Origin: a virus
DNA: 64,000 bases
Virus record (IMG/VR): IMGVR_UViG_3300045988_144476
Strand: one strand, 5' to 3'
Shown: positions 1 through 64,000 of the stretch, piece after piece
How positions within the stretch are numbered: the stretch's first letter is position 1
Layout of the letters: each line of letters begins with the position of its first letter
Made by a program: the position numbers and the translations under genes
Notes under the pieces: model-generated
Seen by the model: only the letters and a program-made list of their open reading frames with translations
Told to the model about the DNA's origin: nothing
Database searches by the model: none

Positions 1-190
1 GAATATAGTTATCTAGCAACATTCTAGCTATTTTACTTGAATGAGCTTTTGTAGCATCAGTTATATCTGTAGTAAACGAATATTCAATTTTTTGTAATTT
101 CTTTTTTAAATACATAGGTTTGCCAGAAACAGCAGTACCTAGTACATATCTTAATTCTTGTTTTTCTAATATTTTTTCAATGTTATCCAT
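1..190 (-). CDS. hypothetical protein, N-terminal part (gene continues past window start)
   Basis: ATG at 190-188 with GGAGTG SD 5 nt upstream; frame open to position 1 (MDNIEKILEKQELRYVLG...). Confidence 0.45.
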   Translation of the reverse strand, partial: MDNIEKILEKQELRYVLGTAVSGKPMYLKKKLQKIEYSFTTDITDATKAHSSKIARMLLDNYI

Positions 191-193
191 AAT

Positions 194-430
194 TCACTCC
201 AATGTATGATCAAGCCATTTTTGATAAAGGTTTTGAGTTTCTTCTTTAAGAAATATATAAACGGTAATATCTTTACCGTCTTTATCAACACTTGGATAAA
301 TGTCTACTGGATAAACGTTATGTTTTATATATAAATCCCTCTGTTTAGGATTTACAATTCGAATTACTTCGTCAGCTATATAAGGCCGATATCTTAAATT
401 CGGCTGTATAATATTATCTTTTTTATTCAT
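194..430 (-). CDS. hypothetical protein (78 aa)
   Basis: Frame of track ORF 194..502. Internal ATG at 430 preferred: it has a GGAGAACAGGGAAT SD and lies just downstream of terminator hairpin 457-485. Confidence 0.5.
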   Translation of the reverse strand: MNKKDNIIQPNLRYRPYIADEVIRIVNPKQRDLYIKHNVYPVDIYPSVDKDGKDITVYIFLKEETQNLYQKWLDHTLE

Positions 431-449
431 ATTCCCTGTTCTCCAAGGT

Positions 450-485
450 GAAAAAAGGGTATAACTCGAACGGTGAGTTATACCC
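450..485 (-). terminator. rho-independent terminator after gene 519..989
   Basis: Perfect 11-bp stem GGGTATAACTC/GAGTTATACCC (457-467/475-485), 7-nt loop, then a run of 6 T on the - strand (451-456). Confidence 0.85.
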
Positions 486-518
486 TTATAAAAAATCACC
501 ATTCAAAATTCAAATTAA

Positions 519-989
519 TTACTTCTTTTTTGTATACTTCATACGTTTAGGCTGCTTAACAGCAGTGTCACCCATAACCGGATGGTTAATAAAAGATTCA
601 TTTCGTGAAGACTTAATATCATCAGTATCAATTACCGGTGTTTCAACAATAGGATCAATTACTTCTTCAACTTTTTCTGTTGCCTGATGTTTAATTTCTT
701 TAACAACAGATTTTTTAGTAACAGTTTCTTCCATAATACTATTTATACAGTTTAAAGTACTTTCTTTAAATGAATGCTTATTAGACAAATCACATTTTGA
801 TAAAATATCTCTAGCCTTATCCTTTGTAATTTGCTTCATATTATAAGCAGATAAAGTATCAAATATATCTTTGCAATTTCTGCTACAGTAACAGATCATC
901 CAATATGGAAGATGATCAAATTCAGCACAATTATTGCAATATGTATATTTAGTTCCACATAGTATACAAGTTTTATTATTTTCTACCAT
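519..989 (-). CDS. Cys-rich zinc-finger-like protein, function unknown
   Basis: N-terminus CILCG..YCNNC..CYCSRNC cysteine clusters; lies in the virion-gene block. Confidence 0.55.
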   Translation of the reverse strand: MVENNKTCILCGTKYTYCNNCAEFDHLPYWMICYCSRNCKDIFDTLSAYNMKQITKDKARDILSKCDLSNKHSFKESTLNCINSIMEETVTKKSVVKEIKHQATEKVEEVIDPIVETPVIDTDDIKSSRNESFINHPVMGDTAVKQPKRMKYTKKK

Positions 990-1055
990 ATTTTTATACC
1001 GCCTCCTTAACTAAATTGGTATTTATATAGAATGGTATATAATATATTAATCCTG

Positions 1056-1094
1056 AATAAAAATGATAGAAGTGAGGTCAGGAAACCTCACTTC
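1056..1094 (-). terminator. second tandem terminator after gene 1185..2006
   Basis: 10-bp stem GAAGTGAGGT/ACCTCACTTC (1069-1078/1085-1094), followed on the - strand by TATCATTTTTATT. Confidence 0.7.
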
Positions 1095-1127
1095 TCAATC
1101 TGGGTCATGAGTCCAAATCTATCTATC

Positions 1128-1162
1128 ATAAAAAGCTTTATAAGCTATGACACTTATAAAGC
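1128..1162 (-). terminator. terminator immediately after gene 1185..2006
   Basis: 10-bp stem GCTTTATAAG/CTTATAAAGC (1135-1144/1153-1162), followed on the - strand by TTTTTAT. Confidence 0.7.
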
Positions 1163-1184
1163 CTGAAAAATTATAATTTAAGAA

Positions 1185-2006
1185 TTATTCTTCTTCTTCG
1201 TCATCCTCTGCATAGTAAATTTCATACAGTGCTTTTTCAGCAGAACAATAATTCATCTGGAGCACCCCGTTATATGGTAACTGACCATCAGTTGTCAGAG
1301 AAATCTCTAACTCAGGAGATACCTGGAATGATGGAATTACAATATAAGCTGCACGAAGTGTATCAACAGAACATGGATCTACAACAAGAGCTTTAAGAGT
1401 AAGTCTAACTGTAGATGGGAACTTATCACCTTTGTTGATAATTCTTGCACCTTTATCTTTTTCAATTTTTCTTTCATATTTAATAATGAATGTACCGCCT
1501 GCTACTTTTGGAAGTTTGATTTTTCCATTAGAATATACATATTCTGTTTCACTTGCATCAGTACCATCACCTTTTGTATAAGCCTTGCCGGATGTTCCAT
1601 TGTTAGAGAAATCGTTTACTCTAATAGATTCTGCAACAATATTTGCTGCCTTCTCAGCTGTACAAAGCTCAATCTCTGCTGTACCTTCTTTATTCTGATG
1701 AACAGTAACAATTTTTGGCATTGTAAGCTCGCCATCAGCACTTGTAACAGAACCTTCGCCTGCAGCAGCTGCTGCAATATTAAGGTTGATCATAGCATTA
1801 TTAGCTGTAAGTTCTCCGGATTTTGCTTTCCAGAAACGTTTAATAAGAGTACCCTGATTGTCAACAGCGTCTGTAGAATCAGCAGTAATATTGATAGATA
1901 CATCCTGAAGCTGTGTTAATGTATAGAGAAGGTTTTCGCCTTTAACATCTTCAGTGTAACCATACTGTACTCTATCAACAATAATGTCACCTAAATTAAA
2001 TCCCAT
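1185..2006 (-). CDS. abundant virion structural protein (candidate major tail protein)
   Basis: 273 aa with strong SD AAGGAGGAAAACA. Followed by two tandem terminators, suggesting high expression. Lies downstream of the head module. Acidic C-terminus DDEEEE. Function assigned from position only. Confidence 0.35.
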   Translation of the reverse strand: MGFNLGDIIVDRVQYGYTEDVKGENLLYTLTQLQDVSINITADSTDAVDNQGTLIKRFWKAKSGELTANNAMINLNIAAAAAGEGSVTSADGELTMPKIVTVHQNKEGTAEIELCTAEKAANIVAESIRVNDFSNNGTSGKAYTKGDGTDASETEYVYSNGKIKLPKVAGGTFIIKYERKIEKDKGARIINKGDKFPSTVRLTLKALVVDPCSVDTLRAAYIVIPSFQVSPELEISLTTDGQLPYNGVLQMNYCSAEKALYEIYYAEDDEEEE

Positions 2007-2075
2007 TATGTTTTCCTCCTTTAGAATTTTTAGAATTGTGTTTTAGATTTGTTCTTATAGAAATGTATAAAAAGA

Positions 2076-2870
2076 CTATTTTTTCTGAGAGAGATCTCTC
2101 ATGAAATTCAAGTCATCTTTATTAATTTTTGAAGCGTCAATAAATCCGCTGTAGATACCCTTTAATAAAGCCGTAGAAGATTCATAAATTTGGAGTCTTT
2201 GAACACTGTCCATAAATTCAACAATGCCAACCTCTTTTAATTCATTTTTCTTGTATTTAAAACCGGGATGATTCAGACATGAAGAAATGAGTGGAAGAAG
2301 AGTAGACTTATAAGTATCATTTTTATGAAGATCATAATTTTGTTGATCTTCCCAAATCAAAGCTTCTTTAGTAGCTTTACCTCGGGCTTTCTCAGTTTTG
2401 GGGAATATATTGAACATAGTTTTAAGATATAATGCCAGGATTTGATAAGTAGATTCATCAATTAGATAGTCCTGGTCATCATTATATAAATAGAAGAAAG
2501 GTTTATTTTCTTCATCAGTATTTTGATATAATTTAAATAATTGAAAATCCAAATCACCGAATAGTAATTTGGTTGAGTCCTGATCAAGACTCGTAGATAA
2601 CATACAGAATAAATCAAAATCAGAAAGTTTATTCCAATCAATACCCATTTTCCATAACTGCAATCTATACATAGTAGGATTAGCAACTAAGGTATTTACT
2701 GCAGAATATACTTTCTTTTCACCTTCATGAATAATATCACCTATAGTTGGTTGAAAAATAACTATATCGTTTGCAGGTTCAGAAGGAATACTAAAAGGTT
2801 CTCCAAAATATAATTGAAGAGCATCAACCTCAAATTCTGAAGTTGTCATACCTATTGTTCCTTCCAGCAT
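2076..2870 (-). CDS. hypothetical virion-module protein
   Basis: 264-aa ORF overlapping the end of the upstream gene. Start ambiguous: M1 at 2870 or M8 at 2849. Confidence 0.55.
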   Translation of the reverse strand: MLEGTIGMTTSEFEVDALQLYFGEPFSIPSEPANDIVIFQPTIGDIIHEGEKKVYSAVNTLVANPTMYRLQLWKMGIDWNKLSDFDLFCMLSTSLDQDSTKLLFGDLDFQLFKLYQNTDEENKPFFYLYNDDQDYLIDESTYQILALYLKTMFNIFPKTEKARGKATKEALIWEDQQNYDLHKNDTYKSTLLPLISSCLNHPGFKYKKNELKEVGIVEFMDSVQRLQIYESSTALLKGIYSGFIDASKINKDDLNFMRDLSQKK

Positions 2871-3438
2871 AAATATTATTTGGACATTCGATCTTAAATT
2901 TTAGAGTTCTACAATAATATCGTGTATCAACAATATCACCATAATCAGCAATACATTTAAGCTGTTTACCAAATGCATTGGTCCAACATAATAGATCCTT
3001 AACAATATAACTTAATAAATCAGCTCTCATAATTCCATATTCTGTTTCAACATCATCTTCATGGACTAAGCACATAACTTCTACAATCTGATTTTTAATA
3101 GATTCATTAGTATCAGATACATTATAATCATTAATGTCGTACATAATAAAATTAAGGACTTCTTTATTGATACCATTCAATTTTAACATTGGAATGATTT
3201 GTTTCTTGTCAATTCTTTTATTATATTCTAAAATTAGATTTCGTTCCTCTAATTCCTGAGTAGTAGGATGTTCTTTATCTGCAAATTTATTTAAAGGCCG
3301 CTTATCCTTTTTGCCTAAAATTTCATTCAGGTCAGGATCCGCCTCAAATATCTCTTGAAGCTTATTTTTTTTATAAATAATATCATTATTTTTTTTATCT
3401 TCAAGATCTCTTTTAATATTAGAAATATCTCTAATCAT
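2830..3438 (-). CDS. hypothetical virion-module protein
   Basis: Track ORF 2830..3516 trimmed to the ATG at 3438, which overlaps the upstream stop (ATGATTAG coupling). Confidence 0.55.
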   Translation of the reverse strand: MIRDISNIKRDLEDKKNNDIIYKKNKLQEIFEADPDLNEILGKKDKRPLNKFADKEHPTTQELEERNLILEYNKRIDKKQIIPMLKLNGINKEVLNFIMYDINDYNVSDTNESIKNQIVEVMCLVHEDDVETEYGIMRADLLSYIVKDLLCWTNAFGKQLKCIADYGDIVDTRYYCRTLKFKIECPNNIYAGRNNRYDNFRI

Positions 3439-4636
3439 CGTCAACCACCTCCAGTATAATAGATGACATGTTGTCACCGTTATTGTCAGTGGCAGTAAGA
3501 GTAAATCGTTTACCAATTAAACTCTTAGCTTTTCCAGGTTTAATAGATATAGAAACATTATCCAATACAGTAATTTTCATTAACCCATTATAATAGGAAG
3601 TTTCTCTTTCAGTATACTCATTATTTTTATCAATTATATGCAAATTCCATTCTGATTTCATATCAGAATAAGGAAGGGTATATTCAAAATATGAGTTCTT
3701 TCCTATATATAATGCTTGTCGTGATTTATCAATTAAAGGTTCTAATTCACCATCATCATTCAATGTCATCCATTGAATATGAGAATCAGTTTTCATCATT
3801 TGTGGATGTTGAGTTGTTTCTGTTTTTTGATCTCCGGAATCAGTGTAATAATCACAAATACGAAGTTGTACATTATCTGTTTTATTATTTAATTCATCCT
3901 GTTTGATGGATAATTTAATAATTCCAGATGGATTCAAATCAATAACTTTTGTTACCTGATATACCTTTGGGTCCAAAATATTATTTGTGAGCATAAAACG
4001 CTGTTCATGCATAATAGTCCTGGTATCACCAAGATTAAGAGTATACATATCATTTCCGTATGCATAATATAAATCTGGCACCCAAGCAGCTGTCAGGTTA
4101 TCAAGACTGGATGAAATTTCGTCAGTCCATTTACCACTTGTATATGAGTTAGCTGATCTATTCGCACCCCAACAGGAGTACAGTTCATTTTTATAAATCC
4201 ATTGAAATTTCCAATTACATTTTAAAATATTATATCTAACATAAGCAGCAGCGTCATCTCTAGCAACAATAAACCATAACTGTGTTATACGTTCATCTGG
4301 AAGAGAGAATGGATCATCAAGTTCGTGCCCGGATATATTAATATCAAAGTCAGTATCATCAGGAACAAATACATAACTTCCTATTGGATAATGAACTTTA
4401 GGCCGAAATTGTAGATAATAATCCACTGCGTCTTTAAGAATGGATAGTTTGGCATGTCTCGAATAATGAGCATCTTCCCATTTCCATCCATCACGAGTTA
4501 ATATATAAACTCTTTTATATTGAGCATCAGCAGTAAAAGTAGAATTAATCACTCGATCAGATTGAGTTCTTTTAATTTGTGATAAATTACTGCCTTGTGC
4601 CAATAAGTGATTTTTGTACATCTCAGCAGTAACCAT
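3431..4636 (-). CDS. hypothetical virion-module protein (401 aa)
   Basis: Long ORF in the co-directional head-to-tail block; no motif recognised. Confidence 0.6.
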   Translation of the reverse strand: MVTAEMYKNHLLAQGSNLSQIKRTQSDRVINSTFTADAQYKRVYILTRDGWKWEDAHYSRHAKLSILKDAVDYYLQFRPKVHYPIGSYVFVPDDTDFDINISGHELDDPFSLPDERITQLWFIVARDDAAAYVRYNILKCNWKFQWIYKNELYSCWGANRSANSYTSGKWTDEISSSLDNLTAAWVPDLYYAYGNDMYTLNLGDTRTIMHEQRFMLTNNILDPKVYQVTKVIDLNPSGIIKLSIKQDELNNKTDNVQLRICDYYTDSGDQKTETTQHPQMMKTDSHIQWMTLNDDGELEPLIDKSRQALYIGKNSYFEYTLPYSDMKSEWNLHIIDKNNEYTERETSYYNGLMKITVLDNVSISIKPGKAKSLIGKRFTLTATDNNGDNMSSIILEVVDDD

Positions 4637-4640
4637 AAAA

Positions 4641-4979
4641 TCAACCCCTATCAGTATTAATTTTATCTACTTCGTGATGAGCATCTAATATCAATTTTCT
4701 GTAAGATTGATAATCAAAATCATTTCCATTTCTGGATTCATCCCATGCTGCCTGTAACAAACTCATAATAGTAATAATCTCTACAGGATAGGAGAGTATT
4801 TCATTTAATCCATCAATCCGCAACATCAAATTAATAAAATATTTGTCAAAATCAACATTTTTAAATTTATCTTTTGTTTCCGGATCCTTATATAAAAGTA
4901 ACCAGAACATATCTTTGTGCAATTTCTTTTTATAGTATTCAAACTGTTGATCATCAAAATGTCCGTATATCGTATCCAT
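4641..4979 (-). CDS. hypothetical protein (head-tail joining region by position)
   Basis: 112-aa ORF, 4 nt from the next gene; start overlaps the upstream stop. Confidence 0.5.
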   Translation of the reverse strand: MDTIYGHFDDQQFEYYKKKLHKDMFWLLLYKDPETKDKFKNVDFDKYFINLMLRIDGLNEILSYPVEIITIMSLLQAAWDESRNGNDFDYQSYRKLILDAHHEVDKINTDRG

Positions 4980-5443
4980 TATGATTCACCGTCCAAATAA
5001 CTATTCCATATATAACCTCTGTCTCTGATAATGTTTCTTTGCTCTCTAATAAGACTATCTTTTAAGCTCATAAGAGTATTTAAGTGAGCGGCCTGTGAGT
5101 AATATTTTTCCTCAGAAGAACCATATACCTGAACAATATTATTTAAATTATTGATTTTAGGAGTAATCCATTCAATAACTAAACCAATACCAACTACATC
5201 AGTAATTAATTCTTTGTCAAAATCATCATTTACTGAATATTTCATAGTAAAATCAAATTGCTGAATTTCATCATGAAATTTTGTATTGGTAAATAATCTG
5301 TAAATATAGGGCTTATGAATTGCAGAATGCATCCAATCACACAAAAATGCATTTACATCATCATCTCTGAAATCTAATAAATCATAAGCAGAGGCTTTTA
5401 AACGAAACTTAGAATAAATCTCTTCATAATCTAGTGAAGGCAT
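4979..5443 (-). CDS. hypothetical protein (head-tail joining region by position)
   Basis: 154-aa ORF in the packed array downstream of the capsid genes. Confidence 0.5.
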   Translation of the reverse strand: MPSLDYEEIYSKFRLKASAYDLLDFRDDDVNAFLCDWMHSAIHKPYIYRLFTNTKFHDEIQQFDFTMKYSVNDDFDKELITDVVGIGLVIEWITPKINNLNNIVQVYGSSEEKYYSQAAHLNTLMSLKDSLIREQRNIIRDRGYIWNSYLDGES

Positions 5444-5461
5444 AAAACACCTCCAAACTAA

Positions 5462-6034
5462 TTAGTTGAATAATCCAGTCATAACAGTCATATCTGTATC
5501 AAAGATTTCGTCAAGAATTTTAATTTTCTTTACACTGTCAAGTCGTCCATCACTAACCATTTTTGATGCAAGATGACTAATAGAAGTTTGTGCACCTTCT
5601 GGAAGTGAGAGAATAGTAGCTTTCATACTTGTAGGATCAAGATCAAGAATAACATCTTCAAGTTCCCCTACAGAGTATAGAGAATCATAAAGTTTCTTAA
5701 TCTGAGGATAATGTTCAATAACACCTGAATCTTCGATAACAAAAAGAGGACGCATTACATATCCGTTATTTGAACGAATAGCTGCCATTAAATCCTGGTA
5801 TTCAACTTCTACAACATCACCGGAATCAACCCATGTGTATAGAATATTTGATTTAAGACCTGGCATATAAAGTCCTCCCTGTGTAATTGATTTACATGGG
5901 ATTCCATCATTTGCTCCATAAGTTTTAGTAACTTTCTTTTCTTCTTTAACTTCAACAGTTCCTTTTTCTTCAACAGCAGATTCTGTTTTAACTGGTTCTA
6001 TCTTTGTATTTTTAGTTTTCATAGCAGTAGCCAT
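5462..6034 (-). CDS. hypothetical protein, Lys/Glu-rich N-terminus
   Basis: Track ORF 5462..6055 starts at TTG. The ATG at 6034 has AAAAGGAGAAATACA upstream and is preferred. Confidence 0.55.
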   Translation of the reverse strand: MATAMKTKNTKIEPVKTESAVEEKGTVEVKEEKKVTKTYGANDGIPCKSITQGGLYMPGLKSNILYTWVDSGDVVEVEYQDLMAAIRSNNGYVMRPLFVIEDSGVIEHYPQIKKLYDSLYSVGELEDVILDLDPTSMKATILSLPEGAQTSISHLASKMVSDGRLDSVKKIKILDEIFDTDMTVMTGLFN

Positions 6035-6052
6035 TGTATTTCTCCTTTTATT

Positions 6053-6085
6053 CAAAAGCAGTATGCCAATTAAGACATACTGCTT
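6053..6085 (-). terminator. terminator-like hairpin after capsid gene
   Basis: 10-bp stem AAGCAGTATG/CATACTGCTT (6056-6065/6076-6085), followed on the - strand by TTTTG. Confidence 0.55.
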
Positions 6086-6134
6086 ATTTTATATAAGTTT
6101 ATTTAGACTAACTTAAAGCCTTAAAAAATAAGAT

Positions 6135-7271
6135 TTAAGCAAGCTCCCAGGTACCGAAGTATCTTCCGAGCTGAACACCTACACCCATGCTTCTCTGTAC
6201 TTCGTATTTCATTGTATCATCCATACGTGCACCAATTTCATTCACTTCATAGATTTCAGTTTCACCTACATCTACAAATTTAATGAATTTATCTTCAACC
6301 TGTGGCATAATGAACAGTTTCTTAGGATCAAGAAGTTTCTTAGTTGTATCATTCAGGGCAAATCTCTGTGGAAGTTCAAACAGAGTATATGGACCATAAT
6401 ATCCAAGTCTACCTGTAGTAGCAACATCTCTCTTCTGATCGTCAGAAATCCAATTAACATCAATCAGTTTCTGGAACTGAGCAAGACCAGTTCTTGTACC
6501 CATAATTACAACCTGAGCACCATCGTTAGCCATAGATACATCTTCAAGCAGATCATCAAGTTTTTCTTTTGTTTCGGCAGAAAGAGCACCTGTTCCCTGG
6601 AACTGAGCTGGAAGTTTCTTTCCGGCATTCATCATTTCAGCATAGATATCATTCTGAATTTTTCTTACGAAAGCAGCAGCGCACTGGTCTGTAAGTTTAG
6701 CCCAATCATATCTTCCTGCAAGATACATATCAATATCTGCACCAACAGCAATACCATATACAGATGTTGTTACTGTGTAGCTTTCTCCAGAACCAAGTCT
6801 CTGAAGGGTGAAATCATGATGGTCACCAGCTATTTTAGCAACTGACAGAATAACTTTATCGTCTGTCCAGAATTCCTGACGATCTCCACGAGCAAGATTT
6901 CTTGTTTCCACATAGTTATTAAAAAACTCTGATTCTTTAAAACCGGTTTCAACTTTAATATCGATTTCATCTTCCATAACTTCAAACAGTTCATTATGAT
7001 GTTTCTTCATTGCACGATTTCTATCACGTTTAGAAGAATTTTCATTCAGTCCCATAATTGCAAATACAAATTTACGAACTGCACTTTCAGCATCTTTCTT
7101 AGAGATTCTATTCCCTTCCTCGTCAAAAATTTCATTAGGATTATGATTTAACTCATATGTAAGTCTTTTAAATCCTTCATAATTTTCTTCCGGTGTAACA
7201 CCATCTTCGCACAGATTTGCGAATACTTCTTTTGTATAATTACTTAAGTCATTAAAATAAATTTTTCTCAT
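6135..7271 (-). CDS. candidate major capsid protein
   Basis: 378 aa with SD GGAAGGGGTGA. Fits the order TerL-portal-scaffold-small protein-this gene, and is followed by a terminator hairpin. Assigned by synteny only. Confidence 0.5.
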   Translation of the reverse strand: MRKIYFNDLSNYTKEVFANLCEDGVTPEENYEGFKRLTYELNHNPNEIFDEEGNRISKKDAESAVRKFVFAIMGLNENSSKRDRNRAMKKHHNELFEVMEDEIDIKVETGFKESEFFNNYVETRNLARGDRQEFWTDDKVILSVAKIAGDHHDFTLQRLGSGESYTVTTSVYGIAVGADIDMYLAGRYDWAKLTDQCAAAFVRKIQNDIYAEMMNAGKKLPAQFQGTGALSAETKEKLDDLLEDVSMANDGAQVVIMGTRTGLAQFQKLIDVNWISDDQKRDVATTGRLGYYGPYTLFELPQRFALNDTTKKLLDPKKLFIMPQVEDKFIKFVDVGETEIYEVNEIGARMDDTMKYEVQRSMGVGVQLGRYFGTWELA

Positions 7272-7289
7272 TATCTATTCACCCCTTCC

Positions 7290-7766
7290 TTACGCTGTTT
7301 CAACTTTCAGCTTTTTAGAAACGCTGTCGTAAGTTACTTTCTTACCTACGGCAAGTTCTTCACCTGTAAATCCTTCTGCGGATAATTCGAAAACATCATG
7401 TTTTGCAAGTTCATATCCTCTAACAACATCACCTTTTGCATTATAGAAGTTGGATTCTTTCTTAAATCTGTTTGTCCAATCTTCAGCAATGAATGCCTGC
7501 ATATAAACAAGAAGTGCATCGCCTGGATCAACAACCTCTACATACCAATGTCCATTGGCAGCCTGTTTCTGAATTTTACCTTCGAATGTAGTTGGAGCAG
7601 CTTCTGTATATCTGTCAAGGTCTTCAAATTCGCCTGCAGCTACGAGTGTTCCGTTATCTGTATCATTTTTTAATGTGATATTTAAAATATGTTTTCCACC
7701 ATTCTGTGCAAGAAGTTTAGAAGGAAAACAAATTGCGTGAGTATCTATAGAATACTTAATTGCCAT
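7290..7766 (-). CDS. hypothetical head-module protein (158 aa)
   Basis: SD GAAAGGAGC; sits between the scaffold-like and capsid candidates. Confidence 0.55.
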   Translation of the reverse strand: MAIKYSIDTHAICFPSKLLAQNGGKHILNITLKNDTDNGTLVAAGEFEDLDRYTEAAPTTFEGKIQKQAANGHWYVEVVDPGDALLVYMQAFIAEDWTNRFKKESNFYNAKGDVVRGYELAKHDVFELSAEGFTGEELAVGKKVTYDSVSKKLKVETA

Positions 7767-7803
7767 GCTTTTTAGCTCCTTTCATATTTTTAGACATAAA
7801 AAT

Positions 7804-7824
7804 AAGATCAGAATCTCTGATCTC
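7804..7824 (-). terminator. hairpin after scaffold-like gene
   Basis: GAGATCAGA/TCTGATCTT stem around a 3-nt loop, followed on the - strand by ATTTTAT. Confidence 0.45.
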
Positions 7825-7876
7825 AAATAAATAAAGTTAAATATAACTAACTAGACAATATAAAAATAATTAATAT

Positions 7877-9448
7877 TTATTTAGCAGAAAATAAAGAACC
7901 GAATTTGTTCTTTTTCTGTGTAGATTTAACATTTGCAAGACCAACTTTAGCAGCTGGTTTCTTTGTATCCACTGGTTCTTCAACTACAGCAAAATTAAGT
8001 TTTCCGGCTTTTGCATAAGATAGAAGAATTCCATCTAATTTTTCTTTTAGCTCATCGACTGTGAATTCTTTATGATCGTTCATAAGAGTAGTAAATTCTT
8101 CGGTTTCTTTAATTCCTTTGTAGTCGTCCATTGCAAATAAAGCATCTTTGTTTGCGTCTTCTTCAGCTTTTTCATATTTCTGCAATTTTTCAGAAATAGC
8201 AGCGTAGTTAGAACGCATATTCTGAAGTTCTGTATATTCAGAATCTGTTAAAAGCTCACGATGAAGATTATATCTTTCACCATCAAAAGCAACGTTATCA
8301 CCGTCTTTTGTATAATTCTGTCCGTAGATTTTATCTCCATCCCAGTTTTCATATGTAAAATGTGAATCATAAACTGAATTAATAAAATACCATTCATTAT
8401 CTGATTCTTCATAAGCACTTAAAAGATTGTAAAGTGCATAACGAATATCGCTATGAGACAATTCAAAAGATTTTACAAAGTTTTCTGGTTCCGGATCTGA
8501 TGCTGGATCAGCGGCCGGTTCTGGATCGTTTTCTTCGAATGCTTCAGCAAAAGCAGATTCCAGTTCTTCATCTGAAAGATCTTTATATTCAAAAGTAATA
8601 TCTTCTACGGTTTTACCGTATTTCTGTAAAAGTTCCTCAAATTTATTCACCTGATTCTCCTCCTTTCCTTCAGCATTATTTATATTGAAATTAGAGAGAG
8701 TAGTATTAATTTTCTCCAATGTTTCAACCAATTTAGAGTTAATATCAAAATCTGCATACATAGAATTTGTCTTAGAATTAAAATCAGCAAGCTGAACATT
8801 ACTTCCTGCCATACCTGGACCAACATTTTCATTTAAAAGAGTTAGTCCACCAACATAATAATCATCAAGGTTCAATACTTTGTCTTTGGCATTAAAAGAT
8901 AATTCTCGTATGCTTAATTCAACACTACAATCAACTTTTTCTCTACGTTCCATGATATCAACGGCATCCTGGCAATATCCTTCCCATAGATAACCTTGTA
9001 TCATCGCTCTGTTGACTCCAGCTTCTTTATCATATTCAATAGAGTAATCTTTTTTTATTACACCAACCGGACGTTCCTGATAAATGAATTTCTCATTTCC
9101 GTCATCATCTGTTTCTACTGTAAAATCATGAGAACCAAAATCTTTATTTCCATCAGCATTTTCAACAATATTAGCTAAAATTGGTCTGTATGGAATTGAT
9201 TGAGTATTTTCTTCGAAAACATCTTCTTCTATATTAGATTTATTTAAATTTACATGATCATGATAAGCAGCAGCAACAAATGGTTTCAATCCTTCAGTAT
9301 GTTTATTATCATCAGATTTTCCAAACGTAGCGACTGCAGGCATCTGTACACAAATTTCGGCATTTGATTCTTTACTACTAAATTTCGCAAAATTATTTTG
9401 TATACAAAATTCGATTAAATCATCAATAGTTAAATATTTCTTAACCAT
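7877..9448 (-). CDS. candidate scaffolding protein (possibly fused to an N-terminal maturation domain)
   Basis: 523 aa; the C-terminal half is acidic and coiled-coil-like (EELESAFAEAFEENDPEPAADP..). Lies between the portal and capsid candidates. SD GAAAGGAGGAGC. Confidence 0.4.
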   Translation of the reverse strand: MVKKYLTIDDLIEFCIQNNFAKFSSKESNAEICVQMPAVATFGKSDDNKHTEGLKPFVAAAYHDHVNLNKSNIEEDVFEENTQSIPYRPILANIVENADGNKDFGSHDFTVETDDDGNEKFIYQERPVGVIKKDYSIEYDKEAGVNRAMIQGYLWEGYCQDAVDIMERREKVDCSVELSIRELSFNAKDKVLNLDDYYVGGLTLLNENVGPGMAGSNVQLADFNSKTNSMYADFDINSKLVETLEKINTTLSNFNINNAEGKEENQVNKFEELLQKYGKTVEDITFEYKDLSDEELESAFAEAFEENDPEPAADPASDPEPENFVKSFELSHSDIRYALYNLLSAYEESDNEWYFINSVYDSHFTYENWDGDKIYGQNYTKDGDNVAFDGERYNLHRELLTDSEYTELQNMRSNYAAISEKLQKYEKAEEDANKDALFAMDDYKGIKETEEFTTLMNDHKEFTVDELKEKLDGILLSYAKAGKLNFAVVEEPVDTKKPAAKVGLANVKSTQKKNKFGSLFSAK

Positions 9449-9464
9449 AGCTCCTCCTTTCTTT

Positions 9465-9497
9465 GAATATAAAAATACTCCTCAAATAAAAGAGGAG
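9465..9497 (-). terminator. terminator-like hairpin
   Basis: CTCCTC/GAGGAG stem (9478-9483/9492-9497), followed on the - strand by GTATTTTTATATT. Confidence 0.45.
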
Positions 9498-9500
9498 CAG

Positions 9501-9680
9501 CTAAATACATAATGTATTTGTATAGACAAGATCACTTAAATTATTAAAAAGCATCTTACCATCATTTAAAAAAGTCCACTGTGTTCCAGACTGATTTACT
9601 AATTTAAATCCTGTCTTTAGTAATAAATCAGCAGACTCGTCATTATTTGTTATAATAAATTTTGCTTCATTATTTATCAT
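9501..9680 (-). CDS. small hypothetical protein (59 aa, below the ORF-track cutoff)
   Basis: ATG at 9680 with GGTGAG SD; MINNEAKFIITNNDES...; fills the gap between portal and scaffold. Confidence 0.45.
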   Translation of the reverse strand: MINNEAKFIITNNDESADLLLKTGFKLVNQSGTQWTFLNDGKMLFNNLSDLVYTNTLCI

Positions 9681-9688
9681 GTTCTCAC

Positions 9689-11272
9689 CTACTTCTTATT
9701 ATCTTGTTTTTCTCTACTTGCCGCTCCATCATCAGTAATCTCAGTATCATCTTTTGTTGGTGCACCACCTGTGTCTGAAGATCCAGACTGTGTATATGAT
9801 GTTTGAAGCGGAACAAATAATTGTGAAATGCCAAGCACTTGTTGTTCTAAAACATTAAGTGCAAGAGTATCTTTCTCAGAAAATTGATTTAATGTATTAT
9901 AGGCCAAAGCAGTAGGGAGTCCGTTCTGTGCAGCAGTTAAAAGTTCTTGTTTAAATTCATCTTTTGTATATGCACTTACTTCAAAAAATTTAACTTTTGC
10001 TGGTGTAGATACCCAATAAGTTAAGAAGCGATTGACCCATCCCTGGGTTTCCGGTAAAAGCATAGAAATAGCCATTTCTGTATCAGCTTTAACAGCAGCC
10101 TCAAAAGCCTTTTGGCCGCTGATACTAGCACTATTTAATATCTGTGCACCACCAGAACTATTAAATAAAGTTTCTGTAGATTTAGCTATTTTATTTGTAT
10201 CCGTAGCTTTATCATTATTAAACGAAATTTGGTCAAGTTTTCCTGGTATAATAGCAGCAGAAGTGTAGTCAGGAAGAGCTTCGTTAATCATTCTATTAAA
10301 ATATTCAATTACAATATCTGGTGTAATTTTCCAATCATCAACATTATCACTGCCGGTAATTGTTTCAAGTTCTAGCCAAATCATTTTATAAATATCTTGC
10401 TGATCAGCAATAGCTTGTAAATCGTCAAGATCAATAAGATTAATAATTCCAGATAGTAATCCAGAAAATGGAGGAATAACAGTTTCCCAATCTTCAGCTC
10501 TTGCTTTCAAACATATAGCATATTCATCTGGCATTGGCTGCCACTTTCCATTTGTTGTATCATTTTCATATGCACGATACATAGATTGAAACGGTTCTCC
10601 CCATAATTCAAGAACAGTTTGTCTTGATCTGAAATAGCTCATATCCATTACAAATGCATAATCTCCGGTGTTATATGCACCAGAAATTTTACAATAGTCT
10701 GGATCTAATGGAAGAATAAATAATCCTTGATCTTCATCATAATAAGCACATCCATAAAAAACATCTTCACGAAAACAAACCATATAAGCTTTAAGCATTT
10801 CATATTGAAGATGCATTTTGTCAAGAACATTAAGTGTATCCTGATATGAAGACAACATTGAATTTGTATCTCCACCATTTACTAAATCATAATCTGGGAT
10901 AACTGAACGAGCGTTCAAGCAGAACATATTTGCATTATACGCAATTAATCTATAATATGCATGACATCTATAATACAAATATCTAGAAAGATTTCGAAGG
11001 TTCTTTTCATTTGAACCAATATTTTTTAGATATGTTCTTAAACTATCTTTATTAAAAGCAGTAATAGTAGTAGTACTTGTCTTAGTAACATCTCTAAGAC
11101 CTCTTGCTCCATCCATTGCTGCAGCATAATTTTCTATATCTCTATGATTTTTCGTATACCAATCTTTTATTTCAGCAACCGAACTTTTTTGAGTAGGTGC
11201 CGGGTCCATTTTTTTAGCAGTTGGAACCTTGCTATTAGCACTAACATTTCTTCTTTTCATTCTTTGTGCCAA
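9689..11272 (-). CDS. candidate portal protein
   Basis: 527 aa, immediately downstream of TerL. TTG start 10 nt after AAGGAGGTG. Assigned by size and synteny only. Confidence 0.55.
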   Translation of the reverse strand: MAQRMKRRNVSANSKVPTAKKMDPAPTQKSSVAEIKDWYTKNHRDIENYAAAMDGARGLRDVTKTSTTTITAFNKDSLRTYLKNIGSNEKNLRNLSRYLYYRCHAYYRLIAYNANMFCLNARSVIPDYDLVNGGDTNSMLSSYQDTLNVLDKMHLQYEMLKAYMVCFREDVFYGCAYYDEDQGLFILPLDPDYCKISGAYNTGDYAFVMDMSYFRSRQTVLELWGEPFQSMYRAYENDTTNGKWQPMPDEYAICLKARAEDWETVIPPFSGLLSGIINLIDLDDLQAIADQQDIYKMIWLELETITGSDNVDDWKITPDIVIEYFNRMINEALPDYTSAAIIPGKLDQISFNNDKATDTNKIAKSTETLFNSSGGAQILNSASISGQKAFEAAVKADTEMAISMLLPETQGWVNRFLTYWVSTPAKVKFFEVSAYTKDEFKQELLTAAQNGLPTALAYNTLNQFSEKDTLALNVLEQQVLGISQLFVPLQTSYTQSGSSDTGGAPTKDDTEITDDGAASREKQDNKK

Positions 11273-11292
11273 AAATTCGACACCTCCTTTAT

Positions 11293-13350
11293 TTAATCAT
11301 CAAATATCGATCCAATACGTCCTCTACGAATAGTAAGAGACTGGACTAATGAAATATCAGCTTTAGGCCGTTTTTTATTTGTAATAAATTTTCTACGTTC
11401 ACATTGAAGTGCATAAGATACCATGCAACAAGTGTAGGCACGATCATCGTGTAATTTATTACGTTTTTCTGGACATAATTCAAAAGAATCTTTACCAGAT
11501 TCTCTTTTAATACGAACCATATTGACAAGTTCTTCTTTTAAAGCGTCTATACTAGCAAGTGCTTTTTGTTCTTGCCAGTTTAATTTCTCAGTTCTACTTT
11601 TTACATTTTGTAGATTATTTAAATCATTCTGAACATTATAATCAATATCTTCAGGACTCATTTTTTGTTTTTTATATTTTGCTTCAAGTTCCCTTTTGGC
11701 TTTTTCATATTTTTCTTTATCAATATCAAAAATAGTAAGATAGTCCTTGCCATCATAATCAGCAGTAAAATTAATCTTATCCTGATTCATAAGTTCAATC
11801 ATAGCTTCGTACATCTCAGATTTATATTGAGTAGGAGACATAAGATGTATTTTATTAACAGCATTAGGAAATTTTTTAACATATTCCTCAGAATATTCTT
11901 TATCAATTAAACCACGATGCATTTTGCCATCTTTACCTTTCCAATCTGGCATAAGATAATCAGCAATATTAACACCGCCTCCACCAGATCCAGCATCGAT
12001 ATATATACCTAAAATATTACTATAGGTATCATCACCGCCTTGATTATAATCAAGAATAATTTCTTTCAAATAATCAATCTGATCGGGAGTTTGCATTGGG
12101 CTTTTTCTTTTGTTTCCTATATCAATAAGATTAATACAATTTAATAATCGCATTTTGTATTCAGTGTCACCATTTTGATCTTTATCAACATATATTTCTG
12201 CAACTAAAATTACAGAGTTATCTCTACTACGAGCAGGATCATACGCAATAACAATCTTACGCTCACTTGTATCATTACACAAAATAGGTTTTCGTACTTC
12301 AGAATTTCGTGCAATAACACCTCTTCGGATAATAGCATTAGCTCCAGCATCAGAAGTAAATTCACAATAATACTCTCTACGAGCCTTTTCAGGATTAGAA
12401 CGCATAGCTGCTTCAACAGTTGATTTTGTAAGAAGTGGAGCCATAACTTGACCACGAATAGTAGGTTTAAAAGCTACTTCACAATCTATATGAGCAACAA
12501 AATAATCAGGATCACCCATAAGTTGTCTTTTGCTAAAATCTCTATATAATTTATAAAATTCTGTATCAGTAGAAGACGCAGAAGATATATAAAATAATTG
12601 GTTCGGAATATTTGATGGAATACATCTTAGACGATTTATATCAATAGAATTGCCATCACGGTCTTTACCAGATTTAAAGCTTTTATTGACGATTGCAAAT
12701 GCACCATAAGTTTGAAGCATTTCATCAGAAAGCCATCCACATTCATCAAAAATTACATTACCACGCATTCCCCTTTTTTTATCTATATTACTATTGAGCG
12801 TCTGAGTAAATGCGCCATTATATAAGCTATATGAGAATCCGTTAGAAGAGTGACTAAAACCATCTCCAGCGGCATTTTTTATTTCTATCTCTGCTTTAAA
12901 TATATATCCGGTAGAACCAAGCATTGTATCAATGTTATCATTCGCAATTCTTTCAAGTGTTGTAAAGGTTTGTTCAGCCTGGCTGCCTGAACCAGAAGCA
13001 ATATAGGTCCAATAGTTATTAAACAACATATCTTTAGCCATAACCATAATATCTATTAATGTAGACTTTCCAAATCCTCTCGTACAAACAAGAAGAACAT
13101 TAGGACAATTCCAAGATCTTTGAATTATCCATGCTTGTGAATCCAATAATTCAATATTAAAAAAGTCATTTATAAATCTTACTGGATTACACTGATAATA
13201 TTTCTGAAGATTTGCGATTTTTATAAAACCTTCCAATTTTCTGGAGGACATTGGATAAATACCAGGTTTAACAAAAATTTTATCTCCTTGTTCACAATAA
13301 TTAAGATTCGGCAGATGATTCATTTTCTTCGGATTGATCATCTTCTTCAT
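11293..13350 (-). CDS. terL: terminase large subunit
   Basis: Walker A LVCTRGFGKST and Walker B-like VIFDECGW in the N-terminal ATPase; 685 aa with a C-terminal nuclease-size domain; precedes the portal candidate. Confidence 0.85.
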   Translation of the reverse strand: MKKMINPKKMNHLPNLNYCEQGDKIFVKPGIYPMSSRKLEGFIKIANLQKYYQCNPVRFINDFFNIELLDSQAWIIQRSWNCPNVLLVCTRGFGKSTLIDIMVMAKDMLFNNYWTYIASGSGSQAEQTFTTLERIANDNIDTMLGSTGYIFKAEIEIKNAAGDGFSHSSNGFSYSLYNGAFTQTLNSNIDKKRGMRGNVIFDECGWLSDEMLQTYGAFAIVNKSFKSGKDRDGNSIDINRLRCIPSNIPNQLFYISSASSTDTEFYKLYRDFSKRQLMGDPDYFVAHIDCEVAFKPTIRGQVMAPLLTKSTVEAAMRSNPEKARREYYCEFTSDAGANAIIRRGVIARNSEVRKPILCNDTSERKIVIAYDPARSRDNSVILVAEIYVDKDQNGDTEYKMRLLNCINLIDIGNKRKSPMQTPDQIDYLKEIILDYNQGGDDTYSNILGIYIDAGSGGGGVNIADYLMPDWKGKDGKMHRGLIDKEYSEEYVKKFPNAVNKIHLMSPTQYKSEMYEAMIELMNQDKINFTADYDGKDYLTIFDIDKEKYEKAKRELEAKYKKQKMSPEDIDYNVQNDLNNLQNVKSRTEKLNWQEQKALASIDALKEELVNMVRIKRESGKDSFELCPEKRNKLHDDRAYTCCMVSYALQCERRKFITNKKRPKADISLVQSLTIRRGRIGSIFDD

Positions 13351-14608
13351 CCTCTTCTATAGAACTAAAACATGAATATAATTCATTTAGATCAACCAGA
13401 TCCTCCGGTTTGATTAATCCTTCTTCTTCCATATAATCCTTAAGATCTATATTTTCACGTAGTAAAATACGAGAAATTTCTTTATAATTATCTAAATCAC
13501 TTCGTAAGTTAGTAATCATCTGTCTTTGTTCAGCAACCATATCAGACCATTCAGATTCATCTAATCGCAATGCCTTTAATATAGAAGTATTACTCATATC
13601 CATAACTTGTTGCATACCTCTACAGGTAGCTAAATCAAATCCATTAACCTCTCCTTCACGAAGATTCATATCTTTGATCTTTTTAATTTTTCCGGTCCAA
13701 GTATTTTCGCCTTTTTTAGCATTTTTATTATTTTTCAGAGAAATACAACTTTCAGCAGCGAGATCTTTAATAATACTTGTTAAATCTTTTTTACTTTGTT
13801 GAAGGGATTTAATTGTTGCAGAATTATTTTGCAACTTACGAATATCAGACATGTATGTAGAAATAGCATTATCTATTTTAGATTGTTGTAGAAATGCTCT
13901 TACAATAGAAATAGCAGAAGCGGTTCTCATCATATCATCATTAGCATCTTCACTAGAATCAAGAAGTCCTAGCAATTGAGAATATAAGAAAGGCTGGTCA
14001 GATATAGCTTCTTTTTCGAATGGATCATATCCAAGTAATCTGACTACATCATTTTTATTTTTTACAAAACTACTATAAGTGTCTTGATCTTCACGACCTT
14101 TAATTACGTCTTCAGTAGTCTTCTCATCTTCATATATGATTTTTTCTTTAAACATATCTGAATCAGCATATGTTTCACCAATATATTGCGGCATAGAAAC
14201 ATTTTTAATATAAGATGTCCATGCATTATTCTTAGTTTTTCCAGTAGCGGAATTTTCCGATTCCTGAATACTTGAATCATATAATTTATTATAAAAAGGT
14301 TTATTTAAATAGCGTAAAGCTAACTGAATAGATTCTTTAGTGGGTTCATGTTCTTCTCCATTTGCATCAATTCTTAAAGCAATTTTCTTAGCGCAATCTT
14401 TACAAATTGGAGAACAATGAGATGTTACCAATGGATCGGTATTATCATAGAATCTATCTTTCCTTTTTGGTTTACCGCACATAAAACACCATGCGGTATT
14501 TTCTTTATAGTTTTCAATTTCAGTTTCTAATTCAGCAATTTTTTTTCTCATCTGAGTTGGAGTCATTTTGACAGGCTCAGACGTAGTACTTTTTCTTGTT
14601 GTTGCCAT
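13301..14608 (-). CDS. hypothetical protein with CxxC zinc ribbon (positional candidate for small terminase/DNA-recognition subunit)
   Basis: 435 aa; CFMCGKP...CSPICKDC; acidic C-terminus; overlaps the TerL start by 50 nt. Confidence 0.3.
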   Translation of the reverse strand: MATTRKSTTSEPVKMTPTQMRKKIAELETEIENYKENTAWCFMCGKPKRKDRFYDNTDPLVTSHCSPICKDCAKKIALRIDANGEEHEPTKESIQLALRYLNKPFYNKLYDSSIQESENSATGKTKNNAWTSYIKNVSMPQYIGETYADSDMFKEKIIYEDEKTTEDVIKGREDQDTYSSFVKNKNDVVRLLGYDPFEKEAISDQPFLYSQLLGLLDSSEDANDDMMRTASAISIVRAFLQQSKIDNAISTYMSDIRKLQNNSATIKSLQQSKKDLTSIIKDLAAESCISLKNNKNAKKGENTWTGKIKKIKDMNLREGEVNGFDLATCRGMQQVMDMSNTSILKALRLDESEWSDMVAEQRQMITNLRSDLDNYKEISRILLRENIDLKDYMEEEGLIKPEDLVDLNELYSCFSSIEEDEEDDQSEENESSAES

Positions 14609-14634
14609 AACAACTCCTCCTTGTGTTCGTTAAA

Positions 14635-14709
14635 TAGATGTAGTAGGACTCGAACCTACAAAACTCTGATCCTAAGTCAGATGCGTCTGCCAAATTGCGC
14701 CATACATCC
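14635..14709 (-). tRNA. tRNA with anticodon UAG (Leu codon CUA) but class-I (short variable loop) architecture
   Basis: GGATGTA/TACATCT acceptor, A73. D arm GCGCAATTTGGCAGACGC, anticodon arm TCTGA-CTTAGGA-TCAGA, 5-nt variable loop GTTTT, T arm GTAGG-TTCGAGT-CCTAC. Confidence 0.75.
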
Positions 14710-14714
14710 AAAGA

Positions 14715-14732
14715 AGGGCAGTAAAGACTGCC
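14715..14732 (-). other. 7-bp hairpin between phosphoesterase gene and tRNA
   Basis: GGGCAGT-aaag-ACTGCCC; on the - strand it is followed by TTCTTTGG and then the tRNA 5' end. Confidence 0.4.
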
Positions 14733-14777
14733 CTGTATAGAAGTGTATAATATAAGCAGCAACGCCACTCGTATTAT

Positions 14778-15959
14778 TTAATGTAATTTATATTTATGTT
14801 CATCTACAAGTCCATCTAACTGGTCAAACACAAACATAGAAGCACCTGCGTTTGCAGTTTTATTGATAGACATACTATATGGATTCACTCCAATAATTGA
14901 TCGAACACTAATTACTTCAGAATTTCGTGCAACTTCTTCAGAAAAAGAAGAATGCCAGTGTCCTGTAAATAAATAGTCGATAGGCACTTCATGGATCTTC
15001 ATAATATCTTTCATTGTCTTATTCAGATCTTTTGTTTCAAAATGTCCACCTAAACATGTATAAATAGTTAACTGTGAATATGCTAATCCAGTAGGATTTT
15101 CAACAATTTTTACATTTGGATTATCTTTTAATCTGGCTTTCATCAAAGCTAACATAGATTTACTCATATCTTCATTATCAAAAGCATTTTTAGGTTGTCC
15201 TAATAATCGCAATTGATTATGATTTGATTTTTTAACCATTTGAAAAGTAATAAAAACATGTTTACTTAATTCATTCAGCCATTCAGATAAAAAGTTTGCA
15301 TATAAAATAGAAGAATCAATAACTCCATATTTTAACTGCATAAGCTGAGAATTAGCTCTTAATAAACCATCAAGAGCATCTCCTAAATCCCAAATATGTA
15401 AATGTGTAATTCCGTCTTTATTGATCTGATCAACAACTTTATAATATAATTCCCACATTCTATGTTCAAAAATTTCAGGACTATATTCATTAATGGTATA
15501 TCCATGAAGATCTTTTATATTAAATTCAACTCCGTAATGAGCATCAGAAATAGTAAGAAGATAAGCTTTTGTAGTTGGTTTTAAAATGATCGGTTCAGGC
15601 TTCTCTAATGGTTCAAGACATTTTACAGCTTCGCCAATTTTTTCAGCAATTAATTCATCTCGTGAATACTCACGTAACCATTTATTAAACTCAAGTTTTT
15701 CAGTTTGAAGTTTAATTCGTTCTTTTTTAATTGCAAGTTCTTCCGGTATATTAGAAATAGAAGAGGATGGAGTAATATTCCATCCTGCATCTATATACTC
15801 TAATAATAATTTTGATCCTTTTCGAATTGTATCACGATGTTCAATTTCTCCTAAAGCATCAGATCTAAAATCTGTTACATCTTGCCATTCGATAGATGAA
15901 TCAGTTTGCTTTCGTTTAATCAGATCAAGCTGTTCTTTTAAAAATTGATCTTTATCCAT
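14778..15959 (-). CDS. calcineurin-like metallophosphoesterase
   Basis: Motifs ISDAHYG (DxH), WDLGDALDG (GDxxDG), FTGHWHS (GHxH). Confidence 0.7.
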   Translation of the reverse strand: MDKDQFLKEQLDLIKRKQTDSSIEWQDVTDFRSDALGEIEHRDTIRKGSKLLLEYIDAGWNITPSSSISNIPEELAIKKERIKLQTEKLEFNKWLREYSRDELIAEKIGEAVKCLEPLEKPEPIILKPTTKAYLLTISDAHYGVEFNIKDLHGYTINEYSPEIFEHRMWELYYKVVDQINKDGITHLHIWDLGDALDGLLRANSQLMQLKYGVIDSSILYANFLSEWLNELSKHVFITFQMVKKSNHNQLRLLGQPKNAFDNEDMSKSMLALMKARLKDNPNVKIVENPTGLAYSQLTIYTCLGGHFETKDLNKTMKDIMKIHEVPIDYLFTGHWHSSFSEEVARNSEVISVRSIIGVNPYSMSINKTANAGASMFVFDQLDGLVDEHKYKLH

Positions 15960-15968
15960 AAATTTACC

Positions 15969-16184
15969 TTACATATTATCTGTTGCGGATCCAGAAATGT
16001 CATCAAGATCAATTTTCTCTTCAGTTTTAGTAGTAGTAGAAAGGTCAAAAGGAATATCTCCGTATGCCTTTTCAAAAACTTCAAGAATGTCAATAATTTC
16101 GCCATTCATATCAACAAGTCTTCCATCTACCATATGTAAACTTTTTATTTTTCCATCATATTTTACAGTCTTTTTTAATTCCAT
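15969..16184 (-). CDS. hypothetical protein (71 aa)
   Basis: SD CAAGGAGAAAAATT upstream of the ATG; packed array. Confidence 0.55.
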   Translation of the reverse strand: MELKKTVKYDGKIKSLHMVDGRLVDMNGEIIDILEVFEKAYGDIPFDLSTTTKTEEKIDLDDISGSATDNM

Positions 16185-16205
16185 AATTTTTCTCCTTGTA
16201 TTCCA

Positions 16206-16234
16206 TTGACATATATCAATGTTTGATATATAAT
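16206..16234 (+). promoter_or_regulatory. consensus sigma-A-type promoter TTGACA-N17-TATAAT with embedded perfect 9-bp inverted repeat, antisense to the late operon
   Basis: TTGACA 16206-16211; TATAAT 16229-16234. ATATATCAA-tgt-TTGATATAT palindrome at 16211-16231. Confidence 0.4.
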
Positions 16235-16264
16235 GTTATTTGTGAAAGATTAAATAAAATTCAA

Positions 16265-16870
16265 TTATAATAAAGAATCTAATTCAATATCTTGTCCAAT
16301 AATACCGTCTACAATACCACGTTCTTTTGCCTCTTCAGCAAACATATAATATTCACGGTCTTTAATTTCTTCAAGAAATTCTGCAGACATATTACTATGT
16401 TCAATCATAAAATCAGTCATTCTTTTTTCAAGATTATCATAAAATTTCTGAATATCTTTTCCTTTATTTGACGAACTTACATATCCAGTCTGTCCATCAT
16501 GATACAATACAATAGTATTTGGGAAACAATATCTTTTATGTCCTGCGGCAAGAATATAGGATCCCATAGAAGCACATTTTGCAAATCCAATTGTAATTAC
16601 AGGAGTAGTAGATGTAGAAATTGAACTTAATACTTGTGATCCAGAAATAACATCTCCACCATCTGAATTAATATAAATATAAATTGGTTTTCTACAACCT
16701 TTTGGAAGACCCTTATCTTCTTTGTTCCACTGCATAATCATTAAACAAATATTTTCAATAATATTGTCATCGATATCTTCATTAAGAATAATTTTTCTTT
16801 GATTTAGATGTTCTTTTACAATTGTAGTATAAATTTCATCATCATCTTTTAATGTTAATAATTCCATCAT
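16265..16870 (-). CDS. ClpP-family serine protease
   Basis: GFAKCASMGSYILAAGHKRYCFPNTIVLYHDG aligns with E. coli ClpP GQAASMGAFLLTAG..RFCLPNSRVMIHQP (catalytic Ser and His regions). Confidence 0.75.
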   Translation of the reverse strand: MMELLTLKDDDEIYTTIVKEHLNQRKIILNEDIDDNIIENICLMIMQWNKEDKGLPKGCRKPIYIYINSDGGDVISGSQVLSSISTSTTPVITIGFAKCASMGSYILAAGHKRYCFPNTIVLYHDGQTGYVSSSNKGKDIQKFYDNLEKRMTDFMIEHSNMSAEFLEEIKDREYYMFAEEAKERGIVDGIIGQDIELDSLL

Positions 16871-16890
16871 ATATAATCCCTTTATTCCTT

Positions 16891-18336
16891 TTATAATGTA
16901 ATAACCATATCCTTTACAGAAGCAACAACTTTAAATGTTTTATCTTCATTAGATATAGCTGTTTTTAAATCTTGTTTTAAACTATTTTTAGCAACTTCTG
17001 AACCGTGAACTAAAACTAATTTTTCAGTATTTACTTTAGATCCATATGTGATAAGTTCATTTCTGTTAGCATGACTTGAAAATGTTCCAAGAGATATACA
17101 ATCCGCTTTATTTTCAACTCCATCACCACTAATTTTTATTATCTTATTTTCCTTATAGTTTTTAATTCTATATGAAAGATAGGAATTATCAGCTCCGGTA
17201 TATCCGCTAAAAATAACCATACTGTTTTCATCATTTAAGTATTCATGCAAATAAGATAAAATACGTCCATTTGTACAAAAACCTGAACTGCTTAAAACAA
17301 TTTTAGGTCTATGATCTTTAACAATAGCTAAAGAGTCTTCTTTTTCACGAATAAAATGAACTTTATCCCAACTAGATATTTTTCCCCATAACTCCAAATC
17401 ATTATCTGGTAGAAGAGTAGAATATAGATCACAAATATCACATGATAAGATAGAATCAACAATAATGTCATATTGAAAATTCTGATCATGATAAATACTA
17501 TATAGATTTGTCAATATTTCTTGCGTTCTACTAAAACTAAAGCATGGCATAATAACGGATCCACCACGTTCAGTTACTGTGTCAATAGCAGCTTTCAAAT
17601 GATCCAGGTCAAATTTACGTGTTTTCTTATTAATTCGTCCTGGTTCACCATAAGTAGACTCCATAATAGTAATTTTATTAAAATCTGTTGGAATTTCAGT
17701 ATTAGGAACATAATGATTCTTTGTATTCAAAGAACCAATATCAGAAGTGTATAAAATAGATTTTGGGATTCCGTTTTGATCCCGAAGTGTAAGTTGGAGC
17801 TGCCTAGCACCAACGCAATGACTATTTTCATACCATTTAAACGAAACGACATCATCCAAAACATATTGCGTATGAATTTCATCATATTCAACAATATATT
17901 TCAAGGTATCAGTAACATCTGTTTCATCATAGATAGGAGAATAGTTTCTTTTATATTTAAATGATAAAGCATTTGCTTCACTGAGTAAAATAAAAGCACA
18001 ATTATAAAGCAGCGGTTTCATAAGTTGTGCAGTAGCATGTGAAGCAATAATTTTTCCTGTAAATCCTTCTTTTACCAGTCTTGGAAGTAATCCAATATGA
18101 TCAACATGAGTATGTCCAATAAAAACATAATCAATTTCAGAAGGTTTAAATTGAAATTTTGCTGAATTTATATTATATGACTCAAGATAATTATTATTTT
18201 GATATAAACCGCATTCTAATAATATTTTTTTGCCGTTGTATTTAATATAAATACAGCTGCCGGTAACATCATTGGCATTTTGACCTATTAAATAAATGCC
18301 TTCATCTTTTTTCTTTTTAGCTATGTCAAACACCAA
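16891..18336 (-). CDS. metallo-beta-lactamase fold beta-CASP nuclease (RNase J/CPSF-like)
   Basis: HxHxDH motif GHTHVDHIG; IMESTYGE (beta-CASP motif A); FSSHANRNEL (motif B); LVHGSE (motif C). Non-ATG start (TTG/GTG). Confidence 0.8.
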   Translation of the reverse strand: MVFDIAKKKKDEGIYLIGQNANDVTGSCIYIKYNGKKILLECGLYQNNNYLESYNINSAKFQFKPSEIDYVFIGHTHVDHIGLLPRLVKEGFTGKIIASHATAQLMKPLLYNCAFILLSEANALSFKYKRNYSPIYDETDVTDTLKYIVEYDEIHTQYVLDDVVSFKWYENSHCVGARQLQLTLRDQNGIPKSILYTSDIGSLNTKNHYVPNTEIPTDFNKITIMESTYGEPGRINKKTRKFDLDHLKAAIDTVTERGGSVIMPCFSFSRTQEILTNLYSIYHDQNFQYDIIVDSILSCDICDLYSTLLPDNDLELWGKISSWDKVHFIREKEDSLAIVKDHRPKIVLSSSGFCTNGRILSYLHEYLNDENSMVIFSGYTGADNSYLSYRIKNYKENKIIKISGDGVENKADCISLGTFSSHANRNELITYGSKVNTEKLVLVHGSEVAKNSLKQDLKTAISNEDKTFKVVASVKDMVITL

Positions 18337-18355
18337 CTTTCAGTATATATTAGTA

Positions 18356-18568
18356 TTAGAAATTAAAATTTTTCTTATTTTTATCAATATATAAATCGGT
18401 CTGGTGAACTGATTTTCTATATTCATTCAAAATTTCAACAGTTTTATATCTGGTTGTCATATAATATCTTTTTGCACGACCTTTATGTGTCTTACTAATC
18501 GTATGAACATCAAAACCTCTTCCTTTTGAACGTAAGTATTCAGCTTCTTTTTGACTAATATTTATCAA
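18356..18568 (-). CDS. small basic hypothetical protein (70 aa)
   Basis: TTG start 8 nt after GAGGAAAAATAA; Lys/Arg-rich. Confidence 0.45.
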   Translation of the reverse strand: MINISQKEAEYLRSKGRGFDVHTISKTHKGRAKRYYMTTRYKTVEILNEYRKSVHQTDLYIDKNKKNFNF

Positions 18569-18714
18569 TTATTTTTCCTCGCTTAAAATAGATTTCTCCA
18601 ATAGGAGATTTTGTGTAGACTCAAAGGCTCATTATCTGTCATGATCAGAGACAAAACCTTTTGTAAACCCAATCTGACGCAAGCATCCTCATGGTAAAAC
18701 TATATCTACGATGT

Positions 18715-18743
18715 TTTATTGGAATTTTGATTTAATTTGTCAA
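18715..18743 (-). promoter_or_regulatory. possible sigma-A-type promoter downstream of tRNA-Tyr
   Basis: On the - strand, TTGACA (18743-18738), a 17-nt spacer, then AATAAA (18720-18715). Confidence 0.3.
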
Positions 18744-18748
18744 CCTCA

Positions 18749-18830
18749 TGGGAGAGGTAGGACTCGAACCTACGATGTTTCTTTGTGGCTGATTTACAGT
18801 CAGCTGCCTTCGCCGCTAGACTACTCTCCC
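18749..18830 (-). tRNA. tRNA-Tyr (GTA)
   Basis: GGGAGAG/CTCTCCC acceptor, A73. Anticodon arm GCTGA-CTGTAAA-TCAGC, long variable arm, T arm GTAGG-TTCGAGT-CCTAC. No encoded CCA. Confidence 0.9.
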
Positions 18831-19147
18831 TTGTGTTAAGTGAACAGCTATTCTTATTAAATATATAACCATAAATGGAGGCCATATATTTTATTGGAAA
18901 CTTAACTTTCCCATATGATTTATGGTTAAATCACAAAAACTTGACTGCGTTTCGTCCTAAGTCAAACTCCCGCCAGATTTTCACGCTACTAGATATCTGG
19001 AACTTATCTTTTAATTCATCAAGAATACAGATTTGCGCCTGTCATTCTAAGATATAGTCTGTGTACTTTAGACTGCCATTTACTTCACTTCCTAAATGGT
19101 CAAAACGTAATCTGGGGCTAGAGGAGCTACCTCCGCATTTCAGATAA

Positions 19148-19219
19148 CACGCCCCCAAAGATTCGAACTCTGACTAATCGGGTTGGAGCCGATTGTACTG
19201 CCAATTATACGAAAGGCGT
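19148..19219 (-). tRNA. tRNA-Trp (CCA)
   Basis: Acceptor ACGCCTT/GGGGCGT, G73. Anticodon arm ATCGG-CTCCAAC-CCGAT, T loop TTCGAAT. Confidence 0.85.
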
Positions 19220-19227
19220 AAATAAAA

Positions 19228-19300
19228 GGTGACTAACGGGATTCGAACCCGTATAAGGTGGATCCACAATCCACTGCATTACCAAATCTGCCATAGTCAC
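19228..19300 (-). tRNA. tRNA-His (GTG), C73, no genome-encoded G-1
   Basis: GTGACTA/TAGTCAC acceptor with U8. Anticodon arm GTGGA-TTGTGGA-TCCAC, T arm ACGGG-TTCGAAT-CCCGT, discriminator C (19228). Position -1 is U (plus-strand a at 19301). Confidence 0.9.
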
Positions 19301-19302
19301 AA

Positions 19303-19384
19303 CGCTGCACACACGATTCGAACGTGCAAATCCTTTCGGACCAACAGTTTTCAAGACTGCTTCTTCACCACCCAGACATGCAGC
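19303..19384 (-). tRNA. tRNA-Ser (TGA)
   Basis: Anticodon arm GCAGT-CTTGAAA-ACTGT, long variable arm TGGTCCGAAAGGATT, T arm GCACG-TTCGAAT-CGTGT, G73. Its 3' end is 2 nt from the tRNA-His 5' end. Confidence 0.8.
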
Positions 19385-19684
19385 ATAAAAAATATCCGTC
19401 TTTCCGGATTGTCAGACTACCCAGTAGTCATTTGCTAATTAATAATAGAAGCTGCGTCCTGCAGTTTCTTTTTTTTGTTTTTATTAATAATTCCTATATG
19501 GGATAACGCAAAGCAGAATACTCGAAATTCAATCCAATAAAGGATCGCATGACTTAGCAGGTCAGCTCCGTGCCTCACGGATTTACTTTGCAAGAGGAGA
19601 GTGGGAGACAGAAGTCTCCCTCAAAAAAAAATGAAAACAATAGTAACATAAACAACATCAAATTTGAGAGAAAAATTCTCTCAA

Positions 19685-19770
19685 TACTACCTGTGGGACT
19701 TGAACCCACACTTCGTATTTCAGAAACAGGATTTTAAGTCCTGTGCGCCTGCCAATTACGCCAAGGTAGC
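19685..19770 (-). tRNA. tRNA-Leu (TAA)
   Basis: GCTACCT/AGGTAGT acceptor, A73. Anticodon arm CAGGA-CTTAAAA-TCCTG, long variable arm, T arm GTGGG-TTCAAGT-CCCAC. Confidence 0.9.
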
Positions 19771-19782
19771 ATTTATGGGATA

Positions 19783-19854
19783 AGCACTATATGAGAATTG
19801 AACTCATATCATCTGATTGGAAGTCAGATATCATTGCCATTAGACCAATAGTGC
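19783..19854 (-). tRNA. tRNA-Gly (TCC)
   Basis: GCACTAT/ATAGTGC acceptor, U73. Anticodon arm TCTGA-CTTCCAA-TCAGA, T arm ATGAG-TTCAATT-CTCAT. Confidence 0.9.
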
Positions 19855-19858
19855 AAAA

Positions 19859-19932
19859 TGCCCGGTGCGAGACTCGAACTCGCATTATTGCCTTGAAAGG
19901 GCAATGTCACTAGCCTGTTAGACCAACCGGAC
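19859..19932 (-). tRNA. tRNA-Glu (TTC)
   Basis: GTCCGGT/ACCGGGC acceptor. Glu-type D arm GTCTAACAGGCTAGTGAC, anticodon arm TTGCC-CTTTCAA-GGCAA, T arm GCGAG-TTCGAGT-CTCGC. Confidence 0.9.
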
Positions 19933-20090
19933 TTATTTTATCTAGGAAGCGGGAAGCGGTCTTCTGCCGAACTGTTTATCTTATTACCTACTAAATTATA
20001 AAGAGCCATGGTTTTATAAAATTTTGGATCTCAGTTTAAAGAACTAAGATAATATTCTTTACGATTAAATCGTACTTAATACTTCCCAAA

Positions 20091-20161
20091 TAGCGGAGAT
20101 TAGATTCGAACTAATGTCTCTAGGGTATGAACCTAGCAAGGATCCACTCCTCTACTCCGCA
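20091..20161 (-). tRNA. tRNA with anticodon CAT (Met, initiator-like, or Ile2), U1/U72 mismatch
   Basis: Acceptor TGCGGAG/CTCCGCT with a 1:72 U-U mismatch; U8; D stem GAGG/CCTT (A11:U24). Anticodon arm CTAGG-TTCATAC-CCTAG, T arm ATTAG-TTCGAAT-CTAAT, A73. Confidence 0.8.
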
Positions 20162-20345
20162 TTAATCGTTTATATGGTAGAACTATATCTGTATCGTCTT
20201 ACAATACATAGCATGTTCACTTATTGCCTACTAAGGATTCCATACTTTATCCCGATCAAAGTATAAAATGGACTCGGTTAATAATTCACATCTCATTTAA
20301 TATACTTTGTGTATGTTTATCCACACCAAACTTTCAGGCACCAAA

Positions 20346-20419
20346 CTGGAATGATGCGATTTGAACGCACAACATCTTGGTCCCAAACCAAGCGGACTGC
20401 CAAATTGTCCTACATTCCA
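20346..20419 (-). tRNA. tRNA-Pro (TGG)
   Basis: TGGAATG/CATTCCA acceptor. D arm GGAC-AATTTGGCA-GTCC, anticodon arm CTTGG-TTTGGGA-CCAAG, T arm GTGCG-TTCAAAT-CGCAT. Confidence 0.85.
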
Positions 20420-21185
20420 TTAATAATAGGATGAGATTATTGACCTATTTAAATCAGCTTTGCTTACCGTTGGAAGTAAGTAATCACACGAACGATTAAT
20501 TCGTAGCTGATAGCGACACCAGTTTCAGTGGCTACTGGCAAACTCTTACTACATAGTATTATAAATTTCCTTTCAGCACATTCTTCCTTGCGAGATTCAG
20601 AGATTGCAGTCTCTTAGAGTTGCACCTAATTGTACTTTTTCATATTTCACCTTGCGAGTTTAATATGTGTCCATATTACAGAACAATAAGTCGCTTTTCT
20701 CTATGTAGTCGCATACACTTTTGCTTAATATAAGAATTTAACATTATTTTATGTTTTCTAACCAATTAAAAATATGTATGCTATTATTTATAGACTACGA
20801 GGTATACGTTTGAACATCTGTATCTTTTGAATACAGCCCATTCATCGCAGCCTTGCTTGTCTTGCTATCGACTCACTTTAGGCTATTCTAACTATCTTTC
20901 GATTTAAGTCAGAAATGTCCAATTAAATACAGCACTTGCTCTTGCGGAACTTGCACCATAAAACAACCTTACTGTCCACCCATTTCTGAGTTTATTTATA
21001 GCACCTTTCCCATGATGCCCGACCAACCATTGTCCTCAGCGGATGCCCCAAGACTTTAGGTTGGAACGTTAGTAAGTATTGGCTTTCTATCACCCCTCTT
21101 TAGAAGGAGGCACTTTCGTGCTTTATACGTGTCACCACGCTTATTTAACGACTTGAAGCCAGCCGATCTAATATTTATATATTTT
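20420..21185. ncRNA. ORF-free, hairpin-rich segment inside the tRNA array (candidate structured RNA, class unknown)
   Basis: About 0.77 kb with no credible ORF and locally GC-enriched. GNRA-type hairpins on the - strand include GCAC-GAAA-GTGC (21110-21121) and ATC-GAAA-GAT. CTCGCAAGG occurs twice (20586-20594, 20650-20658). Confidence 0.3.
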
Positions 21186-21218
21186 ATAAAAAAAACATAA
21201 AGCTTATTAGATAAAGCT
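21186..21218 (-). terminator. terminator after tRNA-Asn
   Basis: AGCTT-tatctaat-AAGCT hairpin, followed on the - strand by TTATGTTTTTTTTAT. Confidence 0.55.
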
Positions 21219-21221
21219 AAG

Positions 21222-21294
21222 CTGACCCAGTAGGAATTGAACCTACGACACGCTGGTTAACAGCCAGCTGCTCTACCTATTGAGCTATGGGCCA
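21222..21294 (-). tRNA. tRNA-Asn (GTT)
   Basis: TGGCCCA/TGGGTCA acceptor. D arm GCTC-AATAGGTA-GAGC, anticodon arm GCTGG-CTGTTAA-CCAGC, T arm GTAGG-TTCAATT-CCTAC, G73. Confidence 0.9.
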
Positions 21295-21301
21295 ATATAT
21301 A

Positions 21302-21321
21302 GGAGTGAGTTTCCTCACTCC
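21302..21321 (-). other. 8-bp hairpin between HU stop and tRNA-Asn
   Basis: GGAGTGAG-tttc-CTCACTCC. There is no strong U-run, so it could be an attenuator or a processing hairpin. Confidence 0.4.
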
Positions 21322-21330
21322 ATTATTTAA

Positions 21331-21603
21331 TTACGCATTAACTGCTTCTTTAATAGCTTTACCAAATTTGCATTTTACTGCATTCTTAGCATCAACCATT
21401 ACAGTTTCACCAGTTCTTGGATTACGAGCTGTACGAGCATCTTTATGTACAGAATACAGAGTTACTCCGTCCATCAGTTTAACTTCCTCACTAGCAAGTG
21501 TAGCAAATGTTACGTCCTGAACAGCTTCAATAACTGTCTTTACATCTTTCTGTGTGAATCCTGTTTTACCTGCAACTTCTTTAATCATTTCAACTTTGTT
21601 CAT
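21331..21603 (-). CDS. HU/IHF-family DNA-binding protein
   Basis: 90 aa; MNKVEMIKEVA..TQKDV...ARTARNPRTGE..V..KF.GK is the classic HU fold signature (RNPxTGE arm); SD AAAAGGAGAAA. Confidence 0.9.
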   Translation of the reverse strand: MNKVEMIKEVAGKTGFTQKDVKTVIEAVQDVTFATLASEEVKLMDGVTLYSVHKDARTARNPRTGETVMVDAKNAVKCKFGKAIKEAVNA

Positions 21604-21680
21604 TATAAATTTCTCCTTTTTATCCTTTTATATTTTTTAATTTATAGAAAACAGCAAAATACTGTTAACTTTCAATACGA

Positions 21681-21695
21681 TTGATTAAAACATTA
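21681..21695 (-). promoter_or_regulatory. TAATGTTTTAATCAA box (copy 1)
   Basis: Exact 15-mer on the - strand, about 80 nt upstream of the HU start and just after the stop of gene 21698..22036. Confidence 0.5.
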
Positions 21696-21697
21696 GT

Positions 21698-22036
21698 TTA
21701 GTTAAAAATATTATTGGCGATTTCTGCGCCTTTTTCATTAAGTATTTCACATGAATTGATATAAGATGTAATTACATTACCTTCTTTATCTTCACGCTTG
21801 ATTTCAATCCCTTTGCATTTTGGATTTTTGCATGCCATTACATTTCCATGAATAAATGTCATTGGCTGACCACATGCTCTACAAATGTGTTTAGATACAA
21901 ATTTTTCCTGTTGTTTTGCAAGTTTTTCTTCATCACTTGTTTTTTTAACAATTGGTTTCATTCCCCAGGCTTCTCTAAGATCAGCGAGAGAAGTATAATG
22001 TTCTTTTGTCCCGGAGGATAATCTATAATTTTTCAT
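21698..22036 (-). CDS. zinc-ribbon protein, function unknown
   Basis: CRACGQP...CKNPKC four-Cys ribbon; 112 aa. Confidence 0.55.
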   Translation of the reverse strand: MKNYRLSSGTKEHYTSLADLREAWGMKPIVKKTSDEEKLAKQQEKFVSKHICRACGQPMTFIHGNVMACKNPKCKGIEIKREDKEGNVITSYINSCEILNEKGAEIANNIFN

Positions 22037-22309
22037 TTTGTAAATCTCCTTGTTTTCAAATAATTATTTGTACGTCCGGATGTATTAAGCCCATCCGGAG
22101 GCATTAAAAAACTATCAATTCGAATCCCATATTTAAATACGCATCGGTAATAGCGCAGAAGGTTTTGCCTTTTTTCAAACAGCTGTCTGACCACATGTAT
22201 CCAAATTCTACGTATAATATGGACCTGAAGGATCAACGAAGCAAAAAGTTATTCCCCTCATATAGTGGACGAATTTGACATTGCGAAAAGTACTGGTTTT
22301 ATATACGTT

Positions 22310-25174
22310 TTAAACCAACTTTTTTTTTGAATTCGTGTAATTTTTGCGGAAATTTTGAAGGAATGCATCTTTATCCATATTGTAAAGAAGATTAAGCAAG
22401 TTACGTGTATACCGAATGTATTCTTTAGCTTTACCTCGATTACTGGTATTTAAAGCAATTTCAATAAGTCTGCTCATTGTTTTTGGATTTTTTATTTTCA
22501 TTTTACGTAAATCTTTAAGAATTTCATCAAATCTTTGAGTATATGCTATAATATCGTCATCTGACATATTATCTTTACTCAATAACTCTAATTCTTTAGC
22601 ATATCCTATAATTTTATCCATTTGTCTTCGATTAGCATCGCCAGAAACTTTTATAATAAAATCTTTCGTAGGAGTAGAATTTTTAGAAGAGATAGGTTTA
22701 ATCTCATTTATTACAATCTGCAGAGCATTCATAGGACATATATAATAGGAAGAAATTCTGTTATTGAGCTTGTCAACCTGTTGCATAACTTCTTCTTTTT
22801 CAAGTTCTTTACCGTTCTTTGTATATGAAATTTTCCTTGTATATCTCATAAACTCTGGAAAATCAATTTTCTGTTTCTTGGTATTGCCATCTTCATCAAC
22901 ATATTCCCTATACCGATTCATGCATTCCATTCTTTTGATTCTCTTTATTTCATCAAGAGCGTCAACTTCATATTCTCTTTTGCAACCATCAATTATAACT
23001 TGGGCAAGAACAGAAAGAATAACGAAGTTATCGTATAATTCCCTTGTAGGTTCAGTCCAATAATATGTCATAGCAAGCTGTGCTAAATTACTAGATTCAC
23101 CAATACCAATTCTAGATTTTGCAAATTTATTATCCATACGAGCGTACTCTTTGAGTGTATTCTTATATGTAAGGCCGCTTTCTTTAAGCTTATTTACAAT
23201 AGTAGGATATTTTTGATATGCAATTTTTGCACTTTGTACCATTACATCATTATTAGTAACAAAAAAGAAATCTGAATCAAAATCACATCCATTAGCACGA
23301 TCCTGGATATCAGTATGGATACAATTTACAAACATGATATTGTTACTAATATTAAAATATCGCTTAAATCTATCATCATAGTGATTATGTAAGTAGCAAA
23401 TATTATTAGGACTATTATGAGGGTTTCTGATACCACACAAATATTCACCATCATCAAATCTTTTGGTATATACCTGAATTACGCCATCTTCATGTTTAAA
23501 AGTTGGATCGTCATCCGGATTTTCTCCTACAGCTTTCATTAAAAGAGCATAAGGATTTCCAAAAATAGTTAAGTTATCTCCATTTATAGTAATTTTACCG
23601 GTACGAAGTTTATTTACATATTGATTTATAATTTTTCTTTTTTCAAATCTAAACCATGTACTTTCTGCAAATTCATTGTTCCAATTATACAAATCTGCCA
23701 GCATTTCATAGTGATTCACTACATTTGCATTTTTTCTCAGATAATCAACATAAATACCATTGTCAACTTTCATAGATTCAACATAATCAACACTTTTTTT
23801 AGCTAATTTACGAATTTCATTTACATAGCAGCATGGAAGAATATCATCTTTATAAGAAGGAAGAGTATTAACCATTTGATAGCTCATCTGTTGCACATTA
23901 CCTAATTTACTTGGATGATCGGTTTTAACTATCCCCCAGTAGGATCCATCAGCATTAACTCTATCACACCAATATTTATAGGCATCTGCAGGTGTTTTAC
24001 CCATCAAATTCATGAATTTCTTCCATTTAATAGCATTATCTGTTGTAATCATCTTAATATCTTTCAATTTATGTAAAATACCAAACATATCCTTTACTTC
24101 ATATGTTTCGTAATCATACCCATGTTCAGCACACCAATCTTTTAAAAATAACTGTATTTCACATCGAATAGCACATGCTTTAAAGAAATGTTCTCTCAAA
24201 AGTGCCATTCCATTCACCCATGATGGAAGAATAGAAGACTCTGCAAGCATCTCACCATCAAATAAAGTATTTTTTACCTCAGTTTCCTCATCATGAACGA
24301 CACATTTTTTCTTAATTACCGGAATTGTTTTATATCTTCTGGTATATTTCGGAGTAACGCCATCTTTAAGAAATTTCTTTTCCTTAATAGCCTTTTGTCT
24401 AGCAGCTTCAGTAGCTTCTTCATCAAGAACACGTTCATAATCTGTATATTCTTCAGCTGAAACAATCTTAGCCATCGTTTTAAAAAAACTGTCATGATCC
24501 TTAAGAATTAAAATATCTTCAACAGGACAATGAAATTTCCCTACAATAGTAGAAGTAGTAAGCGGAGCATAAGCTGACATTTCAACAATTTTCGCATCGT
24601 CAATAGGCATTTTGTCTCCAAGTCCCATAGTGAGCCAATCATATGCCTTTTTGTATAATTTACTATTAATAAACATTACCTGGCCAATTTTAGCCTTTGA
24701 AGAATTTCGGTAAAGCATTTTATAATTAATTTTCTGTACCTTTTCTTCATTTTTCTTAGAGTATTTGGTCCGGTATGTAACATCTATACCATTTTCATAG
24801 AATAATTCTCTAATTTCATCTTTGGACATTTTTAGATAATTATCCTTATTAGCCTGTACATTTTCAAATATTTGTTTAATTCTTTCTTTTGATTCCTTTG
24901 TAAGAGAAGCATCTTCCTCATATCCTTTAAATTGTTTCCTTAAATGAGTAATTTCTTCTTCATAGCTGCGACTACCAAAATTAAAATCAAGACAGATAAT
25001 ATCTCTTGTACTTGTATCATTCCATATATTTAAACCATGTTCTTTTATCCAGTCTGAGAATAAACTGTTACTGAACATAGCATCAGTAAAATCAAATCTT
25101 TCACGAACACCCTGATTATTTCCAAAGAGAGTGCCGGCTTTTATATTTTTTATTTTTAATCCAAATTCTGACAA
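22310..25174 (-). CDS. YonO/cellular-RdRP-like single-subunit two-barrel RNA polymerase (candidate)
   Basis: 954 aa. GIRNPHNSPNNI, then 48 aa later ANGCDFDSDFFFV. This parallels the ..NPxLHPGD.. and ..GGDxDGDxYFV catalytic signature of RdRP/YonO-type polymerases and NADFDGD of beta-prime. TTG start after AAGGAGGTG. Confidence 0.65.
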   Translation of the reverse strand: MSEFGLKIKNIKAGTLFGNNQGVRERFDFTDAMFSNSLFSDWIKEHGLNIWNDTSTRDIICLDFNFGSRSYEEEITHLRKQFKGYEEDASLTKESKERIKQIFENVQANKDNYLKMSKDEIRELFYENGIDVTYRTKYSKKNEEKVQKINYKMLYRNSSKAKIGQVMFINSKLYKKAYDWLTMGLGDKMPIDDAKIVEMSAYAPLTTSTIVGKFHCPVEDILILKDHDSFFKTMAKIVSAEEYTDYERVLDEEATEAARQKAIKEKKFLKDGVTPKYTRRYKTIPVIKKKCVVHDEETEVKNTLFDGEMLAESSILPSWVNGMALLREHFFKACAIRCEIQLFLKDWCAEHGYDYETYEVKDMFGILHKLKDIKMITTDNAIKWKKFMNLMGKTPADAYKYWCDRVNADGSYWGIVKTDHPSKLGNVQQMSYQMVNTLPSYKDDILPCCYVNEIRKLAKKSVDYVESMKVDNGIYVDYLRKNANVVNHYEMLADLYNWNNEFAESTWFRFEKRKIINQYVNKLRTGKITINGDNLTIFGNPYALLMKAVGENPDDDPTFKHEDGVIQVYTKRFDDGEYLCGIRNPHNSPNNICYLHNHYDDRFKRYFNISNNIMFVNCIHTDIQDRANGCDFDSDFFFVTNNDVMVQSAKIAYQKYPTIVNKLKESGLTYKNTLKEYARMDNKFAKSRIGIGESSNLAQLAMTYYWTEPTRELYDNFVILSVLAQVIIDGCKREYEVDALDEIKRIKRMECMNRYREYVDEDGNTKKQKIDFPEFMRYTRKISYTKNGKELEKEEVMQQVDKLNNRISSYYICPMNALQIVINEIKPISSKNSTPTKDFIIKVSGDANRRQMDKIIGYAKELELLSKDNMSDDDIIAYTQRFDEILKDLRKMKIKNPKTMSRLIEIALNTSNRGKAKEYIRYTRNLLNLLYNMDKDAFLQNFRKNYTNSKKKLV

Positions 25175-25186
25175 ACAAACACCTCC

Positions 25187-26920
25187 TTAAAATGGAATTA
25201 GCGTATTATTATATTCTCGTGTAGACATAACTATATTATTGTCAGAATTAGTTGATGAAATGCTTCTATTAATTGATGAAACACTGTGATGGAAACGTGA
25301 ACGTGTATATCTGCCATAATCTTCCATAAATTGTTTTAAAACCTTTTTATCTTTATTTTTAATTTTATCAGATTCGCATTTCTTTAACTGTTTCTGCAAA
25401 TTACTTAATTGTCTATTACTACTAAGTGTACCTAATGGTCCACCAATTTTCATTTTTATATCTTTCTTTTTACGTTCAATCTCTTTTTTAAGAAATTCAA
25501 TTTTCTTATCCAAATCTTCATTTATCATTTTTTCAAAAGCTTTATTATATCTATCGATGTAATATTGCTGAAGATCTTTGGAGAATGTCTTCATCAGATC
25601 ATTCCATGTCATTTTCTCAATTTCTTCTATATTAATAGATTTAGCAAAATCAATAATATCTTTCACGAACTCAAGAGTAAGTAAAAATGTCTCATATTTT
25701 AAAGTACTTTTGAACATTCTAAATTCAATGGTGTCTTTGTGCTGTAAGTTTAACGCAGCTTTTTTACCGGTATTATCATACTTTGCAAGCAGATTAAGAA
25801 CCGTATCTTCTTTACAACGATCACCCACAAATTGACTATAATCCGTATTTCTTCTTCCAATAACACAAATATTGTCGTTAAATTTCTCAATAATATACAA
25901 TATTTTAGAAATTACCAGATCCTGCTGCATTTTGGTTTTACCTAAATAATCTCTATTTGCATGAATATGTAAGCCTGCAGTATTACAATCATGTCCTTTA
26001 TAACCCATTTCATCAAGATATTTAAACATTTCTTTGTAGTTCATCTTGTTTTTATGATATTCTAAGCTACAAGGCATAGTATCAAGTTCAATTTGAACCG
26101 TACCATCATGAGTACTATATATAAGATCTTCTTTATCAGACTCAGATCCATTCATTATTTGAATACATCTCTTTACAACTGATTGTTTATTATTAGAATC
26201 TACTTCTGGTTTATTTCCACCAACTTCTATTTCTGCTCCAAGTAGAAGAGTAGTACGTTTATTTTCGTGGTCCATAAAATGTTTAATATATTCTGGCGTA
26301 TAATTATATTCATGAATATAGTATTTTTTATTACAATTATTTATCATAGCAGTTCGTAACATTGATGCACTGTAATCTATAAAAAAATCATTAGCATAAG
26401 AAGATGAAGCACTAACTGATTCTATTAGACGATCTAAGCCCCTATCATTTACAACATTCCCATTAGTATCTACTTTTCTATATCCGATTAATTCACATCT
26501 ATTACATTCTGCATTAAAATATACATTATCATTAGATAGACTATTTAATCTGTGTTGTGATACAAGTTTTCTAGATACTTCATACGTATCGGTATTTAGT
26601 CTGCTACAGAACCAATTATAAAATAAATTAAAATTATAAATAATTCGACAATCAAATCTATGCCAGCCAGAATCATCGCAATATGAAACAGTTGCGGTAT
26701 CTATATCTGTATAATTCGATAGTGCTATTCTTACTTTTTCAGCTAATTCACGCATATTAAATTCAATTGCATAATCATTACATTCAAAAATAATACAATC
26801 TCCAAAACTATTATTTGTATAAATACATCTTATATTTGTAACAAAATAATTATCTACAACAAATGGATCCTGAAGACTAATAGTATGTCCGTCAATCTCT
26901 ATATCAGGTAATAATTTCAT
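25187..26920 (-). CDS. glutamine-synthetase-like amidoligase domain protein with coiled-coil C-terminus
   Basis: LLLGAEIEVGG, TAGLHIHANRD and TIEFRMFKSTL match the ExE / HxH / ExR pattern of the Amidoligase_2 family. The C-terminal 120 aa is Lys-rich coiled coil. Confidence 0.55.
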   Translation of the reverse strand: MKLLPDIEIDGHTISLQDPFVVDNYFVTNIRCIYTNNSFGDCIIFECNDYAIEFNMRELAEKVRIALSNYTDIDTATVSYCDDSGWHRFDCRIIYNFNLFYNWFCSRLNTDTYEVSRKLVSQHRLNSLSNDNVYFNAECNRCELIGYRKVDTNGNVVNDRGLDRLIESVSASSSYANDFFIDYSASMLRTAMINNCNKKYYIHEYNYTPEYIKHFMDHENKRTTLLLGAEIEVGGNKPEVDSNNKQSVVKRCIQIMNGSESDKEDLIYSTHDGTVQIELDTMPCSLEYHKNKMNYKEMFKYLDEMGYKGHDCNTAGLHIHANRDYLGKTKMQQDLVISKILYIIEKFNDNICVIGRRNTDYSQFVGDRCKEDTVLNLLAKYDNTGKKAALNLQHKDTIEFRMFKSTLKYETFLLTLEFVKDIIDFAKSINIEEIEKMTWNDLMKTFSKDLQQYYIDRYNKAFEKMINEDLDKKIEFLKKEIERKKKDIKMKIGGPLGTLSSNRQLSNLQKQLKKCESDKIKNKDKKVLKQFMEDYGRYTRSRFHHSVSSINRSISSTNSDNNIVMSTREYNNTLIPF

Positions 26921-27255
26921 TCTGAACTTCCTTTCATAGTATTATTTTTGATTGATCTATCGTGTTCAACTCTACTTACATCATCTAACGCAGCACATGT
27001 TTGTGTATAAGGATTTTCAAATGTAATAGGAATTTCTTTAACTGTAGGCGGTATATTAAGCGGTACCGGAGATCCATTAGGTATTCCAGGTGTACATGGA
27101 GTAGGAGTCCATGTTACTTTATTTTTCTGTCCATCTTCAACTCCAGCGTTATATATTTCCTGAAAAATTTCTTCTAATCTATGTTTTTTAATTGTTACGC
27201 TATTATTTGGATCATTTACAGCAGGTTCAAAATCATAAAATATTAAAGGTTTCAT
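26917..27255 (-). CDS. hypothetical protein (112 aa)
   Basis: 4-nt overlaps with both neighbours. Confidence 0.55.
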   Translation of the reverse strand: MKPLIFYDFEPAVNDPNNSVTIKKHRLEEIFQEIYNAGVEDGQKNKVTWTPTPCTPGIPNGSPVPLNIPPTVKEIPITFENPYTQTCAALDDVSRVEHDRSIKNNTMKGSSE

Positions 27256-27659
27256 TCCATTTCCTCCTTAATCGGTGTTCTTTTTTCGCTTACAGTTATA
27301 AATGTGCCTTTATTTAAATCAACTAAATATTCATATGAATAAATAACGCCTACTTCTTTATATTCATCAAATATTGTAAGTAAATTTACATTATCTTCAT
27401 GCTCCTGGAACACAGGATTATGTAATCTTAAATTATAAAATTTATAACACTTAAGATTAATAAAAATTGAAGTATAAGAGACATAAGAGTTGCATATATC
27501 TTCTACACCCGATTCATAAGTGATTCTTTTATTAAAATCGTAATTTTTCATTATATTAACAATTTTTAAAATACTATCCTGTGTATTCTTTAATTCTTTT
27601 TGTAATTTGTCTATTTTGTCATATAATTCTTCATATTCACTTTTCTTATTCCAAAACAT
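27252..27659 (-). CDS. hypothetical protein
   Basis: Track ORF 27252..27674 trimmed to the ATG at 27659, just after the Thg1-like stop, with GGGGGAA SD. Confidence 0.55.
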   Translation of the reverse strand: MFWNKKSEYEELYDKIDKLQKELKNTQDSILKIVNIMKNYDFNKRITYESGVEDICNSYVSYTSIFINLKCYKFYNLRLHNPVFQEHEDNVNLLTIFDEYKEVGVIYSYEYLVDLNKGTFITVSEKRTPIKEEME

Positions 27660-27660
27660 A

Positions 27661-28494
27661 TTATTCCCCCACATATACTAATTTATTTATATATTCTCTA
27701 CCTTCATTCCGAAATACAGGAATTTGAACATCTATACGCCAATAATCACCACTATAATTCTTAACGCAACAAATTCCACGTTGTTTATGTGTTTCAAAAT
27801 CATTATCAAAATCAATATTTTTCTGCTTATGTAACATTTCTTTAATATCAGCAGTATTTTTATTCTGCAGTTCTTTCTGAGAAAAATTAGCCTGACCAAC
27901 CATCTGAATTGAATTACGAATACAATCCTGCTGTCTCCAGAAAAAATAATTAGTGACTTCATCTTTAGAGAGATTAAAACATCTGGAGTCAAAACCTTTA
28001 TACTTAACTTCAATTGCATTACTTAAATAATTAATATAAGTGAGATCTTCCTGATGCTGATTAATAAGCCATTGATTGGTACATCCCATATCCCAATTAG
28101 GAATATTTTTATAACCAAATTTCTCAATATTGTTCTCAAATACTTCTTTGAACCTAATAGTAGCTAGAGCAGCAGAGGTACTAACTATTTTCTGAATACG
28201 ATTATCAAACCAAGGTTGAGTATCAAAATCTTTATAATCAATAAGAAGTAATGAGATTTCATCAGACTGAGTATATGCAATAACACAATTCTGTACATTC
28301 TTACATAAATACAAAGCAGTCTGTTGCATAGAATTAATCAAAATATCATCAAATGGCCTCTTGAATCCTCTTGTAAAACTATGAAATCTGCGGCCATCAA
28401 GTCTAATGATTACCGGCATTCTCCGGATCAACTTCTGGTCCGTGACTTTTTCGTAGCTTTTCATTCTGATATCTAAATCTGTGTATACTGGCAT
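27661..28494 (-). CDS. Thg1-like protein (tRNA-His guanylyltransferase / 3'-5' nucleotidyltransferase family)
   Basis: IIRLDGRRFHSF, RPFDD, CVIAYTQSDEISLLL, FDSRCF and YFFWRQQDCIRNS line up with human THG1L VVRLDGRNFHRF, KPND, IVIAYGQSDEYSFVF, FDGRVV and YLSWRQADCHINN. Confidence 0.9.
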   Translation of the reverse strand: MPVYTDLDIRMKSYEKVTDQKLIRRMPVIIRLDGRRFHSFTRGFKRPFDDILINSMQQTALYLCKNVQNCVIAYTQSDEISLLLIDYKDFDTQPWFDNRIQKIVSTSAALATIRFKEVFENNIEKFGYKNIPNWDMGCTNQWLINQHQEDLTYINYLSNAIEVKYKGFDSRCFNLSKDEVTNYFFWRQQDCIRNSIQMVGQANFSQKELQNKNTADIKEMLHKQKNIDFDNDFETHKQRGICCVKNYSGDYWRIDVQIPVFRNEGREYINKLVYVGE

Positions 28495-28497
28495 TGT

Positions 28498-28824
28498 TTA
28501 ACTCTCCTTATCTGATTTTCCTAAAATTTTTTCAACAGAATGTGTACATTGATGAGTAACTTCAATAAAATCATTATTGTCTAATTCATTCTGACAATTC
28601 CTAAAGAATTTATTATAAATTTCATTTACACATTCTTTACTACAGCAATCAAGAGGTCTATCTTGATTCCAATTGTCATTTTTATCTACTTTTGTTATGG
28701 ATATCATCCAATAATGCTGCGGAATCTTCATTTTACGTCCACATACATCACAAACATAAGTATGATCAACAAGCACACGCTGTATCACTTGGCGTTCTTC
28801 AAATTTGTTTTCAATCATATGCAA
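28498..28824 (-). CDS. hypothetical Cys-containing protein (108 aa)
   Basis: CDVCGRK...CCSKEC; packed array. Confidence 0.55.
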   Translation of the reverse strand: MHMIENKFEERQVIQRVLVDHTYVCDVCGRKMKIPQHYWMISITKVDKNDNWNQDRPLDCCSKECVNEIYNKFFRNCQNELDNNDFIEVTHQCTHSVEKILGKSDKES

Positions 28825-29105
28825 CCCCCACTTACAATTACAGTAAGTCCATTCTTTATTCCTTTTTCTGGATTAGACCATTCTTCTGATTTAATAACTT
28901 CTTTATCTGAGTCATAAATACCCCCGTCAAGAGTAATTATCTTCCCTGATTCAGTTCTAAATGCTCCTGCAAATACATCTTTTTGTTCATCTGCAGAAGG
29001 AATAGTAACTCTATATTCAACATAGTCGTAGTCTTTGTTTTTTATAAGATCTCCTATAGTAGGATAAGATTCTTCATTCTTAATCATCGTTTTTATCCTT
29101 ATCAA
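28815..29105 (-). CDS. hypothetical protein (96 aa)
   Basis: Overlapping packed array. Confidence 0.5.
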   Translation of the reverse strand: MIRIKTMIKNEESYPTIGDLIKNKDYDYVEYRVTIPSADEQKDVFAGAFRTESGKIITLDGGIYDSDKEVIKSEEWSNPEKGIKNGLTVIVSGGCI

Positions 29106-29397
29106 TCTCTAATACGATTTTTCTGTATTCTGCTGATGTTATTTTCCCAAGCTTCATATTTATATAATCACTAAAATGCTCATCTCTAAATTTTGTATTA
29201 TACTGTATATCGTTACATAACTCTCTTATGTCTGATATAGCTTCTTGAGAATCCATATCACATTTACTCACATGGAGGCATATTTCACCGACTCCAAAAT
29301 AAAGGTGATAAAGCTGATCAATTATATAAATAAGCTGTTCTTTATCAAGTTTCTCTAGGTTTCTTTTAATACTTTTTCTCATAGTGTATCTATCCAA
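29080..29397 (-). CDS. hypothetical protein (105 aa)
   Basis: Overlapping packed array. Confidence 0.5.
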   Translation of the reverse strand: MDRYTMRKSIKRNLEKLDKEQLIYIIDQLYHLYFGVGEICLHVSKCDMDSQEAISDIRELCNDIQYNTKFRDEHFSDYINMKLGKITSAEYRKIVLEIDKDKNDD

Positions 29398-29666
29398 TCT
29401 TTTAACTCATATACATCAAATTCTGTAATATTCTCAACATCTGGATGATAGAAGAAGAGCGAACTATCATTAGTACCAGCATTAAAAGTCTGTTCCATGA
29501 GTGATAGGATGTTTTCAACACCGAGAGAGTATGCAGCTCTCTCAGTGTCAGTCATGTTTTTAGTTATATCTTTATTATTATTTAATGCTTCTTTAAATGT
29601 TTTTGTGTTGAATCCCCAGAAGGATATATCTTCCATATCTGTCTTGTCTAGTCTTTTGAATCCCAT
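29379..29666 (-). CDS. hypothetical protein (95 aa)
   Basis: SD GTGAGGTATT; box copy 2 lies about 15 nt upstream. Confidence 0.55.
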   Translation of the reverse strand: MGFKRLDKTDMEDISFWGFNTKTFKEALNNNKDITKNMTDTERAAYSLGVENILSLMEQTFNAGTNDSSLFFYHPDVENITEFDVYELKDWIDTL

Positions 29667-29680
29667 TACTTAATACCTCA

Positions 29681-29695
29681 CTGATTAAAACATTA
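29681..29695 (-). promoter_or_regulatory. TAATGTTTTAATCAG box (copy 2)
   Basis: 14/15 match on the - strand. It contains the stop codon of the Bro-N gene and sits about 15 nt upstream of the start at 29666. Confidence 0.5.
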
Positions 29696-30838
29696 GTTTA
29701 AATTAATGCTGTCGAAATCAATTTCACGAGCATCATACATCTGCTGAATAAGAGCTTCATAGTCAGATTTAAAAAGCTTAACAGCGAGGTCAAAAAGTTC
29801 ATTTATCATTCCAAGATGAAGATCGATAAATTCCATCTGAGACTTACACATTGGAGTGTGAGTGACGTTGTACTTATTCATGCGGGCTTTTACATTCATA
29901 TGGTATACATTATCAAATTCTCTGTAGAGAACCATCCATCTCAGACCAAAGTTTGTTCCAGGGAATCGAATCAATCTGTTAATCAGCATACGTTTTGTAG
30001 CGATAGGAACATCTTTTGTATAAGCATCAAGAGCCTTCTGGAAATCTTTGATATCCTGTTTCTGGGTTTCAATGATGACTTTCTGCTTGCGAATTGTCTT
30101 ATTTTGCTGATCAAGTGCCTGCAGATTCAGTTTAAATAGATTTTTATAATTTTCGTCTAAGAACGGCATGTATGTATCAATAAATAAGTCTTCTTGACCC
30201 TGGTTAATATAACCCCCGGTCTTACGAATAGTTTTCAGGATTTCTTTTACTTTCTTCTTGAATTCTTTTGCTTTAGGCTTACGTGAAAGCATCAGTACTT
30301 CGTAGAGGCCATTTTCAGTGAGGAACCATGCTTCTGTCTGGTAATTTGAACCGGTCGGAATAATCTTCCGAGTGGTTTTTTCATCTTCGTCTACATTAGC
30401 GAGCATTTTGTTTACAGAAGAAATATTATAATCAATCCACTCAGCCACATCTTTTGCTAAAAATAACGGTTCTTCCGGTGTCCCGAATACACGGACTGTC
30501 TTTTCAAGGAATGATTCTTCACGAAGAAGTGAGAGTGATGTAGATGTTGCTTCTACGGTAATTTTCTTCTCGGCTGCTGCTTTCTCAGCTGCTTCTTCAG
30601 CATCAAGTTCAGCAATAACATCCTGTGGTGTTTTGGAATGTTCTTCAATATCTCTAAGAGCCTGGCGAGGATCCGCATAAGCTGGAGCCTTTTTTGTTGG
30701 GGCAGTAGCAATTTTCTTCATATCTTCAAAGTCATGTGCAAGCATTTCGTCCATAGAAGAGTAAAATGCCCGTGCTACTTTGTCAGTTGCTTTTTCTGTA
30801 CTTGTAATCATCGTTGTGTCTGTGTTTTTTGTTTTCAT
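29693..30838 (-). CDS. Bro-N domain antirepressor-like protein
   Basis: VRVFGTPEEPLFLAKDVAEWIDY...TEAWFLTENGLYEVLMLSRKPKAKEFKKKVKEILKTIRKTG is a typical Bro-N/KilA-type DNA-binding domain. First gene of the leftward arm. Confidence 0.75.
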   Translation of the reverse strand: MKTKNTDTTMITSTEKATDKVARAFYSSMDEMLAHDFEDMKKIATAPTKKAPAYADPRQALRDIEEHSKTPQDVIAELDAEEAAEKAAAEKKITVEATSTSLSLLREESFLEKTVRVFGTPEEPLFLAKDVAEWIDYNISSVNKMLANVDEDEKTTRKIIPTGSNYQTEAWFLTENGLYEVLMLSRKPKAKEFKKKVKEILKTIRKTGGYINQGQEDLFIDTYMPFLDENYKNLFKLNLQALDQQNKTIRKQKVIIETQKQDIKDFQKALDAYTKDVPIATKRMLINRLIRFPGTNFGLRWMVLYREFDNVYHMNVKARMNKYNVTHTPMCKSQMEFIDLHLGMINELFDLAVKLFKSDYEALIQQMYDAREIDFDSINLN

Positions 30839-30872
30839 TTTAGTTTTCTCCTTTTAAATTACACTGTTAAAA

Positions 30873-30887
30873 TTGATTAAAACATTA
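30873..30887 (-). promoter_or_regulatory. TAATGTTTTAATCAA box (copy 3)
   Basis: Exact 15-mer, 35 nt upstream of the Bro-N gene ATG, with SD AAAGGAGAAAA in between. Confidence 0.55.
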
Positions 30888-31061
30888 TTTATAAAGATTT
30901 TTTAAATCAGCTTTTATGTAGTTGGTATTTCTACTACATAATTGTCAAATGTTAAATCTGGAGATGTAAGTAGTGATTTAATCAAATAACCGTTGCTGAT
31001 TGTTTGTAGTATATCACTGAAAAATGAGGATGTCAATAGGCTTTTTAAATAATATGCTAGG

Positions 31062-31076
31062 TTGATTAAAACATTA
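31062..31076 (-). promoter_or_regulatory. TAATGTTTTAATCAA box (copy 4)
   Basis: Exact 15-mer on the - strand in the divergent control region. Confidence 0.45.
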
Positions 31077-31726
31077 GAATAAGGAATTTAATACATCTAA
31101 TAGGAAGAAAGTGCTATTTGGATGAAAGTGTTAAGGTGATTTTTGCGATGATGGGATCGATGGAGGGGAGAAAATTAGAGATGAGGTGATTGCTGGATTT
31201 CTGGTTAGTGTAGAAGTATACCGGCTTAGGAAAAATGACTGACAATTTCGACGTTTTGCAGTCAAAAGCACCCCCTATACGATTATTAATCATGTTTAAC
31301 ACGCCTAAAACCCTCTGTTTATGCGGGTTTGCGGACTTTTCTAAATTTTTTTAAAAATTGCAAAAATGGTATAGTACTATAATATGAGTATGGTATTCTA
31401 TGCTTGTCCGAGGGGGACGTTAAACACTTATGTCCAAGCAAGTAATATCGTACATTGACAAGCAATTGAAATATGGCAAGTATCACGCATAGAGTACCTT
31501 TTATGGACTTTAGCGTATCTCTTTAGAACGCTGTGAAAAAACCATAAAGTAGACGAACATACAAGATAGAAAAGTCTAGTTCCGATTAGACAAATTGTTT
31601 TTTTCTTCCTTGTCATCTTGCCACCGTGCATTGAAAATTTTCAGTGTAGGGTGGTGGGATGAACACCAAACTAACAATATTATTTTGGTACTCGTAAACC
31701 ATATTGCGAGAGAAAAGGGGAAAATT

Positions 31727-32644
31727 ATGACAGAATCAACAAAAATTACAGCGGTAGCATTCGTTATCAACAAAGACGGTGATGTAAAATCTATCTCAGC
31801 CAAAACACCAAAAAACGTGGTGAATGATAACTTTTTCAGTTACGCTTGCCAGTATCATGCACTGAATATTCAGTATAATGTTGCTGAATCTGATGTGTTA
31901 AAAGCTGAATACGAAAAACTTGAAAAGTTATCTGATGATGTTAACGAACGATTAAAGATTCATAAAAAACACGTTGAAGATGCTAAAGCATACAGGACGG
32001 CATGCGATACAGCACGCAATAACTTTATCAGCAAAGTTCCTGAATCTGTGTTGAATACCTTTAAAGCCGATACATTTGCTAAAGTTTATACACATATGCT
32101 GATGAATGCAACATCATACACTATAGTTGAAAGTACTATAAAAGGTGTAAAGCTGAAAAAGGTACCATATGATGTTTTTAACCCAGATTGTTATTCAGAA
32201 TCAATCGAGGGTGTAAACTGGAAACTTTCACACGCTGTCGTAAACTTGTTTGACAGTACAACACCTAAAGCGATAAAACAGGAAGCATTTAAACCGTTTA
32301 TCACAATTTTAAATGAAATGTTTGGCAGTACTACACTGAGAAAAGATGTATATAAGCCAATAAATTTCAATCAAATTGCGTTACAGTTATGGGCTGAATA
32401 TGCACAGTCTCTTAAAGACGGCAATGATAAAATTACATCAGGTGTTAGTTTTAAATTAAAAAACAATGAAAAATCATTGTACACTTTAGCACTCGTGGGT
32501 ATGACTCATTTACATATCACCGAACTTGCTACTAATGCTGAGAGCAAAAAAGAGGACGAGCTGAAAAAATGGGCCGATGAATTTGCTGAGAGTTTAAAAG
32601 CCACTAAAGAAAAAGTATCTGGCAAGGAAGAAAAAACAAAATAA
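31727..32644 (+). CDS. hypothetical protein (305 aa), first gene of rightward arm
   Basis: Track ORF 31595.. trimmed to the ATG at 31727, preceded by AAAGGGGAAAATT. Confidence 0.6.
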   Translation: MTESTKITAVAFVINKDGDVKSISAKTPKNVVNDNFFSYACQYHALNIQYNVAESDVLKAEYEKLEKLSDDVNERLKIHKKHVEDAKAYRTACDTARNNFISKVPESVLNTFKADTFAKVYTHMLMNATSYTIVESTIKGVKLKKVPYDVFNPDCYSESIEGVNWKLSHAVVNLFDSTTPKAIKQEAFKPFITILNEMFGSTTLRKDVYKPINFNQIALQLWAEYAQSLKDGNDKITSGVSFKLKNNEKSLYTLALVGMTHLHITELATNAESKKEDELKKWADEFAESLKATKEKVSGKEEKTK

Positions 32645-32663
32645 AATATCTATCTGGTGAAAA

Positions 32664-32689
32664 AAGAGTCTGTAAAGGCTCTTTTTTTA
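32664..32689 (+). terminator. rho-independent terminator
   Basis: AAGAGTC-tgtaaa-GGCTCTT followed by a T-run. Confidence 0.7.
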
Positions 32690-32727
32690 TTGGATAAATT
32701 TAATTCAGAAAAAAGGGGTATAAAAAT

Positions 32728-33444
32728 ATGAAAACAACTGAATACAAGAACACAAGAAAACATCCACGTACACTTTATAAACCGCTTAAAATTGCATCAA
32801 CTTTCACCAGTATTGATAAATTTCAAATTCCATCCGGTGCAATTTATGGACGTATTACACCTAACATGTATATTTACATCTCTGATTTTGACCAATTCAA
32901 AACAGAATGTCCTAAATATACAATGTACATCCTTGACATGCGTTCGGATAAACGTTTCAGACGTACATCATTAACACCTAACAACTTTGCTTATAAAGCT
33001 ATTTTAGCATTCATTAAAGCTAATAACTTAACAGGTGTATGCAGTAAATACTATCATGAAAATCGTAAATATTACGATAAAAACGGTAACGTTACAGGCG
33101 CACCACGCGAACGCCTTATTCCACAACCACAATCACGTTGTTATAGACAATCTATGGTTGACGGTAAAGGTTACGACATCAGTTGGGAAGAAAATATACT
33201 GGACAAAAATCCAGACGGTACACCATATAAAGGTATAGAGTCTCAATGTGATATTCAGTTCAATGAGTTCGAAGGTATTGATTACAGACTCACAAAAGAT
33301 GCTATATACGACTATGCTGATACAAAATATAAAGATGGCATGAAAGTAGACCAGACTAAAATTCGTCCTGAAAAATCTGGTAAAAATAATAAAATTAAAG
33401 TTCGCATACATCATGGTAATACTATAATCAATAAAGAATTCTAA
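32728..33444 (+). CDS. hypothetical protein (238 aa)
   Basis: SD AAAAGGGGTATAAAAAT; bounded by terminators. Confidence 0.6.
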   Translation: MKTTEYKNTRKHPRTLYKPLKIASTFTSIDKFQIPSGAIYGRITPNMYIYISDFDQFKTECPKYTMYILDMRSDKRFRRTSLTPNNFAYKAILAFIKANNLTGVCSKYYHENRKYYDKNGNVTGAPRERLIPQPQSRCYRQSMVDGKGYDISWEENILDKNPDGTPYKGIESQCDIQFNEFEGIDYRLTKDAIYDYADTKYKDGMKVDQTKIRPEKSGKNNKIKVRIHHGNTIINKEF

Positions 33445-33449
33445 AACCA

Positions 33450-33478
33450 AAGCACCTTTAAATAGGTGCTTTTTTTTA
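33450..33478 (+). terminator. rho-independent terminator
   Basis: 8-bp stem AAGCACCT/AGGTGCTT followed by 7 T. Confidence 0.85.
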
Positions 33479-33552
33479 TGCCCTTTTATCTTATTTAAGG
33501 AGGTGATAAAATGTGTATCAGATAACTGATACCAGAAAAGAGGATCTCAAAT

Positions 33553-33750
33553 ATGAAATACAGGGTAACTATTAATAATTATTATACCGTACTTCAAAAA
33601 TCTGGAGAAATAACAAGTGTAGTTTTACGACATTTCCCCGACAAAGATATAGCTGAAAAATTTGCAGCTATTCATGTTGATAATTGTACATCAACAACTG
33701 TCAGTGAAGTATCAGATTCAGATGCGGTGGATAAAATTATCTATCCGTAA
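33553..33750 (+). CDS. hypothetical protein (65 aa)
   Basis: ORF between two terminators. Confidence 0.45.
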   Translation: MKYRVTINNYYTVLQKSGEITSVVLRHFPDKDIAEKFAAIHVDNCTSTTVSEVSDSDAVDKIIYP

Positions 33751-33789
33751 CTTTCAACAACAACTTTACATTTCCCAAAAACACATTAA

Positions 33790-33815
33790 GAAGCCCAACT
33801 CCAGGGCTTCTTTTT
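33790..33815 (+). terminator. rho-independent terminator
   Basis: GAAGCCC-aactcca-GGGCTTC followed by TTTTT. Confidence 0.85.
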
Positions 33816-33846
33816 GTGTACAAAAAATACCACAACCACACATTAC

Positions 33847-33922
33847 AGTCCTGTTGTTGCGAGAAACAACCAAATTACCGGTTTACCCCTTACCGGTTGC
33901 AAGGTCAAACCTTGACAGGACT
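33847..33922 (+). ncRNA. 76-nt cloverleaf-like structured element (not a canonical tRNA)
   Basis: Closing helix AGTCCTGT/ACAGGACT encloses three hairpins: GTTG-cgagaaa-CAAC, ACCGGT-ttacccctt-ACCGGT and AAGGT-caa-ACCTT. GC-rich relative to its surroundings. Confidence 0.3.
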
Positions 33923-34081
33923 ATTCGCAGTAGTCACGCACTGCATAACAAAAAACACTATTAATGAAGTAGAGGAAGAACTTGACAATCTAAGACAGCA
34001 CCACAAAAAGTCTCTCCAGAGTGACTACGAGTTGGTGTACTCTTGCTAAAAACAACAATTGATTAATCGGAGGAAAATAAT

Positions 34082-34588
34082 ATGAAAACAAATAAAAATA
34101 AATTAAAGGCAAATAAATCCGCAGCTTACAATTCCATTAACGTAATGAAATCATTCATGGATAATCTCCATGAAGTTCCAGATTTCATGACAAAAGAAAT
34201 CCATAACATTGAGGATTTCATGTACGAAAGTACAGAAGATGAGTGTCACTTATCATTTGTAGACTTAATGAAATATCTCCGTTTCGTCTATACCAGACTC
34301 ACAAAATGGTCTGATAAAGTCGCATTCATCACAGTATTAACCTGTGGGAAATTTACCGACAGCATCCTTCCATTCTATATGCCTGGCACTGCAAAATGCT
34401 TACGTAACTACAAATATGTAGAGCGTAAACTCAAAAGACACGAACCTATCACGCTCAGAGTTGCTTATGGAGCTGATGGGTTCTTTTATGAAGATGGACA
34501 TTTCGAAGCAACTATTGATTTCTTTAATTGTAAAGAAGTCACATATTCTTATACAGATGAAACTGGTGAACATACCGGAAGATACTAA
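34082..34588 (+). CDS. hypothetical protein (168 aa)
   Basis: SD GGAGGAAAATAAT. Confidence 0.6.
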   Translation: MKTNKNKLKANKSAAYNSINVMKSFMDNLHEVPDFMTKEIHNIEDFMYESTEDECHLSFVDLMKYLRFVYTRLTKWSDKVAFITVLTCGKFTDSILPFYMPGTAKCLRNYKYVERKLKRHEPITLRVAYGADGFFYEDGHFEATIDFFNCKEVTYSYTDETGEHTGRY

Positions 34589-34618
34589 TTAATATATACA
34601 TATATAAGGAGAATAATA

Positions 34619-35026
34619 ATGATTAAATACAATACCATTAACCGTAACTTCAAAACTTTTGATGACTTTATCAGTTATCATTTTGATAGGCTTTCAGCTC
34701 ACACATTATATCAGACACTTACAAAAGATCCACCCATGGCTAAACAGCTTTTTAGCAATATTGTTTATGTTAGTCTGTATAATATCTATACAGATAACAA
34801 TATATGTGATGCAGACCTTAATACATTTGAAAATGTTCTTAAATTTGTATTCGGTGATGAATATGTTATAGAAGAAGAGGTTCACACAAAGATTATAGAA
34901 ACTGCATACTGTTTACGCTTTGGTTATAACGCTGTTAATCTTGAATGGCTCAAGAATAACGCTTATAAATGGTTTAACAAACATATGATATCACTTAATA
35001 CATTCCTTGATATTGCAAGACTTTAA
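34619..35026 (+). CDS. hypothetical protein (135 aa)
   Basis: SD AAGGAGAATAATA. Confidence 0.6.
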   Translation: MIKYNTINRNFKTFDDFISYHFDRLSAHTLYQTLTKDPPMAKQLFSNIVYVSLYNIYTDNNICDADLNTFENVLKFVFGDEYVIEEEVHTKIIETAYCLRFGYNAVNLEWLKNNAYKWFNKHMISLNTFLDIARL

Positions 35027-35053
35027 TAATATAACTAAATATCTATAACAAAT

Positions 35054-35128
35054 GCGATCCTAAAAATCCTATAAAATCATATTACTTGCCGATTTGAAAC
35101 TTGGGTTTTGAAATAGGATCGCTTTTTT
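35054..35128 (+). terminator. terminator-like long hairpin
   Basis: 9-bp stem GCGATCCTA/TAGGATCGC with a 51-nt loop, followed by TTTTTT. Confidence 0.45.
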
Positions 35129-35184
35129 GTACCTACCCACCCCCATTAAAGTGGAAACTACGGAAATAAAAGTAAAGAGAGGAA

Positions 35185-35586
35185 ATGGAAATGAATATGA
35201 AAAATATAATTAAAACAATCACAGCACTTACACTTGTATCTTTTACGACTCTGGCATCATGTCAGCCTGCATCCGCAGCTACGGAAACAATTCCACCAAC
35301 AATATCCAACTCATTAAATAAAACCTTCTATCCGCTCACCGGAATCGTCACCTCAGTAACTCCAGATGATTCCGACACATGTTCCGAAGTAATTACATTT
35401 ACTTGTTCCAACGGAAACATGTTCAGTTTCACAGCACCAACAACAGACTGTTGGGAAGAAGCTGACCTTGTATCATGCATCATGAATAACAAGGGAACTG
35501 AAACTGTTTATGATGATGAAGTAATCACATCTATGTATTCCGGATCCACAGACCAGTTAGAAGCACAGTTTGATTACACAAAATAA
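35185..35586 (+). CDS. putative secreted lipoprotein
   Basis: Signal peptide with lipobox: MKNIIKTITALTLVSFTTLASC. Start ambiguous (35185, 35191 or 35197). Confidence 0.6.
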   Translation: MEMNMKNIIKTITALTLVSFTTLASCQPASAATETIPPTISNSLNKTFYPLTGIVTSVTPDDSDTCSEVITFTCSNGNMFSFTAPTTDCWEEADLVSCIMNNKGTETVYDDEVITSMYSGSTDQLEAQFDYTK

Positions 35587-35601
35587 TAATGTTTTAATCA
35601 A
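35587..35601 (+). promoter_or_regulatory. TAATGTTTTAATCAA box (copy 5)
   Basis: Starts at the nucleotide after the stop of the lipoprotein gene, 17 nt before the next ATG. TTGATT lies 16 nt upstream of TTTAAT. Confidence 0.55.
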
Positions 35602-35617
35602 TGAAAGGAGATAAAAT

Positions 35618-35848
35618 ATGAAAGGCAAAATCATTCTTGGACTCACAGCATTCACATTACTTGCCGGAATCATCGGCACGATTGACATTAACACTTACAA
35701 CGGAATTCATTCCGTTACCGGTTATGCAGCGAACAATAAAATCATTGCTGACAATGGAAATACTTACTCTGCTTCGAATCTCGAAGGTAAAGTAAAAGTA
35801 ACTTTAGATAATAACGGAAGCGTTATTGAAATCACATCACAGAATTAG
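35618..35848 (+). CDS. small secreted or membrane-anchored protein
   Basis: N-terminal hydrophobic segment KIILGLTAFTLLAGIIG; SD AAAGGAGATAAAAT. Confidence 0.55.
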   Translation: MKGKIILGLTAFTLLAGIIGTIDINTYNGIHSVTGYAANNKIIADNGNTYSASNLEGKVKVTLDNNGSVIEITSQN

Positions 35849-35862
35849 AGAGGGAAATAACT

Positions 35863-36159
35863 ATGACAATCGATCCAAAAGAAATCAAAGAAAGAAAAGC
35901 AATTGATAAAAAGGTTGCAGAAGTTGAACCATTTTTTCCACTTGTTGAAAAGGAAGATGATGTAGCAGTTATTCATATGAAACATGCAATTGCAAACCTG
36001 TACTATAATTTGTTAAAAGAAATCTTTCCTCATACAGTAGCAATGTATGAAGATGAAATCATTACCACAGTAGGTCACAATGGAATGCATTATCTATATC
36101 TCACAGGCAAAATTGATTACTGTGGTTGTCCAAATGGTCACAGATTATTCATTATCTAA
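35863..36159 (+). CDS. hypothetical protein (98 aa)
   Basis: SD AGAGGGAAATAACT. Confidence 0.55.
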   Translation: MTIDPKEIKERKAIDKKVAEVEPFFPLVEKEDDVAVIHMKHAIANLYYNLLKEIFPHTVAMYEDEIITTVGHNGMHYLYLTGKIDYCGCPNGHRLFII

Positions 36160-36175
36160 GGAAGGAGCAAAGCAA

Positions 36176-36481
36176 ATGGTATCAAATGAACTACAAATCA
36201 AAAACCTTAATAAGGACATCAACGGAATGTTACATCTTCTTGCTGAACTCAAGGCAAATCCAGAAACAGAGAAATCATTCTTCACAAGAGAAAAGTGTGA
36301 GACAGAGCTTGCTAAAGCTTATCACAGGAAGCTTGAACTTATGTATCCCAAGGCAGAAACTTTATACATGTCCTGTATAAAAGAAGCTACATCTGCCAAA
36401 GGAATCGAATTAATGGTTAAGTACAATCTCATTGAATCTTGTGCAGTGGCAGAAGATGGAGAGAAACTATATGCATTATAG
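36176..36481 (+). CDS. hypothetical protein
   Basis: Track ORF 36080.. trimmed to the ATG at 36176, after AAGGAAGGAGCAAAGCAA. Confidence 0.55.
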   Translation: MVSNELQIKNLNKDINGMLHLLAELKANPETEKSFFTREKCETELAKAYHRKLELMYPKAETLYMSCIKEATSAKGIELMVKYNLIESCAVAEDGEKLYAL

Positions 36482-36498
36482 GGAAAGGAGTATGGACT

Positions 36499-36657
36499 AT
36501 GAAACTGTGGGAACGCAAAGCAAGATCAATTATGAAAGGATTTTTGTTTAGCGAGACAAAAATTAATTCTATTATTAATTACGCAAACGAAGATCCAAAA
36601 GCAAACAATGAGTTGAAATTATATAAAGCAACTCACAAGGCAAGACAATGTTTATAA
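36499..36657 (+). CDS. small hypothetical protein (52 aa)
   Basis: ATG at 36499 after GGGAAAGGAGTATGGACT. Confidence 0.45.
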   Translation: MKLWERKARSIMKGFLFSETKINSIINYANEDPKANNELKLYKATHKARQCL

Positions 36658-36737
36658 TCATTACAATAGATATATAAACAATTATACAACTGAATATGGA
36701 AAATAAAATAAATAATTAAAGAAAGAGGTATGATATT

Positions 36738-37796
36738 ATGTTAAGTATTAAAAATGTAAACGAGGAACTTGTAAACGGAGTTGTATCTGGAAATACAGTA
36801 ATCAATACAGATAGATTCGGGTATAAAATGGCATACGACACAGTAATGGCGAATTATAAAGAAATAGAAGGGAAAAAGTTTGTATCAATTCCATTGGACC
36901 TTCTGGAAATTGACGAAAGCTATCAGAGATTATTCTGTATCAATATGTCAAAGATAGATGATCTTGTGAAGAATTTTAACATGAATAAATGTGATCCAAT
37001 TCTTGTCGCTCCACATCCAGAAACATCTACATTTGCAGTAATCGATGGAACTCATAGAGTATTAGCATTTGAAATTATGAACAAGGGAAGCATTTGTGCA
37101 ACAATTGCCGAGGGACTTTCTGATAATCCAGAAGAAAGAAGTAAAGAAGAAGCTGAGATATTCTGCGGACAGGGAATTAACGTTGACCGTATGGCCCCAA
37201 CTCATAAACATAGAGCTTATGTAAAGATGGGTATAAAGAAATATGTAATTCTAGATGAATGTATGAAGGGAAGAAAACTCCTCCTTAATGTTCATGAATT
37301 AAAGAATCTTGACAAAGAAAAACAAGACGAATTAATTTCAGATGGATGGAGAGTGCTTTCTGGATATACAGCATTACTTGCTGCTGCTGCTCATTCAAAA
37401 GGTAAAGAAATGGTAACAACAATTTTTGATATTATTGAAAAATCAGGATGGCATTCAGCAACCAATGGATATGGAACTAATATAATCCGTCCAGTATCAG
37501 CAATCCTTAATATGCATGATTTTGATCCAGCAGTAACACAGGCAATTATTAATATCTTTAGCACAATGGAACCAGATCTGTTCATGTCCAAAGCACATGC
37601 AGCTTATCCAGGACGCAAGGAAAAAGAAAGACTTACAATGTGGCTTGAAAAAGCAGTAGCAAAGAAACTTGGAGTAGAACCAATCTATACTGGTGGAGAT
37701 ATGAGAAAGGTAGCTTCGAAATACAATGGAGCTAAAAGAAATGCTTCAGCATCTAACAAAACAACTCCATTCCCGGAAACAGGAACAGAAAAATAA
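36738..37796 (+). CDS. ParB N-terminal-domain (ParB/Srx-like nuclease) protein
   Basis: LLEIDESYQR ... ILVAPHPETSTFAVIDGTHRVLA (the DGxHR ParB box). Confidence 0.6.
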   Translation: MLSIKNVNEELVNGVVSGNTVINTDRFGYKMAYDTVMANYKEIEGKKFVSIPLDLLEIDESYQRLFCINMSKIDDLVKNFNMNKCDPILVAPHPETSTFAVIDGTHRVLAFEIMNKGSICATIAEGLSDNPEERSKEEAEIFCGQGINVDRMAPTHKHRAYVKMGIKKYVILDECMKGRKLLLNVHELKNLDKEKQDELISDGWRVLSGYTALLAAAAHSKGKEMVTTIFDIIEKSGWHSATNGYGTNIIRPVSAILNMHDFDPAVTQAIINIFSTMEPDLFMSKAHAAYPGRKEKERLTMWLEKAVAKKLGVEPIYTGGDMRKVASKYNGAKRNASASNKTTPFPETGTEK

Positions 37797-37798
37797 AA

Positions 37799-37813
37799 TA
37801 ATGATTTAATCAA
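37799..37813 (+). promoter_or_regulatory. TAATGATTTAATCAA box (copy 6)
   Basis: 2 nt after the ParB-like stop. Confidence 0.5.
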
Positions 37814-37871
37814 AATTATAATAAAAATACTTGATTTTTAAATAAGCAAGTGTTATATTATGATTATAAAC

Positions 37872-37886
37872 TAATGTTTTAATCAA
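37872..37886 (+). promoter_or_regulatory. TAATGTTTTAATCAA box (copy 7)
   Basis: Exact 15-mer at the head of a 350-nt ORF-free structured stretch. Confidence 0.5.
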
Positions 37887-38233
37887 CAGAAATAATAAGG
37901 TAAATACATCTATAAAGATGTTATTTATATAGCAACAAGCATTTACTATTAACCAAAGGCAAATCAGTTTTTGACTTGCTACCAAAATCTGATAAACCTA
38001 AACCCTCAACCCTTACAAATACATCCTGTATCATGATCCACTTGAACGGTATAACCTCAAGTCGAAGGTACGTTTTTCTAAATATGGAAATTGATACAGG
38101 GTGTCATATAGTTATATAATTCAGACCTATATATAAGCGTGACAATATATGGAAGTCGTTTACCATTCTGGCGGTGTGAAACCTAGAACCGCCAACTCCT
38201 TCCAAATATGGATTTGAATTATGTAACTATAAA

Positions 38234-38248
38234 TAATGTTTTAATGAA
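38234..38248 (+). promoter_or_regulatory. TAATGTTTTAATGAA box (copy 8, variant)
   Basis: 14/15 match, 14 nt upstream of the ATG at 38262. Confidence 0.45.
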
Positions 38249-38261
38249 AAGGGGAAAAGTT

Positions 38262-38342
38262 ATGAACGAAAAAAAGAAAAGGAAAGTCATCTCTTGGGAT
38301 GAGATTAAAGAAAAATTCAAAAGGGAAAGGAAAGAGCAATGA
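38262..38342 (+). CDS. micro-ORF (26 aa, Lys/Arg-rich)
   Basis: SD AAAAGGGGAAAAGTT; its stop overlaps the next ATG (ATGA). Confidence 0.4.
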   Translation: MNEKKKRKVISWDEIKEKFKRERKEQ

Positions 38343-38560
38343 CAGAGATAAAAAAGTATGACAAAGAAAAGGATATTATTGCTTATAACGGAGTAATCGT
38401 TGTCTCATGCTTTAAAGAAAGAAACGAAATGCAGACAGAGTTTGACGAAATAATTGAGGCATGGAAAAAACAAAGAGATAAAGAAAGAAAAGAGCATTGG
38501 AACAACTTAAGAAAAAGAAAAGGCATATTTTCATTATTCAGAAGAAAGAAGGCAGCTTAA
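38339..38560 (+). CDS. hypothetical protein (73 aa)
   Basis: Translationally coupled array. Confidence 0.5.
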   Translation: MTEIKKYDKEKDIIAYNGVIVVSCFKERNEMQTEFDEIIEAWKKQRDKERKEHWNNLRKRKGIFSLFRRKKAA

Positions 38561-39151
38561 ATGAAATTTATTGATAAATATAAAGAAGAACACCAAGGCG
38601 GAATTATTGGTGATATTACATGCATAAAATGTCCATCTGATTTTGGATATGAACCCGATCGAAATTGTACTTGTGGTACGGATGATGAAGCATGTCATAG
38701 ATGCTGGAATAAGGAAATGCCTGAACCTAAATTAGAACCAGCTAATGCAAATGATTTCCCAGGATTCGAAATTAATGATGTAGTACAGTTGAGAAGTGGA
38801 AGATTATGTATCGTTCTTCCAAATAATAAGTCAAAGGATAATAAAAGTATATGCTATACAAATAAAAAACCCAGTACAGAAGATATTATTGGCTCGGGAA
38901 TAACCTGCTTAACTCATTGCATCGATTATATAGGATATATATGTGAAAGAAATTGCCTCAATGATGTTGTTAAATTATGGAGAGCAACTCCTGAAAATGC
39001 GTTATCATTGATAGGCTATTTCTTTAACAAAAAAGAAATTCCAGATCACATCAAACCTATTTGGGTAGAGCCTACAGTACCTACAGCAAAGAAGATGACA
39101 CTCAAGGAAATTGAAAAAGAACTTGGTTATTCAATAGAAATTATTTCATAA
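38561..39151 (+). CDS. hypothetical Cys-rich protein (196 aa)
   Basis: CIKCPSD..CTCG..CHRC cluster near the N-terminus. Confidence 0.55.
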   Translation: MKFIDKYKEEHQGGIIGDITCIKCPSDFGYEPDRNCTCGTDDEACHRCWNKEMPEPKLEPANANDFPGFEINDVVQLRSGRLCIVLPNNKSKDNKSICYTNKKPSTEDIIGSGITCLTHCIDYIGYICERNCLNDVVKLWRATPENALSLIGYFFNKKEIPDHIKPIWVEPTVPTAKKMTLKEIEKELGYSIEIIS

Positions 39152-39174
39152 ATAGAAAGTGAGGGAAATGAATC

Positions 39175-39465
39175 ATGAGTGCATATAAGCAGTTTATTAC
39201 CAGACATTTTGAAAGCACTAATACATTTGTAACTCAGTTTTTCAAGGAAATTAATTCTCTCCCGGAAGTCGGAGATTTATTCGAAGGTAAAAGAGTGTTG
39301 GCTGTCACACCAATTTCAATGGATTGTGAACAGTTTTCAGATGATCATCATAATTATGAATTATATGAACTCGAATGTGGCGAGTATGAAAACAAATATA
39401 ATGAGAACGGGGAAGATGAAACTACAACAGAAAGAGTATGCGTAAGAAAAGAAAATGAATTATGA
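39175..39465 (+). CDS. hypothetical protein (96 aa)
   Basis: SD GAGGGAAATGAATC. Confidence 0.55.
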   Translation: MSAYKQFITRHFESTNTFVTQFFKEINSLPEVGDLFEGKRVLAVTPISMDCEQFSDDHHNYELYELECGEYENKYNENGEDETTTERVCVRKENEL

Positions 39466-40373
39466 TAAAAAATAATAAAAATCAGCCAGTAAAAGGCTAT
39501 AAAGTATTCAACCCAGATTGGACATGCCTGGGATTTCAGTATGAAGTAGGGAAGACATATGAAGAAGATGTAACACCAAAATGTTGCAACAAAGGATTTC
39601 ATTTCTGCAAAGAATTGAAGGACTGCTTCAGTTATTATTCATTTGATCCTGACAACAAAGTTGCAAAGGTTATTGCATTAGGTGAAATTGATGAAAAATT
39701 AGATGATAGCAAATGTTGCACCAACAAGATTCAGATTGTTGAAGAAATCAGTTGGGAAGATGTTTTGAGAATGGTTAACCTTGGAGAAGGAAATGCAGGT
39801 TTTTGCAACGGCGGTAACTATAATACTGGTGACAGAAATACTGGTGACTATAATACTGGTTGCAAAAATACTGGTAACTATAACACTGGTGATTGGAACA
39901 CTGGTAGCTGTAATGCTGGTAATTGGAATACTGGTTACAGAAATACTGGTGACTATAATACTGGTAATTGGAACACTGGTAGCTGTAATACTGGTAATTG
40001 GAACACTGGTGACTATAATATTATAGATGCATCTTCTGGATGCTTCTGTACAGAACATCAAAAGATCCTTATTTTCGATAAATTGTCTAACTGGACCATA
40101 AAAGACTGGTTTAGCAGTGATGCAAGATATATTCTTGATAGTATTCCAAATAATATTGTTGAGTGGATCTATGAATCAGATATGACAGATATAGAAAAAG
40201 AAAAGAATCCAACGTACAAAACAACTGGTGGTTATTTAAAGATTCTTGATAAATCAGAAGCAGCGCAGGTCTGGTGGGATGGATTAGATACTACAGACAA
40301 AAACATTATTAAATCAATTCCAAATTTTGATGCAGGAAAATTTCAAAAATGTACAGGTATTAAGGTTGATTAA
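39462..40373 (+). CDS. NTGxx pentapeptide-repeat (predicted beta-helix) protein
   Basis: About 14 consecutive 5-residue units (GNYNTGDRNTGDYNTGCKNTGNYNTGDWNTGSCNAGNWNTG...), flanked by a Cys-containing N-domain (KGYKVFNPDW..GFHFC) and a C-domain. Confidence 0.7.
   Translation: MIKNNKNQPVKGYKVFNPDWTCLGFQYEVGKTYEEDVTPKCCNKGFHFCKELKDCFSYYSFDPDNKVAKVIALGEIDEKLDDSKCCTNKIQIVEEISWEDVLRMVNLGEGNAGFCNGGNYNTGDRNTGDYNTGCKNTGNYNTGDWNTGSCNAGNWNTGYRNTGDYNTGNWNTGSCNTGNWNTGDYNIIDASSGCFCTEHQKILIFDKLSNWTIKDWFSSDARYILDSIPNNIVEWIYESDMTDIEKEKNPTYKTTGGYLKILDKSEAAQVWWDGLDTTDKNIIKSIPNFDAGKFQKCTGIKVD
39812..40020 (+). repeat. coding tandem 15/30-nt repeat (aatactggtRVNtat units)
   Basis: The DNA-level periodicity that encodes the NTGxx units; it also generates spurious alternate-frame and antisense ORFs. 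Confidence 0.8.
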
Positions 40374-40387
40374 AAGGAAAATGAATT

Positions 40388-40669
40388 ATGAAAATATTTA
40401 CAGGAACTATCACAGAAACCAATTCACGTAAAGTTGCTGTCATTGCAGAAACAAAAGAAGAAGCCGATGCAATCCTCTCAGATCTTTATCTCAACGGAGA
40501 TATTGATGAACTTGATTATGATGATTACGATGGATGGGATTCAGAAATCAATGATGAAGTAGATATTGATAGCAGAGAACTTGATGAAATTGAGATTTAT
40601 GATGAAGAAGGAAATAAATATGAAAAAGATGATTTACCAGAAAAATATTTCGACTCTGAGGAGGTATGA
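40388..40669 (+). CDS. highly acidic small protein (93 aa)
   Basis: Asp/Glu-rich (DELDYDDYDGWDSEINDEVDIDSRELDE). Confidence 0.55.
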   Translation: MKIFTGTITETNSRKVAVIAETKEEADAILSDLYLNGDIDELDYDDYDGWDSEINDEVDIDSRELDEIEIYDEEGNKYEKDDLPEKYFDSEEV

Positions 40670-40675
40670 TGAATT

Positions 40676-41305
40676 ATGACTAACATTCCTACATTCCTTG
40701 GTTGTGCTCCGGCAGATGCAAGCCAAATCATTCCATATACAGAGAAATTTGATGTTCTGTATGATGATGGCGGTGAGATGAAACTTATTACAAAAGAAAC
40801 TTATTCAACAGAAGCAGATGAGGATATGCCAGCATTTAAATACAAGTACGTGCTTAATTGTATGGATATGAAAGCATTTGGAACACAAGAGAAATTAATT
40901 GTTATCCAATGTTTAATGTGTCCATTACCTGAATATGTAAATAAGAAAACATTAAAAGAAATAACTGATGACATAGATTTTTACTTTTCAGATGCAACCA
41001 GTTCTAGAGCATTACCAAATATGGGAGATGAATATATCAACTATGATGAGGTTCCGGAAGATGAAAACGGAAATCGCTGGTATGTTTACCATTATCATCT
41101 TACTGACAATAAAGATTTTGTCCAGGTGTTAAATGTAGCAGCTACAATATTTGATGATGTAAATGTTTTCCGAGGATGGAGAATGGACCGAGTATGGAAT
41201 CGGATTGGAAGTACCGGATGGGATTCACTCAGACACTTACTTCTTGGAGAGGACTGGATAAAGAAATCAATAAACAGAATATTAGAAAGCGAGGCAAATA
41301 AATAA
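40676..41305 (+). CDS. hypothetical protein (209 aa)
   Basis: Packed array. Confidence 0.55.
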   Translation: MTNIPTFLGCAPADASQIIPYTEKFDVLYDDGGEMKLITKETYSTEADEDMPAFKYKYVLNCMDMKAFGTQEKLIVIQCLMCPLPEYVNKKTLKEITDDIDFYFSDATSSRALPNMGDEYINYDEVPEDENGNRWYVYHYHLTDNKDFVQVLNVAATIFDDVNVFRGWRMDRVWNRIGSTGWDSLRHLLLGEDWIKKSINRILESEANK

Positions 41306-41306
41306 A

Positions 41307-41624
41307 ATGACAAATCCAAAAGAATACAATTTTTCAGATTATAAACTTTTATTTTACAGAGGTAAATACCAGTGTGGTTTAGGAACTGCATTATATGCAT
41401 TTCTCAGCGATGGACAACCATACGGAAGTATTTCTGTAAATCTAGGAGTAAAACTTCCAAAAAATCAGATCTTCATGGATGTGAACAATGCATGTAATCT
41501 TTGTAATCAGATGGAAAAGGATGGATTACTTGAAAGAACTGGTTTGGCAAAGCAGAGTGGATATTGTATTTATCCGGCTGCAAGAATTACAGAGAAGTTG
41601 GAAAAGATTTTAAACGAGCTGTAA
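41307..41624 (+). CDS. hypothetical protein (105 aa)
   Basis: 1-nt gap from the upstream stop. Confidence 0.55.
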   Translation: MTNPKEYNFSDYKLLFYRGKYQCGLGTALYAFLSDGQPYGSISVNLGVKLPKNQIFMDVNNACNLCNQMEKDGLLERTGLAKQSGYCIYPAARITEKLEKILNEL

Positions 41625-41626
41625 AT

Positions 41627-41640
41627 AGTGAATTAATCAA
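41627..41640 (+). promoter_or_regulatory. degenerate box (AGTGAATTAATCAA)
   Basis: Shares only the TTAATCAA half; lies 2 nt after a stop codon. Confidence 0.25.
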
Positions 41641-41685
41641 ATAATAATAAAAAGACAAGGTATAAGACGAAAGGATGTTGATGAA

Positions 41686-41883
41686 ATGCGAGATAGAAGC
41701 ATCAAAGCAGTGAGATCTAAGAATATTGCAAGGAAATTAAGAATGGAAGGATTTAAAATCATTCGAAAGGAACCGAATATCAGATTTCCGGAACAAGATG
41801 TATATATCTTTGAAGCTACACCGGAACTTGTGATCAGATTGAGAGAATTAGTTGAAGACAGGGAAAGGTGGAAGAAAAAATAA
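41686..41883 (+). CDS. small basic protein (65 aa)
   Basis: Arg/Lys-rich; sits ahead of the replication-organiser candidate. Confidence 0.5.
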   Translation: MRDRSIKAVRSKNIARKLRMEGFKIIRKEPNIRFPEQDVYIFEATPELVIRLRELVEDRERWKKK

Positions 41884-41884
41884 T

Positions 41885-42730
41885 ATGATAGACGAGGTTT
41901 TAGACATGGGAAGGACATTTATCAACATTGATGAAGAGTTAATTAAAGAAATGGACAAGGCTGGCATTAAAAACGGAAAGATAATGATGTTGTATGGAAA
42001 AATATTATCATTATCTCAGAATGACCAGAATGCATGTATGGCAAGTAATAAATATTTTGCCAATGTATTATGTACCGAACCAAGAAATATACAAAGGTAT
42101 ATAAAAGAATTAAAAGATTTAGGATTCATAAAAACATACGAAGAAAATGATTCCTCACAGTATGCTTTTACGGTCGCCAGGTTTATATATCCGCAATGGA
42201 AAGTTGTGAATGGCAAATTATGTCATGATGGTACGACAGATATGTCACAAGGGAACGAAAATATGTACACCACCCCACGACAAATGATGTCGAATCCCAT
42301 GACAGATAATGTCGAAAGACACGACAATTTATGTCGAGAAGTACGACAAGATCGCCATCCAAATAACAGAGAGAACAGAGAGAAAAGAATAGATAAGAAT
42401 AACGTTCCGCTTCGCTGCACTGATAGTCGCTTCGCTCCTGGTGTCGCTAACGCTCCAGGCTCCGCTGACGCTACGCAATCTAATATGAGAGAAAGGTTTA
42501 ATTACTTTAAGTCTCTTGATTATGATGCAGTTATACCTAGTGAAGAATTACCTAGGATTGTAGCTATCTCTTATGCAGAGCTTGATCTAGATATTTATGA
42601 TTCTATTGATTCTCGTAGAGAAAAACTTATTAAGGATTTTACCAGTGGATATTATAAGGCAAAAAATAAAGATAATATTATTGCATTAATTGATGCAGTT
42701 ATTGCTGGTGAGATTGTAGAAAGGAAGTAA
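41885..42730 (+). CDS. winged-helix replication organiser / initiator candidate
   Basis: The N-terminal segment MLYGKILSLSQ...NKYFANVLCTEPRNIQRYIKELKDLGFIK resembles DnaD/phage replisome-organiser wHTH domains. The gene contains iteron-like repeats. Confidence 0.35.
   Translation: MIDEVLDMGRTFINIDEELIKEMDKAGIKNGKIMMLYGKILSLSQNDQNACMASNKYFANVLCTEPRNIQRYIKELKDLGFIKTYEENDSSQYAFTVARFIYPQWKVVNGKLCHDGTTDMSQGNENMYTTPRQMMSNPMTDNVERHDNLCREVRQDRHPNNRENREKRIDKNNVPLRCTDSRFAPGVANAPGSADATQSNMRERFNYFKSLDYDAVIPSEELPRIVAISYAELDLDIYDSIDSRREKLIKDFTSGYYKAKNKDNIIALIDAVIAGEIVERK
42408..42472. repeat. four CGCT-NN-CGCT iteron-like repeats (candidate origin)
   Basis: CGCTTCGCT at 42408 and 42428, CGCTAACGCT at 42445, CGCTGACGCT at 42463. 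Spacings are 17-20 nt. This is a GC-rich island in an AT-rich gene, preceded by a purine-rich AGAGA tract. Confidence 0.4.
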
Positions 42731-42735
42731 TTATT

Positions 42736-43032
42736 ATGGCCTGTTATTGTTGTGACGATTGTCATGATGCAAAACATAACGGAGGTAAATGTAATAAATT
42801 TCAATATGAATGTCCGTTTGATATCCTTGAGGCTTTTGATGAGGTTGATATTAAAATTATAAGAAAAATAATAGATAATATTAATATTCAAATAGACAAT
42901 TTGAAGGCCATAGATAAGAATCATGGTGTTATGGAAGAAGATATAGAAGCTTTAAGATCTGCTTTATCTAATCTTGAAGAACGAATAAGTATTGACTTGC
43001 AAAAAGAATGGAACGAAATAAATGAAGATTAA
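42736..43032 (+). CDS. hypothetical protein (98 aa)
   Basis: CYCCDDCHD...C cluster at the N-terminus. Confidence 0.5.
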   Translation: MACYCCDDCHDAKHNGGKCNKFQYECPFDILEAFDEVDIKIIRKIIDNINIQIDNLKAIDKNHGVMEEDIEALRSALSNLEERISIDLQKEWNEINED

Positions 43033-43174
43033 ACTTCTTATATTAATTATTGCTTTTCCGGTTGGATTCTTTCTGATCGGAAGGCACTATTCTAAGGCAG
43101 ATAGATTATTGATCGTATTCACTATGTGGTTTGCGACTTGTATTGTTGAAAGAAATATTCAGAACTTTATGTAA
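43022..43174 (+). CDS. small two-TM membrane peptide (50 aa)
   Basis: MKIKLLILIIAFPVGFFLIG...LLIVFTMWFATCIV; below the ORF-track cutoff; overlaps the upstream stop. Confidence 0.4.
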   Translation: MKIKLLILIIAFPVGFFLIGRHYSKADRLLIVFTMWFATCIVERNIQNFM

Positions 43175-43188
43175 AGGAGTATTAAATA

Positions 43189-43413
43189 ATGACAATTGAA
43201 AAGCCGTATCAGAGAGTAAGAGATATTGAAGCTTTATCAGATCATCTTATCGAGATAGTAGAAGATAACGATGAGAGATTTTCTTTTGAATGGGGATCCT
43301 GTGGAATCAATAAAGCTAAGATGAAAATCTTTGATAAAGAAAATAAAGTTGGCTACATTGTTAAGATTGAACCTATTATTTATGATGATAATGGAGAACC
43401 GGTCAATATTTAG
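43189..43413 (+). CDS. hypothetical protein (74 aa)
   Basis: SD AAAGGAGTATTAAATA. Confidence 0.55.
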   Translation: MTIEKPYQRVRDIEALSDHLIEIVEDNDERFSFEWGSCGINKAKMKIFDKENKVGYIVKIEPIIYDDNGEPVNI

Positions 43414-43429
43414 AAAGGAAGGAGCTGTA

Positions 43430-43717
43430 ATGACAATTGGTGATATCTATGTAAACAAATTAAATAACTCAGATATTATTCAGATTGATAGTTTTGCTTC
43501 TCATATGAATAATTTGAGAGAAAATTCTATTATAATCTACAGAAATATCGAAAGGCATAATGAGTACGAAATTGGTAGTTGTCCTAGTAATAATGGATAC
43601 GGATCGCAAGAAGAGATTGAAAATAAGTACAAATTACTGATTTCCGCAAGAAAATTGAAAAACTATTCTGACTGGAATGAGATTTTTGAACTGGCTGAGG
43701 GAAAGAAAGGAAGTTGA
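43430..43717 (+). CDS. hypothetical protein
   Basis: Track ORF 43331.. trimmed to the ATG at 43430, after AAGGAAGGAGCTGTA. Confidence 0.55.
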   Translation: MTIGDIYVNKLNNSDIIQIDSFASHMNNLRENSIIIYRNIERHNEYEIGSCPSNNGYGSQEEIENKYKLLISARKLKNYSDWNEIFELAEGKKGS

Positions 43718-44157
43718 TTATGGATATCAATAATTTAACAAAAAAGCAGGCGATTGCAGAACATCGTAAGATGTGGAACTGGATCGCAGATAGATTAGAG
43801 GAACATCATCCTGGTTATGATGTCTATATGTATAAAAGGGAATATATGGAAGAAAACTTTCCAAATAATAATATTAGACACTATTGTTTTTGTTGCCAGT
43901 ATGCTGTGCAAGAAAATGATGGTGATGGTTATACTAATTATTGTATTAATTGTCCATTGGTTTGGGGTACGGAGGCTGATACAGATGACTTCTTTTGTGA
44001 GCAAGGCAATTACGATATTCCAATTGAAGATTTATCTTTGTTTGAATCTAATAAAAAATATGGATTATGGTCTTATGCACAGAGATTAACAGAAAATCAT
44101 TGTTACGATAAAGCTGCTAAGGTTGCAAGGCAGATAGCAAATTTACCAGAAAGGTAG
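43714..44157 (+). CDS. hypothetical Cys-rich protein (147 aa)
   Basis: CFCCQY...CINCP...C motif; ATGA-type coupling. Confidence 0.55.
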   Translation: MIMDINNLTKKQAIAEHRKMWNWIADRLEEHHPGYDVYMYKREYMEENFPNNNIRHYCFCCQYAVQENDGDGYTNYCINCPLVWGTEADTDDFFCEQGNYDIPIEDLSLFESNKKYGLWSYAQRLTENHCYDKAAKVARQIANLPER

Positions 44158-44163
44158 GTTAAC

Positions 44164-44544
44164 ATGACAAGAGCAGAATTTGATCAGATGATGAAAAGAA
44201 ACTTTAAACATTTTAATGTTCCGAAAGATAGTTATGGGGGTTTACTTTTATGGATTCCAAAGTATAAAGAATTTCTTTCAATGCATTTTGGTGACGGAAC
44301 CAATGCATATGATCTTGAAGAAGGATGCGAGGATTACATTTATTATACTCAGTTCGATTTGGAAGATCCATTTGAGGCTGGAGATGAAGAATTAACTCTT
44401 GAAGAAACTGATGGAGGCCAGATGGATATTTTGAATGCAGATGTATATAACAATGATATAAGTAAAGTGATTCCGGATTTACTTTTGTTTATTTATGATG
44501 AATTTATAGAAGTAATTCCGATTCAGTTTTATAGTGTTGAATAA
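44164..44544 (+). CDS. hypothetical protein (126 aa)
   Basis: Packed array. Confidence 0.55.
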   Translation: MTRAEFDQMMKRNFKHFNVPKDSYGGLLLWIPKYKEFLSMHFGDGTNAYDLEEGCEDYIYYTQFDLEDPFEAGDEELTLEETDGGQMDILNADVYNNDISKVIPDLLLFIYDEFIEVIPIQFYSVE

Positions 44545-44559
44545 TAATGATTTAATCAA
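44545..44559 (+). promoter_or_regulatory. TAATGATTTAATCAA box (copy 9)
   Basis: Begins at the nucleotide after the stop codon, 18 nt before the ATG at 44577. Confidence 0.5.
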
Positions 44560-44576
44560 ACGGATGGAAAATAATT

Positions 44577-44873
44577 ATGAAAAATACAACAGTATCATTA
44601 AGAATTTATGAAAACGTAAAGAAATATTTTGAAAAGAATAATATGCCGTATGATGTACAGGAAATTATTCCAGACAAAAGTCCATTTAACGACTATCTCT
44701 TCATTGTGATTGCAAAACATAGAGAATATTCAGAAATTAAAAAAGCATATGGTGGTGGTCCATGGGTCGTATGGAGCAGCTGGAATGAAAGCACGCAGTG
44801 CTTAAATCATGGTCACTTTGACATAGTGGATTATGACAAGGCATATGCACTTGCGATGGATTTGAGAGCGTAA
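44577..44873 (+). CDS. hypothetical protein (98 aa)
   Basis: Packed array. Confidence 0.55.
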   Translation: MKNTTVSLRIYENVKKYFEKNNMPYDVQEIIPDKSPFNDYLFIVIAKHREYSEIKKAYGGGPWVVWSSWNESTQCLNHGHFDIVDYDKAYALAMDLRA

Positions 44874-44917
44874 GAGTTAGATTTAAGCTAGTAATCTAGG
44901 TAAAGGAGTGAGTGAGA

Positions 44918-54241: not shown

Positions 54242-54604
54242 ATGTATATTGTACCAAGGATAGAAGTAAGAGAAGCAGAAGATATTATTGATTTTGCTAC
54301 GACAATGGATTCAGATATGAATCTATACTTTGAAGAAAAGAAAACGTTGTTAGAAGATATACCAAGAGGTGAGAATCCCGGAACTGCATATTATTCGTTT
54401 TATCCAGCGGTAATAAATCCTAAGCTGTTTTATGCGTATATTTTGGCAATTAAGTATTTTCAAGATGGTACATGTCAATGGAAATTATGTTTAACATCTA
54501 GGGAAAATAAAAAGTGCCATATGACATTAGGAATTATGAGAGGAACTGAAGAAGAAGCGAAAGAACGACTTGCAACAATTCTTACTTCTGGAAGTATTAG
54601 ATGA
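54242..54604 (+). CDS. hypothetical protein, immediately downstream of RT
   Basis: ATG at 54242, 8 nt after GAGGGAG and 3 nt after the RT stop. Confidence 0.55.
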   Translation: MYIVPRIEVREAEDIIDFATTMDSDMNLYFEEKKTLLEDIPRGENPGTAYYSFYPAVINPKLFYAYILAIKYFQDGTCQWKLCLTSRENKKCHMTLGIMRGTEEEAKERLATILTSGSIR

Positions 54605-54620
54605 GAATTGAGGTGTAATT

Positions 54621-55202
54621 ATGGGCTGGACTTCTTATCATGCAGAATTCTACAAAAACGGAACTGTTGATCGGAAAAAAGAAATTGATAAACTTTGGAC
54701 TCAGGCAGAATGTAAAAAATATCCAGAGTTAAATGTATTGAAATCAAGAATGGTTGGTTCTACATATTATGCAGCAATTGAAGAAAAAGAGAAAGGTGTC
54801 GTTAAGAATGTATTCGCTGTAGTTGTATTAACATCTATAAATATGAAAGATTATTTTAATTTTTCATATAAAGAGATGGATGAATCGGTTGGACCATATT
54901 GTTATGATTGTCCAAAAGGAATTCTTGATTTGCTAACAGAAACGGATAATGAATATGCAATAAATTGGAGAAACAAGTGTAGAGAAAATCTTCAGAAGAA
55001 AAAAGAAAAATTAACAAAAGGAACGTTGCCGGTTGGAAGTATTATTAAGGTCAAAAAATATAATGGTGAGTACGTAATATTACAAAAAATGTCACCAATG
55101 TATCAATTCAGGAGAGCCTGGTGGTATTGTGCAGAATCTAATACATATTATCCACTCAATCATATACCAGATGAATTTGAAATTATTAAGAAGGGAGCTT
55201 AA
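54621..55202 (+). CDS. hypothetical protein (193 aa)
   Basis: SD TGAGGTGTAATT. Confidence 0.55.
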   Translation: MGWTSYHAEFYKNGTVDRKKEIDKLWTQAECKKYPELNVLKSRMVGSTYYAAIEEKEKGVVKNVFAVVVLTSINMKDYFNFSYKEMDESVGPYCYDCPKGILDLLTETDNEYAINWRNKCRENLQKKKEKLTKGTLPVGSIIKVKKYNGEYVILQKMSPMYQFRRAWWYCAESNTYYPLNHIPDEFEIIKKGA

Positions 55203-55204
55203 TT

Positions 55205-55822
55205 ATGAAGTTAAATGAAAAAATTATAGAAGCCATTGAAAACAATGGATTTTGTTGTAGTGCAGTTGTGGAACAGGATAATGGATTTTATATTGAACTT
55301 TATCAAGACACGCCTGCAGGAGAAGATTGGCATGTAACAATCTGGTTTAATGGAAGTGACAATGAATTTATAAATTCATTCAGAAAGTATGCCGAAGATT
55401 TTGATGTTGATGAAGAAGCAGAAATTTGGATTAAATCAAGAGGTGAGCATGGAGTCCCAAGCAGCATCAGCCTATTAGTTAAAGATGCTGAATGGAAAAA
55501 AGAAAAGCTTGGATTGTTACTTAAAGATCTTGAAGATATTGAACACGCAAATTTTAACGAAGGACTACTCACATTGATTATCTTGGACAATATAGATTGT
55601 GATGAGCCAGCTTCAGTATTTATGATTCCATTGATAAAACAAATAGAAGTAGAAAATCTTGCCAAAACAATTCATGCAACAAGTACAGATAAAATTGAAG
55701 ATGAATTTGAAGATTTATTAAGAGAAAAGAGAATTAAACATGAGTGGATCGGTCGTATATATGATGCTAACAGAGAAAAAGATTGGATTGACGATAAGAT
55801 CTCAAGAGTAATTGTAGGATAA
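55205..55822 (+). CDS. hypothetical protein (205 aa)
   Basis: Packed array. Confidence 0.55.
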   Translation: MKLNEKIIEAIENNGFCCSAVVEQDNGFYIELYQDTPAGEDWHVTIWFNGSDNEFINSFRKYAEDFDVDEEAEIWIKSRGEHGVPSSISLLVKDAEWKKEKLGLLLKDLEDIEHANFNEGLLTLIILDNIDCDEPASVFMIPLIKQIEVENLAKTIHATSTDKIEDEFEDLLREKRIKHEWIGRIYDANREKDWIDDKISRVIVG

Positions 55823-55849
55823 TGATGAATTAAGCAAAGGAATGATAAA

Positions 55850-55936
55850 ATGGCATTTAAGATAGTAATTGGATGGTTTGTATTTATGTATGGAACTGCA
55901 TTGATTATGATTATAAAAGAAAGGAAAGAGATGTAA
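55850..55936 (+). CDS. micro-ORF encoding a 28-aa hydrophobic peptide
   Basis: MAFKIVIGWFVFMYGTALIMIIKERKEM; SD AAAGGAATGATAAA; its stop overlaps the next ATG (TAATG). Confidence 0.4.
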   Translation: MAFKIVIGWFVFMYGTALIMIIKERKEM

Positions 55937-56157
55937 TGCCTGAAAATATTTGGTTATATGGATTTGATGGTTTTGAAGGAACCAAAACAGTGGGTTTTGT
56001 AATTGCAAAATCATCAACAGAAGCGGTTGATAAAGTTTGGGATATGTATAATGACTTTGCAACTGATTATAATTTGTCAGATCTTGTGGTATGGAAACCA
56101 GAAGAAGATGATAACTATAGAGAAGATTATCCTAGTGTGATGGAAATTGTTTATTAG
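55936..56157 (+). CDS. hypothetical protein
   Basis: Track ORF 55873.. trimmed to the ATG at 55936, after AAAGGAAAGAG. Confidence 0.5.
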   Translation: MPENIWLYGFDGFEGTKTVGFVIAKSSTEAVDKVWDMYNDFATDYNLSDLVVWKPEEDDNYREDYPSVMEIVY

Positions 56158-56164
56158 TTATAAT

Positions 56165-56179
56165 TAATGTTTTAATCAA
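56165..56179 (+). promoter_or_regulatory. TAATGTTTTAATCAA box (copy 10)
   Basis: Exact 15-mer, 7 nt after a stop, heading a structured ORF-free stretch of about 0.5 kb. Confidence 0.5.
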
Positions 56180-56240
56180 ACCACAATTAAATAATATGCA
56201 TGAACACACATGAAATATACAATATCAATGAACTTTAATT

Positions 56241-56304
56241 AAGCTGCTTTAATACCAGCAGAGAGCCTGGTTTATCACCAGGCTTACTGCTGGTACAGCA
56301 GCTT
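56241..56304 (+). other. 64-nt three-segment imperfect hairpin (8+8+8 bp)
   Basis: AAGCTGCT..ACCAGCAG..AGCCTGGT-ttatc-ACCAGGCT..CTGCTGGT..AGCAGCTT, followed by ATATGAAAC box A at 56306. Confidence 0.6.
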
Positions 56305-56398
56305 CATATGAAACTGTTAAAGAAATGTGTAGAATTGATTGAGTGTATTAGAACCGGAGTATAACGGAAGATAAATGAGATATATTTTGTTCAAGGCT

Positions 56399-56459
56399 AG
56401 ATCCGTTCACTGGATCTGAACTGAAGATAATATCTTCAGAAAGATCCAGGAATGGATCT
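56399..56459 (+). other. three adjacent hairpins, the outer two with identical stems
   Basis: AGATCC-gttcact-GGATCT (56399-56417), CTGAAGATA-a-TATCTTCAG (56421-56439), AGATCC-aggaat-GGATCT (56442-56459), followed by box B at 56465. Confidence 0.55.
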
Positions 56460-56464
56460 CCACC

Positions 56465-56497
56465 ATATGAGACTTTTATAGAAATATACCGGATATA
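56465..56497 (+). repeat. box B: ATATGAGACTTTTATAGAAATATACCGGATATA
   Basis: About 80 percent identical by eye to box C at 58906. Related to box A at 56306 (ATATGAAACTGTTAAAGAAATGTGTAGAAT). Confidence 0.55.
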
Positions 56498-56577
56498 TGA
56501 GTTTATCTAAAAAAAATATGTAGAATAACATTTATTAACAAGGTAATTAAATTCAATAGAAGGCGATAGATCAGCGA

Positions 56578-56607
56578 GGCTGCCCGGATTATCTTCCTGG
56601 CTGCCCG
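56578..56607 (+). repeat. GC-rich direct repeat GGCTGCCCG x2
   Basis: Copies at 56578-56586 and 56599-56607; enclosed by AGGCG...CGCCT complementarity. Confidence 0.5.
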
Positions 56608-56695
56608 CTTTCCATACGCCTCTGATATGAAACAGTTTAAGAAATATTCCAAGATTACTGAGCTAATATATAATTTTACAAAGGAGATAGATGAA

Positions 56696-57199
56696 ATGAT
56701 TGAAAGAGAAGAAATGATGACTTATTATGATAACCTTATGGATTGGGTAGAAAGAGGACATGCGTTTAGGATTGATTTAAAGACAAAATCAATGCAGTTA
56801 CTTTCAAATGAAAAATGTATTGAGAATGGAGATTGGTTTCCTGATGCTGATCTGATTCATATTAATGGAATTTGTGATGAAGAAGACAAAACGAAATTCT
56901 GTTTGGACATTATTGAAGAGCTTTACCATAATTACAAATATTCAACTCCAACAGAGAAGAGTGAACGATATAAACAGAGAAATTATTTTAAAGCTTTATC
57001 TCCAGATGAAATGACTGATGAAGAATTAGTTAACGGTGAAGACAGAAATGTTGCAAAAGCAAAACTTGAAGGATTTATTCTTTGTGCTTCATTGGCCGGT
57101 TATCTTACTTGGGATGAAAAGAAAATGGGCAAATGGTTTTATCAGGGAAAAGATAAGGATCTTGTGATTTTAAGAGAATGGGTGGAGGTAAGAAGTTAA
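56696..57199 (+). CDS. hypothetical protein
   Basis: The track ORF starts at 56627 without an SD. The ATG at 56696 follows AAGGAGATAGATGAA and is preferred. Confidence 0.5.
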   Translation: MIEREEMMTYYDNLMDWVERGHAFRIDLKTKSMQLLSNEKCIENGDWFPDADLIHINGICDEEDKTKFCLDIIEELYHNYKYSTPTEKSERYKQRNYFKALSPDEMTDEELVNGEDRNVAKAKLEGFILCASLAGYLTWDEKKMGKWFYQGKDKDLVILREWVEVRS

Positions 57200-57202
57200 A
57201 TA

Positions 57203-57559
57203 ATGAAAAAGGAATTGAAGAATTATATATTCAAAACTACAACTACAATGAAAGAATACAATAATAAGAAATGGTATATTAATTCAGATGTAATTCCTGA
57301 ATTTCAGGTTCAAGCAACTTCTATTAATGAAGCGTTATTGAAATATAAAGATTATGTATATAAAGAAGGTATTATTAACATATCTGATAATGCATTAAAG
57401 ACTAAACAGAAAATGTATATTGATACGGTTGATGGTGTAAAACAAGTTGGATATGTAATTACCGGACAGACTGAAATTCTATGTGAAAATTACAAATGGA
57501 TCAAACAATATATTGATTTATGGGTAAAAATACTTACTGTTGTTGATACGGAATTTTAA
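57203..57559 (+). CDS. hypothetical protein (118 aa)
   Basis: Packed array. Confidence 0.55.
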   Translation: MKKELKNYIFKTTTTMKEYNNKKWYINSDVIPEFQVQATSINEALLKYKDYVYKEGIINISDNALKTKQKMYIDTVDGVKQVGYVITGQTEILCENYKWIKQYIDLWVKILTVVDTEF

Positions 57560-57580
57560 TATAAAGGAGAGATAAATAAT

Positions 57581-58765
57581 ATGAATAACTGGAATTATTT
57601 TGATAGCCCAGAATTATATAAAAAAGTAGAAATTCTTTTAAATGATGGTTCTGTTAGACAGGATATGATGATAAAAGGCAAGTATGATACCAATGAATGG
57701 CGTAACTATACAAATCATAGTGTAACAGCTTGGAGATATATTGAAGAGTCTAATAATAAAGAATTAATTAAAAAGGAGAATAAAACAATGATGAAAAACA
57801 CAAGAGAAAACAGAGTAGCAACAATGCAGTCAGCAGGAATTGACACAAAGAAATATTTTAGTATCAATCTTCCAGAAGGACTTAAACCAGGATCAGTGAT
57901 TTCATTAGTTATTGATGAAAATGGTAATCCTGCAATTGCTACAGAAACAGAAGAAAAAACAACTAAAAAGATAATTGATCCTGAACTTGAACAGTATAAT
58001 AGTATTATAAGTCAGATTGAGAATGGTTATGTAAGAAATTCTAAATTACATAGAAGATGGGTAATGGCACAGATGTTCAGAATGCTTAATTCTTCACTTG
58101 GATATAATGAGTGTTTGAAACGTAGATATGATTATAAGTATCAGTTTAATATGCTGATTGATGAACTGAATGCTCTTGGACATTTACAGAGGGAAGATCC
58201 TGAAGAGTTTAAAGACAGATTAAGTTTCTTCAATAAAGATGTGGTTATTGCTTTATGTAATGATTATTATGAAAAATTAAAGAAAGTAGTAGATAGTCTT
58301 CCAGAAAAGAAATGCGAAGGCAAACCGTATGTAAGAATTAGTGGAAATAATATTTTTATTGATGATTTAAATGATAAATTATATATTCCAATTTTAAACA
58401 GTATTATAGGTATTCAATATTGTACTTCTTATGAAGCACTTAGCAACTTATTAAAGAATTTTGTAAGGCTTTTTGTAAATAGATATACACTTCCTTACAA
58501 CACAAGTAAATGTGCAGCATGGGTAGATGCTTATAAAGGAGCTGGAGCTTATTATACAATGATGAACATGGTTAAATTTCATAATTGTTTTATTACTAAT
58601 AATACTACCGGAGAAGTTTACATAGGAATGAAAGCAGTTGGATATCTTAAAACGTTAAATGTTGTTCATGAGGGTTATGGATACAGAATGTTTGCCGAAA
58701 TGAATAGAATGATTGAAGAAAATCATTTTGATTTTAATGGAAGAATGAGAGAAATTTATTCTTAA
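57581..58765 (+). CDS. hypothetical protein (394 aa)
   Basis: SD AAAGGAGAGATAAATAAT; no motif recognised. Confidence 0.6.
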   Translation: MNNWNYFDSPELYKKVEILLNDGSVRQDMMIKGKYDTNEWRNYTNHSVTAWRYIEESNNKELIKKENKTMMKNTRENRVATMQSAGIDTKKYFSINLPEGLKPGSVISLVIDENGNPAIATETEEKTTKKIIDPELEQYNSIISQIENGYVRNSKLHRRWVMAQMFRMLNSSLGYNECLKRRYDYKYQFNMLIDELNALGHLQREDPEEFKDRLSFFNKDVVIALCNDYYEKLKKVVDSLPEKKCEGKPYVRISGNNIFIDDLNDKLYIPILNSIIGIQYCTSYEALSNLLKNFVRLFVNRYTLPYNTSKCAAWVDAYKGAGAYYTMMNMVKFHNCFITNNTTGEVYIGMKAVGYLKTLNVVHEGYGYRMFAEMNRMIEENHFDFNGRMREIYS

Positions 58766-58834
58766 AACTTTCATAATGCATAATTAATACGAAAGCAAAT
58801 ATATATTGCAATTTCCATAAGGTATATTAATTTA

Positions 58835-58907
58835 ATTAATCAGGCTATGTATGATGACATCTAGGAGGCGCATCGCCTCCATATGTCATCTCCAGAGCCT
58901 GATTAAT
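58835..58907 (+). other. 73-nt three-segment imperfect hairpin (12+8+7 bp)
   Basis: ATTAATCAGGCT..GATGACAT..GGAGGCG-cat-CGCCTCC..ATGTCATC..AGCCTGATTAAT, followed by box C. Confidence 0.6.
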
Positions 58908-58940
58908 ATGAAACATTTATAGAATTATATACGAATATAC
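58906..58940 (+). repeat. box C: ATATGAAACATTTATAGAATTATATACGAATATAC
   Basis: Direct repeat of box B (56465), about 2.4 kb away, on the other side of the 3-gene cassette. Confidence 0.55.
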
Positions 58941-59050
58941 AGAATGGAAATAATTACCAGAATTTCCAGAAATTACATGTTATTCCGATTTATCGGATAG
59001 TGTATAATGGTATTATATACCAAAAACGAAAATATGTTCGATTTTTTATA

Positions 59051-59079
59051 TTGAAAATGTTTTTGTAATATGGTATAAC
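59051..59079 (+). promoter_or_regulatory. sigma-A-type promoter candidate
   Basis: TTGAAA (59051-59056), a 17-nt spacer ending in TGG, then TATAAC (59074-59079); lies 50 nt upstream of the ATG at 59129. Confidence 0.5.
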
Positions 59080-59128
59080 AATATTAATTTAAGCAAACAC
59101 ATGTTCGAAAAATCGGGAGGAATGCAGC

Positions 59129-59398
59129 ATGAGAAAAAAGACAACATTCGTGGTAATAACCAAAAGTAATAGAGTAAAGGAAATCGTGTCTTTGGAAAGT
59201 CAAGATGATGCAATAAGTTATGTTGAAGAGAAATATTTATATTACATAAAAACGGTTCCAAGATATGATTATAAAAACTCGTTTATTAAAGATGATCGAA
59301 GTCTTGCAGTTGTATCAGCTGGAATATTTAGTGTAAAGATTATGATCTATCAGGGAAATGTTCAAAAGATAATGTCTGGATGGAAAGACAAGAAATAA
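59129..59398 (+). CDS. hypothetical protein (89 aa)
   Basis: SD GGGAGGAATGCAGC; followed by a strong terminator. Confidence 0.55.
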   Translation: MRKKTTFVVITKSNRVKEIVSLESQDDAISYVEEKYLYYIKTVPRYDYKNSFIKDDRSLAVVSAGIFSVKIMIYQGNVQKIMSGWKDKK

Positions 59399-59411
59399 GT
59401 TGATATTAGAA

Positions 59412-59443
59412 GATCAGTACTAATTGGTACTGGTCTTTTTTTA
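59412..59443 (+). terminator. rho-independent terminator
   Basis: 9-bp stem GATCAGTAC/GTACTGGTC followed by 7 T. Confidence 0.85.
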
Positions 59444-59466
59444 TTACAGAAAAGGAGTTTGATAAC

Positions 59467-60135
59467 ATGATGGAAAGAGAAGTAATAGTTTCAATTAAAG
59501 ATTGTGAGAAAATTACAGGATTACATTTTACATTAAATCATCAGGGTAAGATGAAAGGTATGCAGAGCTTATCAACTAGCTGCACATGTAATGAACATTG
59601 TAAAAGCAGATCAAAAAATACATCAACGGTATGCTCTCATTGTTATGCTCAGAGACAAATGAAAATATATAAAAATCTTGAAAAGTGTTTGATCAAGAAT
59701 ACGAAGATTCTTACAGAACAGGTTATCTCAAAAGAAAATTTGCCAATTATTAATGCGTTATATTTTAGACTTGAAGCATTTGGAGATTTAAATAATACAA
59801 CACAAGTAATTAATTATTTTAATTTATGTAAAAAGAATCCGGATGTCAAATTTGGATTATGGAGTAAAAATTTATGGTTGATTGAAGCTGCAATTAATGA
59901 TGGAAATTCCAAACCCAAAAACTTGCAGATCATTTATAGTATTCCTTTTCTAAATGATCGAAATGATAATATTTTTATTTTATATCCTTTTGTTGATAAG
60001 ATTTTTACAGTATTTGAAAAAAATTTTATTAAGAAAAATGATATAGAAATTAATTGTGGGGCTAAGAGCTGCTTATGTTGTGGAAAATGTTATAAGAAAA
60101 ACAAAGTAAAGTATATAAACGAGCGTCTTAAATAA
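59467..60135 (+). CDS. Cys-rich protein (possible metal-cluster enzyme), function unknown
   Basis: STSCTCNEHC..VCSHCYAQ near the N-terminus and CGAKSCLCCGKC near the C-terminus. Confidence 0.5.
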   Translation: MMEREVIVSIKDCEKITGLHFTLNHQGKMKGMQSLSTSCTCNEHCKSRSKNTSTVCSHCYAQRQMKIYKNLEKCLIKNTKILTEQVISKENLPIINALYFRLEAFGDLNNTTQVINYFNLCKKNPDVKFGLWSKNLWLIEAAINDGNSKPKNLQIIYSIPFLNDRNDNIFILYPFVDKIFTVFEKNFIKKNDIEINCGAKSCLCCGKCYKKNKVKYINERLK

Positions 60136-60147
60136 TGATTTAATCAA
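60133..60147 (+). promoter_or_regulatory. TAATGATTTAATCAA box (copy 11)
   Basis: Its first three nucleotides are the stop codon of gene 59467..60135. Confidence 0.5.
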
Positions 60148-60184
60148 ATACATTGTATTGCAATCAGAAAGGATGTATTGTATA

Positions 60185-60754
60185 ATGAAAACAGCAAAAG
60201 GATATAAATTATTTAGAATATTGAAATCACAGCCAGGTAAATTATTTCCACTTTATGTTTATGCAACAGAAGAAATCCCTATTGGAGAATGGCTTAAAGC
60301 TAAAGAAGGACAAAAGACAGAAAATGGAAAGGTTAAAAGTAAACTTGGACCATTAAGATTTAGACCTGGGTTTCATATTAATGATATAGCTCCATATGTT
60401 TCTCATATTGGAAAGAAGGTAAATGGAAAGATTTGCTTTATGAGGCCGGATACAGTATGGGCTGAAGTTGAATATTGTATTGATCATGATTATTGTGATG
60501 AGGCAAAACAAAATGGTTATTGGAATGATATATTTTATCCGGTAAGAGCTGATCTTGATTATATTCCTATGAATGGATTTTATCGGTATAAAACAAATCC
60601 TACAATGACTGGAGAATGGATTATTGCCGGTGAGATGAAAGTATTGAGGATTTTGAGTGATATAGAAGTGAAAGAGATTTGTGATGAAGTTGGATCTGCT
60701 TATCTTCCAAGAGAACATGAAATTGATTTAAGAGAATATGGTTTTGCTGCGTAA
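60185..60754 (+). CDS. hypothetical protein (KGYKLF... N-terminus)
   Basis: ATG at 60185 after GAAAGGATG. The N-terminal KGYK.F...GFH theme also occurs in the NTGxx repeat protein. Confidence 0.55.
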   Translation: MKTAKGYKLFRILKSQPGKLFPLYVYATEEIPIGEWLKAKEGQKTENGKVKSKLGPLRFRPGFHINDIAPYVSHIGKKVNGKICFMRPDTVWAEVEYCIDHDYCDEAKQNGYWNDIFYPVRADLDYIPMNGFYRYKTNPTMTGEWIIAGEMKVLRILSDIEVKEICDEVGSAYLPREHEIDLREYGFAA

Positions 60755-60854
60755 TATAATGAAGAACGACAAATGGAGATTATAGATTTTATTTAATACC
60801 GGAGAAGGAATTTACGCAGCATGACAATGAAATAATAGTTTTGAGGTGAAAAAT

Positions 60855-61034
60855 ATGAAGCAATTATATATTGTTGTAGATATTCCAAGATATCCAGAGG
60901 ATAATCCATCTTATAAATATGTTGTAAGAGCAAATGATTATAAAGAAGCAATTGAAATAGTGAAAAGAAAAACTGGACGAGAATCATGGGAGTTTGATGC
61001 GGATTTAGCGGAAAATGATGAAGTGTGGGAGTAG
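60855..61034 (+). CDS. hypothetical protein
   Basis: ATG at 60855, 6 nt after GAGGTG. Confidence 0.5.
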   Translation: MKQLYIVVDIPRYPEDNPSYKYVVRANDYKEAIEIVKRKTGRESWEFDADLAENDEVWE

Positions 61035-61042
61035 ATGATTTT

Positions 61043-61306
61043 ATGGAACATGTGAATATATTTGAGACAAAAACAGATGAAGAACTGTTAACATTGTATG
61101 ATCAGTTTCTTGAAGCAGAGAAATGTGGTAGATTTTTCGATGGTAATGAACTTGGAAAAATTAAAAGAGAGTATAAAACTGATTTTGGTGCAAATACAGT
61201 ATTAATGCTACAAATAGAACTGACACATACCATAGCGGATAGATGGTACAAAAATAATTCAAAATGTACCGGAATGTGTTGCATGGAAAATATTGATGAA
61301 ATTTGA
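61043..61306 (+). CDS. hypothetical protein
   Basis: ATG at 61043 after GGGAG (the track start at 61025 is GTG). Confidence 0.5.
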   Translation: MEHVNIFETKTDEELLTLYDQFLEAEKCGRFFDGNELGKIKREYKTDFGANTVLMLQIELTHTIADRWYKNNSKCTGMCCMENIDEI

Positions 61307-61325
61307 CTTTTGATGGAGAAATTAT

Positions 61326-61478
61326 ATGTATGATAGAAATGAAATCAAACGGATAATCGATGAATCAGTATTTATGGCAAAGTATACTTGTATGATAAAA
61401 GATGATCATAAAAGAGAAACTATTGCAATTGAAGAAGTGAAAACACGATTGTATGACGCATTTGGAATCGAGGAATAA
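61326..61478 (+). CDS. small hypothetical protein (50 aa)
   Basis: MYDRNEIKRIIDES...; fills a gap; below the ORF-track cutoff. Confidence 0.4.
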   Translation: MYDRNEIKRIIDESVFMAKYTCMIKDDHKRETIAIEEVKTRLYDAFGIEE

Positions 61479-61481
61479 AAT

Positions 61482-61670
61482 ATGACAGAGCAAGAGAAAA
61501 CAATATTAAAATATTTAGAAGAATCGTATTCCGGTGCAAAAATAATGCACGATGAAGAGTGTATGATCAGGATTGCAAGAGCTATGGATGCATTCAAAAC
61601 AGATCCTAATGTTGATGTAACGGAATATTTTACACAGAAATTTTTGAACGAGATTTATTCATTAAACTAA
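61482..61670 (+). CDS. hypothetical protein (62 aa)
   Basis: Packed array. Confidence 0.5.
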   Translation: MTEQEKTILKYLEESYSGAKIMHDEECMIRIARAMDAFKTDPNVDVTEYFTQKFLNEIYSLN

Positions 61671-61683
61671 AGGTGGTTACAGT

Positions 61684-61908
61684 ATGCAAAATCCATATAA
61701 TTCAATGTCAAATGGTGATCTTTATATAATTTATAAAGATTATTTTCATTCAAAAGAGACTGGAAATAGATGTGAAAGTTTTGTACCATACGCAAAAGAA
61801 ATCAAAGAAAACATTGGTGGTGATTATACGCTGCGAGAAGGGATAGAAGAAGCTAAAAAAGATTTCTTTGAAGAAGTATGCAGAAGATTTTTTGAAAATA
61901 TGAGATGA
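61684..61908 (+). CDS. hypothetical protein (74 aa)
   Basis: SD AAGGTGGTTACAGT. Confidence 0.5.
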   Translation: MQNPYNSMSNGDLYIIYKDYFHSKETGNRCESFVPYAKEIKENIGGDYTLREGIEEAKKDFFEEVCRRFFENMR

Positions 61909-61932
61909 TTAAAATAAAAGGAGCGTGATTAA

Positions 61933-62145
61933 ATGGCAGGAAGAAGAGATTGGTATAATATTTCAACGTTTGTTTGCCCAGAGTGCGGTACGGAAATGCC
62001 GATTCCGAGATGGCATGGACATAGAAGAGAGAAAGGACATATTAAAGATTTATATTGTCCGAAATGTAAAAAGACACAGAAATTTAAGGAATTTAATAAT
62101 AAACAGTTTTATAAGACACTTGATGGTGAATTAATTAGTGCGTGA
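61933..62145 (+). CDS. zinc-ribbon protein (70 aa)
   Basis: CPECGTE...CPKCKK; SD AAAGGAGCGTGATTAA. Preferred over the overlapping frame 61925..62134. Confidence 0.55.
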   Translation: MAGRRDWYNISTFVCPECGTEMPIPRWHGHRREKGHIKDLYCPKCKKTQKFKEFNNKQFYKTLDGELISA

Positions 62146-62159
62146 GGAGGTAGGGAAAT

Positions 62160-63143
62160 ATGAGTTTTGTCAAAAAGAAGATCTGGTATACATGTGAAGA
62201 AGATCATAAATCTTTTCCTATTACGGAAGATTCTTTGCTACGATATAAAATAAATACACCGAAGGATATTTCGAAAGAAGGAAAAATTCTTATTGAAAAT
62301 TATCTTGGTGGAGTACATACAAGGTGGATATGTAGACCTTTCAATCCAGAAACTGATAAGAAGCCTGAACCCAATTATTATGTCCCGTTAAATCGTACAA
62401 TATCAAATAGAATCAAGGCAAAAATAGATCAGATGACTGAAGAAGAAAGGCAAAAAAATAATTGTTTTGCATGTTGTACAGAAGGTGAAGCAGCAGATGA
62501 TTTTCTAGAATATGTTAAAGAACAAGAAGAGTACTTTGCTAAAGAAAAATATATGTCATGTTATACTCCTCGTTCGACTTATGATAAAAAAGATTACAAT
62601 TTAGAAGAAAGGATATATGCCTGTGCTCTTGGAGTAAGAGAGTCTTGTGATAGAAATCATGTAACTTTACCTATGTGTGGCACACCGGCATTTAATGAAC
62701 TTGAAGAAATAATCAAAGATTACGATCCAAGATATCTTCATCCTAAGACAGATGATGATAGGTATAGCAAACTCTATAGAGATGCAAAGAAAGAAGCAAT
62801 AGCGAAAGGCAAAGATCCACAGAAAATTGATGTCATTCAGGAATATCAGAAAGATCGGAAACCGCAGACATCATTATCACCGGAAATGATTAGCAGGTTT
62901 GATAGAATGAGTGATTCTACATTAGCAATGTGGTGTAATTTCAGTAAGAACTGGGCTTGGGTAGTACCATGTTTATTCTTGTGCTTGTTCGTTAATAAGG
63001 GACTTATATCTGCAATTGTACTTATTGTATTAATGATTGCTGGCGAAGTTTATTCTTCAATGGTAAATGAATATGTCTCTGTGATTATTCCATGGTATAA
63101 GAAATCAGGACAGATGATGGAAAAGAGGATATTGAAAAAATGA
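62160..63143 (+). CDS. membrane-anchored hypothetical protein (327 aa)
   Basis: SD GAGGAGGTAGGGAAAT; C-terminal hydrophobic spans WAWVVPCLFLCLFV..ISAIVLIVLMIAG. Confidence 0.6.
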   Translation: MSFVKKKIWYTCEEDHKSFPITEDSLLRYKINTPKDISKEGKILIENYLGGVHTRWICRPFNPETDKKPEPNYYVPLNRTISNRIKAKIDQMTEEERQKNNCFACCTEGEAADDFLEYVKEQEEYFAKEKYMSCYTPRSTYDKKDYNLEERIYACALGVRESCDRNHVTLPMCGTPAFNELEEIIKDYDPRYLHPKTDDDRYSKLYRDAKKEAIAKGKDPQKIDVIQEYQKDRKPQTSLSPEMISRFDRMSDSTLAMWCNFSKNWAWVVPCLFLCLFVNKGLISAIVLIVLMIAGEVYSSMVNEYVSVIIPWYKKSGQMMEKRILKK

Positions 63144-64000
63144 ATGGAAGATTAGAACATGAATTACAGACAAATGAACGTACAAAAAAATTATTAAAAG
63201 AATTGCCTGATTATGTTACATCATATTATATGCATATTCAATCTTCAAAAAGTGCTAATACTTGTTATACATATGTTAATACAGTAAAAAGATTTATGGA
63301 ATATATTGGAAATATGAATATTAATAATGTAACAGAAGATACTGTGCAAAAGTTCTTAGAATCTATTAAGTATATAAACAATAATGGAAAACTGCATAGA
63401 TCTTCAGTATCATATACAAAATTATCATGCAGTTCGCTTAGTTCATTTTTCTTATTTCTATATCGAAAGGGAATTATAGATAATAATCCAATGGAATTTA
63501 TTGAAATGCCAATAAGAAAGGATTCTGTAAAAAGAGTTTTTTTCTCAATGGATGATCTTCGTAGCCTTTTATTTACTGTAACAGATTCAAATAGAGGTAC
63601 ATATACATGGTTATTAAGAGATTATACAATTTTATATTTATTTATGGTTACAGGAATGAGAAAGACTGCATTAAGTGAAATAAACGTAGAAGATCTTGAT
63701 TTAAATAACAATATATTAAAAATTATTGACAAGCGAGATAAAGAACATATTTATATTCTTCCGGACGATGTAAAGAAAGTTCTTGCTAAATGGTTAGTAT
63801 ATAGACGTAGATATATGAATGAACAGAATTTTGAAATAGATGCATTATTTATTTCAAAAAAGCATAATAGATTAAGTCCTAATGCAATATATAAAACTGT
63901 AAGATATTATACTGAAAAAGCTTTTGGTAAAGCATACAGCCCTCATAAATTAAGAGCGGCTTTTGTCTCACTATATTATGAAGAAACACATGATATTGAA
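63140..64000 (+). CDS. tyrosine recombinase / phage integrase (C-terminus beyond window)
   Basis: ATGA overlap with the upstream stop. N-terminal SAM-like core-binding region, then LFMVTGMRKTALSEI (Arg I) and SPHKLRAAF (HxxR). Frame open to position 64000. Confidence 0.8.
   Translation, partial: MNGRLEHELQTNERTKKLLKELPDYVTSYYMHIQSSKSANTCYTYVNTVKRFMEYIGNMNINNVTEDTVQKFLESIKYINNNGKLHRSSVSYTKLSCSSLSSFFLFLYRKGIIDNNPMEFIEMPIRKDSVKRVFFSMDDLRSLLFTVTDSNRGTYTWLLRDYTILYLFMVTGMRKTALSEINVEDLDLNNNILKIIDKRDKEHIYILPDDVKKVLAKWLVYRRRYMNEQNFEIDALFISKKHNRLSPNAIYKTVRYYTEKAFGKAYSPHKLRAAFVSLYYEETHDIE

Follow-up and report, generated by a model that had tools for sequence, protein, structure and literature searches.

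Does the viral DNA analysed here, the 64,000-nucleotide stretch of IMG/VR record IMGVR_UViG_3300045988_144476 (hereafter the window), encode its own RNA polymerase, and which genes would such an enzyme transcribe? The question is raised by a gene on the minus strand at positions 22310–25174. The sequence-only reading, which gave no strand, had described its product as a 954-residue polymerase with the two-barrel signature of eukaryotic RNA-dependent RNA polymerases (RdRPs) and of YonO, and had judged the position of the gene consistent with a rifampicin-insensitive transcriptase of late genes. YonO, with which this rare kind was first characterised, is the single-chain two-barrel DNA-dependent RNA polymerase of the Bacillus subtilis prophage SPbeta (Forrest et al. 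2017, PMC5467207), and was shown to be processive (PMC5467207). The open reading frame listing bears out a protein of 954 residues at this position, starting with a TTG codon (25174–25172, minus strand). A strong Shine-Dalgarno sequence, AGGAGG (25182–25187, minus strand), can be read from the sequence 7 nt 5' of the TTG, and is overlapped by the stop codon of the upstream gene (25187–25189). The closest database relative (P0001) is 99% identical and likewise 954 residues long. A megablast search of GenBank phages with 10 kb around the polymerase gene returned no match. The element that hosts the gene is an SPbeta-like temperate phage of gut Clostridia, approximately 164 kb long.

The family of the protein is given by profile comparisons. 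YonO defines PHROG 8308, its entire length matching phrog_8308 at E = 0; the window protein matches the same profile at 2e-89 over residues 77–948, and a protein of Enterocloster phage PMBT24 at 2e-95. A profile of 94 homologous sequences (A1), from which YonO was left out, was aligned to YonO by hhalign with 99.2% probability and an E value of 3.3e-19 over 504 columns, which extend over residues 147–781 of the window protein and 137–660 of YonO. The phrog_8308 and hhalign matches establish homology to the catalytic core of YonO, and both sets of active-site motifs lie in a single 954-residue open reading frame, the YonO-like arrangement of one chain, about 100 kDa in size and devoid of the large accessory domains that multisubunit enzymes have. 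Profile searches thus lead to the YonO family, and not to an unrelated one. The transfer of function from YonO nevertheless spans a large distance, since BLASTP of the window protein against YonO is not significant (E 0.19) and the identity within the alignment is about 16%.

Neither the window protein nor YonO has a match in Pfam or NCBIfam, and Pfam domains of RNA polymerase subunits are absent from the window protein. Sequence and profile searches against PDB chains gave chance matches only, and did not reach QDE-1 or RDR2. No Pfam family, the RdRP family included, is significant, and the likeness to cellular RdRPs is limited to the level of the fold and the active site. The protein does not belong to the T7-like single-subunit polymerases, as there is no Pfam RNA_pol match and no such fold among the Foldseek matches. 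Nor is it a member of the crAss-like virion polymerases, for which the fold matches were marginal, with a fragment of phi14:2 gp66 at E 0.43 and crAss-like proteins at E 0.02–0.1. The family comprises 1161 representative clusters at 50% identity and was found in 357 IMG/VR contigs and 137 species-representative genomes; this divergent YonO subfamily is very common among prophages of gut Clostridia. Strains that carry relatives include Ruminococcus sp. AM36-2AA, with a 77% identical copy, Eisenbergiella tayi DSM 26961 and E. porci. There is no curated family for it, and its members are labelled 'hypothetical' or 'RNA-dependent RNA polymerase', the latter label being misleading. The window protein adds a member to the known YonO family and is not a new kind of enzyme.

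The active site can be followed residue by residue. The two motifs quoted in the sequence-only reading, GIRNPHNSPNNI and ANGCDFDSDFFFV, are present at residues 581–592 and 627–639 of the protein. The gap between them is 34 residues and not the 48 that had been stated, which is the offset from Arg583 to Asp631. This offset is 43 in YonO (Arg492 to Asp535) and 45 in QDE-1 (Arg962 to Asp1007; PMC2919709). The claim that the middle aspartate differs was also mistaken: all three aspartates are kept, and the sole change from DxDGD is the replacement of glycine by serine at position 634. Among the 94 homologues, this position is occupied by serine in 81, glycine in five and threonine in four, making serine the subfamily consensus; the signature of the superfamily is DxDxD (PMC7824862).

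The segment of the second, beta-prime-like barrel (R583-N-P585 ... D631-F-D633-S-D635; translation RNPHNSPNN...GCDFDSD) is encoded at 23270–23428 on the minus strand. Arg583, Pro585, Asp631, Asp633 and Asp635 align to Arg492, Pro494, Asp535, Asp537 and Asp539 of YonO. Judged from the sequence, Asp631, Asp633 and Asp635 are the predicted metal-binding triad, and YonO requires its aspartate triad for catalysis (PMC5467207). For the first, beta-like barrel, the active-site segment (D306-G307 ... R327-x4-K332; translation DGEMLAESSILPSWVNGMALLREHFFK) is encoded at 24179–24259, also on the minus strand. Its Asp306, Arg327 and Lys332 align to Asp249, Arg266 and Lys271 of YonO, and the segment corresponds to Asp709, Arg738 and Lys743 of QDE-1. 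Asp306, Gly307, Arg327 and Lys332 are invariant in 94/94 homologues, as are the five residues named for the second barrel. The 94 homologues are a diverse set, 27–59% identical to the query, and because the five motif residues are invariant in all of them, the motifs are beyond chance. Eight residues (Asp709, Arg738, Lys743, Arg962, Pro964, Asp1007, Asp1009 and Asp1011 in QDE-1) are invariant in two-barrel polymerases (PMC2919709), and are described as universal and listed for both QDE-1 and Pol II (PMC2919709). All eight are present in the window protein and in the same order, as judged from order, spacing and the alignment to YonO; the R-x4-K and R-x-P spacings are identical to those of QDE-1.

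The structure of the 954-residue protein was predicted by AlphaFold (AF2) with a pLDDT of 93.7 and a pTM of 0.90; the model is very confident because the family is deep. Double-psi beta-barrels were looked for in the model, and two-barrel structures were found among its matches, so that the predicted fold appears to contain both barrels. Foldseek searches of the PDB identified maize RDR2 (4.6e-13), QDE-1 (1e-10) and Arabidopsis RDR2, and weakly Rpb1. The matches to RDR2 and QDE-1 have a probability of 1.0, E values of 1e-13 to 1e-9 and TM scores of 0.40–0.48 over about 1000 columns. Gp62 of phage P74-26 (8f5m_B) was matched at 1.9e-5 with a probability of 1.0, and an RlpA-like DPBB domain was matched locally with a probability of 0.98. 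Within BFVD, the model matched gut-phage proteins labelled 'RNA-dependent RNA polymerase' at 4.5e-50 with a TM score of 0.70, and protein A7XX94 of phage P23-45 at 1.9e-6. The PHROG and hhalign matches, the eight residues, and the AF2 model with its Foldseek matches together support the identity of the protein as a two-barrel polymerase of the RdRP/YonO type.

Among known systems, the closest counterpart is YonO, which shares with the window protein PHROG 8308, profile homology over about 500 residues, the same eight active-site residues and a single chain of about 100 kDa, and is likewise encoded by a temperate phage 5' of an HU-like gene and of the yonJ, yonG, yonF and yonD genes or their homologues. 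YonO is shorter, with 839 residues as opposed to 954, the window protein having extra insertions in its N-terminal half, and its motif is DNDGD and not DFDSD. YonO ends in a Cys-rich CxxC...CxxC tail, which the window protein does not have, whereas a separate zinc-ribbon-like open reading frame follows the window gene. The host of SPbeta is Bacillus, and that of the phage described here belongs to the gut Clostridia. QDE-1 and RDR2 resemble the window protein in carrying both barrels in one chain, in the eight invariant residues and in the Arg-to-first-Asp offset of 45–48, but they have no match to it at the sequence level and function in RNA silencing. The non-virion polymerases of Thermus phages P23-45 (gp64) and P74-26 (gp62) are single-chain phage two-barrel enzymes with a significant fold match; however, they have about 600 residues, align only partially (TMq 0.25) and transcribe early and not late genes. 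Gp66 of the crAss-like phage phi14:2 is a gut-phage protein with a DxDxD two-barrel catalytic core, but it is a giant protein packaged in the virion and injected for early-gene transcription, whereas the window gene belongs to an early/middle operon. Its position outside the structural block argues against the virion-packaged class.

What the enzyme transcribes is suggested by its surroundings. Annotation of the neighbouring genes, the tRNAs and the PHROG matches confirms that the gene is flanked by early-type genes on one side and by the tRNA/late block on the other. Directly 3' of it, a 112-residue open reading frame with a zinc-ribbon-like CxxC...CxxxxC motif (21698–22036, minus strand) was found in the open reading frame listing. 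It is present in close relatives and has no PHROG or NCBIfam match. This frame and the upstream gene for a 577-residue protein were not detected by tblastn beside the polymerase gene in relatives at 50–55% identity, and we therefore do not propose their products as obligate subunits. Next is the gene for an HU-like DNA-binding protein (21331–21603, minus strand), a YonN homologue recognised by phrog_379 (2.5e-24), tblastn with yonN (3e-12) and the Pfam family Bac_DNA_binding. Relative to the polymerase gene, it is placed as yonN is to yonO in SPbeta. The late module, the predicted target of the polymerase, occupies 7877–18336 on the minus strand and was annotated by PHROG, Pfam and tblastn. 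Its genes encode a beta-CASP nuclease, a ClpP-like prohead protease, a YonJ-like protein, a YonG-like protein, the large terminase (YonF-like), the portal and a YonD-like protein, and the Pfam families YonJ_CC and YonG_N were found in it. The tblastn matches to SPbeta (yonJ 1.5e-40, yonG 2e-10, yonF 6e-8 and yonD 6e-8) are collinear and on the same strand, giving the SPbeta-like order yonO, yonN/HU, yonJ, yonG, yonF, yonD. The polymerase gene is thus upstream of the late operon and co-oriented with it, as in SPbeta, and of 80 viral relatives, most have late markers 3' of the polymerase gene and on its strand.

Between the HU-like gene and the structural genes, ten tRNA genes (18749–21294, minus strand) were identified using ARAGORN and Rfam. 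The tRNA array contains a GOLLD-type large ornate RNA (20420–21220, minus strand), the core of which was matched by Rfam at 20428–20853. The match to RF02032 has a score of 114.5 bits, below the gathering score of 150, with an E value of 1.4e-30, and covers the entire model (1–416 of 416). The 800-nt GOLLD segment is kept nearly full length and at the same position in 18 related loci. In relatives, the slot after the polymerase gene holds GOLLD or ROOL, plus tRNAs. Where the window has tRNAs and GOLLD, SPbeta has an unannotated non-coding RNA without an Rfam match to GOLLD or ROOL, with which the YonO transcript begins (PMC5467207). The non-coding gap of SPbeta was considered as a GOLLD or ROOL RNA and rejected, as the Rfam matches in it were limited to a DUF3800-VIII motif and, weakly, to skipping-rope.

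A conserved non-coding element was identified by iterative nhmmer (alignment A3) in the gap just 3' of the polymerase gene (22076–22271, minus strand). Its block 1 is located at about 22248–22277, and its core (22118–22156) consists of a hairpin (GCGC-TATTACCGAT-GCGT), followed by TAAATATGGG and then by the palindrome ATTCGAAT. The element occurs once per source in 43 sources, and the iterative nhmmer search found no second copy within the window or in SPbeta. The hairpin is supported by covariation: 96.6% of cells are paired, one position has five pair types, and 0/500 shuffles reach the score. The element is a candidate promoter or leader of the late unit. In SPbeta, the YonO transcript starts in the yonN–yonK gap (PMC5467207). 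The primer of the published start site (position 2225998 of strain 168) was unmatched in the species-representative genomes, and the SPbeta start is therefore bounded only by two primers, at L003 ~10357–10574; the resemblance of the conserved element to this start-site interval is weak. An SPbeta stretch for comparison, TTTATGAGGGTG, lies at L003 10444–10433. A scan for sigma-70-type promoters was at background, with 103 sites found versus 97 expected, and the sigma-70 and terminator scans served only to flag one strong site. This promoter-like site (TTGACA-17-TATACT with TG, 11/12 in the consensus scan; 31008–31036, minus strand) is located at the divergent junction and, by its consensus match alone, is a candidate host-polymerase promoter for the operon of the polymerase gene.

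We consider it likely that the open reading frame encodes a catalytically competent member of the YonO family of single-chain two-barrel RNA polymerases, and that this enzyme transcribes the late unit of the phage. By analogy with YonO, which transcribes 37 late genes of SPbeta, structural and lysis genes, as one operon (PMC5467207), transcription of late genes is the most likely role. That the gene order is collinear with the late region of SPbeta speaks for the late transcriptase of the sequence-only reading, the role itself remaining inferential. Insensitivity to rifampicin is a reasonable inference. The gene would be expressed by the host polymerase within a leftward early/middle operon comprising an anti-repressor gene, a Thg1-like gene, an unknown gene and the polymerase gene. 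The enzyme, by itself or together with a further factor, would then start RNA synthesis at a site specific to the phage, immediately 3' of its own gene, and would transcribe the co-oriented late unit from the DNA template using two Mg2+ ions. The ions may be held by Asp631, Asp633 and Asp635 together with Asp306, and Arg327, Lys332 and Arg583 may contact the NTP and the 3' end of the RNA. The late unit would comprise the zinc-ribbon open reading frame, the HU gene, the array of tRNAs and GOLLD RNA, and the genes for the head, for packaging and for the tail.

The polymerase could be active without being the bulk late transcriptase, and make only the adjacent non-coding RNAs, serve another class of genes, or synthesise replication primers. 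The items directly 3' of the gene are non-coding RNAs, the corresponding slot in relatives holds GOLLD or ROOL and tRNAs, and the SPbeta transcript likewise opens with a non-coding RNA. However, the SPbeta unit continues through the 37 structural and lysis genes, the late genes in the window are collinear, co-oriented and tightly packed, and 48 of 83 relatives have the polymerase gene without detectable GOLLD or ROOL, so that a role restricted in this manner is improbable.

It is still less likely, and in our view decidedly so, that the protein is an RdRP that copies RNA for the production of dsRNA or the amplification of phage RNA. The best structural matches, RDR2 and QDE-1, are cellular RdRPs, and database labels, including those of Enterocloster phage PMBT24 and of metagenomic phage records, carry this name; but the labels probably stem from the same similarity of fold and not from experiment. 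Which template is preferred cannot be told from the fold, because the nearest solved structures are those of RNA-dependent polymerases and QDE-1 takes both RNA and DNA templates. The one family member to have been characterised, YonO, works on DNA templates and transcribes phage late genes, and no Pfam RdRP domain was detected; nor is it evident why a dsDNA phage with a late region of YonO-like layout would have to copy RNA. By analogy with YonO, the template preferred by the window protein is probably DNA, unlike that of QDE-1 and RDR2. The change of glycine to serine in the DxDGD motif and the very low identity to YonO could be taken as signs of a degenerate, non-catalytic relative kept for a structural or regulatory role. 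To this we assign only a minimal probability, given that the eight catalytic residues are invariant throughout the diverse homologues, Ser634 is the norm of the subfamily and fits DxDxD, and the family is retained in 1161 representative clusters at 50% identity.

Among minimal single-chain enzymes that are related to cellular RNA polymerases and transcribe DNA, YonO alone is known to have been studied. The family to which the window protein belongs is deep enough to provide a comparative handle for promoter discovery, and the presence of GOLLD or ROOL in the slot after the polymerase gene offers a testable link between YonO-type recognition and the timing and maker of the ornate RNAs. A joint reading, which we advance tentatively and with more doubt than conviction, is that polymerases of the YonO type may be dedicated to transcribing the ornate RNAs GOLLD and ROOL and the tRNA islands that go with them, which would make up the 5' part of the late unit. 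The element composed of the hairpin, TAAATATGGG and the palindrome would then be a YonO-type promoter or leader, the first that can be recognised, with the transcript predicted to start at the GGG of TAAATATGGG (about 22126–22128). GOLLD and ROOL would be cassettes that can replace each other in a single slot linked to the polymerase.

Our ORF calling confirmed the polymerase gene as a 954-aa reading frame at positions 22310..25174 on the minus strand. It starts with TTG 13 nt after the end of the preceding gene, with a canonical Shine-Dalgarno sequence, AGGAGG, 7 nt before the start codon. Neither the encoded protein nor YonO, the single-chain two-barrel RNA polymerase of Bacillus subtilis prophage SPbeta, has a match in Pfam or NCBIfam, and searches of PDB sequences with the single window sequence and with a profile gave only chance matches. 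The window protein matches phrog_8308, a profile annotated 'unknown function', with an E-value of 2.1e-89 (residues 77–948 to profile positions 76–814 of 847). The same profile is matched over the full length of YonO (E=0), translated from the minus strand of SPbeta (AF020713, L003:11357-13876), and by a protein of Enterocloster phage PMBT24 annotated 'RNA-dependent RNA polymerase' (2e-95). Since this membership could stem from members other than YonO, an independent hhalign test was performed with a YonO-free alignment. Searched exhaustively, 1.84 billion representatives yielded 1161 clusters of relatives at E<=1e-3, and the alignment, A1, holds 94 full-length members that are 27–59% identical to the query. 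A1 aligned to the YonO sequence with 99.2% probability (E 3.3e-19, 504 columns, window residues 147–781 to YonO 137–660). Pairwise BLASTP of the window protein against YonO gave nothing significant (E 0.19), which makes the protein part of a distant YonO subfamily.

The catalytic residues point the same way. Eight residues are invariant across all two-barrel RNA polymerases, according to Ruprich-Robert and Thuriaux: D709, R738, K743, R962, P964, D1007, D1009, and D1011 in QDE-1, and D837, K979, and K987 of Rpb2 with R446, P448, D479, D481, and D483 of Rpb1 in Pol II (PMC2919709). The window protein has them in the same order as D306, R327, K332, R583, P585, D631, D633, and D635, each invariant in 94/94 members of A1; they align to YonO D249, R266, K271, R492, P494, D535, D537, and D539. 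QDE-1 has identical R-x4-K and R-x-P spacings, and the first aspartate of the triad follows the arginine by 48 residues in the window protein, 45 in QDE-1, and 43 in YonO. Both motifs quoted in the sequence-only reading are present, GIRNPHNSPNNI at residues 581–592 and ANGCDFDSDFFFV at residues 627–639, but they are separated by 34 aa and not by 48 aa, the spacing between R583 and D631. That reading also held the middle aspartate to differ; none does, and D-F-D-S-D departs from DxDGD only by the replacement of Gly by Ser, with position 634 being Ser in 81/94 and Gly in 5/94 sequences of A1. DxDxD is the signature given by Iyer et al. (PMC7824862), and substitution of the Asp triad abolishes YonO catalysis (PMC5467207).

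The AlphaFold2 model of the protein, built with A1, has a mean pLDDT of 93.7 and a pTM of 0.90. In the fold search that the sequence-only reading had proposed as a check, performed with Foldseek against the PDB, the model matched maize RDR2 (7w82, 4.6e-13), QDE-1 (2j7n and related entries), and Arabidopsis RDR2 (the latter two about 1e-10), all with probability 1.0, TM 0.40–0.48, and about 1000 aligned columns. It also matched gp62 of P74, a Thermus phage non-virion two-barrel polymerase (8f5m_B, 1.9e-5), and, weakly, Pol II Rpb1 (about 0.2). Matches in BFVD included gut-phage proteins labelled RdRP (4.5e-50 with TM 0.70, and 3.9e-22), P23-45 protein A7XX94 (1.9e-6), and, locally, an RlpA-like DPBB domain; crAss-like polymerases matched more weakly. 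Primase, helicase, and T7-like folds were absent among the PDB and BFVD matches, and we found no solved structure of YonO. The window protein is predicted to work like members of the eukaryotic RdRP family, to which it does not belong at the sequence level, and it is neither a crAss-type virion polymerase nor a T7-type enzyme. The label 'RNA-dependent RNA polymerase' on database relatives is probably misleading. The profile homology to YonO, the eight active-site residues, and the predicted fold show that the initial identification of a two-barrel, YonO-type polymerase was essentially right. YonO-like proteins of Firmicutes phages and genomes have been on record since 2003–2010 (PMC2919709) and YonO was characterised in 2017 (PMC5467207), so the protein belongs to an already known kind. 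It is YonO-like by every feature testable here, and within that kind it is new, divergent, and very abundant.

The window divides at about 31 kb into a plus-strand half of early or replication type, with ParB-like, DnaD-like initiator, and reverse transcriptase genes and many small ORFs, and a minus-strand half. The reverse-transcriptase-like protein (426 aa, 52959-54239, plus strand) matches phrog_1423 with 8.6e-20. The minus-strand order is Bro-N anti-repressor, Thg1-like tRNA-His guanylyltransferase, a 577-aa unknown protein, polymerase, a 112-aa zinc-ribbon-like ORF, HU, ten tRNAs, beta-CASP nuclease, ClpP-type protease, YonJ-like, YonG-like, large terminase, and portal, in agreement with the earlier placement of the polymerase gene between early-type genes and a tRNA/late block. 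When all window ORFs were compared with SPbeta by tblastn, the matches were collinear and on the same strand: HU to yonN (3e-12), 14778-15959 to yonJ (1.5e-40), 13301-14608 to yonG (2e-10), the large terminase to yonF (6e-8), and 7877-9448 to yonD (6e-8), with polymerase and yonO linked at the profile level. The Thg1-like gene (27661-28494, minus strand) shares the operon of the polymerase, and the phage has its own tRNA-His (19228-19300, minus strand) among the ten arrayed tRNAs. An eleventh tRNA, tRNA-Leu(UAG), stands by itself (14634-14710, minus strand), flanked by the YonJ-like and the YonG-like late gene. The metallo-beta-lactamase/beta-CASP nuclease with RNase J/CPSF-like domains (16891-18336, minus strand) directly follows the tRNA/GOLLD array, a position kept in relatives, and could process the RNA array. 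The 112-aa ORF (21698-22036, minus strand; CRACG...CKNPKC), directly after the polymerase gene, is kept in close relatives only; because YonO ends in a Cys-rich CxxC...CxxC tail that the window protein lacks, the ORF may be a module split off from the polymerase.

The exact window protein occurs on a 163.6-kb metagenomic contig and a 77% identical copy within a 499-kb Ruminococcus sp. contig. Relatives were found on 357 IMG/VR contigs and in 137 species-representative genomes, mostly of Lachnospiraceae and Eubacteriales, including a complete 7.3-Mb chromosome. The phage therefore belongs to a temperate, SPbeta-like lineage from gut Clostridia. In MT837385 (L171), whose polymerase is 43% identical, the polymerase match stops where RF00028 (77 bits) places a group I intron, at 5276-5525, which suggests that the gene is intron-interrupted.

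SPbeta YonO is a processive DNA-dependent RNA polymerase, without which 37 late genes are silent; these form one operon whose start site lies upstream of yonK and of a non-coding RNA that lacks annotation (Forrest et al., PMC5467207). Homology, conserved catalytic residues, and the collinear layout make late-gene transcription, as in SPbeta, the most likely role of the window polymerase. The host polymerase would express the gene as part of the leftward early/middle operon, for which a strong sigma-70-like site at 31036-31008 (minus strand) is a candidate promoter, and the encoded enzyme would in turn transcribe the late unit, which has the same orientation. The enzyme is predicted to be rifampicin-insensitive because it lacks those parts of the beta subunit that make up the drug pocket.

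Directly after the polymerase gene, a gap of at least 240 nt contains a conserved non-coding element (22076-22271, core 22118-22156, minus strand), with one match per source in 43 sources and no second copy within the window. A hairpin showing compensatory changes forms its core: 96.6% of cells are paired, one position has five pair types, and the covariation score was reached by 0/500 shuffles. After the hairpin come TAAATATGGG and then an 8–10-nt palindrome that varies in sequence while its palindromy stays; in one subclade, a GTATACTAGGGG block follows, together with another covarying hairpin. We hypothesize that the element is a candidate promoter of the polymerase or the 5' leader of the late unit. 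The primer-extension primers of Forrest et al. map to the yonN-yonK gap of SPbeta (L003 about 10330-10574), and this start-site interval contains only weak look-alikes such as TTTATGAGGGTG. The yonN-yonK gap, where YonO transcription starts, also holds an above-threshold DUF3800-VIII RNA motif (47.5 bits) and a weak match to skipping-rope RNA (29.6 bits), at L003 9410-9475 and 10720-10829 on the minus strand, and no GOLLD or ROOL.

In the window, a GOLLD-type RNA (RF02032; 20420-21220, Rfam core 20428-20853, minus strand) occupies an 800-nt gap of the tRNA array between tRNA-Asn and tRNA-Pro. It matches the full model with 114.5 bits (E 1.4e-30), under the gathering score of 150, and is therefore missed by a default Rfam scan. 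In relatives, the slot lies 0.24–1.7 kb past the polymerase stop codon, always on the same strand, and its RNA usually precedes the tRNAs (GOLLD-like or ROOL, for example L038 13012-13609, L169 12303-12793, and L171 8424-9021). GOLLD-like RNA is present in 19/83 related loci and ROOL-like in 16/83 (together 35/83), and both at once in 0/83. MT835469, with a polymerase only 24% identical, has a GOLLD of 172.6 bits, above threshold; MT837385 has a ROOL of 271.5 bits; and near-identical phages swap GOLLD and ROOL behind an identical upstream gap. The literature describes both RNAs as carried by phages, located close to tRNA islands, and of unknown function, with GOLLD increasing during lysis, and our literature search found no paper that mentions YonO together with either. 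What could lead somewhere new in this analysis is the linkage of the polymerase to GOLLD and ROOL, together with the candidate cis-element.

Follow-up and report, generated by a model that had tools for sequence, protein, structure and literature searches.

Which RNA does a phage serve by carrying its own Thg1-like protein (TLP)? The question is raised by a viral DNA of 64,000 nucleotides from IMG/VR, referred to below as the window, in which a TLP gene lies upstream of, and co-directional with, the phage's own tRNA array. To our knowledge, bacteria normally encode the 5′ G of tRNA-His (G-1) in the tRNA gene, and we know of no natural substrate for G-1 addition there. With G-1 already supplied by bacterial genomes, bacterial-type TLPs have lacked a clear physiological role.

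As an annotation, the gene is routine. Phage TLPs are widely annotated; a phage Thg1 has already been recorded as gp143 of Bc431v3 (PMC3601020) and in a survey of jumbo phages (PMC7824862). Both proposed roles are prior art since 2010, when Anantharaman et al. raised either a dedicated maturation of tRNA-His or an RNA repair against host defences (PMC2904730). The literature searched held no experimental or biochemical study of any phage TLP. What stands out in the window is that the phage's own tRNA-His gene lacks the 5′ G that its TLP could supply.

Identification and Family Assignment of the TLP Gene

The TLP gene was located at positions 27661..28494 of the minus strand, with an ATG start and a product of 277 amino acids (aa). 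An earlier note, made from the DNA letters and a list of open reading frames (ORFs), had placed the gene there and quoted three blocks of its product, and both were verified: VIIRLDGRRFHSF, NCVIAYTQSDEIS and YFFWRQQDCIRN are all present in the 277-aa ORF. Its assignment to the Thg1/TLP family was confirmed by matches to Pfam Thg1 (PF04446; E = 2.3e-30, 105.6 bits with a cut-off of 29.2, residues 10–135), to PHROG 4717 'tRNA-His guanylyltransferase' (4e-78) and to the TLP of B. thuringiensis (BtTLP; PDB 4kgk, 1e-54). The last alignment consisted of two blocks, in which residues 9–121 and 167–275 of the phage protein corresponded to BtTLP residues 6–118 and 127–239. The note had also suggested an HMM search with Pfam Thg1C (PF14413), which is matched by some TLP homologues. 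Here only the Thg1 half was positive; the Thg1C score of 19.3 bits lay below the cut-off of 26.3, and the corresponding residues 167–275 aligned to BtTLP 127–239 with E = 7e-22. A search of NCBIfam with the TLP gave no meaningful match. Based on Pfam, the BtTLP alignment and an AlphaFold2 model, the protein was divided into an N-terminal palm/catalytic domain (residues ~10–135), a lineage-specific helical insertion relative to BtTLP (~122–166) and a C-terminal Thg1C-like domain (~167–275). The phage gene is a bona fide member of the Thg1/TLP superfamily.

Sequence comparison assigns the protein to the bacterial/archaeal TLP type and not to the eukaryotic Thg1 type. Eukaryotic Thg1 proteins (human, yeast, Candida) matched it only at 1e-12 to 5e-06. 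The eukaryotic HINNLYN motif has a role in tRNA-His specificity; in the alignment with human THG1, 'adcHINNLYNtvf' stands opposite 'qdcIRNSI...QMv' of the phage protein, and this replacement of HINNLYN by IRNSIQM argues for the TLP type. The ranking of structural matches described below agreed with the sequence, with BtTLP nearer than eukaryotic Thg1.

Predicted Structure and Active Site

A model of the protein, computed with AlphaFold2 from 25 homologues, had a mean pLDDT of 88 and a pTM of 0.87. In a Foldseek search of the PDB, the best 32 matches to this model were all Thg1/TLP structures. BtTLP ranked first (4kgm/4kgk, E = 1.3e-20, TMt 0.85, whole chains superposed), followed by archaeal TLP–tRNA complexes and then by eukaryotic Thg1. 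The phage protein and BtTLP (4KGK/4KGM) share 33–38% identity in the Foldseek alignments, the two-domain fold, the carboxylates and the NTP contacts. The archaeal TLP of Methanosarcina acetivorans (MaTLP; 5AXK–5AXN), a cellular and not a viral protein, matched at E = 4e-13 with ~24% identity. Yeast and human Thg1 share the superfamily, the fold and the two-metal chemistry at ~20% identity (E about 1e-12).

Active-site residues were mapped from the published BtTLP structures (PMC3701042) through the TLP/BtTLP alignment. The carboxylates D33, D78 and E79 aligned with D30, D75 and E76 of BtTLP and with D29, D76 and E77 of human THG1. The further BtTLP residues R28, E12, S74, K99, R131 and M158 corresponded to R31, E15, S77, K102, R171 and M198 of the phage protein, and the NTP-contacting residues common to both include R31, S77, K102, R171, N194 and M198. 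The three carboxylates and most of the other mapped residues were invariant in the alignment of 25 homologues. The structure check of the palm carboxylates proposed in the earlier note thus came out in its favour, with all catalytic residues present and the model matching BtTLP.

The two proteins also differ. BtTLP K43, which contacts the ATP adenine, is R46 in the phage protein; the β-hairpin before the C-terminus is shorter, and an insertion of ~45 residues (122–166), confidently helical in the model, varies among sister alleles or is missing from them. Unlike BtTLP, the protein is phage-encoded, and its gene adjoins a tRNA array.

TLPs add Watson–Crick templated nucleotides to 5′-truncated tRNAs (PMC4820378). 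MaTLP performs template-dependent repair and also adds G-1 to a C73 tRNA-His lacking it, using a second, anticodon-dependent binding mode (PMC4820378), and BtTLP favours repair substrates over full-length tRNA-His (PMC3701042). By homology to these two enzymes, the phage TLP is predicted to be a template-dependent 3′–5′ nucleotidyltransferase repairing 5′-truncated tRNAs (PMC3701042, PMC4820378).

Genomic Context of the TLP Gene

The TLP gene is packed in an operon-style manner. The stop codon of the upstream ORF (28498–28500) is separated from the TLP ATG by 3 nt, a Shine–Dalgarno sequence AAGGAG was read at 28504..28509 (minus strand), 9 nt upstream of the ATG, and the 3′ end of the gene overlaps the next ORF (start 27674) by 14 nt. 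A promoter-like site (TTGACA-17 nt-TG-TATACT, 11/12 consensus matches with an extended -10) was found in a divergent intergenic region at 31008..31036 of the minus strand. The leftward unit comprising Ant/Bro-N, small ORFs, TLP and onward may start here; promoter-like sites were in total no more numerous than in shuffled sequences, so the site is weak evidence.

In the phage family, the module has the order Bro-N/Ant, small ORFs, TLP, a gene of ~550–590 aa, a gene of ~950 aa, HU, the tRNA array and a β-CASP RNase. The latter, a β-CASP/RMMBL metallo-β-lactamase ribonuclease at 16891..18336 of the minus strand (Pfam Beta-Casp, Lactamase_B and RMMBL), flanks the tRNA array. It matched TTHA0252 in the PDB at 4e-37, with further matches to Cas14 and CPSF73/IntS11, and with 76–99% identity among relatives it is the best-conserved gene of the module. 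It is possibly a tRNA-processing partner of the module. The portal protein is 25–30% identical to those of Firmicutes phages.

The tRNA Array and the tRNA-His Gene

ARAGORN identified 11 tRNA genes in the window, the number given in the earlier note, all on the minus strand. Ten of them (Asn, Pro, Met, Glu, Gly, Leu, Ser, His, Trp and Tyr) form an array at 18749..21294, co-directional with TLP, and the eleventh, Leu(UAG), is located at 14634–14710. None encodes CCA. The tRNA-His(GUG) gene (19228–19300, minus strand) lies 8.36 kb from the TLP ORF, in agreement with the distance of about 8 kb at which the apparent substrate had been placed. Its acceptor stem is 7 bp long, G1-U2-G3-A4-C5-U6-A7 ... 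U66-A-G-U-C-A-C72, and is followed by the discriminator C73. U occupies position -1 (19301), and just two bases, 'TT', lie between the tRNA-Ser discriminator (19303) and the +1 position of tRNA-His. G-1 is not encoded in this gene and could be added on C73 as the template.

RNase P cleavage that keeps G-1 depends on the G-1:C73 pair. With U at -1 this pair is absent, so ordinary cleavage at +1 is expected. A T at -1 was found in 43/43 tRNA-His genes counted over the family loci, the window included, and in 80/105 distinct tRNA genes of the family, G being present in only one; T is the usual base at this position in the family, and tRNA-His is therefore built like an ordinary RNase P substrate. 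Across nine U-1/C73 tRNA-His alleles, 15 of the 21 base pairs of the cloverleaf had changed in a compensatory manner, with the GUG/CAC pairs G1-C72, U2-A71 and G3-C70 and the discriminator C73 invariant. Such compensatory changes combined with invariant ends indicate that these genes are constrained and are not pseudogenes. The U-1/C73 configuration is itself invariant in the tRNA-His genes of the phage family, and templated addition of G-1 to the window tRNA-His is predicted.

Among the other tRNAs of the family, mismatches at positions 1–3 were sought and none was found besides U1.U72 in tRNA-Met(CAU). This mismatch is conserved while positions 6–7 co-vary, which fits an initiator-type identity and not an editing target.

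Co-Occurrence of TLP and tRNA-His within the Phage Family

Relatives were found by exact-protein look-ups, and the 954-aa gene used as an anchor gave 59 IMG/VR loci spanning the TLP slot and the array. Among the loci covering both regions, 33 carried TLP and a U-1/C73 tRNA-His, four TLP only, seven neither and none tRNA-His only. The seven loci lacking both were all distant (anchor identity below 70%). As all close relatives carry TLP, the lack of loci with tRNA-His only has little discriminating power. Three relatives from assemblies (L203, L204 and L206) also carried TLP and a U-1/C73 tRNA-His. In L203 and L204 this tRNA matched that of the window; the tRNA-His of L206 had a different body and encoded CCA, yet it was of the U-1/C73 type.

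At least six relatives (L001, L205, L221, L234, L240 and L266) had an intact TLP with the catalytic motifs kept and a fully covered array without tRNA-His. In L205 the TLP protein is identical to that of L204 and tRNA-His has been lost, whereas L001, with the TLP closest to that of the window among the IMG/VR matches listed (70%), has a fully bounded array lacking tRNA-His. The retention of TLP in these relatives indicates that tRNA-His is not the sole reason for its presence. Four TLP alleles with ~50% mutual identity share one genomic slot, two of them in phages without tRNA-His; all four retain D33, D78 and E79 and the xDG, QSDE and WRQQD motifs. The window-type allele showed dN/dS values of 0.11–0.40, with 0.13–0.18 in pairs including L001. 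The TLP gene is under purifying selection.

TLP and tRNA-His in Other Phage Lineages

A tblastn search of GenBank phages detected TLP homologues in 159 records, including phages of Bacillus (46), Prevotella (Lak phages, 15), Caulobacter (13), Mycobacterium (11) and Brevundimonas (7), most of them already annotated as tRNA-His guanylyltransferase. The best match was found in Fusobacterium phage FNU3 (48%). The PHROG 4717 members Bc431v3 gp143, FNU3 gp59 and Bacillus phage G gp378 belong to the same family as the window TLP (38–48% identity) and likewise occur in large tRNA-carrying phages. A scan of IMG/VR with the single window protein gave no relative, and an alignment-based scan was needed, which revealed at least 581 contigs encoding one. 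Thousands of metagenomic proteins matched the TLP, with up to 95% identity.

The base rate of G-1-less tRNA-His was estimated from a pattern scan of IMG/VR in which the anticodon arm and the T-arm were specified and positions -1 and 73 left free; the tRNA ends were called with the T-loop and the first base of the spacer as anchors. Among the matches listed, 100 viral tRNA-His genes were of the -1/73 types G/C (70), U/C (16), G/A (6), C/A (4), U/A (2) and U/U (2), so that every gene in this sample with C73 and a base other than G at -1 had U there. In arrays of at least three tRNA genes, 45 tRNA-His had G at -1 and 23 did not, again among the matches listed. G-1-less tRNA-His genes are a sizeable minority in phages.

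The acceptor ends of tRNA-His in other TLP-carrying phages were mixed: G-1/A73 with CCA in FNU3, G-1/C73 in L062, U-1/A73 in L006 and C-1/C1-G72/A73 in Bc431v3. The window tRNA-His with U-1/C73 is an ideal template, in contrast to those of FNU3 and Bc431v3, in which A73 would prevent templated addition from yielding G-1. JBP901, Tsamsa and Deep Blue share the acceptor end of Bc431v3, and none of the three appears among the 46 Bacillus TLP records, a list that is essentially complete. Phage FelixO1 has a U-1/C73 tRNA-His, flagged in GenBank as a pseudogene, and its lineage is absent from the TLP match list; a BLAST search of GenBank phages with the window tRNA-His retrieved mostly FelixO1-like and Streptomyces phages, not TLP phages. 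TLP is carried by the Caulobacter and Brevundimonas phages listed above; Caulobacter tRNA-His lacks G-1 and Caulobacter HisRS does not use it (PMC3875453), G-1 identity having been checked for this host only.

In the alignment-based scan, tRNA-His lay within 10 kb of TLP in only 2/80 IMG/VR loci, and unrelated loci had TLP beside arrays of 5–13 tRNAs with tRNA-His not nearby. The IMG/VR contigs carrying TLP and those carrying tRNA-His had none in common among the matches listed, tblastn detected no TLP in the short IMG/VR tRNA-His loci, and no tRNAs were found within ±20 kb of TLP in Staphylococcus phage PMBT8 and Bc431v3. The mixed types across lineages argue against a general coupling of TLP with G-1-less tRNA-His.

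The pairing of TLP with tRNA-His put forward in the earlier note therefore stands in part. Every tRNA-His of the family is a U-1/C73 candidate substrate; an exclusive pairing is not supported, given the six or more relatives with TLP and no tRNA-His, FelixO1 and the other end types in further TLP-carrying phages. The survey of co-inheritance that it had proposed gave a similarly divided answer, the 33 family loci with both genes standing against TLP-only relatives and inconsistent coupling across lineages.

Proposed Mechanism and Alternative Explanations

On balance, the phage TLP probably has a dual role as a templated 3′–5′ tRNA 5′-end polymerase, combining the predicted addition of G-1 to the phage tRNA-His with a broader repair of 5′ ends. 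Since U-1 and C73 cannot form a pair, host RNase P would make its ordinary cut at +1 of the phage pre-tRNA-His, leaving a 5′-monophosphate on G1 and a stem of 7 bp. The TLP would activate the 5′ phosphate with ATP or GTP and add one G opposite C73, and the G-1:C73 pair so made would be the feature recognised by bacterial HisRS. The identical template-dependent chemistry would rebuild any 5′-truncated tRNA, and such repair or quality control is probably why TLP is retained even where relatives lost tRNA-His. For this phage family, tRNA-His is a plausible and well-supported substrate; it is neither exclusive nor general for phage TLPs.

The TLP might instead act purely in general repair or quality control of tRNA 5′ ends, with G-1 addition to the phage tRNA-His incidental, inefficient or absent. 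Its targets would be tRNAs of phage and host that were cut wrongly as the tight array was processed, or nibbled by host nucleases. This explanation, rather unlikely in our view, draws on the purifying selection on TLP in relatives without tRNA-His, the TLPs of Caulobacter and Brevundimonas phages although Caulobacter lacks G-1 identity, the unrelated loci with 5–13 tRNAs and tRNA-His not nearby, the preference of BtTLP for repair substrates (PMC3701042) and the U-1/C73 tRNA-His of FelixO1, which exists without TLP. It leaves unexplained, however, how a constrained and otherwise canonical C73 tRNA-His is aminoacylated without G-1, and no general pattern of 5′ mismatches in need of repair is seen in the phage tRNAs. 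The damage of tRNA 5′ ends by host defence nucleases, invoked in the earlier note, found no backing, as the literature checked contained no defence nuclease removing 5′ nucleotides from tRNAs. Retron-Eco7 PtuAB was considered as a cutter of tRNA 5′ acceptor ends and dropped, since its paper gives no such site.

Two further explanations were considered. In this phage family, the β-CASP RNase and TLP genes are conserved together with the tRNA array between them, and tRNA-Met(CAU) has a U1.U72 mismatch, as would suit a 5′-editing pair of the kind found in amoebozoan mitochondria, in which the nuclease trims and TLP rebuilds on the 3′ strand. We consider such a pair very improbable: the mismatch is conserved, the other tRNAs have none at positions 1–3, and a β-CASP gene is nearby in only 2/79 TLP loci of other phage families. 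Mitochondrial-style 5′ editing was rejected because tRNA-Met U1.U72 is the single 5′ mismatch. Non-tRNA substrates have been suggested for some eukaryotic TLPs, and the lineage-specific insertion (~122–166) together with the four divergent alleles in one slot shows that non-catalytic parts of the phage protein evolve fast. A non-tRNA substrate (such as another small RNA) or a non-polymerase role, whether in priming or in nucleotide signalling like that of the related GGDEF/CRISPR-polymerase palm domains, is still the least credible possibility of all, given that the full set of active-site residues for TLP tRNA repair is conserved, that the best structural matches are TLPs and TLP–tRNA complexes and that the gene lies within a tRNA-rich module.

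Implications for Phage and Bacterial-Type TLPs

Under the favoured dual role, the logic of the phage pathway would be shared with that of eukaryotic Thg1, in which the tRNA-His gene lacks G-1 and an enzyme adds it post-transcriptionally. The chemistry would differ, as eukaryotic Thg1 adds an untemplated G-1 opposite A73, whereas addition by the phage TLP would be Watson–Crick and templated by C73. Tentatively, and somewhat short of probable, this phage family may carry a self-contained counterpart of the eukaryotic Thg1 pathway in the bacterial world, with a U-1/C73 tRNA-His dependent on the phage's own TLP.

The survey showed that tRNA-His genes with C73 and without G-1 are common in phages (the 16 of 100 U/C genes among the matches listed), some of which have no TLP. 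The presence of TLP and a constrained C73 tRNA-His without an encoded G-1 in one module makes a concrete and testable candidate enzyme–substrate pair. If true, the self-contained pathway would provide a natural and genetically defined in vivo substrate, the first for a bacterial-type TLP.

Divergent TLP alleles and the neighboring large genes

Four alleles of the Thg1-like protein (TLP) gene, with a mutual identity of only about 50%, were found in a single syntenic slot in the compared loci L210–L268. The 954-aa anchor gene lies downstream of this slot, at a distance of about 3.5–4.4 kb. The genes adjoining this slot were 72–78% identical across the phages carrying the divergent TLP alleles. 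In two of the alleles (the L210 type and the L234/L266 type), Q was present in place of R31, the counterpart of R28 in the Bacillus thuringiensis TLP, which is a contact for the incoming GTP.

Two large conserved genes, syntenic in all relatives, were located between TLP and the tRNA array, both on the minus strand of the window. The first (25187–26920) encodes a 577-aa protein with a borderline match to Amidoligase_2 (22.1 bits at a cut-off of 22), and the second, the 954-aa gene (22310–25174), corresponds to PHROG 8308.

The window also encodes a 426-aa reverse transcriptase (52959–54239, plus strand) matching Pfam RVT_1 at 2e-23, with the NCBIfam models of group II intron, retron and Drt reverse transcriptases matched below threshold only. 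In L063, an unrelated IMG/VR contig carrying TLP, a tRNA with the CUA anticodon (amber suppressor, labelled Pyl) was called by ARAGORN at position 8731, and this contig may represent a stop-codon-recoding phage.

Acceptor ends of phage tRNA-His genes

Phage tRNA-His genes that combine canonical GUG/CAC+C73 acceptor ends with U, not G, at position -1 form a widespread class. This class accounted for 16 of the 100 IMG/VR tRNA-His genes collected by a pattern scan leaving positions -1 and 73 free, and U was the -1 base in every C73 gene lacking G there. Its IMG/VR loci include L083, L099, L105, L110, L115, L119, L123, L126, L163 and others, and it was also found in FelixO1 (AF320576, 29097–29172; L269) and Streptomyces phage MeganTheeKilla (L270). 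FelixO1-like phages devoid of TLP are among its carriers.

An unusual end was shared by the Bacillus phages Bc431v3 (JX094431, 156701–156774; L271), JBP901 (L272), Tsamsa (L273) and Deep Blue (L274) despite their different families. It comprised 'tttc' upstream, C1-G72 and A73 without G-1, and was invariant and identical in phages with and without TLP, while the tRNA body varied through compensatory changes.

Two separate viral contigs, L092 (2749–2825) and L155 (416–492), carried tRNA-His genes with an odd acceptor end, in which G-1/C73 is accompanied by a U1xC72 mismatch (5' g|TTGGCT., 3' ..GTCAC|C|CCA). Among phage tRNA-His genes of the 'tatgGTGTT..' type, many (L062, L116, L144, L152, L162, L175, L177 and others) had two adjacent mismatches in the acceptor stem, at 4:69/5:68 or 5:68/6:67, with U.U at both 4:69 and 5:68 in L062.

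tRNA-Met(CAU) and the beta-CASP ribonuclease

In the tRNA-Met(CAU) gene of the window (20091–20161, minus strand), the acceptor stem begins with a U1.U72 mismatch, kept in every family allele, with co-variation at positions 6–7. The mismatch looks like the 1:72 mismatch of the initiator type, although the anticodon stem contains just two G-C pairs.

The immediate neighbor of the tRNA array is a gene encoding a beta-CASP/RMMBL metallo-beta-lactamase ribonuclease (16891–18336, minus strand), the most conserved of the module (76–99% identity among relatives). The nearest relatives of solved structure are TTHA0252 (an RNase of Thermus thermophilus), Cas14 (a type VII CRISPR protein) and CPSF73/IntS11. 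The phage tRNA precursor may be a processing substrate of this ribonuclease.
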